Below, one piece after another: positions 1 through 64,000 of a DNA stretch of 64,000 nt. The first letter of the stretch is position 1, and every line of letters starts with the position of its first letter. The notes under the pieces were generated by a model. That model made no database searches. It saw nothing but the letters and a program-made list of their open reading frames with translations, and had not been told where the DNA came from. The position numbers and the translations under genes are program-made. This stretch comes from Candidatus Latescibacterota bacterium (GTDB taxonomy: Bacteria; Latescibacterota; UBA2968; GCA-2709665): positions 4,064,001 to 4,128,000 of the forward strand of contig OZ244937.1 of assembly GCA_965222075.1 (NCBI GenBank), read 5' to 3'.

Positions 1-1
1 C

Positions 2-226
2 CCGCCGTTGAGCCGGCCTATCCCGTACATTCACGACCTGTCTAAGGCAGAGCGTGAATTCGGCTTTAAAACCACGCCCGTGGAAGAATGGATTCAAACA
101 ACCGTGGGCTGGTATCGCGATCAATACCGGGGGGGAAACGCAACAGGGTATGAATATCGAGAAGAGGAAGCGGCGCTTGCGGTAGCGTGGAAAACAGCCT
201 TCGACACGTTAGTCTCGGCATTTTAA
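2..226 (+). CDS. C-terminal part of probable NAD-dependent epimerase/dehydratase (5' truncated by window edge)
   Basis: Open frame from window start; DLSKAEREFGFKTTPVEEWIQTTVGWY resembles the extended-SDR C-terminus. Confidence 0.6.
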   Translation, partial: PPLSRPIPYIHDLSKAEREFGFKTTPVEEWIQTTVGWYRDQYRGGNATGYEYREEEAALAVAWKTAFDTLVSAF

Positions 227-249
227 TCCCCAGCCAGGGAGACCACCTT

Positions 250-1005
250 ATGCCCGACCAGAACGCCGAAGCCCGGCTTGCAGGAAAAATCGTCCTTGTC
301 ACCGGAGGCGGCCGAGGCATCGGCCGGGCCATCGCCATCGCCTGCGCCCATGAGGGCGCGAACCTCTGCCTGGTTGCCCGGACCCAATCGCAGATCGAAT
401 CCGTCGCCGGTGAAATCCAGGCCCTCGGTCGGCGGGCCGTCGCCATTCCCGCCGACGTCACCGATGCGGACTCGGTCAACGCCCTGGCCGAACAGGTGCG
501 CGAGGCCTTCGGCCGCATCGACATCCTGTTCAACAACGCCGGGGGCGGCATCGAGCCCAAACCCATCCTCGAAAGCGACCCCGACCTTTGGGTAAAAGAC
601 GTCACCGTCAACCTCACCAGCGCTTACCTCGTCACCCGCGCCCTCCTGCCCCTCATCGTAGGCACCGGCGGCGGCAAAATCATCAATATCGGCTCTGGTA
701 TGGGCCACCGCTCCGGCCCGAAAAGCTCCGCCTACCACGTGGGCAAAGCCGGGCTGTGGATGTTCACCCGCTGCCTGGCCGAAGAAGTGTGGGAACACGG
801 CATCGACGTCAACGAACTCATCCCCGGACCCGTTGAAACCCACCTCACCCGCGGCCGGATGCGGGCCGGCGGCTCCCCGCCCTTCGCCCCCAGCGAACGC
901 GTCAAATCCCCCGAAGACGTGGTCCCCCTTGCTGTCTATCTGGCCACCCAGCCCCCCGGCGGCCCCACGGCCCAGTCCTTCAGCCTCACCCGGCGGCCGA
1001 TCTGA
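250..1005 (+). CDS. SDR family oxidoreductase
   Basis: TGGGRGIG, NNAG and YHVGK (YxxxK) motifs; GGGAG RBS before ATG 250. Confidence 0.93.
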   Translation: MPDQNAEARLAGKIVLVTGGGRGIGRAIAIACAHEGANLCLVARTQSQIESVAGEIQALGRRAVAIPADVTDADSVNALAEQVREAFGRIDILFNNAGGGIEPKPILESDPDLWVKDVTVNLTSAYLVTRALLPLIVGTGGGKIINIGSGMGHRSGPKSSAYHVGKAGLWMFTRCLAEEVWEHGIDVNELIPGPVETHLTRGRMRAGGSPPFAPSERVKSPEDVVPLAVYLATQPPGGPTAQSFSLTRRPI

Positions 1006-1031
1006 CCCCGTTCAGAGGCGGACAGACAGCT

Positions 1032-1826
1032 TTACGCCTTCCCCAACACCTCCCGCATCGCCTCCCCTTCCGTCTTGAACCATGCCCGCAGGATACTCAC
1101 ATCCGTTCCCAGACAGAAATGCTTCACCCCCATATCCAGATACCTCTGCGCCTGGTCCGGGCTTCCGATTTCAGCCCGGGGCTGGATGCCCAGCTTCAGC
1201 GACGTCTCGATCACGTATTTCTCTGCCTCCTTCACCTTCGGGTGGTCAAACTCCCCGGGATGTCCGATGCTCATCGAATAGTCGCCCGGACCGAACTGCA
1301 CCATATCCACTCCCTTGACCGACAGGAGCGCCTCTAAGTTCTCCACGGCGGGGGCCTTCTCAATCATCACCATAATCACCGCATCTTCCATCGCCTGCAC
1401 AAAGGCCGGGCTGCCCGCCTCCGCTCCAAAGCCCACATTCCGTCGCGAGCTGGCCCCGTGCCTCCCGCCGGTCCCGGGCGTCTCTGCACGTACGGCTTCA
1501 ACACATTCCCGAACATCTTCCACCGTCCGCACGTCTGCAAACAGCACATTCTGAATGCCCGCCCCGATCGCACGGCCCGCCAGGTGGCTCCTCGGCTCCT
1601 GTTCAACTTTGATCATCGCTGTCAGGTGGTCGAACAGTTCCACAGCCCGGGCGATATGTTCAAACGTGTGGAGGTCGTAGGGCGCATACTCGGACACGTA
1701 TTCCACATAGTCGAACATCCCCGAAGCTCCCACCAGTTCCACGATTGACGGCCAGGGGCTGTGCACGTGGGTACCCAGGCTCGGTTCATCGGCATCCAAC
1801 AGTTCACGAAGTCGATTCTTGCGCAT
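1032..1826 (-). CDS. HpcH/HpaI aldolase family protein
   Basis: VSEYAP, MVMIEK, GVDMVQFGPGDYSMSIG motifs; GGAGGA RBS. Confidence 0.88.
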   Translation of the reverse strand: MRKNRLRELLDADEPSLGTHVHSPWPSIVELVGASGMFDYVEYVSEYAPYDLHTFEHIARAVELFDHLTAMIKVEQEPRSHLAGRAIGAGIQNVLFADVRTVEDVRECVEAVRAETPGTGGRHGASSRRNVGFGAEAGSPAFVQAMEDAVIMVMIEKAPAVENLEALLSVKGVDMVQFGPGDYSMSIGHPGEFDHPKVKEAEKYVIETSLKLGIQPRAEIGSPDQAQRYLDMGVKHFCLGTDVSILRAWFKTEGEAMREVLGKA

Positions 1827-1860
1827 GCTCTCATCCTCCCGTCGGGCTAAAAATTTGAAT

Positions 1861-2619
1861 TCACTGCCCCGCGGACCCAAACGGCCTCAATGCCCGAATC
1901 TCCAGAATATGGGCGGCAATCTCGTCCGCGGAAACATCCAGCATACGCTCCCCCTTCTCGGCGGTTGCCGGCCGGGGATCGCCCACCCCGCCGTGCTGCG
2001 TGCGCTGGTCGAACCGGTGATAGGAAGCCACGCCTGGCACCCGCATGCCGTCGCGCTCCCCGTCCGCATCCAGCCGGTCGGTGCGCACCAGTTCCGGGCG
2101 TATCGCCAGAATCATCGATGTCTCGGTCTCTCCCGCATGCCCGGAGCCGTCCGAGCCCAGCTCGCGAATCTCGTTCAACCGCTCCGCCCCACCCCAGGCC
2201 CACCGCGAATAAAACTCCGCGCCGCTGTCGCCGAAGCGCTCCATCAGCCGCTGCAGCAGAGCCGAGATATTCGCGCTATTGCCCCCGTGGCTGTTCTGAA
2301 TCAGAATCTTCTTGAAACCGTGCCCTACCATTGAAGCCACGATATCCATCATCATCAGCAGGTGGGTCTCCGACACCGCGCTTACCGTGCCCGGATACCG
2401 GATGTGGTGTTGGGAGTATCCCAGCCACTGCACGGGCAAAACCAGCACATCGTTCGGAAAGCGCTCGTGCACGCGCCGGGCCACCTCTCCTCCGATCAGG
2501 CTATCGGTAAAAACCGGAAGGTGCAGGCTGTGCTGTTCGCAGGACGCCACAGGAATCAACACCACAATATCCCGCGGCAAAGCGTCAATCTCGGGAGATG
2601 TCATCTCGGCCAGAATCAT
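1861..2619 (-). CDS. Creatininase/mycofactocin-peptidase family amidohydrolase
   Basis: EQHSLHLP..TD, NSHGGN, HAGETETS motifs. Confidence 0.92.
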   Translation of the reverse strand: MILAEMTSPEIDALPRDIVVLIPVASCEQHSLHLPVFTDSLIGGEVARRVHERFPNDVLVLPVQWLGYSQHHIRYPGTVSAVSETHLLMMMDIVASMVGHGFKKILIQNSHGGNSANISALLQRLMERFGDSGAEFYSRWAWGGAERLNEIRELGSDGSGHAGETETSMILAIRPELVRTDRLDADGERDGMRVPGVASYHRFDQRTQHGGVGDPRPATAEKGERMLDVSADEIAAHILEIRALRPFGSAGQ

Positions 2620-2650
2620 AGCAACTACCTTTTGTAAGAATGAAAAAACG

Positions 2651-3310
2651 CTACGGCGGCCCTGCCTTTTCCACATCCGTCAGCTCGAAATCGATCTCCG
2701 GATGCTCCAGCGCAGCCAAATCGCTCTTCGACCGCTTGCGCAGAATCACACCGCTGAAATAGACCCAGTCCAGTTCCGCCAGTTCCCCAAACCGCTCGAT
2801 CGGCTTGTTCCCACGGCAGTAAAAATACAAACGGCTTTCTGCAATCGGACCTTCCGACCTCACCCTGCCGGATGCGATCTCGCACCTGGGCTGTAGCATC
2901 TCCGGCCGTGTTCCCAGCGGAAGGCGTTCGATCCGGCCGTACCAGCTGTGAACGGCCAGTCCCTCGATCTCTTTTAAAAAACCCTTCCACTTTTCCCGGG
3001 CCGGCCTCTCAATCTGTTCCCGCTGCTCTCTGAACCGTTTCCTGGCCTGCTCGGCCACGCCCTTTCGACCCATAGAATCAAAGGTTAGAGTCAAGTTGCC
3101 GGCCTTGCCCAGCTCCCTGTCGGCCGTCCGTTTCGCCTCCCGCAACTCGGCTCGCACAGCCTCCAACCTTAAAAAGAACCCCTCCTGATCGGCCGATGTG
3201 GATTCGGGAAATCGTCCGGGGTCCCTGCTACACGAAATCGCCAGCGCAAGACATCCCAAAATCAACCACGACCGGCTTGCGATCTGCCATTTGCAATTTT
3301 CAACGTGCAA
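2651..3310 (-). CDS. Hypothetical lipoprotein
   Basis: 219-aa ORF in operon orientation; hydrophobic stretch ending in lipobox-like LAISC; start uncertain. Confidence 0.6.
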   Translation of the reverse strand: MHVENCKWQIASRSWLILGCLALAISCSRDPGRFPESTSADQEGFFLRLEAVRAELREAKRTADRELGKAGNLTLTFDSMGRKGVAEQARKRFREQREQIERPAREKWKGFLKEIEGLAVHSWYGRIERLPLGTRPEMLQPRCEIASGRVRSEGPIAESRLYFYCRGNKPIERFGELAELDWVYFSGVILRKRSKSDLAALEHPEIDFELTDVEKAGPP

Positions 3311-3505
3311 TTTTCTACCTCACCCGCCCGCGCCGTTCCCGGCGCAGCATCGCAACCACAACACGCCCCAGCGCGCACCCGATCAGCCCGTATAGCTATG
3401 GATTCAGGCTAAATATATCACAAAGGCCGTGAGCGTCAAGCCTTAACTACCGGACTAACCCCCCGGCCTCCTTCTCTTCAGGGTTGGGACCTTGGGTTGA
3501 GGGGG

Positions 3506-4531
3506 CTACCTGTCGAAAGCCTGTAATACATTCCCCACGCATGTTCCCACCGTCTCAAGATCGTATCCCCCCTCCTGCGCCAGAAGCGTGGGTAGCCCCA
3601 TCTGTCCGAGCCGTTCCCCGATGTGTGTAAACGCCTCTAAAGACAGTCCAAAATCCCCCAGCGGATCTCCCTGATAGGTATCCACCCCCAGCGAAACCAC
3701 GAAGAACGCCGGACCAAACGCGTGGACCGCGTCCAGCGCCCGATCCAGTACCTCCAGGTAGCGCGCCTCGTCCACCCCCGCCTCCTCCAGCGGAAAATTT
3801 CGACTGAACCCCCGGCCGCCTCCCTGGCCCTCCTCATCGGCAAACCCGCTGAAATACGGATATTTCCGGTTGGGATCGGTGTGGATTGACACGAACAGCA
3901 CCTCATTGGAATCGTAAAAGATATCCTGTGTTCCGTTCCCGTGGTGGAAGTCAACATCCAGAATAGCCACCCGCCCCTCCCGGCTCAACTGAGCCGCTGC
4001 AATCGCCGCGTTGTTTAGATAACAGTACCCGCCGTAAACATCCCGCCCCGCGTGGTGCCCCGGGGGCCGGCAGAGCGCATAGGCTGCCCGTTCCCCTTCC
4101 AGAAGCAGTTCTGCCCCAATCAGCGCGCATCCCGCAGATGCCAGTGCGGCCTCATACGTCCCCTCCAGAATCGGCGTCTGCGTCTCAAAACAGTAATATC
4201 CCGCCTGGTAAATGAGCGTGTCCGGCTTCCCCCTCAATGTCCGCATCGCAAACGTATCGGGAATAAGTCCGGCCGCCGATGTTCCTCCTGCATCCACCCA
4301 CGCCGCATAGACATGCTCCAGATAATGCAGATAGCCCGGATCGTGCACTGCCCGGATCGCATCCGGCGCAAACGTCCGGGAAAAAATCACCTCCGTGAAT
4401 CCCCGCGCGTTCAGAGCTTGCAAAACCCGCTCCGCCCGCTCCGGAACCTCCGGGTACGGCACCATCCCGTCTTTTATAAACTGATAAGGCGGAGCGTGTT
4501 GATTGTGCTTTTCCGAATAGATGATTTTCAT
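3506..4531 (-). CDS. Histone deacetylase family / acetylpolyamine amidohydrolase
   Basis: RPPGHHA, GYCYLNNAAIAA, DVDFHHGNGTQ, QEGGY motifs. Confidence 0.93.
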   Translation of the reverse strand: MKIIYSEKHNQHAPPYQFIKDGMVPYPEVPERAERVLQALNARGFTEVIFSRTFAPDAIRAVHDPGYLHYLEHVYAAWVDAGGTSAAGLIPDTFAMRTLRGKPDTLIYQAGYYCFETQTPILEGTYEAALASAGCALIGAELLLEGERAAYALCRPPGHHAGRDVYGGYCYLNNAAIAAAQLSREGRVAILDVDFHHGNGTQDIFYDSNEVLFVSIHTDPNRKYPYFSGFADEEGQGGGRGFSRNFPLEEAGVDEARYLEVLDRALDAVHAFGPAFFVVSLGVDTYQGDPLGDFGLSLEAFTHIGERLGQMGLPTLLAQEGGYDLETVGTCVGNVLQAFDR

Positions 4532-4599
4532 AGAAAACTTCCCAGATAGCAGATAAAGAAATACCCGTGCGGGGTCGAGCAGTCAGCCGTCCTTCTGCT

Positions 4600-5061
4600 C
4601 TACGATGGTCGGTTTGTGCGCATCACGTCCTGGATGGTCTCGTCGAGACGCTGGAGAAAGCGGGAGCGATCTCGTTTCTCAAAGGGAGCCGGTCCCCCCG
4701 TCATAGTCCCGAGATCGCGGAGATGAGTCAGGAGCTCCCGGTTTGCGAGGGCCTCGCCGATGGAACCCTCGGTGAAAACCCGACCCCGTGGACCCAGCAC
4801 CGGAACACCCTTTTCCAGGCACCGAGAGGCAAGGGGGATGTCTCCGGAGATCACGATATCGCCTCTGGTGACATGCTCGACAATCCAGTCATCGGCCGCG
4901 TCGAGCTGTCCACCCACAACAACCCGTTCGAGCCAGTCCTCATCAGGAACCCGCATCCACGAATTCGACACCAGGATGACCTTGAGCCCGTAGCGTTTTG
5001 CCACACGGTAGACCTCCTGTTTCACCGGGCAGCCATCCGCATCCACGAAGATGTCCAACAC
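4600..5061 (-). CDS. YaiI/YqxD (DUF188) family protein
   Basis: IFVDADGCPVK, DAADDWIV, DIPLA, GGPAPF motifs. Confidence 0.9.
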   Translation of the reverse strand: MLDIFVDADGCPVKQEVYRVAKRYGLKVILVSNSWMRVPDEDWLERVVVGGQLDAADDWIVEHVTRGDIVISGDIPLASRCLEKGVPVLGPRGRVFTEGSIGEALANRELLTHLRDLGTMTGGPAPFEKRDRSRFLQRLDETIQDVMRTNRPS

Positions 5062-5224
5062 CCCTGGACCTTTCGCTGTGATGAGGCGAGTTATTCAGCC
5101 CCATGTCGATCCGAGATACGAAAAGCGCCATCCGGGTAAGGATGGCGTCAACCGTTCATCACGATCTTGAATTCGCCTGCATTTCCCCAGACACAAGTGG
5201 TCCGTAAAAAACACCTTCGGGCGG

Positions 5225-6505
5225 TCAGACAGGGCCAAATTCCCTCTGTCCCCCTTCCACCACCGGCGTCTCCGTACACCGCCTGTACAAATCCTCAAAC
5301 TCCCCCGACCCATCGTCCAGCCGGATCTCCATCCGGACCCCCCGCACAAACCCCGGCAGGTTGCCAAAGTAAAACGCCTCGTGCCGCTGGTGTTCGCCTC
5401 CAAAACACCACCGCAGGCCGTCGGGGTAGACCACCGTGGAAATGCGTCGGAGGGTGGGCTCAGGCGGTTCTACCCGCTGTGCTTCAACCGCCGCCTCGTC
5501 CACCTCAACCCCCAGCCCCGTCCCTTCCGGAACCGGCATCCACCCGGCAATCGGCCTGGGGGGAGACGCGATATCCCGCTGCCGGATGTCGTGTGCCGCC
5601 AGGTGGGAGAGCAGCCCCTGCTTGCAGGTTGACGCTACGTGCGCCACCCAGGCCGCTCGCAGCCCCGTCCCCACCGTCTGAATCCAGAACGGCATCCGGG
5701 CCTCATCGGCCACACCGGCACGCTGACGGATCGTCTCCACATCGTCGCCTCCCAGCACGAACCCGTCGCAGAGCCGCCTTGCAATCTGAACTCCGGCCGG
5801 TGTGCCCTTGTCGAATTCCGGGTCCGACCTCACGTGGCAGCAGCCGCTGCCGTAATGGGCGGCAATCGGCCGGTCGATTTTGCGGCACAGGATCTTGTAG
5901 CCCTCCGCATCCCGCTGTGGAATCGGCGACTCGAACCCGCCCACGCAATCGTACCGGGACAGCTCCCGGAGAATCGGCAGCGCCTGGCGGGCCTCCCGGA
6001 GGTGCCCGTTAAAATCCAACCAGAACGCGAATCCCGGCGGCGCAACCCTGGACACGGCCTCAATCTGTTCTACAATATCCCACCAGGGCCGGGTCTTGAA
6101 CTTGAACGTCCTGTACCCCAGGGAAGCGGCATGCCGGATCTGCTTTACATACACGTCGGGGGGAAGGTCGATGGTCCAGTAGGCAAAGGGCACCCGGCGC
6201 CGGACCTGCCGCCCCATCAGCGCGTGCGCCGGCAGTCCCAGTGCCTTTCCCACCGCATCGTAACAGGCCATCTGCACCCCCCCGTGCGTGATATCCCGCA
6301 ATCCCGCCACTGCGTCCCGGCCGATGAACCCGCCCGCCTCGGTGGGTGCCCCCATCTGATCCCCGTACCCGACCGCTCCGGAAGCCAGGCGAACCCGGTA
6401 GAGTGTGACCGCCTCCAGCGTCTTCTGCGAGAGGTGCATGAACGGCGCCATTTCAGGCAGAAAGGGCATCTTGAGCGGAATCACCTCAATATCGGTAATC
6501 TTCAC
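5225..6505 (-). CDS. Mandelate racemase/muconate lactonizing (enolase superfamily) enzyme
   Basis: MACYDAVGKALG, KFK, DFN, ESP, PEGTGLGVEVD motifs. Confidence 0.85.
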   Translation of the reverse strand: MKITDIEVIPLKMPFLPEMAPFMHLSQKTLEAVTLYRVRLASGAVGYGDQMGAPTEAGGFIGRDAVAGLRDITHGGVQMACYDAVGKALGLPAHALMGRQVRRRVPFAYWTIDLPPDVYVKQIRHAASLGYRTFKFKTRPWWDIVEQIEAVSRVAPPGFAFWLDFNGHLREARQALPILRELSRYDCVGGFESPIPQRDAEGYKILCRKIDRPIAAHYGSGCCHVRSDPEFDKGTPAGVQIARRLCDGFVLGGDDVETIRQRAGVADEARMPFWIQTVGTGLRAAWVAHVASTCKQGLLSHLAAHDIRQRDIASPPRPIAGWMPVPEGTGLGVEVDEAAVEAQRVEPPEPTLRRISTVVYPDGLRWCFGGEHQRHEAFYFGNLPGFVRGVRMEIRLDDGSGEFEDLYRRCTETPVVEGGQREFGPV

Positions 6506-6756
6506 AACAAACCTCGCACGCTTAAAGGTGATGCGACCCGAATAAATACCTCATAATTAAGGGAATTGTGCCGATATTTTCAATACGCATCCGGCGCTTT
6601 GCCATACGGAGGTGAACACCCGGTATTTTACGACACATCGGACGGCCGCGCAAGCCTTATTTGGGCACCCGAAAAACACGTGACAAACGCCCTTCGAGTC
6701 AATATCTTTGGGAAATTCACCTTTGATCGACAACAGTCGTCAGAAGGGAGCCAGAG

Positions 6757-8049
6757 ATGGACAGCGAAGAGGCGGGAAAACTGCTCGAACGCGCCGACCG
6801 GTACCTGGCCGGCGGCAGCCTGGGAATGTTCCGGATGCCCGATGAAGTGGCCACGGTCTTCCACCGGGGAGAGGGCAGCCGGCTATACGACACGACCGGC
6901 CGGGAATACATCGACTACGTGATGGGCTCCGGCCCCATGATTCTGGGGCATGCGCACCCGGCCGTGGTGGCCGCCGTCCGGGAACAGGTGGGCCTGGGGT
7001 CCACTTTTTACGGACTCAACGAACCGGCCATTCGTCTGGCCGAGCGGATTGTGAACGCCGTGCCCTGCGGAGAGCAGATCCGGTTCACCTCCTCCGGCAC
7101 TGAAGGCACCTTCTCTGCCATCCGCCTGGCCCGGGCCTTTACCGGGCGTGAGAAAATTCTCAAATTTGAAGGTGGTTGGCACGGCGGCCACGACTACGCC
7201 CAGCAATCCGCCGCACCCTCGGAGCCTGCGGACTACCCGGCGCCGGTCGCGGATTCCGGAGGCATTCCCAGGGGAGCGTCACAGACCGTGCTGGTCGCCC
7301 CGTTCAACGATCCCGAAGCGGCAGCCGACATCGTCAAAACCCACGGCAGCGAACTGGCGGCCGTCATCCTCGAACCGCTTCAGCGGGCCATCCGGCCCCA
7401 GCCCGGTTATCTGGAAAGCTTGAGAGAGGTCACCCGGGCGCAGGGAGTGATGTTGATCTTCGACGAAGTCGTCACCGGTTTCCGTATTGCCTGGGGCGGG
7501 GCCCAGGAGCGCTACGGCGTGGTGCCCGACCTGGCCGTGTACGGAAAAACCATCAGCGGGGGCTATTCCCTGGCTGCCGTGTGCGGCCGGGCGGACGTCA
7601 TGGCCTGTGCGGATCGGAGGCGGACGTCTCCTCCCGTCTTCATCAGCGGCACCACAAACGGCAACCCCATCAGCACCACCGCCGGGCTGGCCACCCTGGA
7701 CGAACTGGAAAAAGAGGGCGTCTACCCCCGGCTTTACGCCCTCTCCGACCGGCTCAGAGCCGGCCTGGAAACCGTGGGCAGAGCAATGGGGTTCTGCTTC
7801 CAGGTCATCGGAGAAGGCCCGGTGCTGCAGCCCTTCTTCACCAATACGAACATCCGCAACCACGCCGATACCCTCAAAGCGGATACAGAGACCGTCCGGA
7901 GGTTTGGCATCGAACTGATCAAACGCGGCATCTTCGTCAACCCCACCGGAAAGCTCTACCTCTCGTTGGCGCTGTCGGACGACGACATCGACCACACGCT
8001 GGAGGCCGCGGGTGAGGCGTTCATCCAGATCAAAGCCGGGGGCCCATAA
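6757..8049 (+). CDS. Class III PLP aminotransferase (glutamate-1-semialdehyde aminomutase-like paralog)
   Basis: SGTEG, FEGGWHG, FDEVVTGFR, GKTISGG motifs. Confidence 0.88.
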   Translation: MDSEEAGKLLERADRYLAGGSLGMFRMPDEVATVFHRGEGSRLYDTTGREYIDYVMGSGPMILGHAHPAVVAAVREQVGLGSTFYGLNEPAIRLAERIVNAVPCGEQIRFTSSGTEGTFSAIRLARAFTGREKILKFEGGWHGGHDYAQQSAAPSEPADYPAPVADSGGIPRGASQTVLVAPFNDPEAAADIVKTHGSELAAVILEPLQRAIRPQPGYLESLREVTRAQGVMLIFDEVVTGFRIAWGGAQERYGVVPDLAVYGKTISGGYSLAAVCGRADVMACADRRRTSPPVFISGTTNGNPISTTAGLATLDELEKEGVYPRLYALSDRLRAGLETVGRAMGFCFQVIGEGPVLQPFFTNTNIRNHADTLKADTETVRRFGIELIKRGIFVNPTGKLYLSLALSDDDIDHTLEAAGEAFIQIKAGGP

Positions 8050-8140
8050 TCCCAAGGACCGAAAAAAGTTTGACATTCCCCTTTTGTGACTGCTATTTAT
8101 CCAGATGATGGCGTGTCTGAACAAACCAAAAGGAGGTGTT

Positions 8141-9025
8141 ATGGGAAACAACAACTATACCATGTCCGAAGAAGAGAAATACTTCTTCGACCTGACGGGC
8201 TACCTGATCGTTCGGGGCGCGCTGGAGCCCGGAGAGGTGGATGCGTGCAACCGCGCCATTGACCACTTTGCCGACAAAATCGCTGTCCGCTCCCTGGAAA
8301 AAGGAAGTCTGGCGCACGGTTCATCCGCGCTTGAGGGCCAAGCCGGCCGAAAGGAACTCACCGGCATGCTCGGCTGGCCTCCCCTTTACCGGGAGCCTTT
8401 CCGAAAGCTCCTGGTCCACCCGGTGGTGGTCTCCCGGTTAAACGAGCTCTCCGGAAAGGGTTTCCGTCTGGACCACGGCCCCCTCCTGATCGGGGCCGAA
8501 AGCGGAACCGAAGGCCACCAGCTGCACGGGGCGGGAGAACCCTTCAGCCCGGCCGTCTGGTACCACCAGCAGAACGGCCGGATCGACTGCAGGGGCATCA
8601 CCGTGGCCTGGCAGCTGGCCGATGTCAACGCGGGCGACGGGGGCTTTGCGATCGTCCCGGGCAGCCACAAAGCCTGCGAACCCACCCCCGGTGGGGTCAA
8701 AAGCGTAGAGGACAACATGGGCCTGGTGGTACAGCCCGCGATGAAAGCCGGCGATGTCCTCTTCTTCGCGGAAACCGCCACCCACGGTACTCTCCCCTGG
8801 AAAGGTAAGGGGGAGCGGCGCTCCGTGCTCTACAAATACGCCTCCCGGGCCGCAGCCCGCGCTGTGGGACGCTTTTTCACCCCCCGGCAGCGTCACGGCG
8901 AGTGGACGGACGATCTCACTCCCGAACAGCGGGCCGTCCTCTACGGCCCGGGCGTTCACTCAAGCGGCACGCTTCCCATCCTGGCGTCCGACGGGGAGAA
9001 GACCCGGGTTGCAGGGCACAGATAG
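8141..9025 (+). CDS. PhyH-family Fe(II)/2-oxoglutarate oxygenase, HxA variant
   Basis: GGFAIVPGSHK, GDVLFF..THG, RRSV; AGGAGG RBS before ATG 8141. Confidence 0.85.
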   Translation: MGNNNYTMSEEEKYFFDLTGYLIVRGALEPGEVDACNRAIDHFADKIAVRSLEKGSLAHGSSALEGQAGRKELTGMLGWPPLYREPFRKLLVHPVVVSRLNELSGKGFRLDHGPLLIGAESGTEGHQLHGAGEPFSPAVWYHQQNGRIDCRGITVAWQLADVNAGDGGFAIVPGSHKACEPTPGGVKSVEDNMGLVVQPAMKAGDVLFFAETATHGTLPWKGKGERRSVLYKYASRAAARAVGRFFTPRQRHGEWTDDLTPEQRAVLYGPGVHSSGTLPILASDGEKTRVAGHR

Positions 9026-9120
9026 TGAAAGGGCAAACGGCCCTATCCCTCCACCTCCGGGCACGGCGCACAGGCCTTCCACAAGGCCGAACTTGAAAAT
9101 TTTTGAAAGGAAGATCAACT

Positions 9121-9975
9121 ATGGACGCACGCGAACGCTACTTCTGGGACCTCACCGGATACCTGGTGGTCCGGAACGTCCTCACCCCCGATGAAATCGC
9201 CGCCGCCAACGAAACCGTCGAACGCTATACGGACCACATCCAGGCGGGCGAAGACAACGCGCTGGCCGGGGAGTCCGAGCGGCTGAAGGGCACCGGGCGG
9301 CCGATGCTCACCGGCATGCTCGAATTTGAAAAACCCTACTGCGAGCCTTTCCGGAACATGCTGGTCCACCCGGTTGTGGTGCAGCGCCTGAACACTATGT
9401 GCAGCACGGGCTTCCGCCTCGACCACGGCCCCTGGGTCATCACCAGCCCAAAAGGCACGTCGGGCCACCGGATGCACGGGTCGGGGCAACCCCACAGGCC
9501 CCACGTGGCCTACCACCACCAGAACGGCGCCACCTATTGCGGCGGCGTCACCGTTGCCTGGCAGTTGACCGACTGCCCCAAAGGCATGGGGGGATTCGCC
9601 TGTGTGCCCGGCAGCCACAAATCCCGTTTGTCCATGCCCGGAGGCGTGAGCACCGGCGACAACGACATGGGCCTCATCGTCCAGCCGGAACTGAAGGCCG
9701 GAGACGTGCTCTTCTTTATGGACAGCGCCCAGTCCCACGGCGCCCTGCCCTGGAAAAGCGAAGTTACCCGCCGCTCCGTCCTCTTCAAATATGCGGGCCG
9801 GACGGCCATCCGCAGCGGCCGGGAGTTTGCGCCTCCCGAAATCTACTGGGGAGAGGAACTGGTGGAAGACATGACCGAAGAACAGCGCGCTGTCATGTAC
9901 GGCCCTTATTCCAACCACCGGGGCGAAGTCCCCTTCCTCACCGTAGAGGATGACGGCACGGTGAGGGTGGAATAG
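9121..9975 (+). CDS. PhyH-family Fe(II)/2-oxoglutarate oxygenase, HxS variant (paralog of upstream gene)
   Basis: GGFACVPGSHK, GDVLFF..SHG, RRSV; shares YF.DLTGYL and GFRLDHGP with upstream gene. Confidence 0.85.
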   Translation: MDARERYFWDLTGYLVVRNVLTPDEIAAANETVERYTDHIQAGEDNALAGESERLKGTGRPMLTGMLEFEKPYCEPFRNMLVHPVVVQRLNTMCSTGFRLDHGPWVITSPKGTSGHRMHGSGQPHRPHVAYHHQNGATYCGGVTVAWQLTDCPKGMGGFACVPGSHKSRLSMPGGVSTGDNDMGLIVQPELKAGDVLFFMDSAQSHGALPWKSEVTRRSVLFKYAGRTAIRSGREFAPPEIYWGEELVEDMTEEQRAVMYGPYSNHRGEVPFLTVEDDGTVRVE

Positions 9976-10110
9976 CCCGCCGGAGTCTGTCCGGAGATCG
10001 GAGGCCCCATGGAGGCCCCCCTCCAGCCCATCCGGATTCGGTCGGGAAAAGCCGGCCGGATCGCCGTGGTCCTCCCCTACACCGAAGACCGCGTTGCGAA
10101 GGAGAGATCC

Positions 10111-11682
10111 ATGAAAGGCATGATCACCGCGCCCCAGCCGCTGGCAGTGGACGCCGGCGCAAACGTGCTGGCAGATGGAGGAAACGCCGTTGACGCCGCG
10201 ACCACCGCAGCCTTCGTGCAGATGGTCACCACCCCGCGCAGCTGCGGCATCGGCGGCTTTGGCATGATGAACATCCACACCGCAGGGCAGGAGACCATAC
10301 TTGACTTTCACGGCAAGGCCGGCGCGAAGGCGGAACCCGCTATGTGGGAAGACCGGATCATTCGGGAGAACCTGACCGGCTACGGCTACACCCTCCAGGA
10401 CCAGGTCAACGAACGCGGGTACAAATCGATCACCACACCCGGCACGGTCGCCGGGCTTTACAAAGCCCAGACGGAATACGGCACCCTGCCGTGGCGCGAG
10501 GTTCTTCAGCCTGCGATCAAAGTCGCCGCCGAAGGGTTTGAAGTCACCAGCAGCACAGCCGAGGCCTGGAAACGCACGCCGGTCGGCTCAGAAACATCGC
10601 CGTGGATCGGCGTGGGGAAATCCCCCTACGAGGAAGGCGGGGAATTGATCGCCAACCCGGACATGGCCAGAACCTTCTCGATCCTCGCCGAAGGAAGCGC
10701 GGAAGTCTTCTACCGGGGCGACCTGGCCGAGCAGATTGCGGAGGACATGGAACGCGGCGGCGGGTTTGTCACTCTTGAGGATCTCAACCGCTACGAAGTC
10801 ACCGTCACCCAGCCGATCTATTCGGACTACCGGGGCTACACAATCGCCTCCAACCAGCCCCCCGGCGGCGGTGTCACCATTCTTCAGACGCTCAAAACAC
10901 TCGAAGGCTACGACCTCGCGCAAATGGGCTATCTCACGCCCGAATACGTCTACACCGTCTCCCTGGCGATGAAAGCTGCCTGGACGGACCGGGCCAACCT
11001 CGTCGGAGACTCCGCCTTTGTGGATGTCCCGATCGAAGACCTCCTCTCCGAAGACCGGGCGGTCCGATGGCGGCAGGTCATCGATGCGCGTGAAAAAATC
11101 ACGATCTCCCGCTGGCACCCTCAGGAATCACCCGACACCACCCACCTCTCTGTCGTCGATGTGTGGGGAAATGTCGTGGGCCTGACGCACTCATTGGGCT
11201 CGGGTTCTGACGTTATCACTCAGGGACTCGGATTTATGTACAACAACTGCATGAACTGCTTTAACCCGGTGCCCGGCCAGGTTAACTCCGTAGAACCCGG
11301 GAAATCCAGGATCACAGGCATGGCGCCCACGCTGGTAAAGATCGGGGAAAAACCTTATTTCACCGTCGGCGCGCCGGGCGGAACCCGGATCGTGACCGGA
11401 ATCCTGCACGCCATCCTCAACGTCATCGACCACCGCATGACCGCCACGGAGGCCATTGCGGGCCCCCGTTTCGACTGTCAGAGCGACGTCATCGTCGCGC
11501 AAGCCCGCATCCCTCCCTCCGTCTGTGACCGCGTAAAAGAAATCGGACACGATATCAACCGCAGTCTGGCGAGCTACGGCGGAATCGCGTCCGTTCACGG
11601 AATTGTCATCGACCCGGAGACGGGCGCCCTGGACGGAGGCGCCGATCCGGGCGATAGCGGGATGGCGATGGGCGTCAGGTGA
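10111..11682 (+). CDS. ggt: Gamma-glutamyltransferase family Ntn hydrolase
   Basis: GGNAVDAA, CGIGG, DTTHLSVVD (Thr nucleophile), GAPGGTRI, GGADP; AGGAG RBS before ATG 10111. Confidence 0.9.
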   Translation: MKGMITAPQPLAVDAGANVLADGGNAVDAATTAAFVQMVTTPRSCGIGGFGMMNIHTAGQETILDFHGKAGAKAEPAMWEDRIIRENLTGYGYTLQDQVNERGYKSITTPGTVAGLYKAQTEYGTLPWREVLQPAIKVAAEGFEVTSSTAEAWKRTPVGSETSPWIGVGKSPYEEGGELIANPDMARTFSILAEGSAEVFYRGDLAEQIAEDMERGGGFVTLEDLNRYEVTVTQPIYSDYRGYTIASNQPPGGGVTILQTLKTLEGYDLAQMGYLTPEYVYTVSLAMKAAWTDRANLVGDSAFVDVPIEDLLSEDRAVRWRQVIDAREKITISRWHPQESPDTTHLSVVDVWGNVVGLTHSLGSGSDVITQGLGFMYNNCMNCFNPVPGQVNSVEPGKSRITGMAPTLVKIGEKPYFTVGAPGGTRIVTGILHAILNVIDHRMTATEAIAGPRFDCQSDVIVAQARIPPSVCDRVKEIGHDINRSLASYGGIASVHGIVIDPETGALDGGADPGDSGMAMGVR

Positions 11683-11706
11683 AGCGTCTCGGAAGATAAA
11701 CGGCCA

Positions 11707-12750
11707 TCAACGAATTTCCAGTTCTCCTTTGCGATACGCACGCAGAAAATTCTTACAAAGAGGATCTTTCCCCAGGAGCATATCCTCGGCAAGCCGGTAA
11801 GGTTCTGCCTTCCGATCCAGGGAGAAAACATGCTGAGGGTTGCTGGTCACCGGATCGATAATCCCGCTGTCCGAACCGGCCTCAACGGCCAGAATGGTGA
11901 AAACGTCGTTAATAAGTTGGCGGCACGGCAGTCCGAAAGAGATATTGCTGAACCCACCTGCAATGTGGATTTTGGACCCGTACTTCTCTCGTAGCCGGCG
12001 AATGGCCTCGAAGCAGTGATTGCCAAATTCCGAATCTACCGAAATCGGGAATACCAGAGGATCGACGTAAATATCCTGAATCACAATCCCTTTGGCCAGG
12101 GCCGCGCCGATCATACGCGAAGCGTTGGAGACCCGTTCCTCGTCGTTCTGCGGCATGCCGCTCTCGCCGGCAGCCGTCACAACCACGCGGGAATCGTAGC
12201 GCCTGGCTATGTCTAAGGCCTCAAGGCGTTCCAGCGAAGCCGAGTTCAGCAGCGTCCGGCCTGCCCTGCCGTCGCAGGCTTCAAGCCCCACCCGGATCGT
12301 CTCGATGTTGGAGGAGTCCACAGACAGTGGAACCGGGCACACCTGCTGCACGGTGCGCACCAGCCACTGCATGGCCTCCTTCTGCTCCTCAAGGCGCAGT
12401 GAGATTTCGTCCACATTCAGATCTAAGAAGTCCGCCCCGGCATCCACCTGGCGCTGGACCAGCCGGTGCAGGTAGGCCAGTCCTTCACCGGCATCAGGCT
12501 CCTGCCCGGACATCGCGGCCTGCACGGCGATCTTGACGTATTTGACACGTCCTTCCTCGTAATCCTGCGTCCGTTTGACCTCTTCGGGAATCACGAGGTA
12601 GCGGCGTTTCTTTTGGGTGTCGTAATAGCGGACCGCCTCCATCCCATCGGGATTCTTCGTGACAAGCTTTCCTTTTCTCAGCACTACCCGGGTGGTATGG
12701 ATGTTTTCACCGATAACGATAAATTCACCTTCTCGACCGTCTATCTTCAC
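11707..12750 (-). CDS. Pterin-binding methyltetrahydrofolate:corrinoid methyltransferase (AcsE/MeTr-like)
   Basis: IGENIH, GADFLDLN, LSVDS, LNSA, VDPLVFP, GFSNISFGLP motifs. Confidence 0.85.
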   Translation of the reverse strand: MKIDGREGEFIVIGENIHTTRVVLRKGKLVTKNPDGMEAVRYYDTQKKRRYLVIPEEVKRTQDYEEGRVKYVKIAVQAAMSGQEPDAGEGLAYLHRLVQRQVDAGADFLDLNVDEISLRLEEQKEAMQWLVRTVQQVCPVPLSVDSSNIETIRVGLEACDGRAGRTLLNSASLERLEALDIARRYDSRVVVTAAGESGMPQNDEERVSNASRMIGAALAKGIVIQDIYVDPLVFPISVDSEFGNHCFEAIRRLREKYGSKIHIAGGFSNISFGLPCRQLINDVFTILAVEAGSDSGIIDPVTSNPQHVFSLDRKAEPYRLAEDMLLGKDPLCKNFLRAYRKGELEIR

Positions 12751-12760
12751 CGTGTCCTCC

Positions 12761-14362
12761 TCATTTCGTCCGGGCGTGGTGGTCCCGCTCCAGAAAGGTG
12801 TTCGCCCAGGCGCTGGTGCCTTTCAAGGCGCCATCCTTGAAGATCACCGGCCTATCCAGCATCTTCTCTTCATCTCCGTATACCTTAAGCCGCTCATAGG
12901 CCAGCGACCAGATGCACTCCTTCTCTCCCACCTCGCACTTCCCCTGGCGCGTTCCTCCGCAGGGGCCGTTGCGCTGGTTTTTAACGCATTGCGACTCGGG
13001 GCAGAGAAACGCGATATCCGGCAATGAGCAGTCGCCGCAGTCCTGACAATCGAAGCACAGTATCTTCACCGCCTGTTCGGCGCCATGCACGGCCTTCTGC
13101 AGGCCTCTCCCGGCGCGCTCGACCGCCTGGAAGATCTTCTTGCCGATACGAAACGCCAGGCGCCCCTTTTCGAAGACTTTGTCGTGCACCGAGCGGTTGA
13201 TTTTATAACCCAGGGAAACGCGTTGTCTGGAGGCCCTCAAGACCTCCGGACGCTTCGAATGGCGATATTGGCGGTTGATCCTGGTCGAGCTGAGCCCCGT
13301 CGTCGTATCGGGCTCAAAGAAAAAAAACTCCCCGGGCTGGTGGAAGAGGACCTCCTGAACAAAGTCTTTCCAATCCCCTTCTCCGAAGCGGCCGGCAATC
13401 TCTAAAATCCGCTCATAGTCCTCGTACTTCAGGTGTCCCCCCAGGTATACACCGCGATATCCCAGTCCTCTGGCAATGGCGCACTGCTTTGCGGCGAACT
13501 CCAAAAAGAAGGCCTTGCCCTTATCGCGCGACCGGGCGTGCTTTTGGGTCAATGCAAGCAGTTCATCCGTTACGATCACTCCGGGGATGTTGCCCGCGTG
13601 AAAAAACCGGGCCGCAGCCGGGCTGAGCACATAAACGTTGGCCAGCACCGGCACCTGGAGATCGTGAAGCGCCATATACTTCAACAACTCGTCCTGTTTG
13701 CGCGCGTCATACCCGATCTGGTTGATGATGAACGCAGCGCCACTCTCAACCTTTTTGGCCAGCTTGAAATACTGCGGCATCACCTCACGTTCGTAGCGCT
13801 TGTGGTTGTTCACCACTGCGCCTAAGAAAAAATGCGTGGGCGCCAGAACATGATCGGCCCTGCCACTGTCCACCCGCATACCGGAATTCATCTCGAAGAA
13901 CATCTTCAACAGGCCAACCGAGTCGATATCAAACACACCGCCTGCCTGCCCATTATATCCGCTGACAGGATAGTCGCCCGACAGCGCCAGCACGTTGTTG
14001 AATCCTTCGCTGGCGAGTTGCCAGCCTCTGCCCAGCAGGGCATTCCGGTTCCAGTCCTTGCACGAAAGGTGAATGATGACCTCCTGCCCCCGGGCCAGCA
14101 GGTCGGTTCCCATGGTATCGGCGTTGATCATGGCGTTGCCGCCTGGATTATCGGTGATACTCAGGGCGTGCACCTGCGGATGTTCGGCAAGTTCTCGCGC
14201 AAGCTTCAACACCAGGCGCCCACGGCGCTCGGTAATGACGCCGCGAGAATTGACCAGTTCCACGCAGGTAACGAACGTATCCGTCTCCTGAAGCAGGTAG
14301 CGCAAGGCGTGCTTCTGCCAGGCGCCCAGGCTGTGGTTCGCTTTCTCAGGGGGTGTAGCCAT
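12761..14362 (-). CDS. metF: Methylenetetrahydrofolate reductase with fused C-terminal Cys-rich MetV-like (MTHFR_C) domain
   Basis: ITDNPGG, HLSCKDWN, LSGD, KKVESGAAFIINQ; C-terminal CQDCGDC..CPESQCVKNQRNGPCGG..C..C. Confidence 0.85.
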   Translation of the reverse strand: MATPPEKANHSLGAWQKHALRYLLQETDTFVTCVELVNSRGVITERRGRLVLKLARELAEHPQVHALSITDNPGGNAMINADTMGTDLLARGQEVIIHLSCKDWNRNALLGRGWQLASEGFNNVLALSGDYPVSGYNGQAGGVFDIDSVGLLKMFFEMNSGMRVDSGRADHVLAPTHFFLGAVVNNHKRYEREVMPQYFKLAKKVESGAAFIINQIGYDARKQDELLKYMALHDLQVPVLANVYVLSPAAARFFHAGNIPGVIVTDELLALTQKHARSRDKGKAFFLEFAAKQCAIARGLGYRGVYLGGHLKYEDYERILEIAGRFGEGDWKDFVQEVLFHQPGEFFFFEPDTTTGLSSTRINRQYRHSKRPEVLRASRQRVSLGYKINRSVHDKVFEKGRLAFRIGKKIFQAVERAGRGLQKAVHGAEQAVKILCFDCQDCGDCSLPDIAFLCPESQCVKNQRNGPCGGTRQGKCEVGEKECIWSLAYERLKVYGDEEKMLDRPVIFKDGALKGTSAWANTFLERDHHARTK

Positions 14363-14455
14363 AGCTATATACTCACAATGTGAAGCAGCTCTGCAAATTG
14401 CTGTTCTCGCGGTTCCTTCTCGATGCGTGTCACGTCACCTCACACTCCTGAAGGA

Positions 14456-15400
14456 TCATCCGTCCTTGCGAATCTGCTCCGTCTGCCTGGCCACCGTTGC
14501 AAGCTGGTCTTCATCCCATGCCTCTTGCTGCTGCAATGCATACAGCGATGTATAACCGTCCGACCAGTCCGGGGGAACCAGGCAGGGGCGGTCATCGTGG
14601 TGTGCCCAGCGTACAGGGTTACCCCGTACAATGGTTCCTTCGTATCGACTGGGGAGTGGATTGGGAGTGTAGGTAAATGCATCGGCAGACGAATACGCGT
14701 TCAGCAGCAGGGGACGCCCCCTGTCGGAAAGATTTGGCCTGGAGCCATGAATTACACGACAGTTATGAATGGTGATGGACCCGGCCGGCCCCGTCAGGTA
14801 CTTGACCTTCTCCGTATCGATGCGTTTGACGTCTTCGCCGCCTATGCAGCCCACCCATTGATCCCTGGCATCGTATTGGTTGAAGAGTTCGCCATTGTGG
14901 CTGCCCGGGATGGCGCCAAGCGGACCCTGATCGTCGCCCACATCATGAAGATAAAGGCCTATTGTGAGCGGACTGTAGTTGGTGTGTGGCCAGTACGTAA
15001 TGTCCTGATGCCACTTTACCTCCTCGCCGCCTTCTGCCCATTTGAAATTCAGTTTGGAGTGGTGGAATTTCACATCCGGCCCCACCAGATCGGCTGCCAC
15101 GTCGGCAATGATCGACTGCGAAGCGAACTCCCAGTAGGCCGGGTGATGTTCCACGGGGCTGCTCAACCGACGAAGACGCGGATCGTCCGCCGTGTGACCG
15201 GGCTCCAGATCGAACACGACGTCCGACTTGCTCACGGAACGGCTGCGCTGCACCATTTCGTTTGTGACGTCAATCAGGCGCTCAACCCAGTCCTGCGGCA
15301 CAATGGATTCAACGAGCAGGTATCCGTTATCAAAGTAGAATTGACGTTGCTCCTGGGTGAGCACCTCAGGTTTGTGAGACAATATCTCCTCGGGCGTCAT
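14456..15400 (-). CDS. PhyH-family Fe(II)/2-oxoglutarate dioxygenase
   Basis: KLNFK..WHQD, IPGSH, IHGS..N.S..R; GGAGG RBS. Confidence 0.9.
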   Translation of the reverse strand: MTPEEILSHKPEVLTQEQRQFYFDNGYLLVESIVPQDWVERLIDVTNEMVQRSRSVSKSDVVFDLEPGHTADDPRLRRLSSPVEHHPAYWEFASQSIIADVAADLVGPDVKFHHSKLNFKWAEGGEEVKWHQDITYWPHTNYSPLTIGLYLHDVGDDQGPLGAIPGSHNGELFNQYDARDQWVGCIGGEDVKRIDTEKVKYLTGPAGSITIHNCRVIHGSRPNLSDRGRPLLLNAYSSADAFTYTPNPLPSRYEGTIVRGNPVRWAHHDDRPCLVPPDWSDGYTSLYALQQQEAWDEDQLATVARQTEQIRKDG

Positions 15401-15587
15401 CGAACAGCCTCCTTCTATGAGAAACCAACGATGAGGTTGCGACTGAGCTATGCGAAATTCAGAATTTAGACAAACCACTTCTCTTCAGCAAGCCATATTG
15501 CCGTTGTCCAAACGAACATAATGTTGTATTTTGTCAGCAGCACCGACCGATTGTCGGCGGTAGACCACTGGCGAAGAGAGGAGCTTT

Positions 15588-16451
15588 ATGGAACAATGCA
15601 CGGTATTGGGCACAACCGATCTCCAGGTGAGCCGCCTGGGATTTGGGGCTGCCCGGATTGGCGAGGGCGTGCCCCCCGACCGGGTGGAAGTCCTGCTCAA
15701 CACCCTCCTTGACCTGGGTATCACCTTTATCGACACGGCGGATTGTTATGCAAATAGCGAAGCGCTGATCGGCCGCTTCCTCGGTCATCGTCTGCAGGAG
15801 TGCGTTCTGGCCACCAAGTGCGGCTGCATCATCGGTGGGGCCAAGGGCGAACCCTACTCACGATCCATCATCGCCGAGAGCATCGACCGCTCCCTGCAGC
15901 GACTGGGCGTTGACCACCTTGACCTGGTGCTGCTCCACACCTGCTCGGCGGAGGTGCTGCGCGCCGGTGAGGCGGCCGAGGCGCTGCTGCAGGCGAAGGT
16001 AGCCGGCAAGGTGCGGTACACAGGGTACAGCGGCGACGGGGAAGACGCCCTGCAGGCGATTTCCATGGGAGCTTTCGATGCCCTCCAGGTGACCTTCAAC
16101 CTGGTGAACCAGGTGGCACTGGGGGATGTGTTGCCGGCGGCAGAGCGGGCCGGAATGGGCGTGATCGCCAAGCGTCCCATCGCCAACGCCCAGCTCCTCA
16201 ATACGGGTTCTCCCTACTTCCGCGAAGGAGGGCATTGGGACCCGGTGCGGCAGCTGCTGGCAGAGGAAGGAGTCTGGGAGGATGCACTGGAGCTCTCCCT
16301 GCGCTTCACCCTATCCCACGACGTCATCAACAGCGCCATCGTCGGCACCACCGATGCCGATCACGCACGGGCCAACGCTCGGCGCTCGGCGGCAGGGCCT
16401 CTGCCGTTACATGTCGTGGAGGCCCTTCATCGGTTGGGGCGCGATTTCTAA
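15588..16451 (+). CDS. Aldo/keto reductase
   Basis: IDTADCY, ATKCG, SLQRLGVDHLDLVLLH motifs. Confidence 0.92.
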   Translation: MEQCTVLGTTDLQVSRLGFGAARIGEGVPPDRVEVLLNTLLDLGITFIDTADCYANSEALIGRFLGHRLQECVLATKCGCIIGGAKGEPYSRSIIAESIDRSLQRLGVDHLDLVLLHTCSAEVLRAGEAAEALLQAKVAGKVRYTGYSGDGEDALQAISMGAFDALQVTFNLVNQVALGDVLPAAERAGMGVIAKRPIANAQLLNTGSPYFREGGHWDPVRQLLAEEGVWEDALELSLRFTLSHDVINSAIVGTTDADHARANARRSAAGPLPLHVVEALHRLGRDF

Positions 16452-16478
16452 GAAGCTGTCTTAAAACCCCCAGCGGTC
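16449..16478. repeat. Solo/truncated left end of the MITE-like element family
   Basis: TAAGAAGCTGTCTTAAAACCCCCAGCGGTC starts at the AKR stop codon; last 23 bp identical to 56388-56410. Confidence 0.65.
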
Positions 16479-16549
16479 ATCGGCTGGCGGCGGTCCGAGT
16501 ACAGCCCATTGTTATGAAGCTGTTCTGATACTGCACCTGAGACGCTACA

Positions 16550-17653
16550 TCATTCATAAATGTCGAGCGGCTTCCCCAGAACATCGAACCTGGGTTCAAC
16601 ACCCAGGCCGGGGGCTTCCGGTGCAAAGAGCTTTCCCGATTCGACTGCCGGGCCTGGGCAGCCCGTGGAGATCGTGGTGTAGTTGTGCAGGTCCGTCGAG
16701 CTCATCAGAAGCTCCTGCGGCGTGGAAACCGCCAGATGTGCATGCGCAGCCGTTACGATCTCTCCTCCCCACACATCCTCGATCACCAGCGCGATCCCAT
16801 GTTCCACACACAGATCTCGAATCCGGCGAGACTTCGTCAGTCCACCCTCCCTCGAGACCTTGATGCTGAGGACCTCTGCGGCCCGATCTGCGATCATCCG
16901 TTCGACCATTCGAATATTCCCCACGCATTCGTCGAGTTTCATCGGATGGCTTGTGCTGCGCCGAACATGCAAACACGCCTCATAGGTAAGACAGGGCTGT
17001 TCTACATAGAAGTCCAGGTCTTGTACCGCACGCACAACGCGAACGGCTTCATCCATACGCCAACCCGTGTTGGCATCCACAAATGCGCGTTCTCCCGGCT
17101 TTAGATTGGGAACAGTAGCGCGAATTCGTTCGATATCCTCATCGGGGTCCGAGCCCACCTTGATCTGGAATACCCTGTACCCGGCTTCCCGGTATTTTTG
17201 CATCTCGCCCGCCATCGCATCGGGCGCAGCCTGAGGAACCACCCGGTATATCGGTGCGTACTCTGAGAGTTTCCCTCCCAATAGCATGTAGACGGGAAGA
17301 CCCGTGCTTTTGCCAAGGATATCCCAGCAGGCGGCATCGAAGGCGGACTTGGCGTATCCATGCCCTTTCAGGACTTCATCCATAATACGTTCAATTCGCC
17401 CGATCTGCCGCGGATCTTCTCCCAGTAACGCCCGGGCCAAACGCGGCGCCGCAGACCGGACGCCTTCCGGGTATGCCTCTGCGTAATTGCCTTCCATCGG
17501 GCAGCATTCGCCACACCCATAGACACCGGCGTCCGTTTCAATGGTGACCACCGTTGTATCGCCAACTTCAAAAACGCGCCCGGGCCCCCACGTGTAAGCC
17601 CCCCCAACATATGGAAGACCCGTGCGATAAACGGCAACTCGACTGATTCGCAC
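16550..17653 (-). CDS. Enolase-superfamily enzyme, cis-3-hydroxy-L-proline dehydratase / proline-betaine epimerase-like
   Basis: ECCP, FQIKVG, DANTGW, EQPCLTYE, IEDVWGG, AHLAVSTP match the c3LHyp dehydratase/HpbD subgroup as recalled. Confidence 0.75.
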   Translation of the reverse strand: MRISRVAVYRTGLPYVGGAYTWGPGRVFEVGDTTVVTIETDAGVYGCGECCPMEGNYAEAYPEGVRSAAPRLARALLGEDPRQIGRIERIMDEVLKGHGYAKSAFDAACWDILGKSTGLPVYMLLGGKLSEYAPIYRVVPQAAPDAMAGEMQKYREAGYRVFQIKVGSDPDEDIERIRATVPNLKPGERAFVDANTGWRMDEAVRVVRAVQDLDFYVEQPCLTYEACLHVRRSTSHPMKLDECVGNIRMVERMIADRAAEVLSIKVSREGGLTKSRRIRDLCVEHGIALVIEDVWGGEIVTAAHAHLAVSTPQELLMSSTDLHNYTTISTGCPGPAVESGKLFAPEAPGLGVEPRFDVLGKPLDIYE

Positions 17654-17659
17654 GACGCA

Positions 17660-18991
17660 TCACCCCGCACAAAGTGTCAGTGTCTCAAGCAACTCGACAC
17701 TGGTATCGGCCCACAGCCCTGCGGTCCCTTTTGGCGCGCGGACGTGCCGACAGAGCCTGGTCTCATAGCTTCCCTCGTCGAGTGCCCGATCGGTTGCTAC
17801 GTAGCCCACGGAACCATTCGCCAGTCCCACGACCATCGTCTGACCCATGGAAGATCGGGCCTTGATGTCCAGCCCCACCTCGGCAAACACCTCTCCGTGC
17901 AGTCCGACAATCCCCAGATCGCCAATCCGCAGCGCTTGAACGGGGATGTCCCACTCCGACGCGCTTTCGTTGAGAAGAACGATCTCGCGCGCATATACCC
18001 ACTCCGTGTCGCCCCAGTTCTCGCCGGACGCATACAGTTCCCTGGCCGAGGCAAGCTCCTCGGCAGTCGGTGTCCTTGCGCGGAAGGGAATCCGCCTCAG
18101 GATTGCTCCCAGGGCGATATCCGATTTGAAGTCATCCTCCCGGAGCAAATTCCATTGTTTCCATGCCTCCGCCGCGACGACGTTGCCCACCCGCTCAATC
18201 TCGCCATAGGCGTGCGTGGGACGCCGGGCGGGACGGGTAAAATCGCAATTGTTTATGTCGCCCTGGCATCCGTTGGCCATACTGGCAACAAACTCCCCTC
18301 CGGCCATCCGCTGGAGAGCAGCGCCGAAAGCACTGAAGTAGTCAGCAGACACCCAACTCCCCTGAGACGTACCCACGTAGTGCAGACTCAGGTTCGCATA
18401 CACCGCAACAGGATGCCGTCCCGTCGACTCACGGATCACCAGCAGGCCCAACTGGGGATCCGTCGGCCCCGCCGGCCTGATTGCATCCGGATTCTCGTAC
18501 CCCGGGTTCATGCGAACCGAACCGTCCACCATGTGCCAGCGACGGTTATGGACCTCTTCGCCGCAGTTCCCCGACGCGTGCGCCGCCTCGGCGGGAACTT
18601 GGTCCCGGGCTGCCATAAGCATCGCATCGGCGATCCTCGGGATGAGGGACTCCGCATACGCCGGCTCATCGGGCGTACCCAGTGCGCCCACCGCGCTGGG
18701 TGCCGTATGCGTATGCGTTGACGATATCAGCACATGATCGGGTGGAATCCCCGTCTGCTCATTGATCCGGGCCTTGGCAGCTTCAACCACGCGAACCGGA
18801 ACATCAATCAGATCACAGGTTATCAGCCCCAGGGTCATCTCCCCGTCACTTAACGCAACCGCTCTCGCATACAGCTCATCGTAGATGCGATCGGCCGTCC
18901 GATCTTGGAAACTGCCGACGAGGTGACACCCCAGGTTCGGCGTGATATTTGTCTTTGCCGCTCCCGCCTTCAACGTTCCCATCGTTGCCAT
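17660..18991 (-). CDS. Neutral/alkaline ceramidase-like hydrolase
   Basis: STHTHTAP, NRR, GPTDP, SADY, GCQGDIN, GLANG..GY motifs. Confidence 0.75.
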   Translation of the reverse strand: MATMGTLKAGAAKTNITPNLGCHLVGSFQDRTADRIYDELYARAVALSDGEMTLGLITCDLIDVPVRVVEAAKARINEQTGIPPDHVLISSTHTHTAPSAVGALGTPDEPAYAESLIPRIADAMLMAARDQVPAEAAHASGNCGEEVHNRRWHMVDGSVRMNPGYENPDAIRPAGPTDPQLGLLVIRESTGRHPVAVYANLSLHYVGTSQGSWVSADYFSAFGAALQRMAGGEFVASMANGCQGDINNCDFTRPARRPTHAYGEIERVGNVVAAEAWKQWNLLREDDFKSDIALGAILRRIPFRARTPTAEELASARELYASGENWGDTEWVYAREIVLLNESASEWDIPVQALRIGDLGIVGLHGEVFAEVGLDIKARSSMGQTMVVGLANGSVGYVATDRALDEGSYETRLCRHVRAPKGTAGLWADTSVELLETLTLCAG

Positions 18992-19128
18992 TCCTCTCCT
19001 CAGATGTGTGCGTGTCCTTCACTCGCCTCCCTCGGAAAAGCTCAGCCGCGCCCCGGTAGCGGCGTCGGCTGGAGCGAATAGAAAAATTCTGGGAGTTATT
19101 TCTTAACATCGACCTTCGGACCTGATGT

Positions 19129-20763
19129 TTAAGACACTGCCGATGATACAAATTCCGTCGGCATCGGCTTGAATTGGCACCCTTCCACGAACACTTCGAA
19201 GAAATCCGGTGTCGTCTCCAGTTCGATATGTTCGATCTCTTTCACCAGCGCCTCTATGGACTCGCGTCTTTTCCGGGAAAGCAGCACTTCTCTGGCCCCC
19301 TGAACCGCCGCATTCCCGATTTTCACAATCCGATCTTCGGCCACCGGGACCAGAAACCCGATCTCAATCGCATTTTGAACATTCACATAATTGGCGAACC
19401 CCCCGGCCAGAAAAAGCTTGCCGATATCCGCCGGATTGATGCCAAAATGCCGCATCACGATAAACTGACCGCAATAATTCGCCGCCTTGGCCTGCGCCAG
19501 ATTGCTGGCATCTTCCCGGGACAACGTAATCCCGTACTCGGGCACAACCGTCATCTCATAAGACCTATCCGTAAACATCCCCTTGGGCTTCATACGGCCG
19601 TGCCGTCGAAGCTCCGCCAGCAGATCGATCAAACCGGAGCCACAGATCCCTTGCGGTTGCACATCGCCGATTGTTCGATACACAATCTCATCGTCTTCTA
19701 TGCGGATTGACTCAATCGCACCTTCATAACCCGGCATCCCGTACTGAATCAGCCCGCCCTCAAACGCAGGCCCGGCCGGGCAGGAAGCCGTCAGCAGCCG
19801 CCCCGGGTGTCCCACCACCACCTCCGTATTGGTCCCCACATCCACCAGCATCACCACACCTTCCTGAGACGCCATATCCATCGCCACCAGGTCGGCTGCC
19901 GTATCCGCCCCTACATGGCTGGCAATCAGCGGCATCCCGTAGACCTTCCCCTTCGGATTTGCCCGCAGCCCCAGGCGCCGCGTGCCTTCAAGCAGCGACG
20001 TCGTCTCCCGTTCGCCCGCAAGATACGCATGCTCCACCCCGGACTTATAAGGTTTCTGACCGATGCCCTGCACATCCAGCTTAAAAAAAATATCGCGCAT
20101 CGTGGAATTGCCCGCTACGACCACCTCGTAAATCTCCTGACGGACAAACCCGAAGCGTTTCCCCAGCTCCAGGATTTCGTGGTTGAGCGCATTCACAATC
20201 GCCTTCTGCAACTCCCCCTGAAACTCTCCATCGTAAGAAATCCGGTGCATTACATCGCTGCCTCCGAACCGCTGGGGGTTCTCGAAGGAACTGACGTGAA
20301 CACTCTTTCCCGTCTCCAAGTCCACCAGGTCCATCACCACCGTTGTGGTGCCCAGATCCATCGCAATCCCGTACAGGTGCCCGCGGTACGTATCGACCAC
20401 CTCGCCGTCGTAAAAAACAACATCCCCCCGGCGTGTGACCAGGGGGGCCGATTCAACGGGTTTTTCCCGCGTGACGGAAAGGATCTTGGGGGTGCGCCTC
20501 AGAGGCGAGAATTGGATATCAACCCCGGCGTCTTCAACCACCACCTGGCAGGCAAGGCGGTAGTTCTCCCGCAAAAACGACTCCGCATCGGTCCGGGGCC
20601 CCAGCGCCTCCATCCCCCGCTTGATCTCAACCACACACTCGTGACAGTGCCCGGTGCGCCCGCAGGAGGTGGGCACCTGGACCGCCAGTTCATCCGCATA
20701 GTCAAAAACCGTCTTCCCGGCTACAAGGTCACATGCCTTGCCATCGTGAGATATTGTACCCAT
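19129..20763 (-). CDS. Reductive activator of corrinoid proteins (RACo, ASKHA/DUF4445) with N-terminal 2Fe-2S domain
   Basis: CGRTGHCHEC..RLACQ; DLGTTTV, DVGTNTE, CPAGPAFEG, GICGSGLID, LAGGF. Confidence 0.9.
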   Translation of the reverse strand: MGTISHDGKACDLVAGKTVFDYADELAVQVPTSCGRTGHCHECVVEIKRGMEALGPRTDAESFLRENYRLACQVVVEDAGVDIQFSPLRRTPKILSVTREKPVESAPLVTRRGDVVFYDGEVVDTYRGHLYGIAMDLGTTTVVMDLVDLETGKSVHVSSFENPQRFGGSDVMHRISYDGEFQGELQKAIVNALNHEILELGKRFGFVRQEIYEVVVAGNSTMRDIFFKLDVQGIGQKPYKSGVEHAYLAGERETTSLLEGTRRLGLRANPKGKVYGMPLIASHVGADTAADLVAMDMASQEGVVMLVDVGTNTEVVVGHPGRLLTASCPAGPAFEGGLIQYGMPGYEGAIESIRIEDDEIVYRTIGDVQPQGICGSGLIDLLAELRRHGRMKPKGMFTDRSYEMTVVPEYGITLSREDASNLAQAKAANYCGQFIVMRHFGINPADIGKLFLAGGFANYVNVQNAIEIGFLVPVAEDRIVKIGNAAVQGAREVLLSRKRRESIEALVKEIEHIELETTPDFFEVFVEGCQFKPMPTEFVSSAVS

Positions 20764-20771
20764 GCGACGGT

Positions 20772-21056
20772 CTATTCCCCAGCTTCAATGAAGGCGCCCT
20801 CACCCGCCTCCGTCTCCCAGGCGCTGCGATAGTCCAGCTTGTCCCCACCACACATCAGCAGTTTGCCTCCCGGACGGGGCTTCCTCTGGTTCCTGCAACC
20901 AAACTCGGCCGTACATTCGTCGAAGCGATTCTTATAAGGACACCGCCGGGTGGAAAGTTCATCGGCATGGGCCACCATGCCGGCGAACAAGTCTGTAATC
21001 TTATCCAGCCGCTTTTGATATTCCTCTTTGTCAATTTTTTGCATCGTTGGGCTCAC
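20772..21056 (-). CDS. Small Cys-containing hypothetical protein in the corrinoid operon
   Basis: Overlaps corrinoid gene stop (GTGA); C-x7-C-x4-C...C pattern. Confidence 0.7.
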   Translation of the reverse strand: MSPTMQKIDKEEYQKRLDKITDLFAGMVAHADELSTRRCPYKNRFDECTAEFGCRNQRKPRPGGKLLMCGGDKLDYRSAWETEAGEGAFIEAGE

Positions 21057-21823
21057 GCATTAGATTTGACCTCTTCCTCTTGCTCCTCAAGCAACTGCTT
21101 GGCCAGGGCCACGCACGCCATCGCATCCTTGCCGTACCCGTCCGCGCCCATATCGTCCGCAAACTCCTGCGTTACCGGCGCGCCTCCCACCATAATCTTG
21201 ACATCCTCCCGCATATCCGCATCGATAAACGCCTCGATGGTCCTGCCCATATTGGGCATTGTCGTTGTCAGCAGCGCCGACATCCCCAGCAGGGGCGCCC
21301 CGTGCTCCTCCACCGCATCCATAAACTCGTCCTCCGACGTGTCCACCCCCAGGTCGTGGACGACAAACCCGGTGCCTCGAAGCATCATAATGCAGAGATT
21401 CTTTCCGATATCGTGCAAATCCCCTTTCACCGTGCCCATAATCACCGTACCGATCGGCTCGATGCCCGACGCGGACAGAATCGGTTCAATATACGCCATA
21501 CCGGCCTTCATCGCCCGGGCGCAGGCCAGCACTTCTGGTACAAAAATAAAGTTCTCTCTAAATTTGATTCCGACGATCCCCATTCCCGCAACCAACCCGT
21601 CGTCCATAATTTCCAGCGCTTCGGTGCCCCCCTCTAAGGCCGCTTTGGTCAACCGGTCTACGGTATGGTGTTCTCCGTCGATCAGCGCCGCGCCAATCGC
21701 CTGCATCGCGGGGCTGGCAGTGGCAAATATATTGATCGTCCGCTTCCGCTCGTCCTCCCGCTCGATAAACTCCTCAATCTCATCCCGGATGAATTCATTT
21801 TCGATATCCGTAATTTCCGCCAT
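21053..21823 (-). CDS. Corrinoid (cobalamin-binding) protein
   Basis: B12 cap domain FVPEVL..A.AM; GDLHDIGKN, SALLTTTM, VGGAP. Confidence 0.93.
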   Translation of the reverse strand: MAEITDIENEFIRDEIEEFIEREDERKRTINIFATASPAMQAIGAALIDGEHHTVDRLTKAALEGGTEALEIMDDGLVAGMGIVGIKFRENFIFVPEVLACARAMKAGMAYIEPILSASGIEPIGTVIMGTVKGDLHDIGKNLCIMMLRGTGFVVHDLGVDTSEDEFMDAVEEHGAPLLGMSALLTTTMPNMGRTIEAFIDADMREDVKIMVGGAPVTQEFADDMGADGYGKDAMACVALAKQLLEEQEEEVKSNA

Positions 21824-21843
21824 TCTTTCCCTCGTCATTCTGA

Positions 21844-21876
21844 CCTGCCTGTCGAGCCGAGCTCGGCGCAGGCAGG
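21844..21876. repeat. REP-like hairpin CCTGCCTG..CAGGCAGG
   Basis: CCTGCCTGTCGAGCCGAGCTCGGCGCAGGCAGG; near-identical copy at 24797. Confidence 0.8.
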
Positions 21877-21949
21877 AAACAGACTATCCGTGTTCATTTG
21901 TGTTCATGATCGAATTACTCGCCTTCATCTGTGGTTGTTTTTCCCTGCC

Positions 21950-22996
21950 TCAATTCGCCGCATGCTCCTTATGCCAGCTCCGCACCGCCCTGGGAATCTC
22001 CTTGAGGTTCTCAATCGAGGTCTGCAGCGGAATCGCGCACTCCGGGCCGACAAGCTGCACGCCGGCATCCAAGTTCTTGTAGACCTCCTGCCGGACCTCT
22101 TTCGGCCCTTTTGAAAACAGCGTCTCAGGATTGTTGATATTGCCTACCAGGGAAATCCGCTCCTTCACCACCTGCATGGACTCCTGGGGTTCGTTCTTGG
22201 AGTCATAATGAAACGCCGCCATCCCCGTCTGGGCGATGTACTCCATCCGGTCCACCGTCCGCCCGCAGATATGCAGAATCAGCGGAATCGGAATCCGCTC
22301 CACGAACTCAATGTGCAGGTCGCGTAAATACCGCTTGTAATAGTCGCCGCTCACCAGATCCCCGGTCGCGTGGTCCGGCAGCGTCAGCGCATCGGCGCCC
22401 GCCTCGATCTGCGCCACCCCGAACGCCACGGTCGCTTCCTTCATCTTATCCAGACAGGCCTTTGTCTTGTCCGGATCGTCTAAGGACATCAGCAGGAAAG
22501 GCTCCACTCCGAAACAGTGGTAGCCCAGCGACCAGGGCCCCATCGTCTTTCCAATCACGGCCACCTCATCTCCGAATTCCACCTTGAGCATTTTGATCGC
22601 ATCCAGCACGCATTTCGTATCCTGATGTGTCAGAAGGTCCGGCGGAATCCGGATATCGTCCACATCCTCCCAGATCGGTTCGCGCATCTTCACCGTCGGC
22701 CAGTTGTCCTTCTGTTCCCACTGAATCTTGCACCCCAGCGCCGAAGACTCCTGGATAATCGTAAACACCGGCATAATGGTATCAAACCCCAATTCGGTAT
22801 GTCCGGTAGCCGCTAAGCGGGCCATCAACTCCGGATCCCGATTTGCATCCGGAAACGGCGCATCCACCAAGTCCATGAGTTCCACCGTCGCCACGGACGT
22901 GGGATTGCAAACCGCCGTCCGGTCCACCGGTTCTCTGCTCAGCGCAGCTAAGACGCGTTCTCGGCCGGCCATCGGCTTTACAGGCTGCGTATCCAT
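21950..22996 (-). CDS. MtaA/CmuA-family (URO-D fold) corrinoid methyltransferase
   Basis: LHICG (HxC) and C-terminal GPEC zinc ligands, LVGNI; CAGGAG RBS. Confidence 0.88.
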   Translation of the reverse strand: MDTQPVKPMAGRERVLAALSREPVDRTAVCNPTSVATVELMDLVDAPFPDANRDPELMARLAATGHTELGFDTIMPVFTIIQESSALGCKIQWEQKDNWPTVKMREPIWEDVDDIRIPPDLLTHQDTKCVLDAIKMLKVEFGDEVAVIGKTMGPWSLGYHCFGVEPFLLMSLDDPDKTKACLDKMKEATVAFGVAQIEAGADALTLPDHATGDLVSGDYYKRYLRDLHIEFVERIPIPLILHICGRTVDRMEYIAQTGMAAFHYDSKNEPQESMQVVKERISLVGNINNPETLFSKGPKEVRQEVYKNLDAGVQLVGPECAIPLQTSIENLKEIPRAVRSWHKEHAAN

Positions 22997-23086
22997 AATG
23001 TGATCTCCTGGCCTGAAATCCATGATCCTTACCATGTTGTTTCGCGGCCCCACCCCTCACATCCCAGGGCGCACGGCTGTGCGCCC

Positions 23087-23716
23087 CTACTGTTGCTGGC
23101 TTGGCGCCGCCAGAACACCGCGGGATGCCGTCATCTCTTGCTCCCGAATCGCCGCCCGAACGTTCGGTGCTCGAACCAGCAGCAATCCCACCATCTCATC
23201 GTGGGCGTGCCCGCAGGAAAAGGCGGCCCTGTCCACACTCTGGTCCAGCATCTCTCCAAGCTTGATCAACCCGCCCGTAATCGCCGAAATCCGCCGCTCC
23301 CTGTCCTTCCCGTCTCCTTCGGCGCCCACCTGGTAGCCCCCGTCCCCAAGGCTGGAAACCGTTATCTTCAGCCCGGATTTCTTATCTAAGATCCCCAAGG
23401 GCCGGGCTTCGGCCTCGCTGTCCGGACCCAGCTTGCACGCCTCTAAGAAAACCCGCTTGCAGGCCAGTTCGTGCTCCGCCCCGCAGGGAAACCGGAGCAG
23501 CCCCTCCGGCGTCTGCTCCATCCCGCCCAGCGCCTCCATGGTTTTCACCACAGACGCAATCCGACCCTCAGCCCCTTCCAGATGGCTGTACGTATGGACC
23601 AGGTACGCCGGTCCTCCATCCTGCTCCTGGCGGTAGAGCGCGATCGTAATATCGTGGAAATGCGGGTCCATCGGGACCAGTTCAATCCGTCTGCCGATAT
23701 CAACTGTCTGTCCCAT
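23087..23716 (-). CDS. Hypothetical protein, first gene of the corrinoid operon
   Basis: GAGGA RBS; two similar halves each ending in F.CG..H. Confidence 0.7.
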   Translation of the reverse strand: MGQTVDIGRRIELVPMDPHFHDITIALYRQEQDGGPAYLVHTYSHLEGAEGRIASVVKTMEALGGMEQTPEGLLRFPCGAEHELACKRVFLEACKLGPDSEAEARPLGILDKKSGLKITVSSLGDGGYQVGAEGDGKDRERRISAITGGLIKLGEMLDQSVDRAAFSCGHAHDEMVGLLLVRAPNVRAAIREQEMTASRGVLAAPSQQQ

Positions 23717-23814
23717 AACGCGATCCTCTGATAACACTTCCTGCTGACAGCGTGCCTATATTTTTCTTGACAGCACGGAACCAAGTCCGCTATTTTTAGT
23801 CAACATTGTGCTGA

Positions 23815-23867
23815 TGGTCTGACCAATTTTAACAATAAAGATTAACCCAAAACCGGGGAATTGTAAA
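23815..23867 (-). promoter_or_regulatory. FadR-type operator TGGTCTGACCA just downstream of a sigma70-like promoter for the corrinoid operon
   Basis: Palindrome at 23815-23825 fits the FadR-subfamily consensus TGGTCNGACCA; minus strand reads TTTACA-17-TAATCT upstream. Confidence 0.7.
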
Positions 23868-23961
23868 GCGAAATTTCAGGGTTTGAATTGAAAATTTGAG
23901 CTTCTCAACAGAAATCATACATATATAACTGAAAAATAGAAACTTATGTGAGGAATTCTAA

Positions 23962-24738
23962 ATGGCTCTCAACACGCAAAAACAGAAAAACCCGGCATTC
24001 GAAGAGATGAAGCCGGTCACACGAACCTCGCTCAGCGACGAGATCGTTGCCCAGATCGTCGACCTGATCTCCCGGGATGTGCTCAAACCGGGAGACCGGC
24101 TGCCGCCCGAAAGAGAACTCTGCAAACAATTCGATGTGGGCCGCACCTCCCTGCGGGAAGCGCTCCGTTCCCTCGCCGTCATGGGCATCCTGGAAGGCCG
24201 GGTCGGCGAAGGCACCTTTGTAAGCAACAACAGCAGCAAATACCTGGAAAAATCCCTGCAATGGGGCCTGCTGTTGGACACAAAAAAAGTCCAGGACCTC
24301 ATCGAAACCCGCCTCATGCTGGAATCCCAGACCGCGTTTCTGGCCGCACAGCGGGCCACAAAAGAAAACCTCCGGGAAATCCAGCAGACCATCCGGGGAA
24401 TCGAAGCCTCTCTCGATCAACCCAAGAAATTCCTGGAATATGACTTACGGTTCCACCTGACCATCGCCCGGTCCACGCAGAATTCGATCCTCTACAACCT
24501 CCTCAGCATGATCCGCAGTTATCTCCAGGAGTGGATCAAGAACAGCCTGGAAGAACCCTCAACGCATACAATGGAAATACGCGCCCGAATGTCTCTGGAC
24601 GAACACAAAAAAATCCTGCAATCCCTCCAAGCCCGTGATGCCGAAGGCGCACGGCAGGCCATGAATGAACATATTCTCTCCAGCAGCGTTGACCTTCAGA
24701 CGCAGATCACAGAAAACGCCGGAGACGATCCGGAGTGA
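23962..24738 (+). CDS. FadR/GntR family transcriptional regulator
   Basis: LKPGDRLPPERELCKQFDVGRTSLREAL wHTH; FCD domain DLRFH. Confidence 0.93.
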   Translation: MALNTQKQKNPAFEEMKPVTRTSLSDEIVAQIVDLISRDVLKPGDRLPPERELCKQFDVGRTSLREALRSLAVMGILEGRVGEGTFVSNNSSKYLEKSLQWGLLLDTKKVQDLIETRLMLESQTAFLAAQRATKENLREIQQTIRGIEASLDQPKKFLEYDLRFHLTIARSTQNSILYNLLSMIRSYLQEWIKNSLEEPSTHTMEIRARMSLDEHKKILQSLQARDAEGARQAMNEHILSSSVDLQTQITENAGDDPE

Positions 24739-24796
24739 AAAGACGGATCGGGTATGCCAGAACCCTGACCGGTCCCACCATTAGGCACACGCGTCG

Positions 24797-24829
24797 CCTG
24801 CCTGTCGAGCAGAACTCGGCGCAGGCAGG
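24797..24829. repeat. REP-like hairpin CCTGCCTG..CAGGCAGG
   Basis: CCTGCCTGTCGAGCAGAACTCGGCGCAGGCAGG between convergent genes. Confidence 0.8.
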
Positions 24830-24845
24830 GCATCCGGCGCAGGTG

Positions 24846-25706
24846 TTACCTCCCATCCAGCGCATACTGCTCCACCACCCTCGAAAATCCTTCCGCCTCA
24901 AACGGCGGCGCCATCTCAAGCCCGGCATCCGCTGCCAGCCGCTTCGTCTGCTCGTCCGCACTCTCCACCAGCACCCCCACGCCTGCCTCCCGCAGCATCG
25001 GCAGATCGTTATCTCCATCTCCCACCGCCAGCGTCTCGGCAAGCGACACCCCGCACGTCTCGCAAATCGTCCGAAGTGCCCCACCTTTGTTCACCTCCGG
25101 GTGCATCACCTCCACACGATCGTCGCCGGTTCGTGCGAGATAGAGCCGCTGCCCGAAAACCTCTTGCATCTCTTCCAGCACCACATCCCGCCGCTCCGGC
25201 CCGGGCATCACAATAAGCTTGGGAGGCGGTCCCAGTTCCCCCACCCGGATCCGGGAAAGCAGATTACCGTCGATAACAAACCGCACCCCGGTCAACGCCA
25301 CCAGCCCCTGTACCGATGCCGTCTCCCGGTCCGTCATATAGTCCTCCTGCACGCCCCCTCCTCCGACCTCACACCGGCAGTAAACAAAATTCAACCCACG
25401 CTCGCCGATATAATCCACCACCTCTTGAAAAACCGACAACCGCTGTTCGTGCAAAAGCCGTCTCGACCCATCCACCGCCGGGCCAAGCACCACCGCCCCG
25501 TTATAACTCCCAATGTACATCGCCGCCGCCAGTTCCGGCACTCCGGCAAACGGCGCCTGGCTCTTTTCCATATTCCGCCCGCTGATTGACGCAACAGCGG
25601 TCCCCCGCTCCACAAGCGCCCGAATCGCCTCGACAGACGCCTCCGAAGCCTGCCCCATCCCGCTCAACACCGTACCGTCCAGGTCGAACGCCACCAGCCG
25701 GATCAT
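24846..25706 (-). CDS. Cof-type HAD-IIB hydrolase
   Basis: DLDGT, SGR, NKG, GDGDNDLPM motifs. Confidence 0.92.
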   Translation of the reverse strand: MIRLVAFDLDGTVLSGMGQASEASVEAIRALVERGTAVASISGRNMEKSQAPFAGVPELAAAMYIGSYNGAVVLGPAVDGSRRLLHEQRLSVFQEVVDYIGERGLNFVYCRCEVGGGGVQEDYMTDRETASVQGLVALTGVRFVIDGNLLSRIRVGELGPPPKLIVMPGPERRDVVLEEMQEVFGQRLYLARTGDDRVEVMHPEVNKGGALRTICETCGVSLAETLAVGDGDNDLPMLREAGVGVLVESADEQTKRLAADAGLEMAPPFEAEGFSRVVEQYALDGR

Positions 25707-25776
25707 ATCCAGAACCCCGAAAATTTCGGATTGTGGAACGGGAGTTTTAAATTCGAAATTCTCAATCTGACGGCCT

Positions 25777-26820
25777 CTAATCCACCAGCGGCAGCGTCAC
25801 TGTTGCGCCCCGCTCCACCGACCGGAACACCGCCTCGGTGAACTCCATATATTTCACCCCCGCCTCAAAGCTCGTGTCGCCCTGCGGCCCCCCCTGGACC
25901 GCGCTGACAAAATCCTGCTCCACAGTCCACTCCCGCGCCTCATCCTCCGGAATCGGGAGCTCCGACAGCCCCTTATCCCCGGCTTTTCCGCCCAGAATCG
26001 TATCGCTGTCCAGCTTGTAAATCAGCGTCCCCTCGCTCCCGTAGAGTTCCACCTGGGAATCGGTACCAAATCGTGCCACACTCGAAAAGAGAAGCCCTGC
26101 CGTCGCCCCGTTCTCCATCCGGCCCAGAACACTCACCGTATCGGGCCGTTCCACCGGTCCTTTTCCCACTCCACCGGACAGGGAGCGCTCCTTGATAAAC
26201 GTCTCCGTCTGCGCCGAAATCGTCTTCATATATCCCGCCCAGCGATGGATTGTCTCCACCAGAATCCCCATATTCAGCGCATTCACCCCCGAATATCGAT
26301 CAATTTGGCGCCAGTGCAACGGTTCATCCGGATCGCAGTTACCGCCGTTGAAAGACCGGCTGTACACATTGTAAATCTCTCCCAGGTACCCCTCCCGGAC
26401 CAGCCGCTGCACAAACCAGTCTCCCTTCATCCCTATCGGCGAGGGGCAGATCTGCGTCACCAGCCCGGTCTCCTGCGCCTTCGCATACATCGCCTTCGCC
26501 TCCCGCAGGTTCATCGCCATCCGCGCCTGCACGAACGTATGCTTCCCCGCATCCAAGGACGCCAGCACAAACGGACGGTGCTTGTAGGGCCACGTCCCGA
26601 TCATCACCGCATCGATATCCTCCCGGGCAATCAGCGCGTGCGGGTCCGTCATAATATCCGGACGCAATCCGAACTCCCTGGCAATCTTCCTCCCGCTCTC
26701 CTCGCTCCGGTTGCAGACCGCCGCCACCTTCGCGTCCTCAATCTTTGCCAGCCCGGGAAAATGCCGGCTCCGAAAAATTCCTCCTGCTCCGATGATACCA
26801 ATACGAACCTTGTCAGACAT
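25777..26820 (-). CDS. Gfo/Idh/MocA family oxidoreductase
   Basis: IGIIGAGGI Rossmann fold, IDAVMIGT, AGKHTFVQARMA. Confidence 0.9.
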   Translation of the reverse strand: MSDKVRIGIIGAGGIFRSRHFPGLAKIEDAKVAAVCNRSEESGRKIAREFGLRPDIMTDPHALIAREDIDAVMIGTWPYKHRPFVLASLDAGKHTFVQARMAMNLREAKAMYAKAQETGLVTQICPSPIGMKGDWFVQRLVREGYLGEIYNVYSRSFNGGNCDPDEPLHWRQIDRYSGVNALNMGILVETIHRWAGYMKTISAQTETFIKERSLSGGVGKGPVERPDTVSVLGRMENGATAGLLFSSVARFGTDSQVELYGSEGTLIYKLDSDTILGGKAGDKGLSELPIPEDEAREWTVEQDFVSAVQGGPQGDTSFEAGVKYMEFTEAVFRSVERGATVTLPLVD

Positions 26821-26838
26821 AACGCTCTCCCTTCTGTC

Positions 26839-28113
26839 TCAATCATTGTACAATCGGTCCAGCAGTCCTGCTGCCGTCTTCACAATCTGCTCTCCCACCC
26901 CCGGGCGGAAAACGCTCGCCTCGGCTTCGTACCCTCCCTCTTCAAAGGCCTTCCGGCCGGGCAAATAGCCCACGCTGTCATTGGCCAGTTCCAGCACCAT
27001 CGTCTGCCCAAACGGCGACCGCTCTTTGATCTCCAGCCCCAATTCCACCAAGAGTTCCCCCGGCGCCGTCACCAGGGCCAGGTTCCCCACCCGCAGGGCT
27101 TGAACCCAGGTCGGCGCCTCTTCCGGCACCTCATGAATCCGCTCCAGATTCCGCCGGGAAAACGCCCGCTCGCCCATTGTCCCCTTGCCCTGCTGCTGAA
27201 TCTCCCGGGCGTGGGCCAGGTCCGCTTCCGACGGGGCCTCCCGCCGCTTCAGCACCACCTCTTCCATTGCCGCTCCCAGGGGCGCATCGTCTGTAAACGC
27301 CATCTCATTCCATGCCCAGAAGACATCCGCAGCCACCAGCGCGGCCACCCGTTCCGTGTGCTGGTACCGGTCGTTTTTCGGCCGGACGCCGCCCATCACA
27401 TCGTGGTTGTTGATATCTCCGCATGCCCCGTTGGAAAGCGCCGCGACAAACCGCTCGCCCCGCATCCCCTGGATCAAGGCTGAAAAAAACCCGAAATAGT
27501 CCGCCGAAATCGCCCGTTCGTGGTCTCCGCCCCCCACGTAGTGGAGGCTGTAATTGGCCAGCAATCCGATCGTCTCACCCCCGGTCCGGCGCAGGCAAAG
27601 CGCCCCCACCTCCGGATCGACCGGACCTGCAGGTTCCACCACGTCCGGGTTCTCCAGGCCCGGATTTGTCCGCACAGACCCGTCCCTCATCCGGTAGCGG
27701 CGGTTGAACACCACCCGGTCTTGGTCCCGGCGCCCCCAGCCGACCTGGGCCGGCTGCCGTCCCTCCCACGCCAGCCGGACCGCATCCGCAATCCGCCCGA
27801 TCAGAAATTCCGTATACGCGTCCTCTCCCGTCTGGGCCCCCGTATGCGTGTGGGTGCAGCAGATCAACACCCGCTCAGGCGCAAGTCCCACAGCCTCCGC
27901 AATCTGCGCCTTCGCCCGGTCTAAGTAGACCCGTTTCACCCCGATCAGATCGCACACCACAACCGCGATCCCTTCGCCTTCCCGTTCCAGCACAAAACTC
28001 CGCACCTGCAGCGGATCGTGGACCACCTCTGCCCGCCGTTCGTGGAACAGCCCCGGGATCAACGTCCCCAGAGGCGGCGTAATATCCAGACAATACGCAC
28101 CGGCTTTTAGCAT
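26839..28113 (-). CDS. Neutral/alkaline ceramidase-like hydrolase (paralog of 17660-18991)
   Basis: CTHTHTG, FNRR, GPVDP, SADY, GACGDIN, ELAN..GY; GGAGG RBS. Confidence 0.75.
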   Translation of the reverse strand: MLKAGAYCLDITPPLGTLIPGLFHERRAEVVHDPLQVRSFVLEREGEGIAVVVCDLIGVKRVYLDRAKAQIAEAVGLAPERVLICCTHTHTGAQTGEDAYTEFLIGRIADAVRLAWEGRQPAQVGWGRRDQDRVVFNRRYRMRDGSVRTNPGLENPDVVEPAGPVDPEVGALCLRRTGGETIGLLANYSLHYVGGGDHERAISADYFGFFSALIQGMRGERFVAALSNGACGDINNHDVMGGVRPKNDRYQHTERVAALVAADVFWAWNEMAFTDDAPLGAAMEEVVLKRREAPSEADLAHAREIQQQGKGTMGERAFSRRNLERIHEVPEEAPTWVQALRVGNLALVTAPGELLVELGLEIKERSPFGQTMVLELANDSVGYLPGRKAFEEGGYEAEASVFRPGVGEQIVKTAAGLLDRLYND

Positions 28114-28200
28114 AGGGCCTCCTCCTTCTGCGGCCAATCGGCGTCCGTTATACCGGTGTTGTCCCACTCCGGGGTAACGCGTAGGGACTGACCCCCGACC

Positions 28201-29202
28201 TTACGGATTGGTGATATCCTCATACCCCGTCAAATGGTAATCATACTCCAGATAATCCAGCAGCCGACAGAGGCTTCGGAAGGCCACCCCGAAACCGTCC
28301 ACACCGCTCACACCGCCAAACTGCCCGCCCCCCTTTACGTGGGGCTCTAAGTCCACAAAAACTCCGGGCACCCCCAGAGGGGAAAGTCGCTTCTGAATCT
28401 CCGGCACCAGTTCCCGGAAATCGCGCAGCACCAGCTCGTGTCCGGCATCGCCCCGATCTACGGGAATAAACCGGGTCAGCCCCCGATTCTCGGCGGCGTT
28501 CAGCATCGCCTGGTTCGCCGGATTGTTGAACCCTTTGATGTGAATCCAGCCCACGCCTGGTTTCATTTTGACGTAATGCTCATAAACGCTGTCCGGGCTG
28601 TGCCCTTTGGCCTCCATGTTTCCCACATCCGGAATGATGCAGACATAGGGACTGTTGATCTTCTCGTACAGGGCGATCAGCGTCTCCCCGTCTCCCCCCA
28701 CCAGATCCCCTTCGACCTCTAAGCCGTAAATCACTTCGGCCTTAGCGCAGGCCTCAACGATCTGCGCGAGTTGCTCGGCGGCCCGGTCCAGGTACTCCCA
28801 CGGGTCTTCACCGTGCGGATGGTAATAACTGAACCCGCGGATCAGTTTGGTATCGAACACATGGGCCAGCTCAATCGCCCGCTGCACATCTTTCTCTAAG
28901 TAGTCTTCCAGAGGAACGTAGCGGTTCTGTGTGCCGTCCTCCTGGTCGATCAGCTTCACTTTGCCCAGCGGAGACCCGATGCTGGAGATCGAAATGCCGA
29001 ACTCGCGGTGCATGTCCTTGAGTCGCTCGATCTCCTCCTCGGTCAGCTCCATCACATTCTTTACCCCGCCGCCTATGTCGATAAACCGGATTGTATAATA
29101 GGAAAGCCCCAGCGCCCGCATCATCGTCAACTGCTCTTCGGCCCGTTTGCTCACCGGCCCTTCGTCTGCAAACCCGGAAAGAATCACCTCGGGATTGGCC
29201 AT
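28201..29202 (-). CDS. Sugar phosphate isomerase/epimerase (xylose-isomerase-like TIM barrel)
   Basis: SGFADE, IGSPLGK, LEVE, DVGN, HIK, LEPH; AGGAGG RBS. Confidence 0.85.
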   Translation of the reverse strand: MANPEVILSGFADEGPVSKRAEEQLTMMRALGLSYYTIRFIDIGGGVKNVMELTEEEIERLKDMHREFGISISSIGSPLGKVKLIDQEDGTQNRYVPLEDYLEKDVQRAIELAHVFDTKLIRGFSYYHPHGEDPWEYLDRAAEQLAQIVEACAKAEVIYGLEVEGDLVGGDGETLIALYEKINSPYVCIIPDVGNMEAKGHSPDSVYEHYVKMKPGVGWIHIKGFNNPANQAMLNAAENRGLTRFIPVDRGDAGHELVLRDFRELVPEIQKRLSPLGVPGVFVDLEPHVKGGGQFGGVSGVDGFGVAFRSLCRLLDYLEYDYHLTGYEDITNP

Positions 29203-29221
29203 CAAACACCTCCTGAATCCA

Positions 29222-29714
29222 TAAGAAACTGCTTGGAAAATAACCTTTCGGTAGATACTCAGGTCCAACTGTTCTTTTGCTCTTGGCCTTTTTCTTGCAC
29301 GCCCAAGAAAAAGGCCCAAAAAGAAGGGCGCCGCTCAAGCGCCGCGGGGGCTGCTTTTCCGCGAATTGCCCCTGGGGTCGATATGTGCGTTTGTGCCCTG
29401 CGAGCGTTTAGGGATTCACGCGGCGAAGGCGCTGGAGGGAACCGCGCGGAAAAGCCCCTTCCCCCCGCACCGAACGCGCGGGAGGCGAAACGCGTGAGAG
29501 GGCGTGTACGGATTACAGCACAAGTCTGTCAACGCAACTATTTTCATCATAATGGACGCCTCAGCGAGGCATGATAACTGTCTTAAAACCCATGTCGGGC
29601 CGCTTTGCGGGCCTGTCGAGTTCCCGGCGTCAATTTCGAGGACGAGACGCCCTCGTTCCCAGATTCTTTGATCTGCTTGAGGGACCAAACCCGGAATTTT
29701 AAGACGGCTTCTAA
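29222..29714. mobile_element. Non-autonomous MITE-like mosaic element, copy A
   Basis: Ends TAAGAAACTGCTTGGAAAA / TTTTAAGACGGCTTCTAA; first ~330 bp nearly identical to copy D. Confidence 0.75.
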
Positions 29715-29730
29715 CTTTGAACTTTGAACC

Positions 29731-30450
29731 TTATGTCACCAGTTCCACCGGCAGATGCTCCAACCGGTTCGTATAACCAACCACAGTATGTCCATCCTCG
29801 TGGAAATCGAGACGGCTGATTGACGTATTCTGGTGGGCAAAATATATACCGTCCATCCTCCGGCCGTTGACAAGCGCCTGGATGAGGTGGTTGCCAAACC
29901 CCCCGTGGCTCACCATCACAATCCGCTCGTCCGTCCCTGCAAACCGCTCACGCAGCTGGGCGGCCACCCGGGCGGCCCGATCCAGCCACTCCGCCTCGGT
30001 CTCCTGCGGGCGGTTCCACCATCCCGGTTCCGTCATCTGGTCGGGCAGAATATAATTCGGAAATCGCGCCTCGGCCTCGGCCTGTGTGAGACCGGGGTAT
30101 CCCACAGGCCCTCTCCCATCGTCGTGGTCCAGCCAGATCCCCCCCTGCTCATGAATGTCGATCCACACCTCCGGACGGATGCCCAGCGCCTTTCCGATCG
30201 GCGCGGCTGTCTGCATGGTCCGCAGCATCGCACTGCAAAAAACCCGGGTAATCCTGTACCCGGACCGATTCTGAAACGCCCCTGCCAGGGTCACCTGTTC
30301 CGGCTCGGCGGAGGCCTCTTTCAGGTGTTTTCCAACCCGCTCCGCCTGCGCCTCCCCTTTCTCTGTCAACGGCGGATCGCACACCCGCTGAGTCACATCC
30401 TCAAGCGCGTTGTTAAAAGATTCCCCGTGTCGGATTAGATAAAGTTCCAT
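29731..30450 (-). CDS. Histidine phosphatase family protein
   Basis: LIRHGES, SAMLRT, VSHGG motifs. Confidence 0.92.
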   Translation of the reverse strand: MELYLIRHGESFNNALEDVTQRVCDPPLTEKGEAQAERVGKHLKEASAEPEQVTLAGAFQNRSGYRITRVFCSAMLRTMQTAAPIGKALGIRPEVWIDIHEQGGIWLDHDDGRGPVGYPGLTQAEAEARFPNYILPDQMTEPGWWNRPQETEAEWLDRAARVAAQLRERFAGTDERIVMVSHGGFGNHLIQALVNGRRMDGIYFAHQNTSISRLDFHEDGHTVVGYTNRLEHLPVELVT

Positions 30451-30634
30451 ACCCCTCTCTATCGTAAAATGGCCCATCGAACGAATGTCAGCGGTGGTAA
30501 AAAGGCCAGATCAACATAGCACATTGCCAAAAAAAACATAACATCGAACAAAGGCGTAGCGCATTAAAACAACCCGGTACGAGAAAGCAGCGGATCGCCC
30601 AATCCCCGGCCCCCCTTGGAAGGGGAGCCGGGGG

Positions 30635-31027
30635 TTAGGTCACCAGATCGAACGTCACCGCGTCGCTGAACCCCTCCAGGCTCGGCGTTGCCGGAAAGCT
30701 CAAAGTCAAAGAGACGTGCCTCTTCGCGCCTGGCGCCATATTCCCCTCCAGCCTCGTGGAGGCCGATCCGTAAATCTTCCCCTGCCCGTCCAGAAGGGAC
30801 CAGGTGATGGTAAAAGGCACAGTAATGGTCAGGTCCCCTACATTGATGACATCCACCTCCACCTCCAGCGCGATAATCCGGGAGGGATTGGCAGGGTCCT
30901 GAATCGGCCGCTTGATCCGGTTGGACAGAGACAGCATATTGGACAGTTCCCTGTTGTCCGGCTCCATCGGATTGGACCCGCAGCCGCAAAGCACCAGCGC
31001 AATCGCCAAAAGCATCCTCACCACCAT
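30635..31027 (-). CDS. Hypothetical lipoprotein (beta-rich)
   Basis: MVVRMLLAIALVLCGC lipobox; GAGGGG RBS. Confidence 0.7.
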   Translation of the reverse strand: MVVRMLLAIALVLCGCGSNPMEPDNRELSNMLSLSNRIKRPIQDPANPSRIIALEVEVDVINVGDLTITVPFTITWSLLDGQGKIYGSASTRLEGNMAPGAKRHVSLTLSFPATPSLEGFSDAVTFDLVT

Positions 31028-31041
31028 ATTGACCCCTCTGT

Positions 31042-31821
31042 TTATCTCCAGAAGACCGCCAGCCCCACCAGGCCAACCGCCCAGCAATAGTACGCAAACC
31101 GGTCCAGCCGCCCACCCCGCAGCAGCGCCAGCAGCCAGCGGATGGCAACCACGCCCGCCCCGTAGGCGGCCAGCATGCCCACCATCAGCGGCGCCAGCGC
31201 CCCCCAGGCCGGCGGGTACGCGGCCAACTCGCCCACCTTCAGTACCGTGGCCCCCAAGATCACCGGAATCGAAAGCAGAAATGAAAATGCCGCCGCCTCC
31301 CGGCCGTCCACCCCGCGCCAGAGCCCTGTGCTGATGGTCATCCCCGACCGGGAAATTCCCGGCAGGATCGCAAATGCCTGCGCCGCGCCGATCCAGACCG
31401 CGTCCCAGACCCCGACCTCCTGCCGGTAGCCTTTTCTGAAACGGGTACTCCAGAGCACCGCGCCAGTCACCACCAGCCACCCCGAAGCGGCAGCCGGACT
31501 GGAAAAAACCGCTTCCAGAGCATCTTTGAAAAGCATTCCCACAGCCGCGGCCGGAACCGTACCGATCCCAAGCGCCAGCACCATCCGCCAGGCAGCGGCG
31601 TCCCGCTTGAAACAGCCCCGCACCAGCGCCCAGACCCGCTCCCGGAGCGCCGTCACCACCGCCAGCAGCGTCCCGAAATGGACGATCACCTCAAACGTAA
31701 TGTCTCCCGTCCGGACCCCCAGCAGCGCCTGCCCCAATACCAGGTGTCCGGAACTGCTGATCGGCAGAAACTCGGACAGCCCCTGAACCAGCCCCAGCAG
31801 CGCCGCTTGAAAAGGCGTCAC
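31042..31821 (-). CDS. uppP: Undecaprenyl-diphosphate phosphatase
   Basis: QGLSEFLPISSSGHL, PGISRSG, FSFLLSIP motifs. Confidence 0.95.
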   Translation of the reverse strand: MTPFQAALLGLVQGLSEFLPISSSGHLVLGQALLGVRTGDITFEVIVHFGTLLAVVTALRERVWALVRGCFKRDAAAWRMVLALGIGTVPAAAVGMLFKDALEAVFSSPAAASGWLVVTGAVLWSTRFRKGYRQEVGVWDAVWIGAAQAFAILPGISRSGMTISTGLWRGVDGREAAAFSFLLSIPVILGATVLKVGELAAYPPAWGALAPLMVGMLAAYGAGVVAIRWLLALLRGGRLDRFAYYCWAVGLVGLAVFWR

Positions 31822-31969
31822 CAGCCGGCCTCCTCACGCATTCGTATCACCTCAAGACTGAATATCGGCAACCCCATATTATACCATAGAACAGGTAAAA
31901 CGCCACAGGAAAATTTCTCAAGCCCGGCTCTGCGTTACCTTGATACCCCGACGCGCTTTGCCATATTCT

Positions 31970-33523
31970 TTACGGAAGATACCTTTTCCTTCGGCGATCA
32001 GTCGCCACGACGAGAGGGTCTGGCTGAAGAATCGTCGGAACAAGCCCGGGAATATCCTCATCAACAGGGAAATACGGGCGTTTGAGCTTCTTATACTGGA
32101 TGTGCCGAACCGTAGCCGGCGTCGGCCCCGGCGTATTGAGCACAAAAATCGCCTTTGCGATATTCCCGTACGCCAGTCGGTAATTCATCGGATTCTTGGC
32201 CACAATAAACCTGGCCCTGGACGCATCCAGGTGCATGGAACGAAACTGTTCATCGGCCCAGTCGTAGGTCGCGTGGCTCGCAACCAGCACCTGAACCCCG
32301 CCCACCGCCAGCACCGCCGAAGGCCCCATATTTCCCTCAACCCCATCCCAGATCCCGCCCGAATACCGGAAACGCCCGTCCCCCAGCCGCGTCACCCGTC
32401 CCGCCACCGTAACCGGCTTGCCCCACCGCGGGTCGCGTTTGTGCCCCAGCGAAACCGTTACCTCCTCTCCCACACCCGCCGCGTGACAGGCCGCCGCGGC
32501 TTCCGGGTCGACCACCGGCGCCAGAGACATCCCCTCCACATCCGCCTCAACCAGCGCCTTCAGCGTTGCTGCGCTGTCGCCCGCCGCGCCTCCCCCGCAG
32601 CAGTCGGCCGTCTCCACCAGCAGTACCGGCCCGCCTTCCACCTCCAGTCCCCTGGCAATCGCCTCGGCCGGCGTATAAACCGTCGGCTCCAGATCGAACC
32701 GCCGCGCCCAGTAGTCCTCCGCTACCTGCCGCGCAATCGACACTGCCCGGTCCATGTCATCGTCCGTAATCACCACGGCCCCGCTGCCCATATCCGGCTG
32801 GTCCAGAAATGAGTGAACCAGAAAAACGCTGGTCGACAGAACACCGCCCTTCCCCTCGTGCGACTTGGCGATCCGCATCACCTGCGCAAATGGATCGTCG
32901 CCCTCGGTTGACCCGTAAATCGCCCCGGTAATCACCGGCACCTTCGCCATCGCCATTGTCGGACGCCACCGGCCCTCAAGCATTCCCATCAGCATCCGCG
33001 CCCCTCGTTCACCCGTCGTAAACGCATCCCGGTGGGGGTACGTCTCCCAGGCGATCAGTGCATCTGCAAAACGCACCATATCCGCCGTCACGTGGGCGTG
33101 CAGGTCCAGCGTCACAACAATCGGAATCCGTGCACCCACAATCTCCCGTACCGCCCTGATCAGGTCGCCTTCCAGATCGTCCACATTCTCAACCGCCGCC
33201 GCCCCGTGCAGCGGCAGTAGCACCCCGTCCACCGGCAGCGCATCGCGCAGCCCCGCAATCAGTTCCCCCTTAAGCTGCGCATAACACGCCGATTCCACCT
33301 GACCGCCTGGACAGGTGCTTGCCCAGACCAGCGGAACCGGCTCCGCTCCGGCTTCGCGCAGCACGCGGAGCATCCCGCCCACCACCCCCGAACCGATCCG
33401 CAGAATCTCATCTCCCCGGCACAGTTCATACCGCTCAAACCAGCTCATATCAATTATCATACCCCCGAGCTGATTACACTCGGTAAACACCGATCCGATT
33501 GCAACCCGTTGCGCACACATCAC
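31970..33523 (-). CDS. M81 family metallopeptidase (MlrC-like)
   Basis: LHGA, DLHAH, YPHRD, DCCGGG motifs. Confidence 0.9.
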   Translation of the reverse strand: MMCAQRVAIGSVFTECNQLGGMIIDMSWFERYELCRGDEILRIGSGVVGGMLRVLREAGAEPVPLVWASTCPGGQVESACYAQLKGELIAGLRDALPVDGVLLPLHGAAAVENVDDLEGDLIRAVREIVGARIPIVVTLDLHAHVTADMVRFADALIAWETYPHRDAFTTGERGARMLMGMLEGRWRPTMAMAKVPVITGAIYGSTEGDDPFAQVMRIAKSHEGKGGVLSTSVFLVHSFLDQPDMGSGAVVITDDDMDRAVSIARQVAEDYWARRFDLEPTVYTPAEAIARGLEVEGGPVLLVETADCCGGGAAGDSAATLKALVEADVEGMSLAPVVDPEAAAACHAAGVGEEVTVSLGHKRDPRWGKPVTVAGRVTRLGDGRFRYSGGIWDGVEGNMGPSAVLAVGGVQVLVASHATYDWADEQFRSMHLDASRARFIVAKNPMNYRLAYGNIAKAIFVLNTPGPTPATVRHIQYKKLKRPYFPVDEDIPGLVPTILQPDPLVVATDRRRKRYLP

Positions 33524-33532
33524 AGATTCTCC

Positions 33533-33980
33533 TCAGGAGCTGCTGCTTAGAAAATAACCTTTCGGTAGATACTCAGGTCCAACTGTTCTTTGCTCTTGGC
33601 CTTTTTCTTGCACGCCCAAGAAAAAGGCCCAAAAAGAAGGGCGCCGCTCAGGCGCCGCGGGGGCTGCTTTTCCGCGAATTGTCCCTGTGGTGGAAGCGGA
33701 CGCTTCTGCCCTGCGGACCTTTGGGGCGTTTCTGGGCGAAGGCGCTGGAGGGAACCGCGCGGAAAAGCCCCTTCCCCCCGCACCGAAGCGCGGGAGGCGA
33801 GACGGGTGAGCGGGCGCATTAAAACCCATGTCGGGCCGCTTTGCGGGGCTGTCGCGTTCCCCTGGCGTCAAGCGATTTTCGAGGGCGAGACCTGCCTGCC
33901 GAGTCGGCGCAGGCAGGCGCCCTCGTTCCCAGGTTCTTTGATCCACTTGAGGGACCGCGGAATTTTGAGACGGCTTCTAA
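33533..33980. mobile_element. Non-autonomous MITE-like mosaic element, copy B (contains REP hairpin 33891-33917)
   Basis: Shares left module with A/D and right module with A; ends TTTTGAGACGGCTTCTAA. Confidence 0.75.
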
Positions 33981-34025
33981 GATAAACACTCACAGAAAAA
34001 ATGCTTGTCTTTTATGGTTGCCTAC

Positions 34026-34045
34026 TGTATATTTAAAGTAATACA
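34026..34045 (+). promoter_or_regulatory. Probable YtrA-type operator (TGTA-N12-TACA)
   Basis: TGTATATTTAAAGTAATACA immediately upstream of the YtrA-like gene. Confidence 0.55.
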
Positions 34046-34070
34046 CTAATACACATTGGAGAAATTGACA

Positions 34071-34466
34071 GTGCTCATCACAATCGATCACCACAGCGGC
34101 GTGCCGGTCTACCGGCAGCTGATGGACCAGATCAAGTTTCACATCGCGAGTGGATTGCTGAAACCGGGAGAAAAATTGCCCACCACACGCACCCTCTCCG
34201 CGCAGCTGGGCCTCAACCCGATGACCATCAGCAAAGCGTACAGCTTTCTGGAGGTTGAGGGTATCGTGGAACGGCGTCGCGGACTTCCTTTAACCGTGAA
34301 GTCCCTGAGACCTGAAGAAATTCAGGTTCAAAAACTGGACCGATTCCGGCAGAGCCTGACGTCCATCATCACCATAGCCAGACAGCTCGGAATCGACAAA
34401 TCCCAGGCCCTGGAAATTTTCAGCCAGATGCTGGACGACGCCGGCGATCAGGAAAAGGAGGTATAG
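34071..34466 (+). CDS. GntR family regulator, YtrA subfamily
   Basis: PVYRQL..I..G.LKPGEKLP..R.LS..LGLNPMTISKAY; short C-terminus; precedes ABC genes. Confidence 0.92.
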   Translation: MLITIDHHSGVPVYRQLMDQIKFHIASGLLKPGEKLPTTRTLSAQLGLNPMTISKAYSFLEVEGIVERRRGLPLTVKSLRPEEIQVQKLDRFRQSLTSIITIARQLGIDKSQALEIFSQMLDDAGDQEKEV

Positions 34467-34467
34467 T

Positions 34468-35352
34468 ATGGAAACCGCGTTCGAAGTGAAAAACCTCACC
34501 AAACAATTCGGAGATGTGACCGCGCTGGACAGCATCAGCCTGTCCGTTCCGAAACCGGCGGTTGTCGGTCTGATCGGCAGAAACGGAAGCGGCAAAACGA
34601 CCCTGCTCCGCCACGTCATCGGCCTTTATCTGCCCACCAGCGGCGAGTGTACCACGCTTGGATGCGCCGCAGAAAAGCTGGGCCCCGGCGAACTCTCGCG
34701 CATCGGCGTCGTCCATCAGGAGAACCGGTTTCTGGAATGGATGAAAGTGGAGCAGCAACTGCGCTATGTCGCTTCGTTCTACAAACACTGGGACCGGGAA
34801 CTGGAGCAGCGCCTGCTGGAGGAACTGGAACTGGAGGAGGGCGCCCGGGTGGGCACGCTGTCTCCGGGCAACGCGCAGAAACTGGGCATTATTCTGGCGG
34901 TCTGTCATCGCCCGGACCTGTTGATTTTAGATGAGCCCGTCGGCGGCCTGGACCCGATCACGCGCGAGCAGTTTCTGAAATTCCTCCTGGAACTGCTTCA
35001 ACAGGACACCCATACGATCGTGATATCCTCCCATGTTCTGCACGACATCGAAAAAGTCGTCAACCGGGTGATCTGCCTCGACCGGGGACGAATCAAGACG
35101 GACGCCTCTCTGGATGAGCTTCAGGAACGCTTCATGGAATGGCGGGTCACCGCCACAGCCGGCAGACTTCCCATTCGTTTTGAAGAAGATTTCGTGCTCT
35201 CGCAGGAGGTGAACAGCCGCCAGGCCCGCCTGGTTGTCCAGCGGGCTTCGGACAAGCTGGAAGAATTCAAGACCAAGTACGATGTGGAGGTGGCCAGCAA
35301 CCCGCTCAACCTGGAGAAGATGTTTCCGCTCCTCCTGCAGGAGACCGAGTGA
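34468..35352 (+). CDS. ABC transporter ATP-binding protein (YtrB-like)
   Basis: GRNGSGKT, LSPGN, LILDEP, SSH motifs. Confidence 0.93.
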   Translation: METAFEVKNLTKQFGDVTALDSISLSVPKPAVVGLIGRNGSGKTTLLRHVIGLYLPTSGECTTLGCAAEKLGPGELSRIGVVHQENRFLEWMKVEQQLRYVASFYKHWDRELEQRLLEELELEEGARVGTLSPGNAQKLGIILAVCHRPDLLILDEPVGGLDPITREQFLKFLLELLQQDTHTIVISSHVLHDIEKVVNRVICLDRGRIKTDASLDELQERFMEWRVTATAGRLPIRFEEDFVLSQEVNSRQARLVVQRASDKLEEFKTKYDVEVASNPLNLEKMFPLLLQETE

Positions 35353-36680
35353 TGGGGTTTTACGCGCTATTCCGATTGCTGTGGCGCCGGGTGAGCATCC
35401 TGTACGTGCTTGGCCTGGGATTGGTTGTCTTGTGGTTTCTGTTTCTATATCTGCATGGTCCGCATGTGCATCCACACAGGCCTCCGCCACCGGAGCGTCT
35501 CAATCTGTTCACCCTGGTTTTTTCGGCGGTCGTCGGCTTTTTGATCGGGCAAAGCGTGTCCGAGCTTCAGCACACGCTGCTTTCGTGGACTCTGCCCAAC
35601 CTCCGAAGGCGACTTTTCTTTTCGTTGCTTTTTGTCGGCATTGTTACCGCGTTCATTGTAACGTGGGTTTACACGTCCCTTGACGGTCCTGCCCCATGGC
35701 TCCCGATCTTCACGTCCGTTCTCCTCTGGTACAGTATGGGACTCGCTTTGAGCACGAATCCATTTCCGGATATTACGATTCGCGACATCCGTCTGTGCGG
35801 AGTTGGGACTTTCACCCTGGCTCTGCTGGTCGCTGCCGGATTCTCAATCAATCGGATCCCTGATCTTTACAACACCCAACCCCTTCTCTCTGTCCTCCTG
35901 ACAGCGCTTGGAGCCTCGCTCTACCTGCATCGAATTCTTGGCGCCAACGCTGCCAGAGAAAATTCGCTTGTCTCCATCAAGGAAATGGTGGCCTGGAAGG
36001 GAATATCCAGGCGGAATTGGCAACATACAGGTCCGCTCACCGGCCTCTTCAACTGGATTCGAGCCGGTGAATATGAAAACTTCGGCTTCATTCGGGGAGG
36101 GTGGCCGGCCAGAGCGGTCGTAGTCTCAGGTATAGGAGTGGTTGGTGGGGCGGCCGTCGACTACCTGGTGGAGGGTCTCATGCTCGCCTTTTTTGGGCCG
36201 TACGTTATCGGTTGCTGCCTAAAAGAATGTTTGTTCCTGCAAAAAGGCTGGCTTTATCCCCTTTCCCGCAGGCAGTTGGCAAGACTTGCGTACTGGAGTA
36301 GTCTTCTATACAACGCTGTTTTTTGTGGGATCCTGTTACTGACTTTTCTTTTTTTGGAGAGCCTGATAGAGCTTGATGCAGGATACGACATTACCCGTTT
36401 TCTAACCCTGATGTTTATCTTCACCCCTGTTTTCCAGTGGCCGTGCCTGCGTTATGGACTTCATTTTCTTAATTTTCCTCTGACTCAGGCTCTTAGAGCA
36501 TTGGTGTCCTTTTCGGGCGGCGGTATAGGCGTTATGGTGTTGAGTGTGATATGGATTGAAGCGGCTCCGGATATATCCGATGTCTATGAGGTGGCCGCTT
36601 GCGCAGGTTTGATCCTTCTGTTCCAGTGCCTCTTTCGCTATAAAGTTGAGACCTATTTTAAAAGAGGCGATCTCGTCTAA
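35352..36680 (+). CDS. ABC transporter membrane subunit 1
   Basis: Multi-TM ORF coupled to ATPase, ends YFKRGDLV. Confidence 0.8.
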   Translation: MGFYALFRLLWRRVSILYVLGLGLVVLWFLFLYLHGPHVHPHRPPPPERLNLFTLVFSAVVGFLIGQSVSELQHTLLSWTLPNLRRRLFFSLLFVGIVTAFIVTWVYTSLDGPAPWLPIFTSVLLWYSMGLALSTNPFPDITIRDIRLCGVGTFTLALLVAAGFSINRIPDLYNTQPLLSVLLTALGASLYLHRILGANAARENSLVSIKEMVAWKGISRRNWQHTGPLTGLFNWIRAGEYENFGFIRGGWPARAVVVSGIGVVGGAAVDYLVEGLMLAFFGPYVIGCCLKECLFLQKGWLYPLSRRQLARLAYWSSLLYNAVFCGILLLTFLFLESLIELDAGYDITRFLTLMFIFTPVFQWPCLRYGLHFLNFPLTQALRALVSFSGGGIGVMVLSVIWIEAAPDISDVYEVAACAGLILLFQCLFRYKVETYFKRGDLV

Positions 36681-36716
36681 CCCGCGCGTAGGCGTCGTCC
36701 ATCAGGAGAACGTCTT

Positions 36717-38105
36717 ATGGGGTTCAACGCGCTATTCCGATTGATATGGCGCCAGGTGACCATCCTGCACGTGCTTAGCCTGGGATTGGCTTTCGTATTG
36801 GTTCTGCTTCTATATAAAGACGAGCCCTTCCCCGGAGCACCCAGACCAGGGCGTCTTAACTTCTTCACCCTGCTTTTTTCGGCATTGGTTGGCGATTATC
36901 TTGGACAAGGCGTGTGCGGGCTTCAGCACACGCTGTTTTCGTGGACCCTGCCCAACCTTCGAAGGCGACTTTTCTTTTCGTTGCTTTTTGTCGGCATTGT
37001 CACAGCGTTTATCGTAACCTGGGTTTACAAATGGTTCGACGGTCCTGCCCCCTGGCTCCCGATCTTCACGTCCGTTCTCCTCTGGTATAGTATGGGACTG
37101 GCTTTCGGCATGAATCAAGTTCGGGGTATTCCGAGGCCCCATATCCTTCTGTACGGAGCCCTGGCTCTACTGGTCGCTGCCGGATTCTCGATCAATCGAA
37201 TCGCCGATCTTTACGGTACCCAAACCCTTCTCTGCGTTCTCCTGACAACGCTCGGAGCTTCGCTCTACCTGCATCGAATTTTTGACATCAACGCTGCCAG
37301 AGGGAATTCGCTTGTCTCTATCAAGGAAATGATGGCCTGGAAGGGAATATCCAGGCGGAAATGGCAACATACAGGTCCGATTACCGGCCTCTTCAACTGG
37401 ATTCGAGCCGGCGAATATGAAAACTTCGGCTCCACTCGGGGAGGGTGGCCGGCCGTAGCCGTCGGACTCTCAGGTGTGGCAGTGCTTATTGTGACGGCCA
37501 TGGCATACTATAAGGGATACGAACGGGGATCTCACGAAATGGGCATTCAGTTCATTTACCATACCATTTTCGATTCTTCATCTTTTAAGAAGAACATGAC
37601 CGTGTTGGTATCCGCCTTTCCTGTCTTATGCGCCGGAGCTTATAGCATAATCGGGTCGTTGTTCCCGCAAAACAAGGGCTGGCTTTATCCGCTTTCCCGT
37701 ACCCAGCTGGCGAGACTCGCGTACTGGAGCAGCCTTCTATACAACGCTGTTTTTTGTGGGATCCTGTTACTGGCTTTTTTCTTGATACAAAGCCTGGTAG
37801 GGCTTTATGCAGGATACGACGCCCATTTCAAATCCATCCCCGATTGTATCCGTCCTGTGACTCTGATATTCATAGCCACCCCTCTCATCCAGTGGCTGCG
37901 GCTTTACGTACAATCTGCTGTTTGGCTTTTTGTATTCCTGCTCTTGTGGCTTGGCGTTGGGGTGTTGGGTGCGATATGGCTTGAAGCGGCTCCGGATATA
38001 TCCGATCTCTATGAGGTGGCCGCAGGCGCAGGTTTGATCCTTCTATCCCAGTGCCTCTTTCGCTATAAAGTCGAGACCTATTTTAGAAGAGGCGATCTCG
38101 TCTAA
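36717..38105 (+). CDS. ABC transporter membrane subunit 2 (tandem paralog)
   Basis: Long blocks near-identical to subunit 1, ends YFRRGDLV. Confidence 0.8.
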   Translation: MGFNALFRLIWRQVTILHVLSLGLAFVLVLLLYKDEPFPGAPRPGRLNFFTLLFSALVGDYLGQGVCGLQHTLFSWTLPNLRRRLFFSLLFVGIVTAFIVTWVYKWFDGPAPWLPIFTSVLLWYSMGLAFGMNQVRGIPRPHILLYGALALLVAAGFSINRIADLYGTQTLLCVLLTTLGASLYLHRIFDINAARGNSLVSIKEMMAWKGISRRKWQHTGPITGLFNWIRAGEYENFGSTRGGWPAVAVGLSGVAVLIVTAMAYYKGYERGSHEMGIQFIYHTIFDSSSFKKNMTVLVSAFPVLCAGAYSIIGSLFPQNKGWLYPLSRTQLARLAYWSSLLYNAVFCGILLLAFFLIQSLVGLYAGYDAHFKSIPDCIRPVTLIFIATPLIQWLRLYVQSAVWLFVFLLLWLGVGVLGAIWLEAAPDISDLYEVAAGAGLILLSQCLFRYKVETYFRRGDLV

Positions 38106-38115
38106 CCTGTCAAAC

Positions 38116-39255
38116 TTGACGGAGACAGCCTCGTCCAGGTCCCCGATTACCGATCACCAGAGCGACGCTGTTATGCGAATCGATCCCCGGTATATCTTCA
38201 ACTTTGTCGGACCTGAGGGGAAAAAGTACCACAGGCAGATATACTGGGAAAGGCTCTACGCCTTCTTTCCGAATCGGGATACCGTCCTTGTGGTCGCCAG
38301 AATCGTACCCCATCACAACATGCACTATGCCCTCTTCCAGGCTTTAAGGGGGAAAGGCAAGGGAATTCACCAAGCGCTGCTTCCCGAAGCATCCAGAGGA
38401 AGGGAAACGACAGATTTTATCAGCAGTGTAACGGAAATGATCCACTACCGCACCTCATCCCCTCCCGCAAAGGTCGTTGCAGACGCTCGGGAAGGGCTGG
38501 GGGAAACCTTTGAACAGGTAATGGTGGAATATGGAATGAGGAATTGGTTGGACTATGTACCGGAGCCGGGTGGGGCTTCACCAATACAGAACGCGTTTTC
38601 CCCCCCAACGGCAATCCTGGACTTGCTGGCGGGTATCACAGAAGAAGACGCCGGATGGTTCAGGCTGAGTTATAAGGTTGACGCCTTCCTCAAGGAACAG
38701 ATGCAGCACATGGAGGAAAATTCCGAAGGCAACCTCAAGAAAAACGCGCTGGTTCGCCGTCGAGACCTGGAAGACGATATATACAGACGGCTCTACAGCA
38801 ATCCCAAATACCTTGAACTTGTGAAACGGGTTATGGACGCAAAAGGAGGGTATGCCTCTCCTGTTGTCAGCCACTTTCTTTCTTTCTATTCCAGGTATTT
38901 GAACCAGAAAATGGGGGAATACGCCCGGCAGGAAAACGTGGACACCGCGTTCTTGAGGGAACGGCTGCAGGGCATACTGGGAAAAACAGAAGCGGAGTCG
39001 CTGCACATCCTGCCCGCTCACAAAATCACCGTCCTTGGCTATGTCCGAAAAGGAGAACTCTCGCCAAACGAAAAGGACCCTGAAAATACGGGGAAGAGCT
39101 ACCAGGTAGATCCCGATGTAGGGCTGCGAAAGATTGTATTAAAAGAGATCGAAGACAAGTTGTCCAGAGCGTTCATAAAGGGCTTTGTCCGATATATCTT
39201 CGGCAAAACCCATTACATCAAAAGCATCGGCTATATCGACGATCCGGAGCGCTGA
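38116..39255 (+). CDS. Hypothetical protein
   Basis: 379-aa open frame with no recognised motif; start uncertain (possibly 38173). Confidence 0.65.
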   Translation: MTETASSRSPITDHQSDAVMRIDPRYIFNFVGPEGKKYHRQIYWERLYAFFPNRDTVLVVARIVPHHNMHYALFQALRGKGKGIHQALLPEASRGRETTDFISSVTEMIHYRTSSPPAKVVADAREGLGETFEQVMVEYGMRNWLDYVPEPGGASPIQNAFSPPTAILDLLAGITEEDAGWFRLSYKVDAFLKEQMQHMEENSEGNLKKNALVRRRDLEDDIYRRLYSNPKYLELVKRVMDAKGGYASPVVSHFLSFYSRYLNQKMGEYARQENVDTAFLRERLQGILGKTEAESLHILPAHKITVLGYVRKGELSPNEKDPENTGKSYQVDPDVGLRKIVLKEIEDKLSRAFIKGFVRYIFGKTHYIKSIGYIDDPER

Positions 39256-39298
39256 ATGGTCCCTTCACGCCTCGGTGGAGAAGGAGACGACCGAAGGG
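39168..39298. repeat. 131-bp direct repeat, copy 1
   Basis: Matches 43374-43504 with about 6 mismatches by eye. Confidence 0.9.
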
Positions 39299-39351
39299 AA
39301 TTTTCTCGATCATCTTGCAGGGGCATAAAAGATCTTCCCTCCACCGAACCC

Positions 39352-42300
39352 CTATGGCAGCGCCTCAAACTCACTCCAGACCACACCTGCCTTCCCTTCC
39401 TCCAGTCCCATAGTCGGCAGAAGGAAAAAGAGGCCCTCGATCCGCTCGCGGGGAAACATCGATCGCTCCAGGTTACCTTCAAGCAGGCACCCTTCGTCGC
39501 CCACGGAGCCGCCGGTGGCGTGTACTCCCTCTTCCTTTGCGCTTAAGAACAATGCCTTCCCGCTCTTCCCCACGATTCCACCCCAGTTCCAGCGTCCGGC
39601 TGCAGACCAGTGGGGCGCCGCCAGCGCGGTAATGGACTCATGGGTCGGGTTGTAGAACGACGCGGTCCCGGGTGAGGCGGCGAACCCCGGCCAGATGTGG
39701 AAGCCCACGTCCCCATGAGCGCTGATTCCGAGTTCGTCGCGACAACTCGGGAGAATTGCGAGCACATCCGCGCCGGGGGCCAACAGGTACTCGAGTGTGA
39801 TCGACTGGCCGCGGGCATGTTCCTGCGCGATGCGACAGTGGACGCGCACCCCGCGCCATACCAGACCCTGGCGCCCCTTCCGTTCAATCACGCGGTAGCG
39901 GAACCGTTCCTTGTAAAGCGTATCCTCCAACCGGTCGTACGCGGGCGAGATACCGCCGTGCCAGGGATTCATCCAGCCCCGGGGCGCCGCATCGGGGTAC
40001 GAACTGTTGAGATACTCCCTGCCCTCCCGCTGGAGGGAGATGACGGATCCCATGAAAGAAGGCGCGACCTTCGCCGTCAAAGTTCCGTTGTCCACAACGA
40101 TCACGCGCCCTTTCTCCTGGCGCGACACCCGAACCTGGCATGCGTTCCGGGGAAGGATCAGCGCCCTTCCGGAAAAACGGTAGACCGCCTCCTCGGTCTC
40201 AAAACGCACACCGATATCCTCCGTTTCCGACCAGGCTCGCTCCGTGGGGCGAAACCCCACCTTCCGCACGACCGGATTGGACTCGCAAAGCCCCGAAACT
40301 TTGATGGAGGCAACGTCCGAGCGCAGACTGGCGGATTCTTCCAGAATGAGTTCCCCGTTGAGTTTGTATTCACCAACGTGGCTGAGGCGCAGGGTCGCTT
40401 CGGCCTTCCCGCCTGCGATCAGCAGCGGACCGGGCTCGATTCCGAATTCAATCGGTCTGTGCGTCGGCGCAGGGGACGTCTCGATCTCCGGAACGCTGCC
40501 AAACAGGGTCTGCCACCAGGCCCGGATCGTCTGCCAATTCCCATCACCTGCAAAGGCGTAAATCGGGTCCATTTGTTTCGACTCGCCCGGCTTCATACGT
40601 CCAGCCCGAAGTCGCAGACTGCCCCAGGGGTCAGGTCCCACCCTCTCGGCCCGATCCCAGAGAATTCCGGCGGCGCAGCCATCCTCTTTCTCGGCGCAGA
40701 TCCATCCCTCCGGCCACGCCTCCCCCTCTTCGGGAAGCCTGAGGTCGTCCAGTTCGCGTCCTCCCGAACCGGCGGTCTGTCGGTACACCCCCTGCTTCCG
40801 GGGCACGACAAACGACGCCCCAGGGCCTATCCTCATCCCCCAACCCTGTACCAGGGACAGGTCCAGCGGCAGGGTCGACCCGTTGATTACCGTATCCACC
40901 ATCCGGACCAGCGGGCCCTGCCCCACGGCGATCCGCCTGTCCAGCATCACGCCGGGTCGAAGCACGGACCGGGTCCGCAGACGGAGTACAACTCCGAAGG
41001 CATCCTGTTCGACCGACGCCTCGGCCTTCTCCTGAAACAGATCGTCTCCTGCAAAGGGCGGTCCGAGCTTCGGGCGATGCAGGTCCAGCCTGCGAGACCT
41101 CAGCGCCCGCAGCCTGTGGAAGATCGAGACCTGTCCGTTGCGCAAGTTGGCGCTCACCATCAGTCCGCCTCCGCAGAGCAGAGCGCCTTCCTCCCCAACA
41201 CCTCCGGACACGCCGCCCCGATCAACGGCCAGGAGGTCGAGCCGCCTGGTTTTAACCGGAATTGTCTTTCTGCCCACCACGGCGCTCGTCTCGACGTCCA
41301 GTGAAACGGGCCCGGCCTGTGGGGCCATCACGGGCGCCGGGAATTCGGCCCCACCCTTCGGATCCAGTTCCACCCTCCGCTCGCTCACATCCGCGCCTCC
41401 CGCCGGCGTCACCCGCAGTCGCGCCGTACACGGCTCGTCCAGGTTCGACCGCAGGGTCAGCAGCGCTTCCTGAGGCGCACCGGGCGTCAGGATCGAGCGA
41501 ACGGCATCTACGGAAACATCCACTGCCTGGCGTACGTCGATCCCGGCCACGAGTTCGATCCCCACGCTATCGATCACCAGGTCGGTACGCAGCACCGCCG
41601 CTTTGGGTTCGTGTGTTTTCTCTTCGATATTCGGATCGATCACGAACGTCCCCCTGAGTTCGGCGGCGTCCGTTACCTCCAGTGCTTCGCGCTTTTTGAC
41701 CTCGACACCGGGGTCGCCCGAGGCGGTGAGAGAGACGCGAACCGGATCCGGCTTCTTGTTCACAATACGCCAGCGGACCGGGTGGGGGACACCCGCAACC
41801 AGCTTCTCGTCGGACAGGCTGCACGACACCATCAGGTCGTTGTTCTCAATCTCGATGATCCCCCAGCTCTGGCGGTCGAACACCAGTCTGAGGAAATCGC
41901 CGTCCGGCGCCCGCCAGAGATACTCGTAAATCTTCACTTTCCCCCGTATCATCACATCCTCTTCCAGACTGAGTTCCCGGACGTGGGTCTCGTACCAATC
42001 GTGTCTGGCGAAAAAGACGGCGGCGAGCGGATGCCGGCGGGCGGCGGGCGTAAAATTCTCCATGTGCACGGACGAGTCTGGCCGCCACATAAACCCCATC
42101 TTCTTGTACAGGGGCACTGCCTTCAAATTCCCCGGCCACGTGGACAGATCAACCCGCTGGAACCCCGCCTCGTATGCGCGGTCCAACGCAGCCCACAGCA
42201 CGGACTTCCCGTGCTTCTTCCCGTGGTAATCCGGATGGCAGTTGAGGTGCGGAACAAACGCATGCGCCTTCTGCCCTGGCTTCGCCCGGATCGTGCAGAT

Positions 42301-42501
42301 GCTGATGATCCTCTGTTTATTCTCCGTGACAAAGGCCCCCATCAGGTTGCTCTCGCGAATCTCTCGCTCCTGCTCCTCCGGGGTCGTCTGCCACCCCCCG
42401 CCCCCCGGCCAGGCGACATCCGCCTCCATCTCCAGCGTGGCAAGCTTCTCCGCGTCCCTCTTCCGCCAGTCCTCCACGAGATTTCTGGTTTTGTGGAGCA
42501 T
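39352..42501 (-). CDS. Large GNAT-domain protein (N-terminal acetyltransferase, ~880-aa uncharacterised beta-rich C-terminus)
   Basis: HPDYHGKKHGK and TWPGNLKAVPLYKKMGF motifs; GGAGGAGG RBS. Confidence 0.85.
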   Translation of the reverse strand: MLHKTRNLVEDWRKRDAEKLATLEMEADVAWPGGGGWQTTPEEQEREIRESNLMGAFVTENKQRIISICTIRAKPGQKAHAFVPHLNCHPDYHGKKHGKSVLWAALDRAYEAGFQRVDLSTWPGNLKAVPLYKKMGFMWRPDSSVHMENFTPAARRHPLAAVFFARHDWYETHVRELSLEEDVMIRGKVKIYEYLWRAPDGDFLRLVFDRQSWGIIEIENNDLMVSCSLSDEKLVAGVPHPVRWRIVNKKPDPVRVSLTASGDPGVEVKKREALEVTDAAELRGTFVIDPNIEEKTHEPKAAVLRTDLVIDSVGIELVAGIDVRQAVDVSVDAVRSILTPGAPQEALLTLRSNLDEPCTARLRVTPAGGADVSERRVELDPKGGAEFPAPVMAPQAGPVSLDVETSAVVGRKTIPVKTRRLDLLAVDRGGVSGGVGEEGALLCGGGLMVSANLRNGQVSIFHRLRALRSRRLDLHRPKLGPPFAGDDLFQEKAEASVEQDAFGVVLRLRTRSVLRPGVMLDRRIAVGQGPLVRMVDTVINGSTLPLDLSLVQGWGMRIGPGASFVVPRKQGVYRQTAGSGGRELDDLRLPEEGEAWPEGWICAEKEDGCAAGILWDRAERVGPDPWGSLRLRAGRMKPGESKQMDPIYAFAGDGNWQTIRAWWQTLFGSVPEIETSPAPTHRPIEFGIEPGPLLIAGGKAEATLRLSHVGEYKLNGELILEESASLRSDVASIKVSGLCESNPVVRKVGFRPTERAWSETEDIGVRFETEEAVYRFSGRALILPRNACQVRVSRQEKGRVIVVDNGTLTAKVAPSFMGSVISLQREGREYLNSSYPDAAPRGWMNPWHGGISPAYDRLEDTLYKERFRYRVIERKGRQGLVWRGVRVHCRIAQEHARGQSITLEYLLAPGADVLAILPSCRDELGISAHGDVGFHIWPGFAASPGTASFYNPTHESITALAAPHWSAAGRWNWGGIVGKSGKALFLSAKEEGVHATGGSVGDEGCLLEGNLERSMFPRERIEGLFFLLPTMGLEEGKAGVVWSEFEALP

Positions 42502-42770
42502 AGCCTCCTCCTGCTATTTCTGACCTCGCCGCATCGGCAAAACCTCAGGATGCAATTCCCATCCGTCCGGATCCTCATGAGTAGGACGATTCCGTCTCGA
42601 TCCAGGTTTCAGAATCGGGACCTCCCCCCGCCATCCAGAGACAGGTTGGGGTTGACCTCTGAGCATTTGTAAAGCATATTTGGAATAGTAGAGACGGGTT
42701 TATGATGTTTGAGAGGTTAACCAGGCCACACTCGCACGGGACTGAAAGTCCCGCGCGAGAAGAGGACCGT

Positions 42771-43337
42771 GTGCGAAACCTCATTCTGGTCAAACACGCC
42801 CTGCCGGAAATCGTCCCCCACCTGCCCGCCCGCCAGTGGCGCCTTTCAGAAGAGGGCCGTCGCCGATGCAGCACCCTGGCGGACAGGCTGGCCCCCTATC
42901 AACCGGCTCTTATTGCTTCCAGCGGTGAATACAAGGCAGTGGAAACGGCGCAGATCGTGGCAAACGCACTGGGAAAACCGTTTGAAATCGCCGATGGATT
43001 ACACGAACATGACAGGAGCAGCGTCGTCTTCCTCTCCAGGCAGGAATTCGAAAGCGCCGTTGCCTATCTTTTCGAACAGCCCGAAGCGCTCGTCTTTGGA
43101 GGGGAGACGGCGTCTCAGGCGCAAAATCGGTTTAAAAAAGCGGTCGAAAGCCTGCTCGCAAAATATCCGGAGGGCAGCATCGCCATCGTCGCACACGGCA
43201 CGGTCATCGCCCTTTTTGTCGCGGGTTGTGCAGGAATCGATCCTTTCCCATTCTGGCAGCGGCTCAGCCTGCCGTCGTTTGTCGTGCTCTCGCTTCCGGA
43301 CCTGAAACTGATCGAAACGGTCGAAAATATAGAGTAG
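42771..43337 (+). CDS. Histidine phosphatase family protein (KHA variant)
   Basis: LILVKHA, LSEEG, LHEH, IVAHG; GAGGA RBS before GTG. Confidence 0.8.
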   Translation: MRNLILVKHALPEIVPHLPARQWRLSEEGRRRCSTLADRLAPYQPALIASSGEYKAVETAQIVANALGKPFEIADGLHEHDRSSVVFLSRQEFESAVAYLFEQPEALVFGGETASQAQNRFKKAVESLLAKYPEGSIAIVAHGTVIALFVAGCAGIDPFPFWQRLSLPSFVVLSLPDLKLIETVENIE

Positions 43338-43373
43338 GAATACGGCAATGCAGCCTGAGAAGAATATCACCGT

Positions 43374-43504
43374 AGCGTTCATAAAGGGTTTTGTCCGATT
43401 CATCTTCGGCAAAACCCATCACATCAAAAGCATCGGCTATATCGACGATCCGGAGCGCTGAATGATCCCTTCACGCCTCGGCGGAGAAGGAGACGACCGA
43501 AGGG
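43374..43504. repeat. 131-bp direct repeat, copy 2
   Basis: Matches 39168-39298; overlaps the arsR 3' end. Confidence 0.9.
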
Positions 43505-43854
43505 TGGGGAACGCAGATCTGTCCCCTGTCCGCCAACTCCGTCAGACGCATCAGGTCTTCCTGTACGGCAGGTTTGTCCTGTCGGCCCTCTTTGAGGTAC
43601 GACACAAGCCACTGCTTCAGATCCGTGTTGGGCGCTGTCAGGGCATAATAAATCCAGACGCCGTCCCGCCGATCCGACACGATCCCGGCGTGTTTGAGCG
43701 TCGAAAGGTGCCGTGAGATCTTGCCCTGGGGCATGTCGAGTATCAAAACCAGTTCGCAGACACAGAGTTCCCGTTCCGAAAGCAGAAACAGAAGCCGAAG
43801 CCGGGTCTCGTCGGAACAGGCCTTGAACACCGCAAGGTCCTCTTTCAATTCCAT
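43471..43854 (-). CDS. arsR: ArsR/SmtB metalloregulator
   Basis: FKACSDETRLRL, ELCVCEL, ISRHL..LK.AG, RRDG.WIYY. Confidence 0.9.
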   Translation of the reverse strand: MELKEDLAVFKACSDETRLRLLFLLSERELCVCELVLILDMPQGKISRHLSTLKHAGIVSDRRDGVWIYYALTAPNTDLKQWLVSYLKEGRQDKPAVQEDLMRLTELADRGQICVPHPSVVSFSAEA

Positions 43855-43882
43855 CGCATCTACCCCTCGAAAGAAATCCCTC

Positions 43883-44596
43883 CTAACAACATCCTTTAAC
43901 TTCACCGCCCGGATCGGGATGGCATCGAATAAACTCATAGAAAAACGCCCCGGTTATCGCCCCCAGCACCGGCCCGGCCAGGTATGCCGGAAAGTACGCC
44001 CAGTTTCCGGAGACCAGGGCAGGCCCCAGGCTGCGGGCCGGGTTCATAGACGCCCCGCAAAGGGGCCCGGCAAACATCGCTTCCAGCCAGATTGTCCCCC
44101 CAATGGCCAGTCCGGCCGCCTGTCCTACGGCCCGATGATCGGTTGCTACGGACATAATCACCACCATCAGAAAGAACGTCAGCAAAAACTCCCAGACAAA
44201 CGCGGTTGAAAAGGCATGATCCATCGGCTGAGTAACCCCGAAGTTGAGTGACTGAGCCGGGAATCTCTGTCTCAGAATCGGAGCCAGCGTAAACAGGTGA
44301 ATGGTGCTCGCCACAACCGCTCCGGAGCACTGCGCAGCGATATAGGGGATGATTTCCCGCTTTGGAAAATGGCGCGTACAGGCAAATGCGAGGGTAACGG
44401 CAGGGTTGAAATGGGCGCCGCAGATGTGTCCTGTGGCATAGACCATCGTCATCACAATCAGACCGAACGACGTCGCGATACCGACATGGGTCACCCCGCC
44501 CTCTGAAAGCTGGTTGATCGCAATGGCGCCGCACCCGACCAGCACAATCGCAAAAGCCCCCAGGAACTCTGCCGCACACTTCCGGAGTAGATTCAT
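43883..44596 (-). CDS. MIP-family aquaporin/aquaglyceroporin, probable arsenite channel
   Basis: GAHFNPAVT and ASMNPARS; C-terminal GCC; adjacent to arsR. Confidence 0.88.
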   Translation of the reverse strand: MNLLRKCAAEFLGAFAIVLVGCGAIAINQLSEGGVTHVGIATSFGLIVMTMVYATGHICGAHFNPAVTLAFACTRHFPKREIIPYIAAQCSGAVVASTIHLFTLAPILRQRFPAQSLNFGVTQPMDHAFSTAFVWEFLLTFFLMVVIMSVATDHRAVGQAAGLAIGGTIWLEAMFAGPLCGASMNPARSLGPALVSGNWAYFPAYLAGPVLGAITGAFFYEFIRCHPDPGGEVKGCC

Positions 44597-44610
44597 ACCG
44601 GGCTCCTTTC

Positions 44611-44914
44611 TTAGAAGTTGTCTTAAGACCCATGTCTGGTCGCTTTACGAGGCTGTCGCCCTTGGCGTTAAGCGATTTTCGAGGGCGAGACCTGCCTGCG
44701 CGGCGCACCGCGCTGCAGGCAGGCCGCTCAGGCGCCGCGGGGGCTGCTTTTCCGCGAATTGTCCCTGTGGTGGAAGCGGAAGCTTCTGCCCTGCGGACCT
44801 TTTAGGCATTTTTGGGCGATGGTGCTGGACGGAACCGCGCGGAAAAGCCCCTTCACCCCGCACCGATTTTCGCTCGCGCTCGGAACTCACCGGGAATTTT
44901 AAAACAACTTCTAA
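44611..44914. mobile_element. Non-autonomous MITE-like mosaic element, copy C (contains REP hairpin 44691-44723)
   Basis: Terminal inverted repeat TTAGAAGTTGTCTTAA / TTAAAACAACTTCTAA (15/16). Confidence 0.8.
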
Positions 44915-44925
44915 AACGTAGAGGT

Positions 44926-44964
44926 TTATATCTATATATCCGTATATACGGTTATATTAATATA
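44926..44964 (-). promoter_or_regulatory. Probable ArsR operator/promoter
   Basis: AT-rich imperfect palindrome ATATCCGTATATACGGTTATAT upstream of aqp-arsR. Confidence 0.55.
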
Positions 44965-45079
44965 CAAACCCCCACAACAATACGCAACTGCGGAATCCAT
45001 ACAATTCTGCTCCTCACAGAGTGCGATTCAGCGCTCGTATTTCGTCCGGCACGGAACTCATGGCCCCATCTGCTCAGAC

Positions 45080-48000
45080 TTATGTCAATTGCTCTTCAAA
45101 TATCCGTTTCATATAGTCGTACTGCCCGTTTCGCTCGGCAAACAAAATATGCGCCCTGGCAAACTGCGCCCTATTCCACGACCCGTCCTCGTATTTCTTC
45201 TTCAATGTCTCATAAGACGTTACGGAAATGAGATATGAATCCAGTGTCACGTCCTCATTCCCGATTGCCCTTGCCAACTCCGGCAGCCTTTTGTGGAGTT
45301 GCGCTTTCTCGTCGTGTTGGTATGCATTTGCGTAGATCATCCCGTGCGGCTCCACAAAGACGATGTGCTGCTTTTTTCCCTCCTTGATCCAGAGGATGAA
45401 GTCCGGATAGAAGCCGCTCGTCTCGAAGAAGCTGACGCCTGCGCCGCGGCTTAGATTCCGCAGGAGAAACACCTCCCGTCCAGACAGTCTGCCGTCCTTC
45501 TCCTCCAACCAGTAGTCCTTCAAATCCTGGACAAACCGTCTTTCACCTGTATTCAACGCAGGGGGAGCGGTCCTGATGTTGTCATCGCTGTGCTCGACCA
45601 GCAGGGGCTGGTAGAGGTGTCGGTCGAAGTGGATGCGGCCCAATTCCGTTGTTTCCTTCTGATAGAGTCGCTCGCCATCAGCAATCAGCTTTTTGATCTT
45701 GCCCATCAAGCAGCTCTCGGACCGCCGGACGCTGATCACGTATTGGCCCTTCCCTTCCCGCACCTGGTTGGGGCTCAAATTCGGGTCGCTTTGGTCGAGT
45801 GTCTTGTAAACCATGTGTTCCGACTCCCAGCGCTCCCGCTTTGTCCGATAGAAGACGTCGACGTACTTCCGCAGAATCCTGGTTACCGCATCTTGCAGGC
45901 GGACGGTGTCCCCAAACGATTCAGGCTGCACTACCGCCTCGTCCGCGATTAGACGATACCGTTTGGGGTCTGAGAGGATATTCCGTGGCGCATCCGGTAG
46001 TACACTCAGATTATTCAGGCCCTTCTGCTCCTTGTATTCGAGCAGGTCGAGATAGGCCTGCTCCCAATTGACCAGGGCCAAGCTCTCATTGGGAAGGACT
46101 TGCTCTGTCCCCCACTGCCCGGCAGTGGTCGCAACGCCGTCGTCGCTGCTTTCCAGCGCCTGCACCTTCAGGGACATGTCGATGCGCACCTCTACAGCAG
46201 GGTCGGGCTTGAGAAGGAGATTCTCCTCGTACGCAAAATCGTATCCCTTTTTCACCCGCGGCACCACCAGACCCGCTTTCAGCAATCCATTATCGGGTCG
46301 AATGAACAACGGTGGCAACTCTTCATACCCTTCCGTATCGACGCCCTCCCACTCCAGGTATGCCCGGAACCGGGCCATATAGTTGGCACGCACGGCGAAG
46401 ATATTGAGCGTCTCCAGCAGGCCAATGTGATCCGGGTGGCTGCCGCCCAGTCCCGCGCTCCGCTTGAGGCTGGCGCCCTTGCCCCGCAGACGCACCCCGC
46501 GCCCGAAGAGCTGGATGATCTCCGCGCCCTCGATACGACCGATATTCAATAGGCCCATGTTCGAGACGCGCCAGGAGTTCCAGCCTTCCATGAATTTCTT
46601 CGCGCCAATGAGGACCTCAATCCTGGTATGCGGCCTATTGATGCCGTCGAATAGCGAGCCAGCCAGAGCGTCTTCTTCCAGTGTTATGCCAGCGTCATCG
46701 GCCTCCACCAGCTTCTTGAAGGCGCTGATGTCGCCGATGTAGATGAGGCCGAAGTAGTCCTGGGCTCCGCTCGCCTTGAGGCCCAATTCGCCGTCGGCAC
46801 CGCGGATCGCGCACACGTGCAAGCCGCCGCCGGCCGGGGCGTGGAATACTTTTTTCAAGATGTCCTGGTACATCTCCTCGAAGGGTCGCTCCATTGCCCG
46901 CAGGTACGCGAATTTGCCCGCGAACACATCCCGCCCATCCGGCGTGACCAACCCGGTCTCGCCTTTGACGAGCTGCTCAATGGCCTTGAGCGCCCAATCG
47001 GCCCGACTCAAAACGCGATGCAGGAATCGCGCCACCGTCAGCACGTCGCTGCATTTCTGCCGGTCCCTGGAGTACACCGCGTTCACCGTGCTGCCTACAA
47101 AGACCCACAGCGGCCGTTCCAAGTGATAAGGCCGCAACCCCTCGGCGTGCTCGGCGAACGTGCATTGCTGCTCGTAGAACGACAGCAAGTTGCCAAGCAG
47201 AAGCGTCTCTGTCGCCTCCTCTGTCGTCTCCTCCACGAGGTTGAGCACGCGGAAGTCCTTGCCGTACCCGTCGCCGTGGAAGTAGCGGTACGAGTAGTCG
47301 AAGGCAATGGCTTTTCCGTACTCCGTCGTAAGTGCGTCGTTGCGTGCTGCGGTCAGGGCCTGGCCGAAGGTGGCGCTGTATTCAAAGGTGAATCCACGCT
47401 CACCCAGAGCGTCGCGGAAGCTGCGCCACGCCTCGCCGCCCGAACCTTTGTGCCCTTCATCGACGAAAATCAGGTTGTTGCCCTCGAATGCCTCGACGGG
47501 TACGCTTGCACCGCCGCCGTGCTTTTGCTCGACCAGTTTGGTTATTTCAATGACCCGCACCGCGTCGTTTGCGCCCGTCGTCAGGCCACTCTCGTGGAGG
47601 TCGAAGCGCCAACAGGGGATGGCCGAGGCCGTCATCTCGTCGAGATGCTGCTCGCTCAGCCCCTCGTTGGGGGTAATCAGCAAGATATTGTCCAGGGGCT
47701 GGTTGTTGTAGTGCAGGAATTGGCGGTAGTTGAGGTGCATGATGAGGGTTTTGCCGCTGCCGGTCGCCATCCAAAAGGCGAGTTTTTTCAGGTCGGCTGC
47801 GGAGAACGGCTCACCGGCCTCGCGCTCGGCGACAAACTCGTTCAGCGAACGAAGCATCTCTCCCCGGCGGTTGAAGTATTCATCGAGGAACACTTCCGTG
47901 TAGAGCGCCGCCAGGTACTGGAAGTAGCGCAGGGTAATCGGCTCGGACCGGCGGGCGTTCATGGCGCGCAGGTGGTTGCGGATATTGTCGTCGTACCGGG

Positions 48001-48205
48001 CCAGGGCGTCCGGCAAAATGTTCGCCGCGTCCCCGCGGCCAATCAGCCGGTGATAGACAAAGCTGCGGCCTTCGGGATCGAACCCCTCGTCCGATTCCTT
48101 CATATCCGCCAGCAGGTCGCGGTTGTGCTCGTAGCCAAACTGCCGGTTGAGCCATGCCAGCAGGACCAGGTGCTGCTCCAGGCTGGTGATTTGTACGGGC
48201 GGCAT
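45080..48205 (-). CDS. res: Type III restriction enzyme Res subunit
   Basis: MATGSGKT, VDEGH, YSATF, QLFGRGVRL and C-terminal YPDF..FVEPH nuclease. Confidence 0.92.
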   Translation of the reverse strand: MPPVQITSLEQHLVLLAWLNRQFGYEHNRDLLADMKESDEGFDPEGRSFVYHRLIGRGDAANILPDALARYDDNIRNHLRAMNARRSEPITLRYFQYLAALYTEVFLDEYFNRRGEMLRSLNEFVAEREAGEPFSAADLKKLAFWMATGSGKTLIMHLNYRQFLHYNNQPLDNILLITPNEGLSEQHLDEMTASAIPCWRFDLHESGLTTGANDAVRVIEITKLVEQKHGGGASVPVEAFEGNNLIFVDEGHKGSGGEAWRSFRDALGERGFTFEYSATFGQALTAARNDALTTEYGKAIAFDYSYRYFHGDGYGKDFRVLNLVEETTEEATETLLLGNLLSFYEQQCTFAEHAEGLRPYHLERPLWVFVGSTVNAVYSRDRQKCSDVLTVARFLHRVLSRADWALKAIEQLVKGETGLVTPDGRDVFAGKFAYLRAMERPFEEMYQDILKKVFHAPAGGGLHVCAIRGADGELGLKASGAQDYFGLIYIGDISAFKKLVEADDAGITLEEDALAGSLFDGINRPHTRIEVLIGAKKFMEGWNSWRVSNMGLLNIGRIEGAEIIQLFGRGVRLRGKGASLKRSAGLGGSHPDHIGLLETLNIFAVRANYMARFRAYLEWEGVDTEGYEELPPLFIRPDNGLLKAGLVVPRVKKGYDFAYEENLLLKPDPAVEVRIDMSLKVQALESSDDGVATTAGQWGTEQVLPNESLALVNWEQAYLDLLEYKEQKGLNNLSVLPDAPRNILSDPKRYRLIADEAVVQPESFGDTVRLQDAVTRILRKYVDVFYRTKRERWESEHMVYKTLDQSDPNLSPNQVREGKGQYVISVRRSESCLMGKIKKLIADGERLYQKETTELGRIHFDRHLYQPLLVEHSDDNIRTAPPALNTGERRFVQDLKDYWLEEKDGRLSGREVFLLRNLSRGAGVSFFETSGFYPDFILWIKEGKKQHIVFVEPHGMIYANAYQHDEKAQLHKRLPELARAIGNEDVTLDSYLISVTSYETLKKKYEDGSWNRAQFARAHILFAERNGQYDYMKRIFEEQLT

Positions 48206-48207
48206 TT

Positions 48208-48309
48208 CTATGCCTCTTCGCCGACGATGGTTTTCAGCTGCTCGTCTACTGTCCTGGTGGCGTGGTTCAGCATATCCATCAGGCTTATCCGGTCATTACG
48301 CCTGCTCAT
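48208..48309 (-). pseudogene. Internally deleted HEPN/DUF86 (HepT) toxin remnant
   Basis: 33 codons MSRRNDRISLMDMLNHA-TRTVDEQLKTIVGEEA overlapping the MNT stop; N- and C-termini look DUF86-like, no Rx4-6H motif. Confidence 0.7.
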
Positions 48310-48610
48310 ACACCGCCTCCGCCGAGTTGATTATCTCCTCCCGGAGCAGCCAGTTGCGGCTGCTTTCGACTCCCCCGAAGGTGTGTAAATCCGCCTTCCG
48401 CCCCAGGATTTTGTCCAGTTCAATCTCCAATTCGGCCAGCCCGATGTAGCCAATACGTGCATCCGGCTCGAACTCCACGAGTACATCCACATCGCTCTCA
48501 GGCGTGAAGTCGTCGCGCAGCACCGAGCCGAACAGGGCCATGCGCCGGATGTGATTGCGCCGACAGAAGGCGGCGATCTTGTCTTTTGGGGTGTCGATCT
48601 TGATGCTCAT
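48296..48610 (-). CDS. Minimal nucleotidyltransferase (MntA-type antitoxin)
   Basis: LFGSVLRDDFTPESDVDVLVEF (GSx10DxD), LGRKADL. Confidence 0.92.
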   Translation of the reverse strand: MSIKIDTPKDKIAAFCRRNHIRRMALFGSVLRDDFTPESDVDVLVEFEPDARIGYIGLAELEIELDKILGRKADLHTFGGVESSRNWLLREEIINSAEAVYEQA

Positions 48611-48690
48611 GGTTCTGCTCCTGCAAATAGCCAAGCCTTGAATATCAGCGCCAGGGCTTTTGCCTCGCGAATGAAAAATTCATTACTTTT
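48607..48690 (-). pseudogene. Relic 3' end of a Type III mod gene
   Basis: Translates FFIREAKALALIFKAWLFAGAEP*, colinear with Mod SFIREARALEPVFKRRMFAETGK*. Confidence 0.7.
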
Positions 48691-48691
48691 G

Positions 48692-49777
48692 CTACCCTTC
48701 CAACTGACATGCCGGCGCAAACGTCTCAATATCCCAATCGGTTTGTGAACCGAACATCCGGCGCAGACGGATCATTCCGTGAGACGGAGCTACATGACTG
48801 ATCCTTTTACTAGCTTCCCGGATAGTCTTTTCTACTGTTCTATTCCTTCTCCGTGCGGGTTTGGAACTAGGAAGGTCGAACGGTGCAGTCGCATAAGCCT
48901 TTCTAGTAAACGAGAGAATACGTTTTACGTCGCTCTCCGTCGGCAAACTCCGTCCACCTTTTCTCCACGGAGTGAGCGCCGCTATTGGTTCACTATGCAG
49001 CATCTCATTCCATACTCTATCCTCATGGGCGTTTTGGGAACCATGATGTGGAACTTTGAAAACGGAAGCTTTGCAATTCGGCCGTTCGTGGGCAGCGAGT
49101 ATATCCAACCAGCCACGCCCCTCAAGATCGGAACCGAGGAGAATCGCTGTATCGTCGATCTTGATTAATAGAACAACCGCAATTTTGTTAGGGGTCAGGG
49201 TAGGAGTTCGCCTTTTTGTTTCACGTTCCTGTGGCCGGAGACGGTCTATTTCCTGCAAGAAGCTGTTAACTTCCTTGTCGAAAGGCGAGAGGGACCAGAT
49301 TTCGCAACTATCCCGACTAAAGATTCTACGATTGGCTATGGCGAATACAGGCTTGGCAGACCTCTCCTCAAGTAGTGACCGGACTTTGTAGAGTTCCTGC
49401 ATTCCAGAGCCCACTTGGGACATAGGACGACTCGCTATAGCGTCCATCATTGCGAGGAATTCTTGTGTACGAAGAGCACTTGCACAGCAGAAAGTCGCAT
49501 CGTCGCAGGTCTCGATCAACTCTCCCATGCCACGTATATGGTCGTCATGCCAATGAGTGGTAACTATGAGGTGAACTACCTCAGGAGGATCTAATCCCAT
49601 GCCATGGAGATAAGCCAACGCTACCGGACGAGAATCTGCACCGATACAGGAATCGACAATTACCCAACTTCCGTTCCCTATATGGAGAAGTATGCATTCT
49701 CCGTAACCAGGGCCGACAAGGGTTACTTCCATCACGTTGTGTTTAGGCGGAACTCCGAGGGTAGTTAGTCCGCCCAT
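48692..49777 (-). CDS. MBL-fold metallo-hydrolase (ComEC/Rec2-like)
   Basis: GYGEC, VDS, THWHDDH, GSD, KVPHHGS motifs. Confidence 0.88.
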   Translation of the reverse strand: MGGLTTLGVPPKHNVMEVTLVGPGYGECILLHIGNGSWVIVDSCIGADSRPVALAYLHGMGLDPPEVVHLIVTTHWHDDHIRGMGELIETCDDATFCCASALRTQEFLAMMDAIASRPMSQVGSGMQELYKVRSLLEERSAKPVFAIANRRIFSRDSCEIWSLSPFDKEVNSFLQEIDRLRPQERETKRRTPTLTPNKIAVVLLIKIDDTAILLGSDLEGRGWLDILAAHERPNCKASVFKVPHHGSQNAHEDRVWNEMLHSEPIAALTPWRKGGRSLPTESDVKRILSFTRKAYATAPFDLPSSKPARRRNRTVEKTIREASKRISHVAPSHGMIRLRRMFGSQTDWDIETFAPACQLEG

Positions 49778-50379
49778 AACTGAAAGGTCTTCCTGGCCCG
49801 TTCCTCGGCTTCGGCTATATCCTGTTTGGTCACAACAGGAAGTTCGCGGAAGACGATCCGGGAGACACGCTGCTTAGTTCCACTCACGGAACGCTCGTAG
49901 CCGATGACCCAGCGAAAGATGCTGCCGAGGCGCAGACGCTTGAGGTCGTCTTCTGAAATCTCGGAAAGAGGAATGACGGCTTCTTCCTCTTCATACGAGG
50001 AACTGGCAGTCAGGTCTAATAGCCGCACTGTGAAGTCGTCTTCTCCTATTTCTGTGACATGCCCTTCCCACTCCTGAAGCAGATGAAAACTGACTTGGGG
50101 CACAGTCCGCGAAATTTGAGCTAGGTCAGGAAAATCAGTGATTACGTCAACATCGAAACCGGCTCCAGTCGCTATCGGGCGGACCTCAATGGTCCTCTCC
50201 GAGACGTCAGTGTCATATAGCTCCGAATTTCGGCGCTGTTTTAGTGTAGCCGCGATCCGGTCCGCATATCCTTCCCGAAGAAGCAATTGCTCAAAGGTAT
50301 TAGATGCACTCGGATTTTTGTTGACCCCTGATGAGTCCTGAAGTCTGTTGCCCGCAGGGGCGAATGCAGCTTCCGACAT
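49765..50379 (-). CDS. Hypothetical protein, C-terminal possible OB-like domain
   Basis: Coupled to both neighbours; QEWEGHVTEI..F.VRL..G.IF.W.IG beta-rich pattern. Confidence 0.72.
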   Translation of the reverse strand: MSEAAFAPAGNRLQDSSGVNKNPSASNTFEQLLLREGYADRIAATLKQRRNSELYDTDVSERTIEVRPIATGAGFDVDVITDFPDLAQISRTVPQVSFHLLQEWEGHVTEIGEDDFTVRLLDLTASSSYEEEEAVIPLSEISEDDLKRLRLGSIFRWVIGYERSVSGTKQRVSRIVFRELPVVTKQDIAEAEERARKTFQLWAD

Positions 50380-50381
50380 TC

Positions 50382-51077
50382 TTATTTCTCCGTTAAGGAC
50401 ATAATGTGATCGATGATTTTGTCTGCACGCCGCAAAGATTCGTCAAAATTCTCCTCTAGTAACGCGACGATTTTACTGGTTCCCACCTGGCTCTCTACGT
50501 TCTCAATAGTATAGTGGTCATTGACTCGAACGTAAACGCCGAGACGGCCTTGGCCGATCCGGCTGGATGGTTCCACCGTCACGTTTATTTGTCCTCCCAG
50601 CGGCCTACCGTCCGGATTTACTTGTCTCATAGTAAGAGAAGTCATACCACCATGCTCTCCATCTGGTTCCAGTTTCTGTCCCCAATCTCCCCATGGCTCG
50701 ACAGGTGCCAGCAATCTGCCGAGCCGATCTCGCTCGTCAAAGCTCTGCACGGAAAAGTGTACTTCTCGGTTGATCCCCATTACTTTAAGGGGGATATGAG
50801 GAAGGTTTTCTCGGAAAATTCGGACAGCCAAGTCCCGCAGGCGAACATAGGGGGGCTGAGTCGTGTTGATTTGGAAGGATTCTGGTTGGACATGCAGGTT
50901 GAGCCAATCCGCCTCGAACATCGTAATCTGAGGATGAGCGATTTTCGTATCTGCAGTTTCGACCGTCCTTTCAGGAAGAAGCCCATGCCATCCGAACCAC
51001 GCAGGTGGAAAAATCGCAGGATTGAAATGGCCAAGCATGACGAGCGAAACCTCGGCAATTTCGGGTTCAATTTTCAT
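50382..51077 (-). CDS. Hypothetical protein (first gene of three-gene module)
   Basis: 231 aa; G.FNP.IF.P.W, LPH.P...GIN, VNDH; CAGGAG RBS. Confidence 0.75.
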   Translation of the reverse strand: MKIEPEIAEVSLVMLGHFNPAIFPPAWFGWHGLLPERTVETADTKIAHPQITMFEADWLNLHVQPESFQINTTQPPYVRLRDLAVRIFRENLPHIPLKVMGINREVHFSVQSFDERDRLGRLLAPVEPWGDWGQKLEPDGEHGGMTSLTMRQVNPDGRPLGGQINVTVEPSSRIGQGRLGVYVRVNDHYTIENVESQVGTSKIVALLEENFDESLRRADKIIDHIMSLTEK

Positions 51078-51218
51078 TGCTGGTTTCTCCTGTCGAATAG
51101 TCTATTGGTCTTTGCTTGACGAATTGGACATCTCATGCGTCGTATAGAGGCGGCGGTTATTCCCACATAGAGCCTTCCCCCATGTCTTTGTGCCTTCGTG
51201 TTCGCCTCTGTTTTGTCT

Positions 51219-52700
51219 TCATCGCTCGGCTTCTCGGTCGTCAGGGTTCTCCGAGAGTTTTTTCATCATGAGCCTTATCATTTCGTTAAAGATCTTCTTG
51301 AGCACCTCCAAATTCTGTCCCGTGTACTCTTTATTATAATCGAGATCATAGGAATAAAATTTCCAGACGCAAAGATTCGAGTCTGCTTCATTATCAATGT
51401 AGAGATCAAAATTGGCACTCTGGTCCCCTTGAAAATCCCATAACTCAAAATTGATGCGAGTAGAAATAGAAACCGCGTTTTCAGGCCAGGTGTCACTCTT
51501 CTCTTCTAGCCAAAAAGTAGAAATTTTGTTGTCAGCCTTTCTTACAGAAGAATTACTATCAGAAGAATCAATACAGTGATGGAATAAGGGATACAGCACC
51601 TTGTCCGCATATTCTCTTACTTGAATTGTCTCACCTGTGCCCTTTTGGACAGAACGTTTGAAGAGTGCGATTTCTTTATCTATGTCCTCCACATCTTCAA
51701 TATCCTCTCCACGGGCGGCTTTTAGATGGAGGTTCAGGGCATATTTGCAACACTCGGCAATGTAGGTGATAAACTCAGCCAGGTCTTCGCTCTTGTCGGC
51801 CTGCTCCAGCGAGTCGATGTATCGGTTTCTCTCCTGTATGGGTATGATTGCCACCGTGTAGCCGTGCCTGATCAGGATCATGTTCATCAAAAGCCGCGCC
51901 GTGCGCCCGTTCCCATCGTCAAAAGGATGAATGTGGACGAAGCGATAGTGAAACGTGGCAGCGATGACAATGGGATGCTCGCCCTCGTCCTCTTGTCTTC
52001 TGTACCAGTCTATGAGATCGCTCATCGCTGGTTTTACCTGCTCTGGCGGCGTAAAATAGTATATCTCGCCGGTAGAGGTTCGCACGTTATTTGGCTGTGT
52101 TTTGTAGTCTCCAATAGTAATAAGTCGCTTTGTGGGCTGTCCATCCGGCGTTATGGCGTCGATTTCATAAGGCTCTTTCAACAACACTTTATGGAGATTT
52201 CGGATGAAGATCTCGTTGAGCGATTCGTTTCTTTTTATTGCGTCCTCTATCGCTTTTACCGCCTTATCATGCCCCTCAATGTCCAGATGATCGCGCATCG
52301 GCTTCCCGTGGGCAGTGAGCCCATGGAGGATCAGACTTCTCGTTTCTCCGAGAGTCAGGCTGTTGCCTTCTATGGCATTGGAGTAATAGTTCGACTCGAT
52401 CCTGAGCTTTTGCTCTATCCGACCCACGACGTCAGAAGGCAATGGCCGCAACGCGTCCAGTTCCCGTTTCAGGCGATCGATTTCTTCAATGGTCGTTGAG
52501 CCGGTCGAAGCGTTGATATGGTTCAGAGTCTGTTCCTGCGTTTCTTCGTTCCTTTCCCGCTCTGCGTCTTCTGTGGAACTGGCCGGAGGCGTAGATGGGC
52601 TGAGTGAGCCATCCTGCAGTTCTTCGTTCCTTTCCCGCTCCGTGCCTACCCATCTCTTCCAGAATTTCCAACTTTGTGTTTTTGTGTCTTTGTGTGCCAT
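51219..52700 (-). CDS. Fic domain protein (SoFIC-like architecture)
   Basis: SNAIEGN inhibitory motif and HPFDDGNGRTAR catalytic motif; long C-terminal extension. Confidence 0.92.
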   Translation of the reverse strand: MAHKDTKTQSWKFWKRWVGTERERNEELQDGSLSPSTPPASSTEDAERERNEETQEQTLNHINASTGSTTIEEIDRLKRELDALRPLPSDVVGRIEQKLRIESNYYSNAIEGNSLTLGETRSLILHGLTAHGKPMRDHLDIEGHDKAVKAIEDAIKRNESLNEIFIRNLHKVLLKEPYEIDAITPDGQPTKRLITIGDYKTQPNNVRTSTGEIYYFTPPEQVKPAMSDLIDWYRRQEDEGEHPIVIAATFHYRFVHIHPFDDGNGRTARLLMNMILIRHGYTVAIIPIQERNRYIDSLEQADKSEDLAEFITYIAECCKYALNLHLKAARGEDIEDVEDIDKEIALFKRSVQKGTGETIQVREYADKVLYPLFHHCIDSSDSNSSVRKADNKISTFWLEEKSDTWPENAVSISTRINFELWDFQGDQSANFDLYIDNEADSNLCVWKFYSYDLDYNKEYTGQNLEVLKKIFNEMIRLMMKKLSENPDDREAER

Positions 52701-55700
52701 TTATTTCCCCGTTTCCGCGAACATTCGTCGCTTAAACACCGGCTCCAGTGCCCTGGCCTCGCGGATGAACGAATCGCCGTTGACATAGACCTCATCCACG
52801 CCTTCGGTTAATTGCTGCTCGGCCACGAAGTCCTTGTCTCGCTCGAAGTCTGGCTTCTGCCAGCCCTCGGTTTCTCGCCAGATAACCCCCACCCTGCGCC
52901 CTTCGCGCGTTTGGCCGCGATAGACCAGGTATCGCCGACCTTCGTCGTAATACACGCGCCGCGTCTCGACGCGCAGGCCGAGCAGGTAGTTGAACGTCTC
53001 CGGGATGTCGGCGATCTGCTTCCGCGTCTGGCCGTCGGCGTGAATATGCAGCGTATAGCGGAATGGCTGCGATAGCTTCTTCACGTTGAGCAACGTCTCG
53101 CTGCGCCTGGTTTCCCATTGGAGCATGTACTTGAGCAGGTAGTCGTCAAATTGCAACGCTTGCTGGGCAGAAGCCTCGTCGAAGTCGATGTTGTTCAGGG
53201 CGTCCTCGTAGGATTCCAAGCGCATATATTTGACAATACGGGGACTGCGCCTGGCTTCTTCCGGCGTTGCCATGCACCTGGGCTTGCCGTCTTTCCATTC
53301 GGGCGTGAATGTGATCTTTTTGATACGCGGCAGGAGCACGGTGTCGAAGTAATCTCCCATCTCCACCAGAATGAACTTGCGCTGCCCGCCATCCTCACGG
53401 TTGAGGTTGATGACCGCGTGGCCGGTGGTGCCGGAGCCTGCAAAATAATCAACACAATAGTCGCCATCGTACAACTGACAAACCCGTAGGCAATCTGCAA
53501 CTGTGTAAACTGACTTAGGAAAGGAAAAAGCATTGGACGAACCCAAGATGTGGGCAAGTAGATTCGTACCGTAGTCGGTTGCGGAGTATTTCTTATCGAT
53601 CCATAAAGTTGACGGTAAAGTGCCCTGCTTCAGGCGTGACTTCATATAAATGCCTAACTTTCCCATTCTATCCGGTCTCGCGGTGAGATCGGAAATTTTC
53701 TTAATCGCCGTTTCGTGCCCCCATTTCCAAGTCTTCTCTTCCCCCTTCGCATTTACGGGGTATACAATTACCTCTCCCTTGACTGGTTCGGAGAAAGATT
53801 CCCATTTCCCTTCACTACTGTTCCAGACAAAGGATGGAATTCTAACCGTGCCAGAATCACTCGCGTAGATCGGATAGAATAGCCTGGGTCTAGCAAACCG
53901 GTTTGCGTTGTAACCACCGTGCTTTCTGAAATTCACTAACTCGAACTGACTTTTAGCATCCCGTTCTTTGTATCTTGCTATCTGATCTTCCGACTTTGGC
54001 AAACGGCCAACAACCGTAGGGCTGGTATTTGCGACAAATATTGCATATTCGTGAGCGACCGAAAAACCCGTTAGATTCGACCGACCTGCAGGATTGCTAC
54101 GAATAATCGCGGTTCCTAAGACGGCATCCTTTCCAAAGACGCTCGACAGAGCGTCACGTAGACGATGGTATTCAGAATCGTCGATTGCCACACACAACGT
54201 TCCTGGGGAATTCACCAACGTCATAGCGATGACAAGCCGGTCATTCATGAGCGAGAGCCATGATGAGTGCTTATAATCATTCTTGTAAAGGATTTCGGAT
54301 GCAGCGGTATTAAACGGCGGATCTATATACACGCATTTCACGTCATATCGATTCTTCTCAAAGAGAAAATTGAGTGCTTGCCAGTTTTCGCTGTGGATGA
54401 GCAGGCCGTCGGTCATCTCGTCCAAATCGCCAAAACTGCCCAACAGCCGGTCTACGAACCTCTGGTCGAAATGTCTGGTATCGAGCACGAGTGTCGGATG
54501 CGTCTTCAGAAAGGCGACGCGCTTGCCTGTTTTGTTCTTGCCCGAGTTGAACAGGTCGGTTTGATCTTCGTCGATGCCGAACAATTCTGTCCACTCGGCC
54601 CATTGCGGTTCACATCCGGCAATGTCGGGGTAAAAGCTTTCGCCAATGTTGCCAACCGTGATGCAGTATTGCGTGTCAGTGACGAACTTGCGCTTCTCCC
54701 AGAGCATTTTCTGAAAGTTCTCAATCTGATCCAGAAAATCGATGATCCGGCCGCCGACGGAGCGGACCGTCCGCATCATCTGGAACCAGCCCTCAGCACG
54801 ATCCTCGCCGGCCGCTTCCATCTCGTCGAGGCTCAGCACTTCGTTCTTGAGATAGAAATCGAGTTCGCGGGCGAGAAAGCCCTTCAGGTCTTTGTGGATG
54901 AAGAAGTCAGAGGTGTTGCGCCGGGTGTACTGGCGCAGGTGGTGTTCGAGGAGGGTGATTGGCTCGCTATCGCTATTCTGAGATTTTTCAGCCGTCAGTG
55001 CAGCCAATGGGTCTTGCGTTTTTTTCAACTGCTCGGGGATCTCTTTCAGGGCCTGGGTGATGATCTTTTCCTGCTGATTCTTTTTGCCGTAGGTGATTTC
55101 CTCCTGTGCAGTCAGGGGCCGGTACTCAAAGGGGATTTTGAGCCGGCTGGCCTTCTCATCATAGGTGACGGCGCACGGCAGGAAAAACCGCTTGTCACCC
55201 TTGACGTTGTCCTTTTCGACATCAGCCGCCTGAAGTTTGAAATGCACCGCAACCCCGCGTGCCGCAAACGAATAGTCGTGGAAGTGCTCGGCGGTCTTGA
55301 CGTAGTACTGGTCGCTGTTGGCCCAATGGAGGTGGACCTCTTCGCCATTGTAGGGGATGGCGTACCGCTGGTTCCTGGAGTAGCGGCGCTTTGAGATGAA
55401 GTCGCCGTCCTGATAATAGCGGCTAAAGAAGGCGTACAGGTGGTTGAAGATCACGGTTTCGAGGGCATCGCGGCCGCCACCGCCACCGACCTTTTTCTTC
55501 AGGTCCTCGTACTTCTTTCCGATCTCGGACGCCTGGAATTTGACGAGATTGCCGTCGGCATCAATGGCGTCAGTGGCCAGCGTACTTTTTATCTGCTGGG
55601 CGACTTCCTCCAGCTCTTTGGCGGCCTGGTTCTGATCGGCCAACGCGCCGATGTTCAGTTCCTCGGCTATGGCATTTGGCAAGTCCTCCGCGATAAACCG

Positions 55701-55817
55701 CTCGATTACGTCCCGCTTGTGATTCATGATGCGGTAGATGCCGAAGTCCAGGTCGGCGCAGTCGAACTGGAACAATTCGCGCAAAAGGCTCTGAAATTTC
55801 TTCAGCGACTCATTCAT
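52701..55817 (-). CDS. mod: Type III R-M Mod subunit (amino-methyltransferase)
   Basis: DLDFGIYRIMN, YIDPPFNT (motif IV), DYFAGSGTTG (motif I), LESYEDALNN. Confidence 0.92.
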   Translation of the reverse strand: MNESLKKFQSLLRELFQFDCADLDFGIYRIMNHKRDVIERFIAEDLPNAIAEELNIGALADQNQAAKELEEVAQQIKSTLATDAIDADGNLVKFQASEIGKKYEDLKKKVGGGGGRDALETVIFNHLYAFFSRYYQDGDFISKRRYSRNQRYAIPYNGEEVHLHWANSDQYYVKTAEHFHDYSFAARGVAVHFKLQAADVEKDNVKGDKRFFLPCAVTYDEKASRLKIPFEYRPLTAQEEITYGKKNQQEKIITQALKEIPEQLKKTQDPLAALTAEKSQNSDSEPITLLEHHLRQYTRRNTSDFFIHKDLKGFLARELDFYLKNEVLSLDEMEAAGEDRAEGWFQMMRTVRSVGGRIIDFLDQIENFQKMLWEKRKFVTDTQYCITVGNIGESFYPDIAGCEPQWAEWTELFGIDEDQTDLFNSGKNKTGKRVAFLKTHPTLVLDTRHFDQRFVDRLLGSFGDLDEMTDGLLIHSENWQALNFLFEKNRYDVKCVYIDPPFNTAASEILYKNDYKHSSWLSLMNDRLVIAMTLVNSPGTLCVAIDDSEYHRLRDALSSVFGKDAVLGTAIIRSNPAGRSNLTGFSVAHEYAIFVANTSPTVVGRLPKSEDQIARYKERDAKSQFELVNFRKHGGYNANRFARPRLFYPIYASDSGTVRIPSFVWNSSEGKWESFSEPVKGEVIVYPVNAKGEEKTWKWGHETAIKKISDLTARPDRMGKLGIYMKSRLKQGTLPSTLWIDKKYSATDYGTNLLAHILGSSNAFSFPKSVYTVADCLRVCQLYDGDYCVDYFAGSGTTGHAVINLNREDGGQRKFILVEMGDYFDTVLLPRIKKITFTPEWKDGKPRCMATPEEARRSPRIVKYMRLESYEDALNNIDFDEASAQQALQFDDYLLKYMLQWETRRSETLLNVKKLSQPFRYTLHIHADGQTRKQIADIPETFNYLLGLRVETRRVYYDEGRRYLVYRGQTREGRRVGVIWRETEGWQKPDFERDKDFVAEQQLTEGVDEVYVNGDSFIREARALEPVFKRRMFAETGK

Positions 55818-55994
55818 CAGTTGCTATCTCCGGTTCCGTGGAAAGTAACCCGCGGACTCACAAAATTGACTTGGAAGTGGTCCAAATGGGGGGAATCGGG
55901 CTGATATTTGAGGGTTTTGAAGTGGGCTTCCGAATAACGGAAAGTAGGAGGGATAACCGTTGTCAAGGGTATTGCTTCGGTCCGAGGTTCCGGC

Positions 55995-56666
55995 TTAGAA
56001 GCTGCTGCTTAGAAAATAACCTTTCGGTAGATACTCAGGTCCAACTGTTCTTTTGCTCTTGGCCTTTTTCTTGCACGCCCAAGAAAAAGGCCCAAAAAGA
56101 AGGGCGCCTGCCTGCGCGGCGCACCGCGCTGCAGGCAGGCCGCTCAAGCGCCGCGGGGGCTGCTTTTCCGCGAATTGCCCCTGGGGTCGATATGTGCGTT
56201 TGTGTCCTGCGAGCGTTTAGGGATTCACGCGGCGAAGGCGCTGGAGGGAACCGCGCGGAAAAGCCCCTTCCCTCCGCACCGAACGCGCTGGAGGCGAAAC
56301 GCGTGAGAGGGCGTGTACGGATTACAGCACAAGTCTGTCAACGCAACTATTTTCATCATCATGGGTGCTCCAGAGGGCGCATGACAACTGTCTTAAAACC
56401 CCCAGCGGTCTTCGCGCGGCTGCAAAAGCGTCGGCCTGTCTGCCTGCTTGCGCCTGCCTGTGCGTGTCCGCACGCAGACAGGCGTTGCGCGCAGGCAAGC
56501 GTGCTCCGCACAGGCAGGTCGGCGTTGGTCAAACCCACCTGCCTGTGCCGTGCCCGGCACGGCAGACAGGCCCGTATCTTAAGGATATGGGCGGGTCTTC
56601 CCGCCTGGACCGACACCTTTTCGCTCGCGCTTGGGAACTCACCAGGAATTTTGAGATGGCTTCTTA
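55995..56666. mobile_element. Non-autonomous MITE-like mosaic element, copy D (contains five REP hairpins, three nested)
   Basis: Ends TTAGAAGCTGCTGCTTAGAAAA / TTTTGAGATGGCTTCTTA; right end coincides with the TonB receptor stop codon. Confidence 0.78.
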
Positions 56667-59543
56667 GAATTCGGCGGTTAAACCAGTCGTTACCAGGCGG
56701 CCGATTTCCGGGGCCCCGACAAAATCCCGATGTTTTTTGCCGGATAGGTTGGAGGCGTTCAGGACGAGAGAGACGGATCCGTTTGAGATGTTCAGGGGCA
56801 GTTTGTAGTTCAGGTTCACGTCGAAGACCGTGGAAGCTTCTACATCGCCTACGTAAACACCGGAGTTCATGGGGAATCCGTCTCTGTAGCGGAGGCGAGC
56901 TCCCAGCCGGAGGCCAGATTGGGGCACTTTGACGGTTGTGCCCAGGCTGAATTTGTTACGCGGGGCATTGAGTGCGATATCGGCAATGCCGCCCAGGTTT
57001 TTGAACAGGTCCTTGTTGACATGGGAGTAGCTGCCCGTAAAGGACCACCGATTATTGGGATAATAAGCAAAGCTGAGGTCCAGGCCGTAAACATCGACAT
57101 TCCCGAAGTTGCGGTAGGTTAACATCACCGCCGTGGGGTCGGTGACCTGGTCGGGGGTGACGGTGCCGAAAGGGATGAAGGCGGCGCCGTTATTATTTGT
57201 GCCTGCCACAAAAAGACGGGTAAGTTCGTCTACGGGTGTGTTGTTTGCATTGCCACCCTGAGTTGGAGAATCGAGGATTGCGAGCGCGCGCGCCAACAGG
57301 GCTGCAGAGGGGTGTTGCAGGGCCTGTGCAAGCGCGGTGGATAGGGAGGCGGTGAGGGCGGCGGGATCCAAAAAGACGTTTGGCGTTTCCACACGTATAG
57401 GACCTACAAAGTCCCGGGTGCGGGTGCGGTAGACATCGGCAGCGAAGACAAAACGGTTTTGGAAGACACCTTTATACCCCAGTTCAAAGGTTTCGGTGAT
57501 GGTGGGTTTAGTTTTGGCAATATCCCGCACGGAATTTTGCAGGTTTGAAACGGGGTCGAAGCCGGCGGTTTCAGGGTTCAGAACCCTGAGGGTGTTCCGC
57601 AGGCCGGGCAGGGTCTGAGGTACGATATTTTCAAAGGCGCCGGCCAGGGCGTCGGCCTGCTGGGCTGCGATGGAGGGAATCTGTTCGGGGGGGACCTGGG
57701 CCGCGGCGAGTTGTCCGGAAATGATGGCGGTGGCAAGTTCTTTAAGGGAGGGCACAAAAGCATTTAAAACAGCGCCCCGGCTGAGACTCCACATGACGTT
57801 GGTAAACTGAGGATCGTGTAGCGGGATTTGCTGCTCAAGCGACAGGCCGGCAACCGGAGCAAAGGGAGAACGGAAGGTGGGCAGGCCGGCAAGATCCCGG
57901 TTAAAGGTGAATCCGTCCTGAGTTCCCTGGGCGCGGATGTCGAATTTGGGGCTGTATCCCAACACCGGTTGAAAGCTTCGTCCTGTACCGTAGGCATCCC
58001 TGGCTTGTAAGATGTCCAGGAAGTAATTGCTGGTGGAAGGCGTGCCATAAGCCCGGTTGTAGGTCAATCTCAGGGTTTGCAACGGGTCGGGTTTGACAAC
58101 CAGGGCGGCCCGGGGGGAGAAGACCGGGTTTTCGATGTGGTTATGGTGGTCCAGCCGAACGGCCGCAACCAGGTCCAGATGGTCCGTTAGCGCGTTGTCG
58201 TTTTGCAGGTAAACACCCAGTTCGTTGATGGCGTCTCTATCTTCGTTGGCGCCGTTGATGGTGCCTTCGGTATCCGGGCGGGTGAGCAGGCCATCCACGC
58301 CGTAGGTGAGCCGGTGGCGTTCAGCCAGGGTCAGGGTGTGCTGGGCCTGAAGAACGGTGAGGGTGGATTTGTCGACGATGGGGGCGTTGGTGCGTAAGAG
58401 GCGGGTATCGCCCGCGTCGCTGCGGTTATGGAAGACCTGCATGAAAGCGTCTTTGTAAAGAAGGCGTGTCTGGAGGGATATGTACGTCCAGTCCTTTATC
58501 TGGCCTGCACCGATTCCGGTCATTTCGATGTTGTTGATTCGGGTAAAGCTGGTGGAGAAAATGGCGGTCATGTCTTCATTGGGCCGAATATCCAGCCGAA
58601 GTTCCCCGCTGGCGCGGCTTTGGTTGTAATCCCTTGGATTGCTGCCACGCAGGCGGATTTCCTCGGGGTCTTTGTATCTCCAGTCTGTCCCAGCAACGTA
58701 TTGGCCGGAGATTTTGAAGCCGACTTTGTCAGCGCTACCCGCGTGGCGGAAGGAGAATTTACGCAAACTGCGTTCACCTCCAACCGCGGTGACGGAGGTG
58801 CCTTCGGAGCCGAAGGGCGACCGGGTAATAATGTGCATCACGCCGTTTGCGCTGTTGGGGCCGTAGAGGGCGGCGCCGGGACCCAGGACCACTTCGATAC
58901 GTTCGATGTCATGGTTTGTGACGGGGACCAGAGAATGCACGTTGACCCGCAGAGATGGCACACGGGTAATGCGGTTGTCTACCAGCGTGAGCAGGGCGCC
59001 TGAAAAGACGTTGTTGAAGCCGCGCACAACGGTATGGCCCTGGGCCAGGCCGGTCTGGACATTGTCTACGGCGGGCGTTCCGGCGATGTATTCCGCTGCG
59101 CTCAATCCGAGGTGATCCTTTGCTTCTTCGGATTCAACAACGGTGACCGAGGCGGGGGCGTCCAGAATTTTTTCTTTTCGGCGGGAAGCGGAGACAATTA
59201 TCTGGTCTCCGTAGAACACCTCGACGGTTAAGGTGAAGTTGAGTTCAATAACGCTGTCGGCCACAATTTCGATGTTCCTTCTCGTAGCTGTTTGATATCC
59301 GACAAAGGAGACGGCAACTTCATAAATACCATGGGTTAGATTTTTGACCTCATACATGCCATCTTTATCGGTTATAACGCCAACAGGATCGGTTAGCACG
59401 GGGCTTTGGAGGATGATGTTAGCGCCGGAGAGGGGCTCACCCCGGTCATCGGAGACCTGTCCCTGTAAGGCACCTCTGCCCTGGGCAAATACAGGCGTGG
59501 TAAAGCATAACAGCAGGACCAGGGCCGTTTTAGCGGATGTCAT
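56664..59543 (-). CDS. TonB-dependent receptor with N-terminal carboxypeptidase-regulatory-like domain
   Basis: Signal peptide, SFVGY, plug motif IERIEVVLGPGAALYG, C-terminal Phe. Confidence 0.93.
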   Translation of the reverse strand: MTSAKTALVLLLCFTTPVFAQGRGALQGQVSDDRGEPLSGANIILQSPVLTDPVGVITDKDGMYEVKNLTHGIYEVAVSFVGYQTATRRNIEIVADSVIELNFTLTVEVFYGDQIIVSASRRKEKILDAPASVTVVESEEAKDHLGLSAAEYIAGTPAVDNVQTGLAQGHTVVRGFNNVFSGALLTLVDNRITRVPSLRVNVHSLVPVTNHDIERIEVVLGPGAALYGPNSANGVMHIITRSPFGSEGTSVTAVGGERSLRKFSFRHAGSADKVGFKISGQYVAGTDWRYKDPEEIRLRGSNPRDYNQSRASGELRLDIRPNEDMTAIFSTSFTRINNIEMTGIGAGQIKDWTYISLQTRLLYKDAFMQVFHNRSDAGDTRLLRTNAPIVDKSTLTVLQAQHTLTLAERHRLTYGVDGLLTRPDTEGTINGANEDRDAINELGVYLQNDNALTDHLDLVAAVRLDHHNHIENPVFSPRAALVVKPDPLQTLRLTYNRAYGTPSTSNYFLDILQARDAYGTGRSFQPVLGYSPKFDIRAQGTQDGFTFNRDLAGLPTFRSPFAPVAGLSLEQQIPLHDPQFTNVMWSLSRGAVLNAFVPSLKELATAIISGQLAAAQVPPEQIPSIAAQQADALAGAFENIVPQTLPGLRNTLRVLNPETAGFDPVSNLQNSVRDIAKTKPTITETFELGYKGVFQNRFVFAADVYRTRTRDFVGPIRVETPNVFLDPAALTASLSTALAQALQHPSAALLARALAILDSPTQGGNANNTPVDELTRLFVAGTNNNGAAFIPFGTVTPDQVTDPTAVMLTYRNFGNVDVYGLDLSFAYYPNNRWSFTGSYSHVNKDLFKNLGGIADIALNAPRNKFSLGTTVKVPQSGLRLGARLRYRDGFPMNSGVYVGDVEASTVFDVNLNYKLPLNISNGSVSLVLNASNLSGKKHRDFVGAPEIGRLVTTGLTAEF

Positions 59544-60008
59544 AAGCACATTCCTCCCTCGCGGTTGATTTCGGCGTTTCGGAAGTCAGTTCCGAGGACA
59601 GAAAATTCGCAAGACTTTTTCTGGTTTTAAAACACACCGGGACTACCTTCGGCAAGCTCGGGACGGGCTTCTCCGGCTTGCGGGTGGTCGTTGGTTGGTA
59701 CAATATAATATATGAAATTTTATTTTTATATGAAAATTTTTTATAGGTTGGGAAGTTTACCGGAGGGAGGTCCGATGAGAGAGGTGACAGGGGGGGGAAC
59801 TGGAACATCGCCAAATTCACCACCTCCCACCCTCCTGAAGATCTCCGGACCAGCGCGCCAAAACCCTTGACGCTGCGCTGAAAAACCATCATTTTTTTCT
59901 TGTCAGACAGCATATTATACGGTAGTTTTATGAATAGAACTTGTGGCTATGTACTTAACCGGGCAACCTCTGCCTGCCGACTTTCCCCTTTTTACCTGGA
60001 GACCTTCC

Positions 60009-61388
60009 ATGCTGGATCCCAAATTCCTCTTCGATGACCAAAAAATGCAGGAATTCATCGCCAACGGCTTCACTTTCATCAAGGCGGACCTCCCGCCCGA
60101 ACTCCACGAGGCCATCTACCGGAAAACCGAGGAAGTCTTTGAGAAAGAGGGCAATCCGGGGAACAACGTCCTCCCCAGGATTCCCGAACTTCAGCAGGTC
60201 TTCGACCACCCCGCCGTCCAGGGCGCCTTCACCAGCATCCTGGGTCCCGGGCACGTCATGCACACCCACCGCCACTGCCACATCAACAAGCTTCAAAGCG
60301 AGGGTGGGAGATGCCACAAAGACAGCTACTGGGGCTACCAGAAGGTGCGCTACCACCGCAACCGGTGGGCTATGGCCTTCTATTACCCCCAGGATGTCAG
60401 TCTGGAAAACGGCCCCACCGCGGTCGTGCCGGGAACCCACTACTACATGGACCGGATCGAAAATCTGGACGAATTGACCCGGCCTGTTCTGGGCGAGGCC
60501 GGCACCATCGCGGTTGTCCACTTCGACATCTGGCACCGGGCCATGCCCAACCGCACCGACCGGAACCGCTACATGATGAAGTTCCAGTTCACCCGGATGG
60601 AGGAACCGCAGCAGCCCTCGTGGAGCAACCGGGAGGCGTCCTGGTCCGGCGCCGAAGTCGGTGACAAACATCGGGTGATCTGGTCGCAAATGTGGGACTG
60701 GTCCCTGGCCCGGCAAAGAAACGGCGGCACCCTCGAAAACGGAAACGTCGCCGAACTCACCCGAACCCTCCAGGACGACGGCGAAACCGACCGCCTCAAC
60801 GCCGCCTATGCCCTGGGCGCAATCGGCGAACCCGCCATCCCCGGCCTCATCCAGACCTTGCAGGGAGAAAACGAGGCTGCGCAGCTTAACGCCGCCTACG
60901 CCCTCTCGGCCGTGGGCGAACCCGCCCTGCCCGCCCTCACCGCTGCCCTCAAGCACGAAAACGAGCGGGTCCGAGGCCACGCGGCCTTTGCCCTGGGCGA
61001 CATCGGCCCCGCTGCTGCTGACGCTGTGCCTGCACTGACGAAAACCCTGAATGACCCTTCCGAGTGGGTCCGCCACCACGCTGCCGAGGCTCTGGGCACC
61101 ATCGCTCAAAACGCCGATGCCGCTGTACCCGCACTGGGGCAGGCGTTAAAAGACGGCGACGGGCAGGTCCGGTACACCGCCGCCTATGCTCTCGCCCGGT
61201 TCGGTCCTGCGGCTCAGGCGGCTGTGCCTGCACTGCGCGACGCCTTACACGACGACAACCGCTATGCGTCCGGCCATTCAACCCTGGCACTGCAGCGCAT
61301 CGGAACCCCCGAAGCCACAGAGATCCTGCTCGATTTCCTGACCACCTCCCGGTGGTGTCCTCTCACTTCAAAAGAAAGTACGTATTAA
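60009..61388 (+). CDS. PhyH-family dioxygenase fused to HEAT/PBS-lyase repeats
   Basis: CHKD, VPGTH, WHR..PN..R; repeated AAYALGAIG / AVPAL motifs. Confidence 0.88.
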   Translation: MLDPKFLFDDQKMQEFIANGFTFIKADLPPELHEAIYRKTEEVFEKEGNPGNNVLPRIPELQQVFDHPAVQGAFTSILGPGHVMHTHRHCHINKLQSEGGRCHKDSYWGYQKVRYHRNRWAMAFYYPQDVSLENGPTAVVPGTHYYMDRIENLDELTRPVLGEAGTIAVVHFDIWHRAMPNRTDRNRYMMKFQFTRMEEPQQPSWSNREASWSGAEVGDKHRVIWSQMWDWSLARQRNGGTLENGNVAELTRTLQDDGETDRLNAAYALGAIGEPAIPGLIQTLQGENEAAQLNAAYALSAVGEPALPALTAALKHENERVRGHAAFALGDIGPAAADAVPALTKTLNDPSEWVRHHAAEALGTIAQNADAAVPALGQALKDGDGQVRYTAAYALARFGPAAQAAVPALRDALHDDNRYASGHSTLALQRIGTPEATEILLDFLTTSRWCPLTSKESTY

Positions 61389-61410
61389 AAATATCGAATA
61401 CCGAACAAGG

Positions 61411-62526
61411 ATGTCAACGATAAGCATTCTCCGAGCCGTCTCCTATACTATTATAATAGGTCTTCTGACCGCCTGTTCCGGCTCCGACACAGACAACCCG
61501 ACCTCCTCCGATCCCACTGCCTCCGGAAGTTCTGCGCTGCCTCTGCGTGGAGACGACAAATTCGGCGCTGAAGCAAATCCCACCGGAGACCCGATTGGAG
61601 GTGGAGAGGGCTACCGGCGCCTGATTATCGCATCCGATTACCAGGTCACAACCCGGGGAGAACTGCTCTCGGCCCTGGACTCGGCCAAAAGCGGGCAGGT
61701 CGTCTACGTGGCCGATACCACCCGGATTGACCTGAGCGGCCTGCAGAACGTCGTCATTCCCGGCGGCGTCACCCTTGCCAGCGGGCGGGGCAAGCAGGGG
61801 TCGCTGGGGGGACTGATCTACAGCACCGAACTGGAAACCATCCCCCTCTTTCTCACCGGCGGACCCAGCGTGCGGGTTACCGGACTGCGCCTGCGGGGTC
61901 CGGACCCGGAGCGGCGGACCGAGCAGATGAGACAGCTCTACGCCGAGGGCCGCTACTACAGCATCCCCAACTCGCGGGGCATCCAGACCACCCATCCCAA
62001 CCTGGAAGTGGACAACTGCGAGCTTTCGGCCTGGAGCCACGCCGCCGTCTATCTCGCGACCGGTTCCACGGGCCACATTCACCACAACTTCATGCACCAC
62101 AACCAGCGCCAGGGACTGGGCTATGGGGTGGTGTTGAACCAGTCGGAAGGCCTCATCGAGGCCAACCTGTTCGATTGGTGCCGCCACCACATTGCGGGAA
62201 CGGGCAGGCCTGGCACCAGCTATGAAGCGCGCTACAATCTGGTTCTGGAAAACGCCAACAGCCACAGCTTTGACATGCACGGGGGCGCGGACCGGGACGA
62301 TGGAACCGACATTGCCGGCACAAAGATCTGGATCCACCACAATACCTTCGAAGCAACTTCCGTCCGCGCAATCGTCATCCGGGGCCGTCCCCAGGAGATG
62401 GCCGAGATCTACAACAACTGGTTCCTCCACCTGACCCCCGACAGTGCCATCCGCCAGACAAACGCCACCGGAAATATGCGCAATTACAAGAACCAGTACT
62501 CCTCGAATCGGCTTCCCAGGGACTGA
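61411..62526 (+). CDS. Lipoprotein with right-handed beta-helix (pectin-lyase-like) domain
   Basis: LTAC lipobox; IHHNF, IEANLF, ARYNLV, IHHNTF, IYNNWF coils. Confidence 0.8.
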   Translation: MSTISILRAVSYTIIIGLLTACSGSDTDNPTSSDPTASGSSALPLRGDDKFGAEANPTGDPIGGGEGYRRLIIASDYQVTTRGELLSALDSAKSGQVVYVADTTRIDLSGLQNVVIPGGVTLASGRGKQGSLGGLIYSTELETIPLFLTGGPSVRVTGLRLRGPDPERRTEQMRQLYAEGRYYSIPNSRGIQTTHPNLEVDNCELSAWSHAAVYLATGSTGHIHHNFMHHNQRQGLGYGVVLNQSEGLIEANLFDWCRHHIAGTGRPGTSYEARYNLVLENANSHSFDMHGGADRDDGTDIAGTKIWIHHNTFEATSVRAIVIRGRPQEMAEIYNNWFLHLTPDSAIRQTNATGNMRNYKNQYSSNRLPRD

Positions 62527-62747
62527 AATCCAAAAAATACCCTTGGACGATGAACAAACATGCACTATATTATGGTATCGTAACCCCCTTCATCTCCCCT
62601 CCCATCTAAAATGTGAAACGGCAAACGGCAAAGGTCCCCCCACACCGGTGGACAATAGCCCACCTTTCACATTTGCCCTCTGCCGTGCTTCCCGGCTCCC
62701 GATTCTCCCCCTTACCCATCGTTTCAGAAAGGAACCATCACAGAACC

Positions 62748-64000
62748 ATGAGCAGAAGAATCCAGGCAGCCGTATACGACGAGAGCAAAGTTAAAACCCT
62801 CAACTCCCTCGAACACATCCGCCTCAGAACCGGCATGTACATCGGCCGCCTCGGACGCGGCGCCGATCCCGATGACGGCATCTACATCCTCTTAAAGGAA
62901 ATCATCGACAACGCGGTTGATGAATTCATCATGGGGTACGGGAAAAAGATCGACGTCACCATCAAAGACAGCCGGATCAGGGTGCGCGACTACGGTCGGG
63001 GAATTCCACTGGGCAAAGTCATCGACTGTGTCTCCATCATCAATACCGGCGCGAAATACAACGACGACGTCTTTCAGTTCAGCGTCGGCCTCAACGGCGT
63101 GGGCACAAAGGCTGTCAATGCCCTCTCTTCCGATTTCAAGGTCGTCTCCTACCGGAAAGGGAATTACTTCGAAGCCACCTTTAAACAGGGCAAACTCAAA
63201 CGCAAAAAACAGGGAAGGAGACCCGGCGAAGCAGACGGCACCTACGTCGAATTCCTGCCCGATTCCGAAATCTTCGAGGAATACGAATTCAACCCCGACT
63301 ACGTCGGACACCGCATGTGGAACTACGCCTGCCTCAACAGCGGGCTGCAGCTCATTTTCAACAAAAAGAAATTCGTCTCCAAGAACGGCCTGCTCGACTT
63401 CTTAAACCGTGAGATCGGCGACACGGCCCTCTATGACCCGGCCCATTACAAATCCCAGTACCTGGAATTCTCCTTCACCCACACCTCCAACTACGGCGAG
63501 ACCTTCTTCTCCTTCGTCAACGGCCAGCACACCACCGACGGGGGAACCCATCAAAGCGCCTTCCGCGAGGGCATCCTGAAAGGCGTCAACGAATTCTTCA
63601 AAAAGAACTACGGCGGCCCAGACGTGCGCGAAGGCATCTTTGGCGCCGTATCGGTCAAACTCAAATCGCCCGTCTTCGAATCCCAGACCAAAAACAAACT
63701 GGGCAACACCGACATCCGGAGCTGGGTCGTTTCCGAAGTCAGAAGCGGCGTGGTCGACTTCCTCCACAAAACCCCGGGCGCCGCCAAAAAACTCGCCGCG
63801 AAAATCGTGCAGAACGAACGCCTGCGCAAAGAGCTGAACGCCGTGAAAAAAGAGGCCAAGGAGGCCGCCCGCAAGATCGCCATCAAAATTCCCCACTTCA
63901 AAGACTGCAAATACCACCTGGGGGACAGAAAAAACGGCGAAGCGTCCACCATCTTCATCACCGAAGGCCCTTCGGCCGCCGGCTCGCTCGTCGCCTCGCG
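62748..64000 (+). CDS. parE: Type IIA topoisomerase subunit B, most likely Topo IV ParE (3' truncated by window edge)
   Basis: LEHIRLRTGMYIG, KEIIDNAVDE, RDYGRGIP, GLNGVG, FESQTK, FITEG; absent from the ORF track because it has no stop in the window. Confidence 0.88.
   Translation, partial: MSRRIQAAVYDESKVKTLNSLEHIRLRTGMYIGRLGRGADPDDGIYILLKEIIDNAVDEFIMGYGKKIDVTIKDSRIRVRDYGRGIPLGKVIDCVSIINTGAKYNDDVFQFSVGLNGVGTKAVNALSSDFKVVSYRKGNYFEATFKQGKLKRKKQGRRPGEADGTYVEFLPDSEIFEEYEFNPDYVGHRMWNYACLNSGLQLIFNKKKFVSKNGLLDFLNREIGDTALYDPAHYKSQYLEFSFTHTSNYGETFFSFVNGQHTTDGGTHQSAFREGILKGVNEFFKKNYGGPDVREGIFGAVSVKLKSPVFESQTKNKLGNTDIRSWVVSEVRSGVVDFLHKTPGAAKKLAAKIVQNERLRKELNAVKKEAKEAARKIAIKIPHFKDCKYHLGDRKNGEASTIFITEGPSAAGSLVAS

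Follow-up and report, generated by a model that had tools for sequence, protein, structure and literature searches.

Three coupled genes found between mod and res of a type III R-M locus, here called A, B and C, are most likely an undescribed anti-phage system. Gene C encodes a soluble MBL-fold hydrolase of the ComEC type, the product of B is predicted to bind it, and sequence comparison indicates that the trio is a self-contained, horizontally mobile cassette and not part of the type III operon. On balance we favor a latent nuclease defense module with non-protease regulators.

The locus was analyzed within a window of 64,000 nucleotides from a Candidatus Latescibacterota bacterium. Its features all lie on the minus strand.

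52701..55817, minus strand: mod, type III R-M methyltransferase, 1038 aa (PADLOC MTase_III 1.9e-183; Pfam N6_N4_Mtase 1.8e-22)
51219..52700, minus strand: Fic-domain protein, 493 aa, directly after mod (Pfam Fic 1.5e-21; PADLOC PDC-S04 3.9e-33, SoFic 2e-32)
48701..51122, minus strand: mobile cassette block, 2.42 kb, delimited by blastn identity compared with the flanks
50382..51077, minus strand: gene A, 231 aa, ORF of an unnamed family
49765..50379, minus strand: gene B, 204 aa, ORF with a predicted disordered N-terminus and OB-fold
48692..49777, minus strand: gene C (the MBL gene), 361 aa, ORF for a soluble ComEC-type MBL-fold hydrolase
48296..48634, minus strand: MNT-type nucleotidyltransferase (Pfam NTP_transf_2 1.6e-15; PADLOC PDC-S09 2e-22)
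45080..48205, minus strand: res, type III R-M restriction/helicase subunit, 1041 aa (PADLOC REase_III 1.8e-146; Pfam ResIII 8.4e-12)

The trio had been placed between type III mod and res in a preliminary description of this DNA, and the MTase_III match on one side and REase_III match on the other bear this out. By sequence the host locus appears to be a type III R-M system, with Mod and Res encoded in one operon by intact ORFs on the same strand. The Fic and MNT genes, on which the preliminary description was silent, also lie between mod and res, beyond the trio. The position of fic after mod is conserved in related loci. The MNT gene matches the NCBIfam model MntA at 6.2e-9, under its cut-off, and its true start is probably the ATG at 48610.

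The ORF list confirms the tight coupling of the three genes, with a gap of 2 bp between A and B and an overlap of 13 bp between B and the MBL gene. In three other loci (L130, L131 and L132) the A and B genes overlap as annotated, and a single A-B fusion protein was found (P0309). A second candidate, FtsZ fused to a B domain (P0290), is a possible gene-calling artefact and was left out of the evidence. GGAG lies 8-9 nt upstream of the ATG of gene A. Clusters of homologous proteins exist for A (n = 591) and B (n = 532), and thus the genes of the trio are real. RNA libraries contain short contigs, 90-100% alike, that match stretches of all three genes and span the A-B and B-MBL junctions; many come from relatives and DNA carry-over is possible, so that they give a weak hint of transcription. 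A promoter and terminator scan of 48000-52000 was uninformative (4 and 5 sites, compared with 2.8 and 3.3 expected), and no Rfam family reached its threshold in 44000-57000.

The trio had also been read as more AT-rich than its flanks. The GC content of the cassette is 0.507 compared with 0.580 for the 64-kb window and 0.588 for res, and it thus exceeds the genes below 48 kb in AT content; on the other side, however, mod (0.531) and fic (0.477) are likewise AT-rich.

Comparison with related loci delimits a block whose upstream edge lies 45 nt ahead of the start codon of A and whose downstream edge falls ~7-12 nt short of the MBL stop codon. Within it the blastn identity is 94-95% to three loci (L002, L003, L004), 92% to L014 and 87% to L001, whereas the segments on either side (mod, fic, MNT and res) show 75-85% identity to the same loci. 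The position of the block relative to the R-M genes differs among the loci compared, and in type III loci the cassette can precede mod, follow res or separate fic from res. The location inside a type III R-M operon stands as described, but that operon is only one of several landing slots. A second copy of the trio in the same genome has HmaC/DUF7680 to one side and HmaB/HmaA to the other, and shares this Hma cargo slot with NsnABC, PDC-S28 and Septu. Distribution is patchy: gene A was detected in 21 of the 151 genomes sampled and in seven of the phylum's 46 genera, and not in a genome of the same genus. Diverged copies that keep the synteny at 28-33% identity lie on an Adhaeribacter plasmid and a Pantoea conjugative plasmid, both adjoining recombinases, and in a lambdoid prophage of E. 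coli, on the opposite strand between antiterminator Q and holin. A tblastn search of 50,697 phage records with A and the MBL protein gave no match.

The preliminary description expected the three genes to co-occur and to be enriched near defense genes. We retrieved 80 loci via A, from more than ten phyla, on chromosomes or MAG contigs. B adjoins A in 79, the sole miss being at a contig end, and an MBL gene follows B on the same strand in 76. Around 35 loci are inside or next to an operon of the type III R-M or Hma/type-1 BR (DUF499/DUF1156) kind. Eight have a full type III mod and res pair and 15 have one or more genes of that operon, while the Hma genes near A are HmaC (14), DUF7680 (19) and HmaB (14). 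In about 45 of the 80 none of the type III or Hma genes sought was found within 10 kb. Counts of adjacent genes are raw, without background control and from related genomes that are not independent samples: upstream (n = 78) these are HmaC in four, Fic in two, ShosA, REase_I, PDC-S11, PDC-M38B and PsyrA in one each, and three REase_III models with 2, 1 and 1 members that possibly overlap; downstream (n = 73) they are HmaB in seven, MTase_III in five and Fic in three. At least some loci have metabolic neighbors (rhamnose mutarotase, SDR, acetate kinase), and across the 80 loci no link to a metabolic operon is conserved between phyla.

Eight of the 151 genomes lack an intact MBL gene, which is truncated, split or absent (G072, G007, G150, G078, G055, G108, G138, G028). 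Seven of these keep a match to B, which in G055 covers the OB domain only; G108 has none. B is present in 22 of the 23 genomes bearing an MBL match, the exception again being G108, where the match is a fragment in an assembly of 290 contigs. B alone persists in about ten genomes. At the level of sequence, this pattern of decay is consistent with a costly effector.

The ComEC-type motifs claimed for C are intact in the translation: THWHDDH (T74 to H80), GSD (G215 to D217) and KVPHHGS (K241 to S247). Residues D42, H75, H77, D78, D79, H80, D217, H244 and H245 are invariant, and the key motif residues H75, H77, D79, H80, D217, H244 and H245 are so in all 29 aligned homologs. With HxHxDH and downstream Asp and His ligands, C can be assigned by sequence to the MBL superfamily, and Pfam Lactamase_B matches it at 2e-9 (38.1 bits; cut-off 22.7). 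There is no invariant His between H80 and D217, and therefore the canonical third MBL motif is not evident. C lacks a membrane domain, as had been noted; the Pfam Competence domain is absent and the maximum 19-residue hydropathy is 1.52, no Kyte-Doolittle window of that length exceeding 1.6 in A, B or C. Searching the PDB with a C profile, the best solved relatives are the MBL domains of ComEC (9ic4_A, 3e-9; 30bt_A, 1.3e-7). C matches defense MBL models weakly (RTasMBL 3e-13, LmuA 1.4e-11, 6A-MBL 7e-6, Avs1a 4e-4), and also matches the PHROGs family phrog_28593 (1.3e-40), which comprises virus proteins of unknown function. Its sequence makes C a probable metal-dependent DNase.

B divides into two parts. 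Residues 1-95 form a variable, disordered, acidic N-terminus, of which 1-91 are mostly at pLDDT <50 in the AF2 model, and residues 97-204 a conserved, acidic part in which an OB-fold barrel leads into a C-terminal helix. The N-terminus has a pI of 4.65, the C-domain one of 4.79. The suggestion that the second gene is OB-like is upheld by a predicted five-stranded barrel (AF2, pLDDT 78-95) and by matches to solved OB, S1 and CSD domains. Foldseek relates the barrel to the LysRS N-domain, eIF2alpha S1 and exosome S1 (E 6e-3 to 5e-2, probability 0.9-1.0), and VIA to eIF5A (Z 7.3, rmsd 2.4, 62 aligned) and EF-P (Z 6.9); ComEC is absent from the best 50 fold matches. The model thus supports an OB-fold for residues 97-180, where the scores are moderate and speak to the fold, not to nucleic-acid binding. 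An acidic protein of pI 4.8 does not fit a classical nucleic-acid-binding OB fold. Pfam finds no HTH or RHH DNA-binding domain in B, and a profile search returned 3748 representative proteins at 50% clustering (E<=1e-3).

Gene A is predicted to encode a two-lobed alpha+beta protein (AF2, pLDDT 84), with conserved motifs FNPaIFtPaWF, GINReVHF and VNDHY. Its best fold matches, to McsB/arginine kinase (Z 8.5), AdoMetDC (Z 7.3) and TBP, are borderline, with Foldseek TM scores of 0.25-0.35. The best VIA score, Z 8.5, lies in the noise range of the tool, and so no function can be drawn from the fold.

A had been named for testing as TIGR04255-like ('sporadically distributed protein'), a relationship that our comparisons do not show. 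The HMM, with a threshold of 30 bits, gives no match to A (protein P0001) at E<=0.1, nor does it match diverged homologs of A; in its own genome the model matches other genes and not A at E<=10. An hhalign comparison of the A profile with 29 TIGR04255 members is in register with E 0.17 and probability 0.35%, and with one member E is 0.12. Only the protein-language-model neighbor agrees: the nearest cluster to A is auto-named TIGR04255 (score 0.97) and the lengths are similar. TIGR04255 genes too precede one or two unannotated ORFs on the same strand (29 loci). Two of these partner ORFs were rejected as relatives of B (hhalign E 0.31 and 0.52), and Pfam gave no match for ten partner-ORF representatives. 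ORFs upstream of B-only loci were likewise rejected as diverged A (hhalign E 0.58 and 0.27).

A prediction of the complex, proposed in the preliminary description, places B on the MBL protein. The ipSAE is 0.71 (0.69-0.73 between runs) compared with 0.14 for the best control. For the partners pLDDT is 59 or higher, and the agreement of contacts is 53% or more. This level was reached by 58 of 80 solved complexes and two of 110 mismatched pairs in a calibration whose setting differed from our prediction of three chains with custom alignments. In the model the OB domain of B contacts the C-terminal tail of C (307-330) and loops beside the metal-binding motifs, together with the 135-residue stretch between H80 and D217; the tightest contacts are predicted between residues 322-328 of the MBL protein and 132-137 of B. 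A also touches B in the model. With the MBL protein replaced the score is 0.14, so that a contact between A and B alone is unsupported by this prediction.

These features suggest a mechanism. C, as a ComEC-type MBL-fold nuclease, would be the effector, a role that draws on what is known of its family. Since B is predicted to bind C, B may be a dedicated clamp on the nuclease, either an inhibitor or a licensing subunit, and A could provide the input or sensor part. The cassette would then most likely act as an anti-phage or anti-plasmid module, in which a dangerous DNase is kept latent and freed on a cue from an invader. By analogy, the logic would be that of the MBL zymogens of Hachiman, AVAST, Lamassu and DRT, with a trans-acting partner instead of a protease.

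No named system covers the trio, in agreement with the preliminary description; A and B have no match in Pfam, PADLOC, NCBIfam or PHROGs. ComEC/Rec2 comprises an OB-fold domain, a competence membrane domain and an MBL nuclease domain. B and C presumably resemble its OB and MBL modules as separate soluble proteins, and the HxHxDH and HHGS motifs are common to C and the ComEC MBL domain. However, C has no membrane domain, falls under the NCBIfam cut-offs (TIGR00361, 18.7 bits compared with 190; NF008580, 20.7 compared with 969), and belongs to a trio that is mobile and patchy. Towards PADLOC PDC-M48 and NCBIfam 6A-MBL there are weak partial matches of C, to PDC-M48B (1.7e-6, 25.1 bits, residues 186-260) and to 6A-MBL (25.4 bits compared with 220, residues 182-258), but no PADLOC or NCBIfam model matches A or B.

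ComEC-like MBL proteins of defense systems are described as latent DNases in two reports (PMC12799240, 10.1101/2025.11.14.688446). The trio resembles the protease-MBL zymogens as presented there (HamM of HamMAB/Hachiman, the Avs-associated MBL, Lamassu and DRT) in having a stand-alone soluble MBL protein, remotely ComEC-like, for which a DNase role is presumed in C, and dedicated regulator genes that adjoin the MBL gene in several defense contexts. It differs in the lack of a trypsin-, caspase- or subtilisin-like protease, which in those systems is encoded next to the MBL gene and is mostly joined to the sensor, A and B having no Pfam domain at E<=0.01 and the neighbors being Fic and MNT. In the zymogen systems the MBL gene lies upstream of its partner, whereas here it is last, and there the active site is covered by two internal linkers with conserved cleavage sites, in place of which a separate OB-fold protein is predicted here to lie by the active-site loops. 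C is also under the level of these families (Avs1a 19.2 bits compared with a cut-off of 420; RTasMBL 47.6 and LmuA 42.1 bits, both partial matches).

There is a further likeness to auxiliary effectors of BREX and BREX-related systems, since the trio can lie between core Hma/type-1 BR genes, in the slot of Septu (OLD-ABC + HNH) and GmrSD-like Nsn. The effectors named in the main text of PMC12839542 are HNH, HKD, PD-(D/E)XK, TOPRIM/OLD, HEPN, PIN and Schlafen; 'MBL' and 'lactamase' occur there 0 times, and the trio is also found without such a system nearby. We found no description of the trio in the main texts searched; supplementary tables may list it. Term searches of PMC13069673, PMC13092281 and 10.1101/2025.09.30.679545 gave no passage on such a trio, and nothing was found for TIGR04255, the three E. 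coli protein accessions of the trio or phrog_28593.

The favored reading of a latent nuclease module has a bolder form, which we put forward tentatively. The trio would be a widespread, unnamed immune system of more than ten phyla and a novel means of licensing a ComEC-type DNase. Instead of internal linkers cut by a protease, an acidic OB protein, possibly a DNA mimic, would clamp the tail and active-site loops of the nuclease, and A, of a novel fold family, would detect the invader and lift or shift the clamp. A preference for the interior of R-M-type operons would mark these as general cargo slots where secondary defenses are exchanged. A rather unlikely alternative is an addiction module like a toxin-antitoxin (TA) pair, without a dedicated antiviral role, in which C would be the toxin, B the antitoxin and A a regulator or chaperone, the whole stabilizing whichever island, plasmid or prophage harbors it. 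The B gene precedes and overlaps the C gene, an arrangement also seen in type II TA pairs; the 95-residue disordered acidic N-terminus of B would be protease-labile, and B is predicted to bind C near the metal site. The decay pattern, with one MBL genome lacking B and some ten having B alone, and the carriage on plasmids and in a prophage also suit a TA module. Yet a conserved third gene of 231 aa is atypical of such pairs, C and B, at 361 and 204 aa, are large for type II, B lacks an HTH or RHH domain in Pfam, and the repeated cargo slots shared with Septu and Nsn fit defense at least equally. TA and abortive-infection defense are not mutually exclusive. PrrC wired to EcoprrI provides a precedent for a back-up effector, and the trio could be such an effector, silenced by the surrounding mod/res or Hma system and freed when a phage inhibits it. 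Both copies in this genome do lie inside methylase/helicase-nuclease operons, on the same strand as their genes, as do in placement the ~35 loci of the 80, and PMC12839542 describes BREX and BR loci with back-up and auxiliary nucleases built in. We think such wiring improbable. For most loci no operon of this kind lies within 10 kb, and there is none with the plasmid and prophage copies; two unrelated host systems are associated, and the main text of PMC12839542 is silent on MBL effectors. The three positions in type III loci (ahead of mod, in the fic-res interval, behind res) moreover look more like insertion than wiring.

A function outside conflict would make the trio a soluble DNA-processing or other hydrolase complex, acting for example in DNA uptake or recycling, in repair or on small molecules, that simply travels with mobile DNA. 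The ComEC MBL domain works in DNA uptake (PMC12799240), MBL-fold enzymes have many substrates, the His of the third MBL motif is not evident in C, and the type III and Hma genes sought are absent from a majority of the 80 loci, with metabolic neighbors in at least some. Against this stand the presence in only 21 of 151 genomes, a cassette younger than its flanks, frequent pseudogenization, the prophage Q-holin slot and defense cargo slots, and the lack of a metabolic operon link across phyla, and we give this explanation little credence. Least probable is that the genes serve the mobile element and not the host, for example in degrading host or competitor DNA or in counter-defense. E. coli carries its copy in a lambdoid prophage, the MBL protein matches a family of virus proteins (phrog_28593), and two plasmid copies adjoin recombinases; but the 80 loci are chromosomes or MAG contigs, A and the MBL protein are without a match in the phage records, and the prophage trio runs opposite to the late-gene strand, the usual layout of cargo expressed in the lysogen.

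If the trio is a defense system, a regulator pair drawn from two protein families of unknown function would join the short list of mechanisms that keep a ComEC-like DNase latent. It is directly testable, with copies in an E. coli lambdoid prophage and on Pantoea conjugative and Adhaeribacter plasmids. With 3748 representatives in the B family, many proteins now labeled 'hypothetical' would then, if this is true, acquire a role. To judge by these loci, type III and Hma/type-1 BR operons act as exchange slots for Septu, Nsn, PDC-S28 and the trio, which bears on the way defense islands are assembled.

Genes A, B and C, of which C encodes a soluble ComEC-type MBL protein, lie on the minus strand within a type III R-M operon, in the following order of transcription.

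52701-55817, minus strand: type III methyltransferase gene, mod (PADLOC MTase_III, 1.9e-183)
51219-52700, minus strand: Fic-domain gene, 493 aa (Pfam Fic, 1.5e-21; PADLOC SoFic and PDC-S04)
50382..51077, minus strand: A, ORF of 231 aa
49765..50379, minus strand: B, ORF of 204 aa
48692..49777, minus strand: C, ORF of 361 aa
48296-48634, minus strand: MNT nucleotidyltransferase gene
45080-48205, minus strand: type III restriction subunit gene, res (REase_III, 1.8e-146)

A and B are separated by a gap of 2 bp while B and C overlap by 13 bp, and a GGAG lies 8-9 nt upstream of the ATG of A. The G+C content of the cassette is 50.7%, compared with 58.0% for the window. The ORF listing and base composition thus agree with the preliminary description, which had placed three coupled, AT-rich minus-strand genes between mod and res; its inventory of the trio with mod and res is correct, but it omitted the Fic and MNT genes, and these only. 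Around the trio, an Rfam search gave no family, and promoter and terminator predictions were unconvincing. Four metatranscriptome libraries, labelled as sponge or coral metagenome, yielded contigs that match portions of A, B and C at 90-100% identity and span both gene junctions; such libraries can contain DNA, and most of the pieces come from relatives.

The surrounding operon has features of its own. The start of fic abuts the stop of mod, and fic occupies the equivalent place in the type III loci L002, L005, L008, L011, L016 and L019 from other genomes. Directly 3' of the MNT gene there is just a 33-codon ORF (48208-48309, minus strand), at a position where related loci carry a gene of 88-121 aa (neighbour cluster c32). 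The DNA match to L002 ends at 48259 and restarts at 48233, with ~280 nt of L002 missing between; judged from these sequences, the partner of MNT, presumably a HEPN toxin, appears to have been shortened by deletion in the window. Within mod, ~900 bp of the interior (53450-54370) has no DNA match in any related locus while the ends of the gene align at 75-83%, and this middle section is probably a swapped target-recognition region.

Neither A nor B matches any model in Pfam, PADLOC, NCBIfam or PHROGs. C contains a Lactamase_B domain (2e-9), and with a profile of 29 homologs its nearest solved proteins are the MBL domains of ComEC (9ic4_A, 3e-9; 30bt_A, 1.3e-7). Residues D42, H75, H77, D78, D79, H80, D217, H244 and H245 are invariant, with no invariant histidine seen between H80 and D217. 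There is no hydrophobic segment in C, and it scores far under the ComEC family cut-offs. By sequence, C is a relative of ComEC's nuclease domain that is soluble and stands alone, bearing out the earlier assignment of a ComEC-type MBL lacking the membrane domain. It has a strong match to a virus protein family of unknown function (phrog_28593, 1.3e-40), and weak, partial matches to MBL components known from defence systems (RTasMBL 3e-13, LmuA 1.4e-11, PDC-M48B 1.7e-6, 6A-MBL 7e-6 and Avs1a 4e-4).

B is predicted to have a variable, disordered N-terminal section (residues 1-95), followed by a well-predicted five-stranded barrel with a helix (97-204). The modelled barrel resembles OB, S1 and cold-shock folds (eIF5A, Z 7.3; EF-P, Z 6.9; LysRS N-domain, Foldseek E 6e-3), so that what had been called possibly OB-like is upheld by the model. 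The protein is acidic along its whole length, and the pI of 4.8 for its C-terminal domain is also the median of 68 homologs. In its AlphaFold2 model (pLDDT 84) A is an alpha+beta protein of two lobes. Structurally it comes closest to the catalytic domain of McsB/arginine kinase (Z 8.5, rmsd 3.9, 164 residues aligned), AdoMetDC (Z 7.3) and TBP, all at scores typical of commonplace arrangements.

The trio is a conserved unit. Clustered at 90% identity there are 591 homologous clusters for A and 532 for B, all unnamed, and the B profile retrieves, at 50% clustering, 3748 representatives with E<=1e-3 and 2529 with E<=1e-10. A pattern scan using one genome per species gave 155 loci with a relative of A; we kept 80, which by record title fall in more than 10 phyla or classes, spanning Latescibacterota, Poribacteria, Nitrospirota, Gemmatimonadota, Dehalococcoidia/SAR202, Acidobacteriota, Alpha- and Gammaproteobacteria, Binatia, Spirochaetia, Rhodothermales and Entotheonella. 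The three-gene synteny on which the preliminary description depended is found in nearly all of them: B lies immediately 3' of A in 79 of the 80 loci (tblastn), the sole miss being at a contig end, and a same-strand MBL gene comes next in 76, being absent from L015, L031 and L069 and cut in L011. One representative protein, P0309 (438 aa), is a fusion of A and B. B-type domains also occur as a tandem pair lacking the disordered N-terminus (P0244), and at the C-terminus of an FtsZ-like protein that could be a gene-calling artefact (P0290).

Distant examples occur on mobile elements. On a plasmid of Adhaeribacter swui the three genes are annotated hypothetical, hypothetical and MBL fold metallo-hydrolase (A 28.6% identical, E 3e-23; B hhalign 98%, E 1.3e-13; MBL 29%, E 2e-52). 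On a conjugative plasmid of Pantoea agglomerans the trio is flanked by two tyrosine recombinases (A hhalign 93.7%, E 2e-7; B 69%, E 4e-5; MBL 31% identical, E 4e-37). In a lambdoid prophage of E. coli EC11 (L132, NZ_CP027255.1 2805611-2808011) it lies between antiterminator Q and holin, on the other strand from the late genes (A hhalign 92.7%, E 4e-7; B 88.8%, E 2.5e-6; MBL 33% identical, E 4e-51). The Q-holin slot of lambdoid phages carries cargo that is expressed in the lysogen. Of 5426 complete E. coli genomes, 15 have a DNA match to part of the EC11 MBL gene; the locus was inspected in one.

Comparison of the window with related loci by blastn reveals a sharp-edged block, 51122..48701, that is 94-95% identical in L002, L003 and L004, 92% in L014 and 87% in L001, where mod, fic, MNT and res next to it reach just 75-85% identity. 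The block precedes mod in L002, L003, L005, L006 and L019 and follows res in L011 and L016. In L008 its place, between fic and res, is that of the window. From these alignments we conclude that the cassette is mobile and that the R-M operon is a landing slot for it.

There is a second recurrent setting, the DUF499/DUF1156 (Hma) system, named type-1 BR in PMC12839542. Here the gene order is HmaC/DUF499, DUF7680, the trio, HmaB/DUF1156 methylase and HmaA PLD-SNF2 helicase. Among the 80 loci we find HmaC in 14, DUF7680 in 19, HmaB in 14 and HmaA in 9. About 35 of the 80 have at least one type III-operon or Hma gene within 10 kb, 15 of these through a type III, Fic or MNT gene and 20 through an Hma gene. 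In a census of nearest neighbours (proteins of at least 150 aa, E<=1e-10, among the 25 commonest families on each side), the 78 upstream neighbours include HmaC (4), three REase_III models (2, 1 and 1, which may overlap), Fic (2), and ShosA, REase_I, PDC-S11, PDC-M38B and PsyrA (1 each), and the 73 downstream neighbours include HmaB (7), MTase_III (5) and Fic (3); these are raw counts, which we read as suggestive and give no statistical weight. The window's own genome carries a diverged second copy of the trio (G000:C1:1429100-1431490), in which A is 65% and the MBL protein 53% identical to the first. It lies inside an Hma/type-1 BR operon (G000:C1:1422019-1443537, locus L089 and beyond), in a cargo stretch of ~12 kb with HmaC/DUF7680 on one side and HmaB/HmaA on the other; NsnABC, the second trio, a PDC-S28 DinG-like helicase and Septu PtuAB stand there in this order on one strand, followed by HmaB and HmaA. 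The Hma slot in other genomes of the phylum holds different combinations, sometimes a short B-like ORF alone (L122, L125, L126 and L127).

We predicted a three-chain complex of A, C and B as the partner, using our own alignments. The model gave an ipSAE of 0.71 (0.69, 0.71 and 0.73 in individual runs), with controls at 0.00, 0.00 and 0.14, a partner pLDDT of at least 59 and contact agreement of at least 53%. In calibration, 58 of 80 solved complexes and 2 of 110 mismatched pairs attained this mark; the counts carry over only roughly to a three-chain prediction from our own alignments. In the model the OB domain of B (96-204) contacts MBL residues 45-49, beside D42-C44, and 82, beside H80, together with 103-122, 133-143, 181-192 and 272-274. 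The tightest contact is made with the C-terminal tail of the MBL protein (307-330), where 322-328 lie against B 132-137. The model also has B in contact with A, at residues 4-8, 33-37, 73-90 and 212-216; the score of 0.14 was obtained once the MBL protein was replaced, so it is the contact between B and C alone that the prediction supports.

In a sample of 151 genomes of the phylum, which are mutually related so that counts are not independent, A is present in 21 (7 of 46 genera), B in 33 and the MBL gene in 23; A was not found in a 94%-complete genome of the window's genus. B accompanies A in 21 of 21 genomes and the MBL gene in 22 of 23, the exception (G108) being an MBL fragment in a 290-contig assembly. 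In 12 genomes B occurs but A does not. Eight of the 151 genomes (G072, G007, G150, G078, G055, G108, G138 and G028) have an MBL gene that is truncated, split or absent altogether; seven of these keep a match to B, that in G055 being to the OB domain only; G108 has none. Among 11 regions around B matches that lack a match to A, several are recognisable relics: in L123, mod and fic are followed by a B remnant, fragments of the MBL gene, MNT and res, and in L124 and L129 fic is followed by a 113-aa B. This pattern of decay indicates that loss begins with the effector and ends with the OB protein, which would suit a nuclease that is costly or toxic and has in B a harmless or protective partner.

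ORFs of 90-130 aa comprising the B-type OB domain alone are found after Fic or in Hma slots without A or MBL (L124, L125, L126, L127 and L129), and OB-only clusters of 112-114 aa recur in the protein database (e.g. P0193, with 25 member sequences). They could be relics, or could be functional in their own right. In L012, L016 and L040 the MBL gene is interrupted by ORFs of ~320-460 aa (c43, c40 and c117), possibly insertion sequences.

How might the trio work? We lean towards a defence module built around a latent nuclease. C would be a DNase, given its family and its intact metal ligands, and B would be its dedicated clamp, as suggested by the complex prediction, the gene order, the overlap, the decay pattern and the acidity of B. 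B may act as an antitoxin-like inhibitor of C, or may present substrate, a role conceivable for ComEC's OB domain as well. A would be the input component, a role proposed purely from its strict linkage and the one fusion. A plain addiction module, with C as toxin and B as antitoxin, we regard as unlikely. Improbable, too, is a PrrC-like back-up wired to the host R-M system; the trio lands in type III operons and in Hma loci. A role in DNA processing outside conflict, for a relative of the ComEC nuclease, seems equally doubtful, and it is very improbable that the trio, though carried on plasmids and a prophage, has a function serving the mobile element itself.

Membership of A in TIGR04255 was considered and not adopted, there being no HMM match and an hhalign E of 0.17, although its language-model neighbour does point there. 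At 29 loci of the phylum (L081 and L090-L118) TIGR04255 genes are themselves followed in nearly all cases by a same-strand ORF of ~110-310 aa, and often by a second of ~130-170 aa; the ORFs form several unrelated clusters, and 10 representatives gave no Pfam match. They resemble small, separate cassettes that lack annotation.

The closest parallel to a latent nuclease comes from Hachiman, AVAST, Lamassu and DRT, whose associated ComEC-like MBL proteins have been shown to be zymogen DNases with internal linkers that block the active site until cut by a fused trypsin-like protease (PMC12799240; 10.1101/2025.11.14.688446). The trio shares this kind of effector, but has no protease, and C scores far below the level of that family. 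It differs from ComEC in having no membrane domain and a score below cut-off, and from 6A-MBL and PDC-M48 in that these match the MBL part partially and leave A and B unmatched. No description of the trio was found in the article texts searched, among them discovery papers and the part of PMC12839542 (section 35) that deals with effectors carried inside BREX and BR loci; it may be listed in supplementary tables. On balance, then, we are inclined to see the trio as a new element, in which a latent ComEC-type nuclease effector, of a kind already known, would be joined to novel partners that are not proteases.
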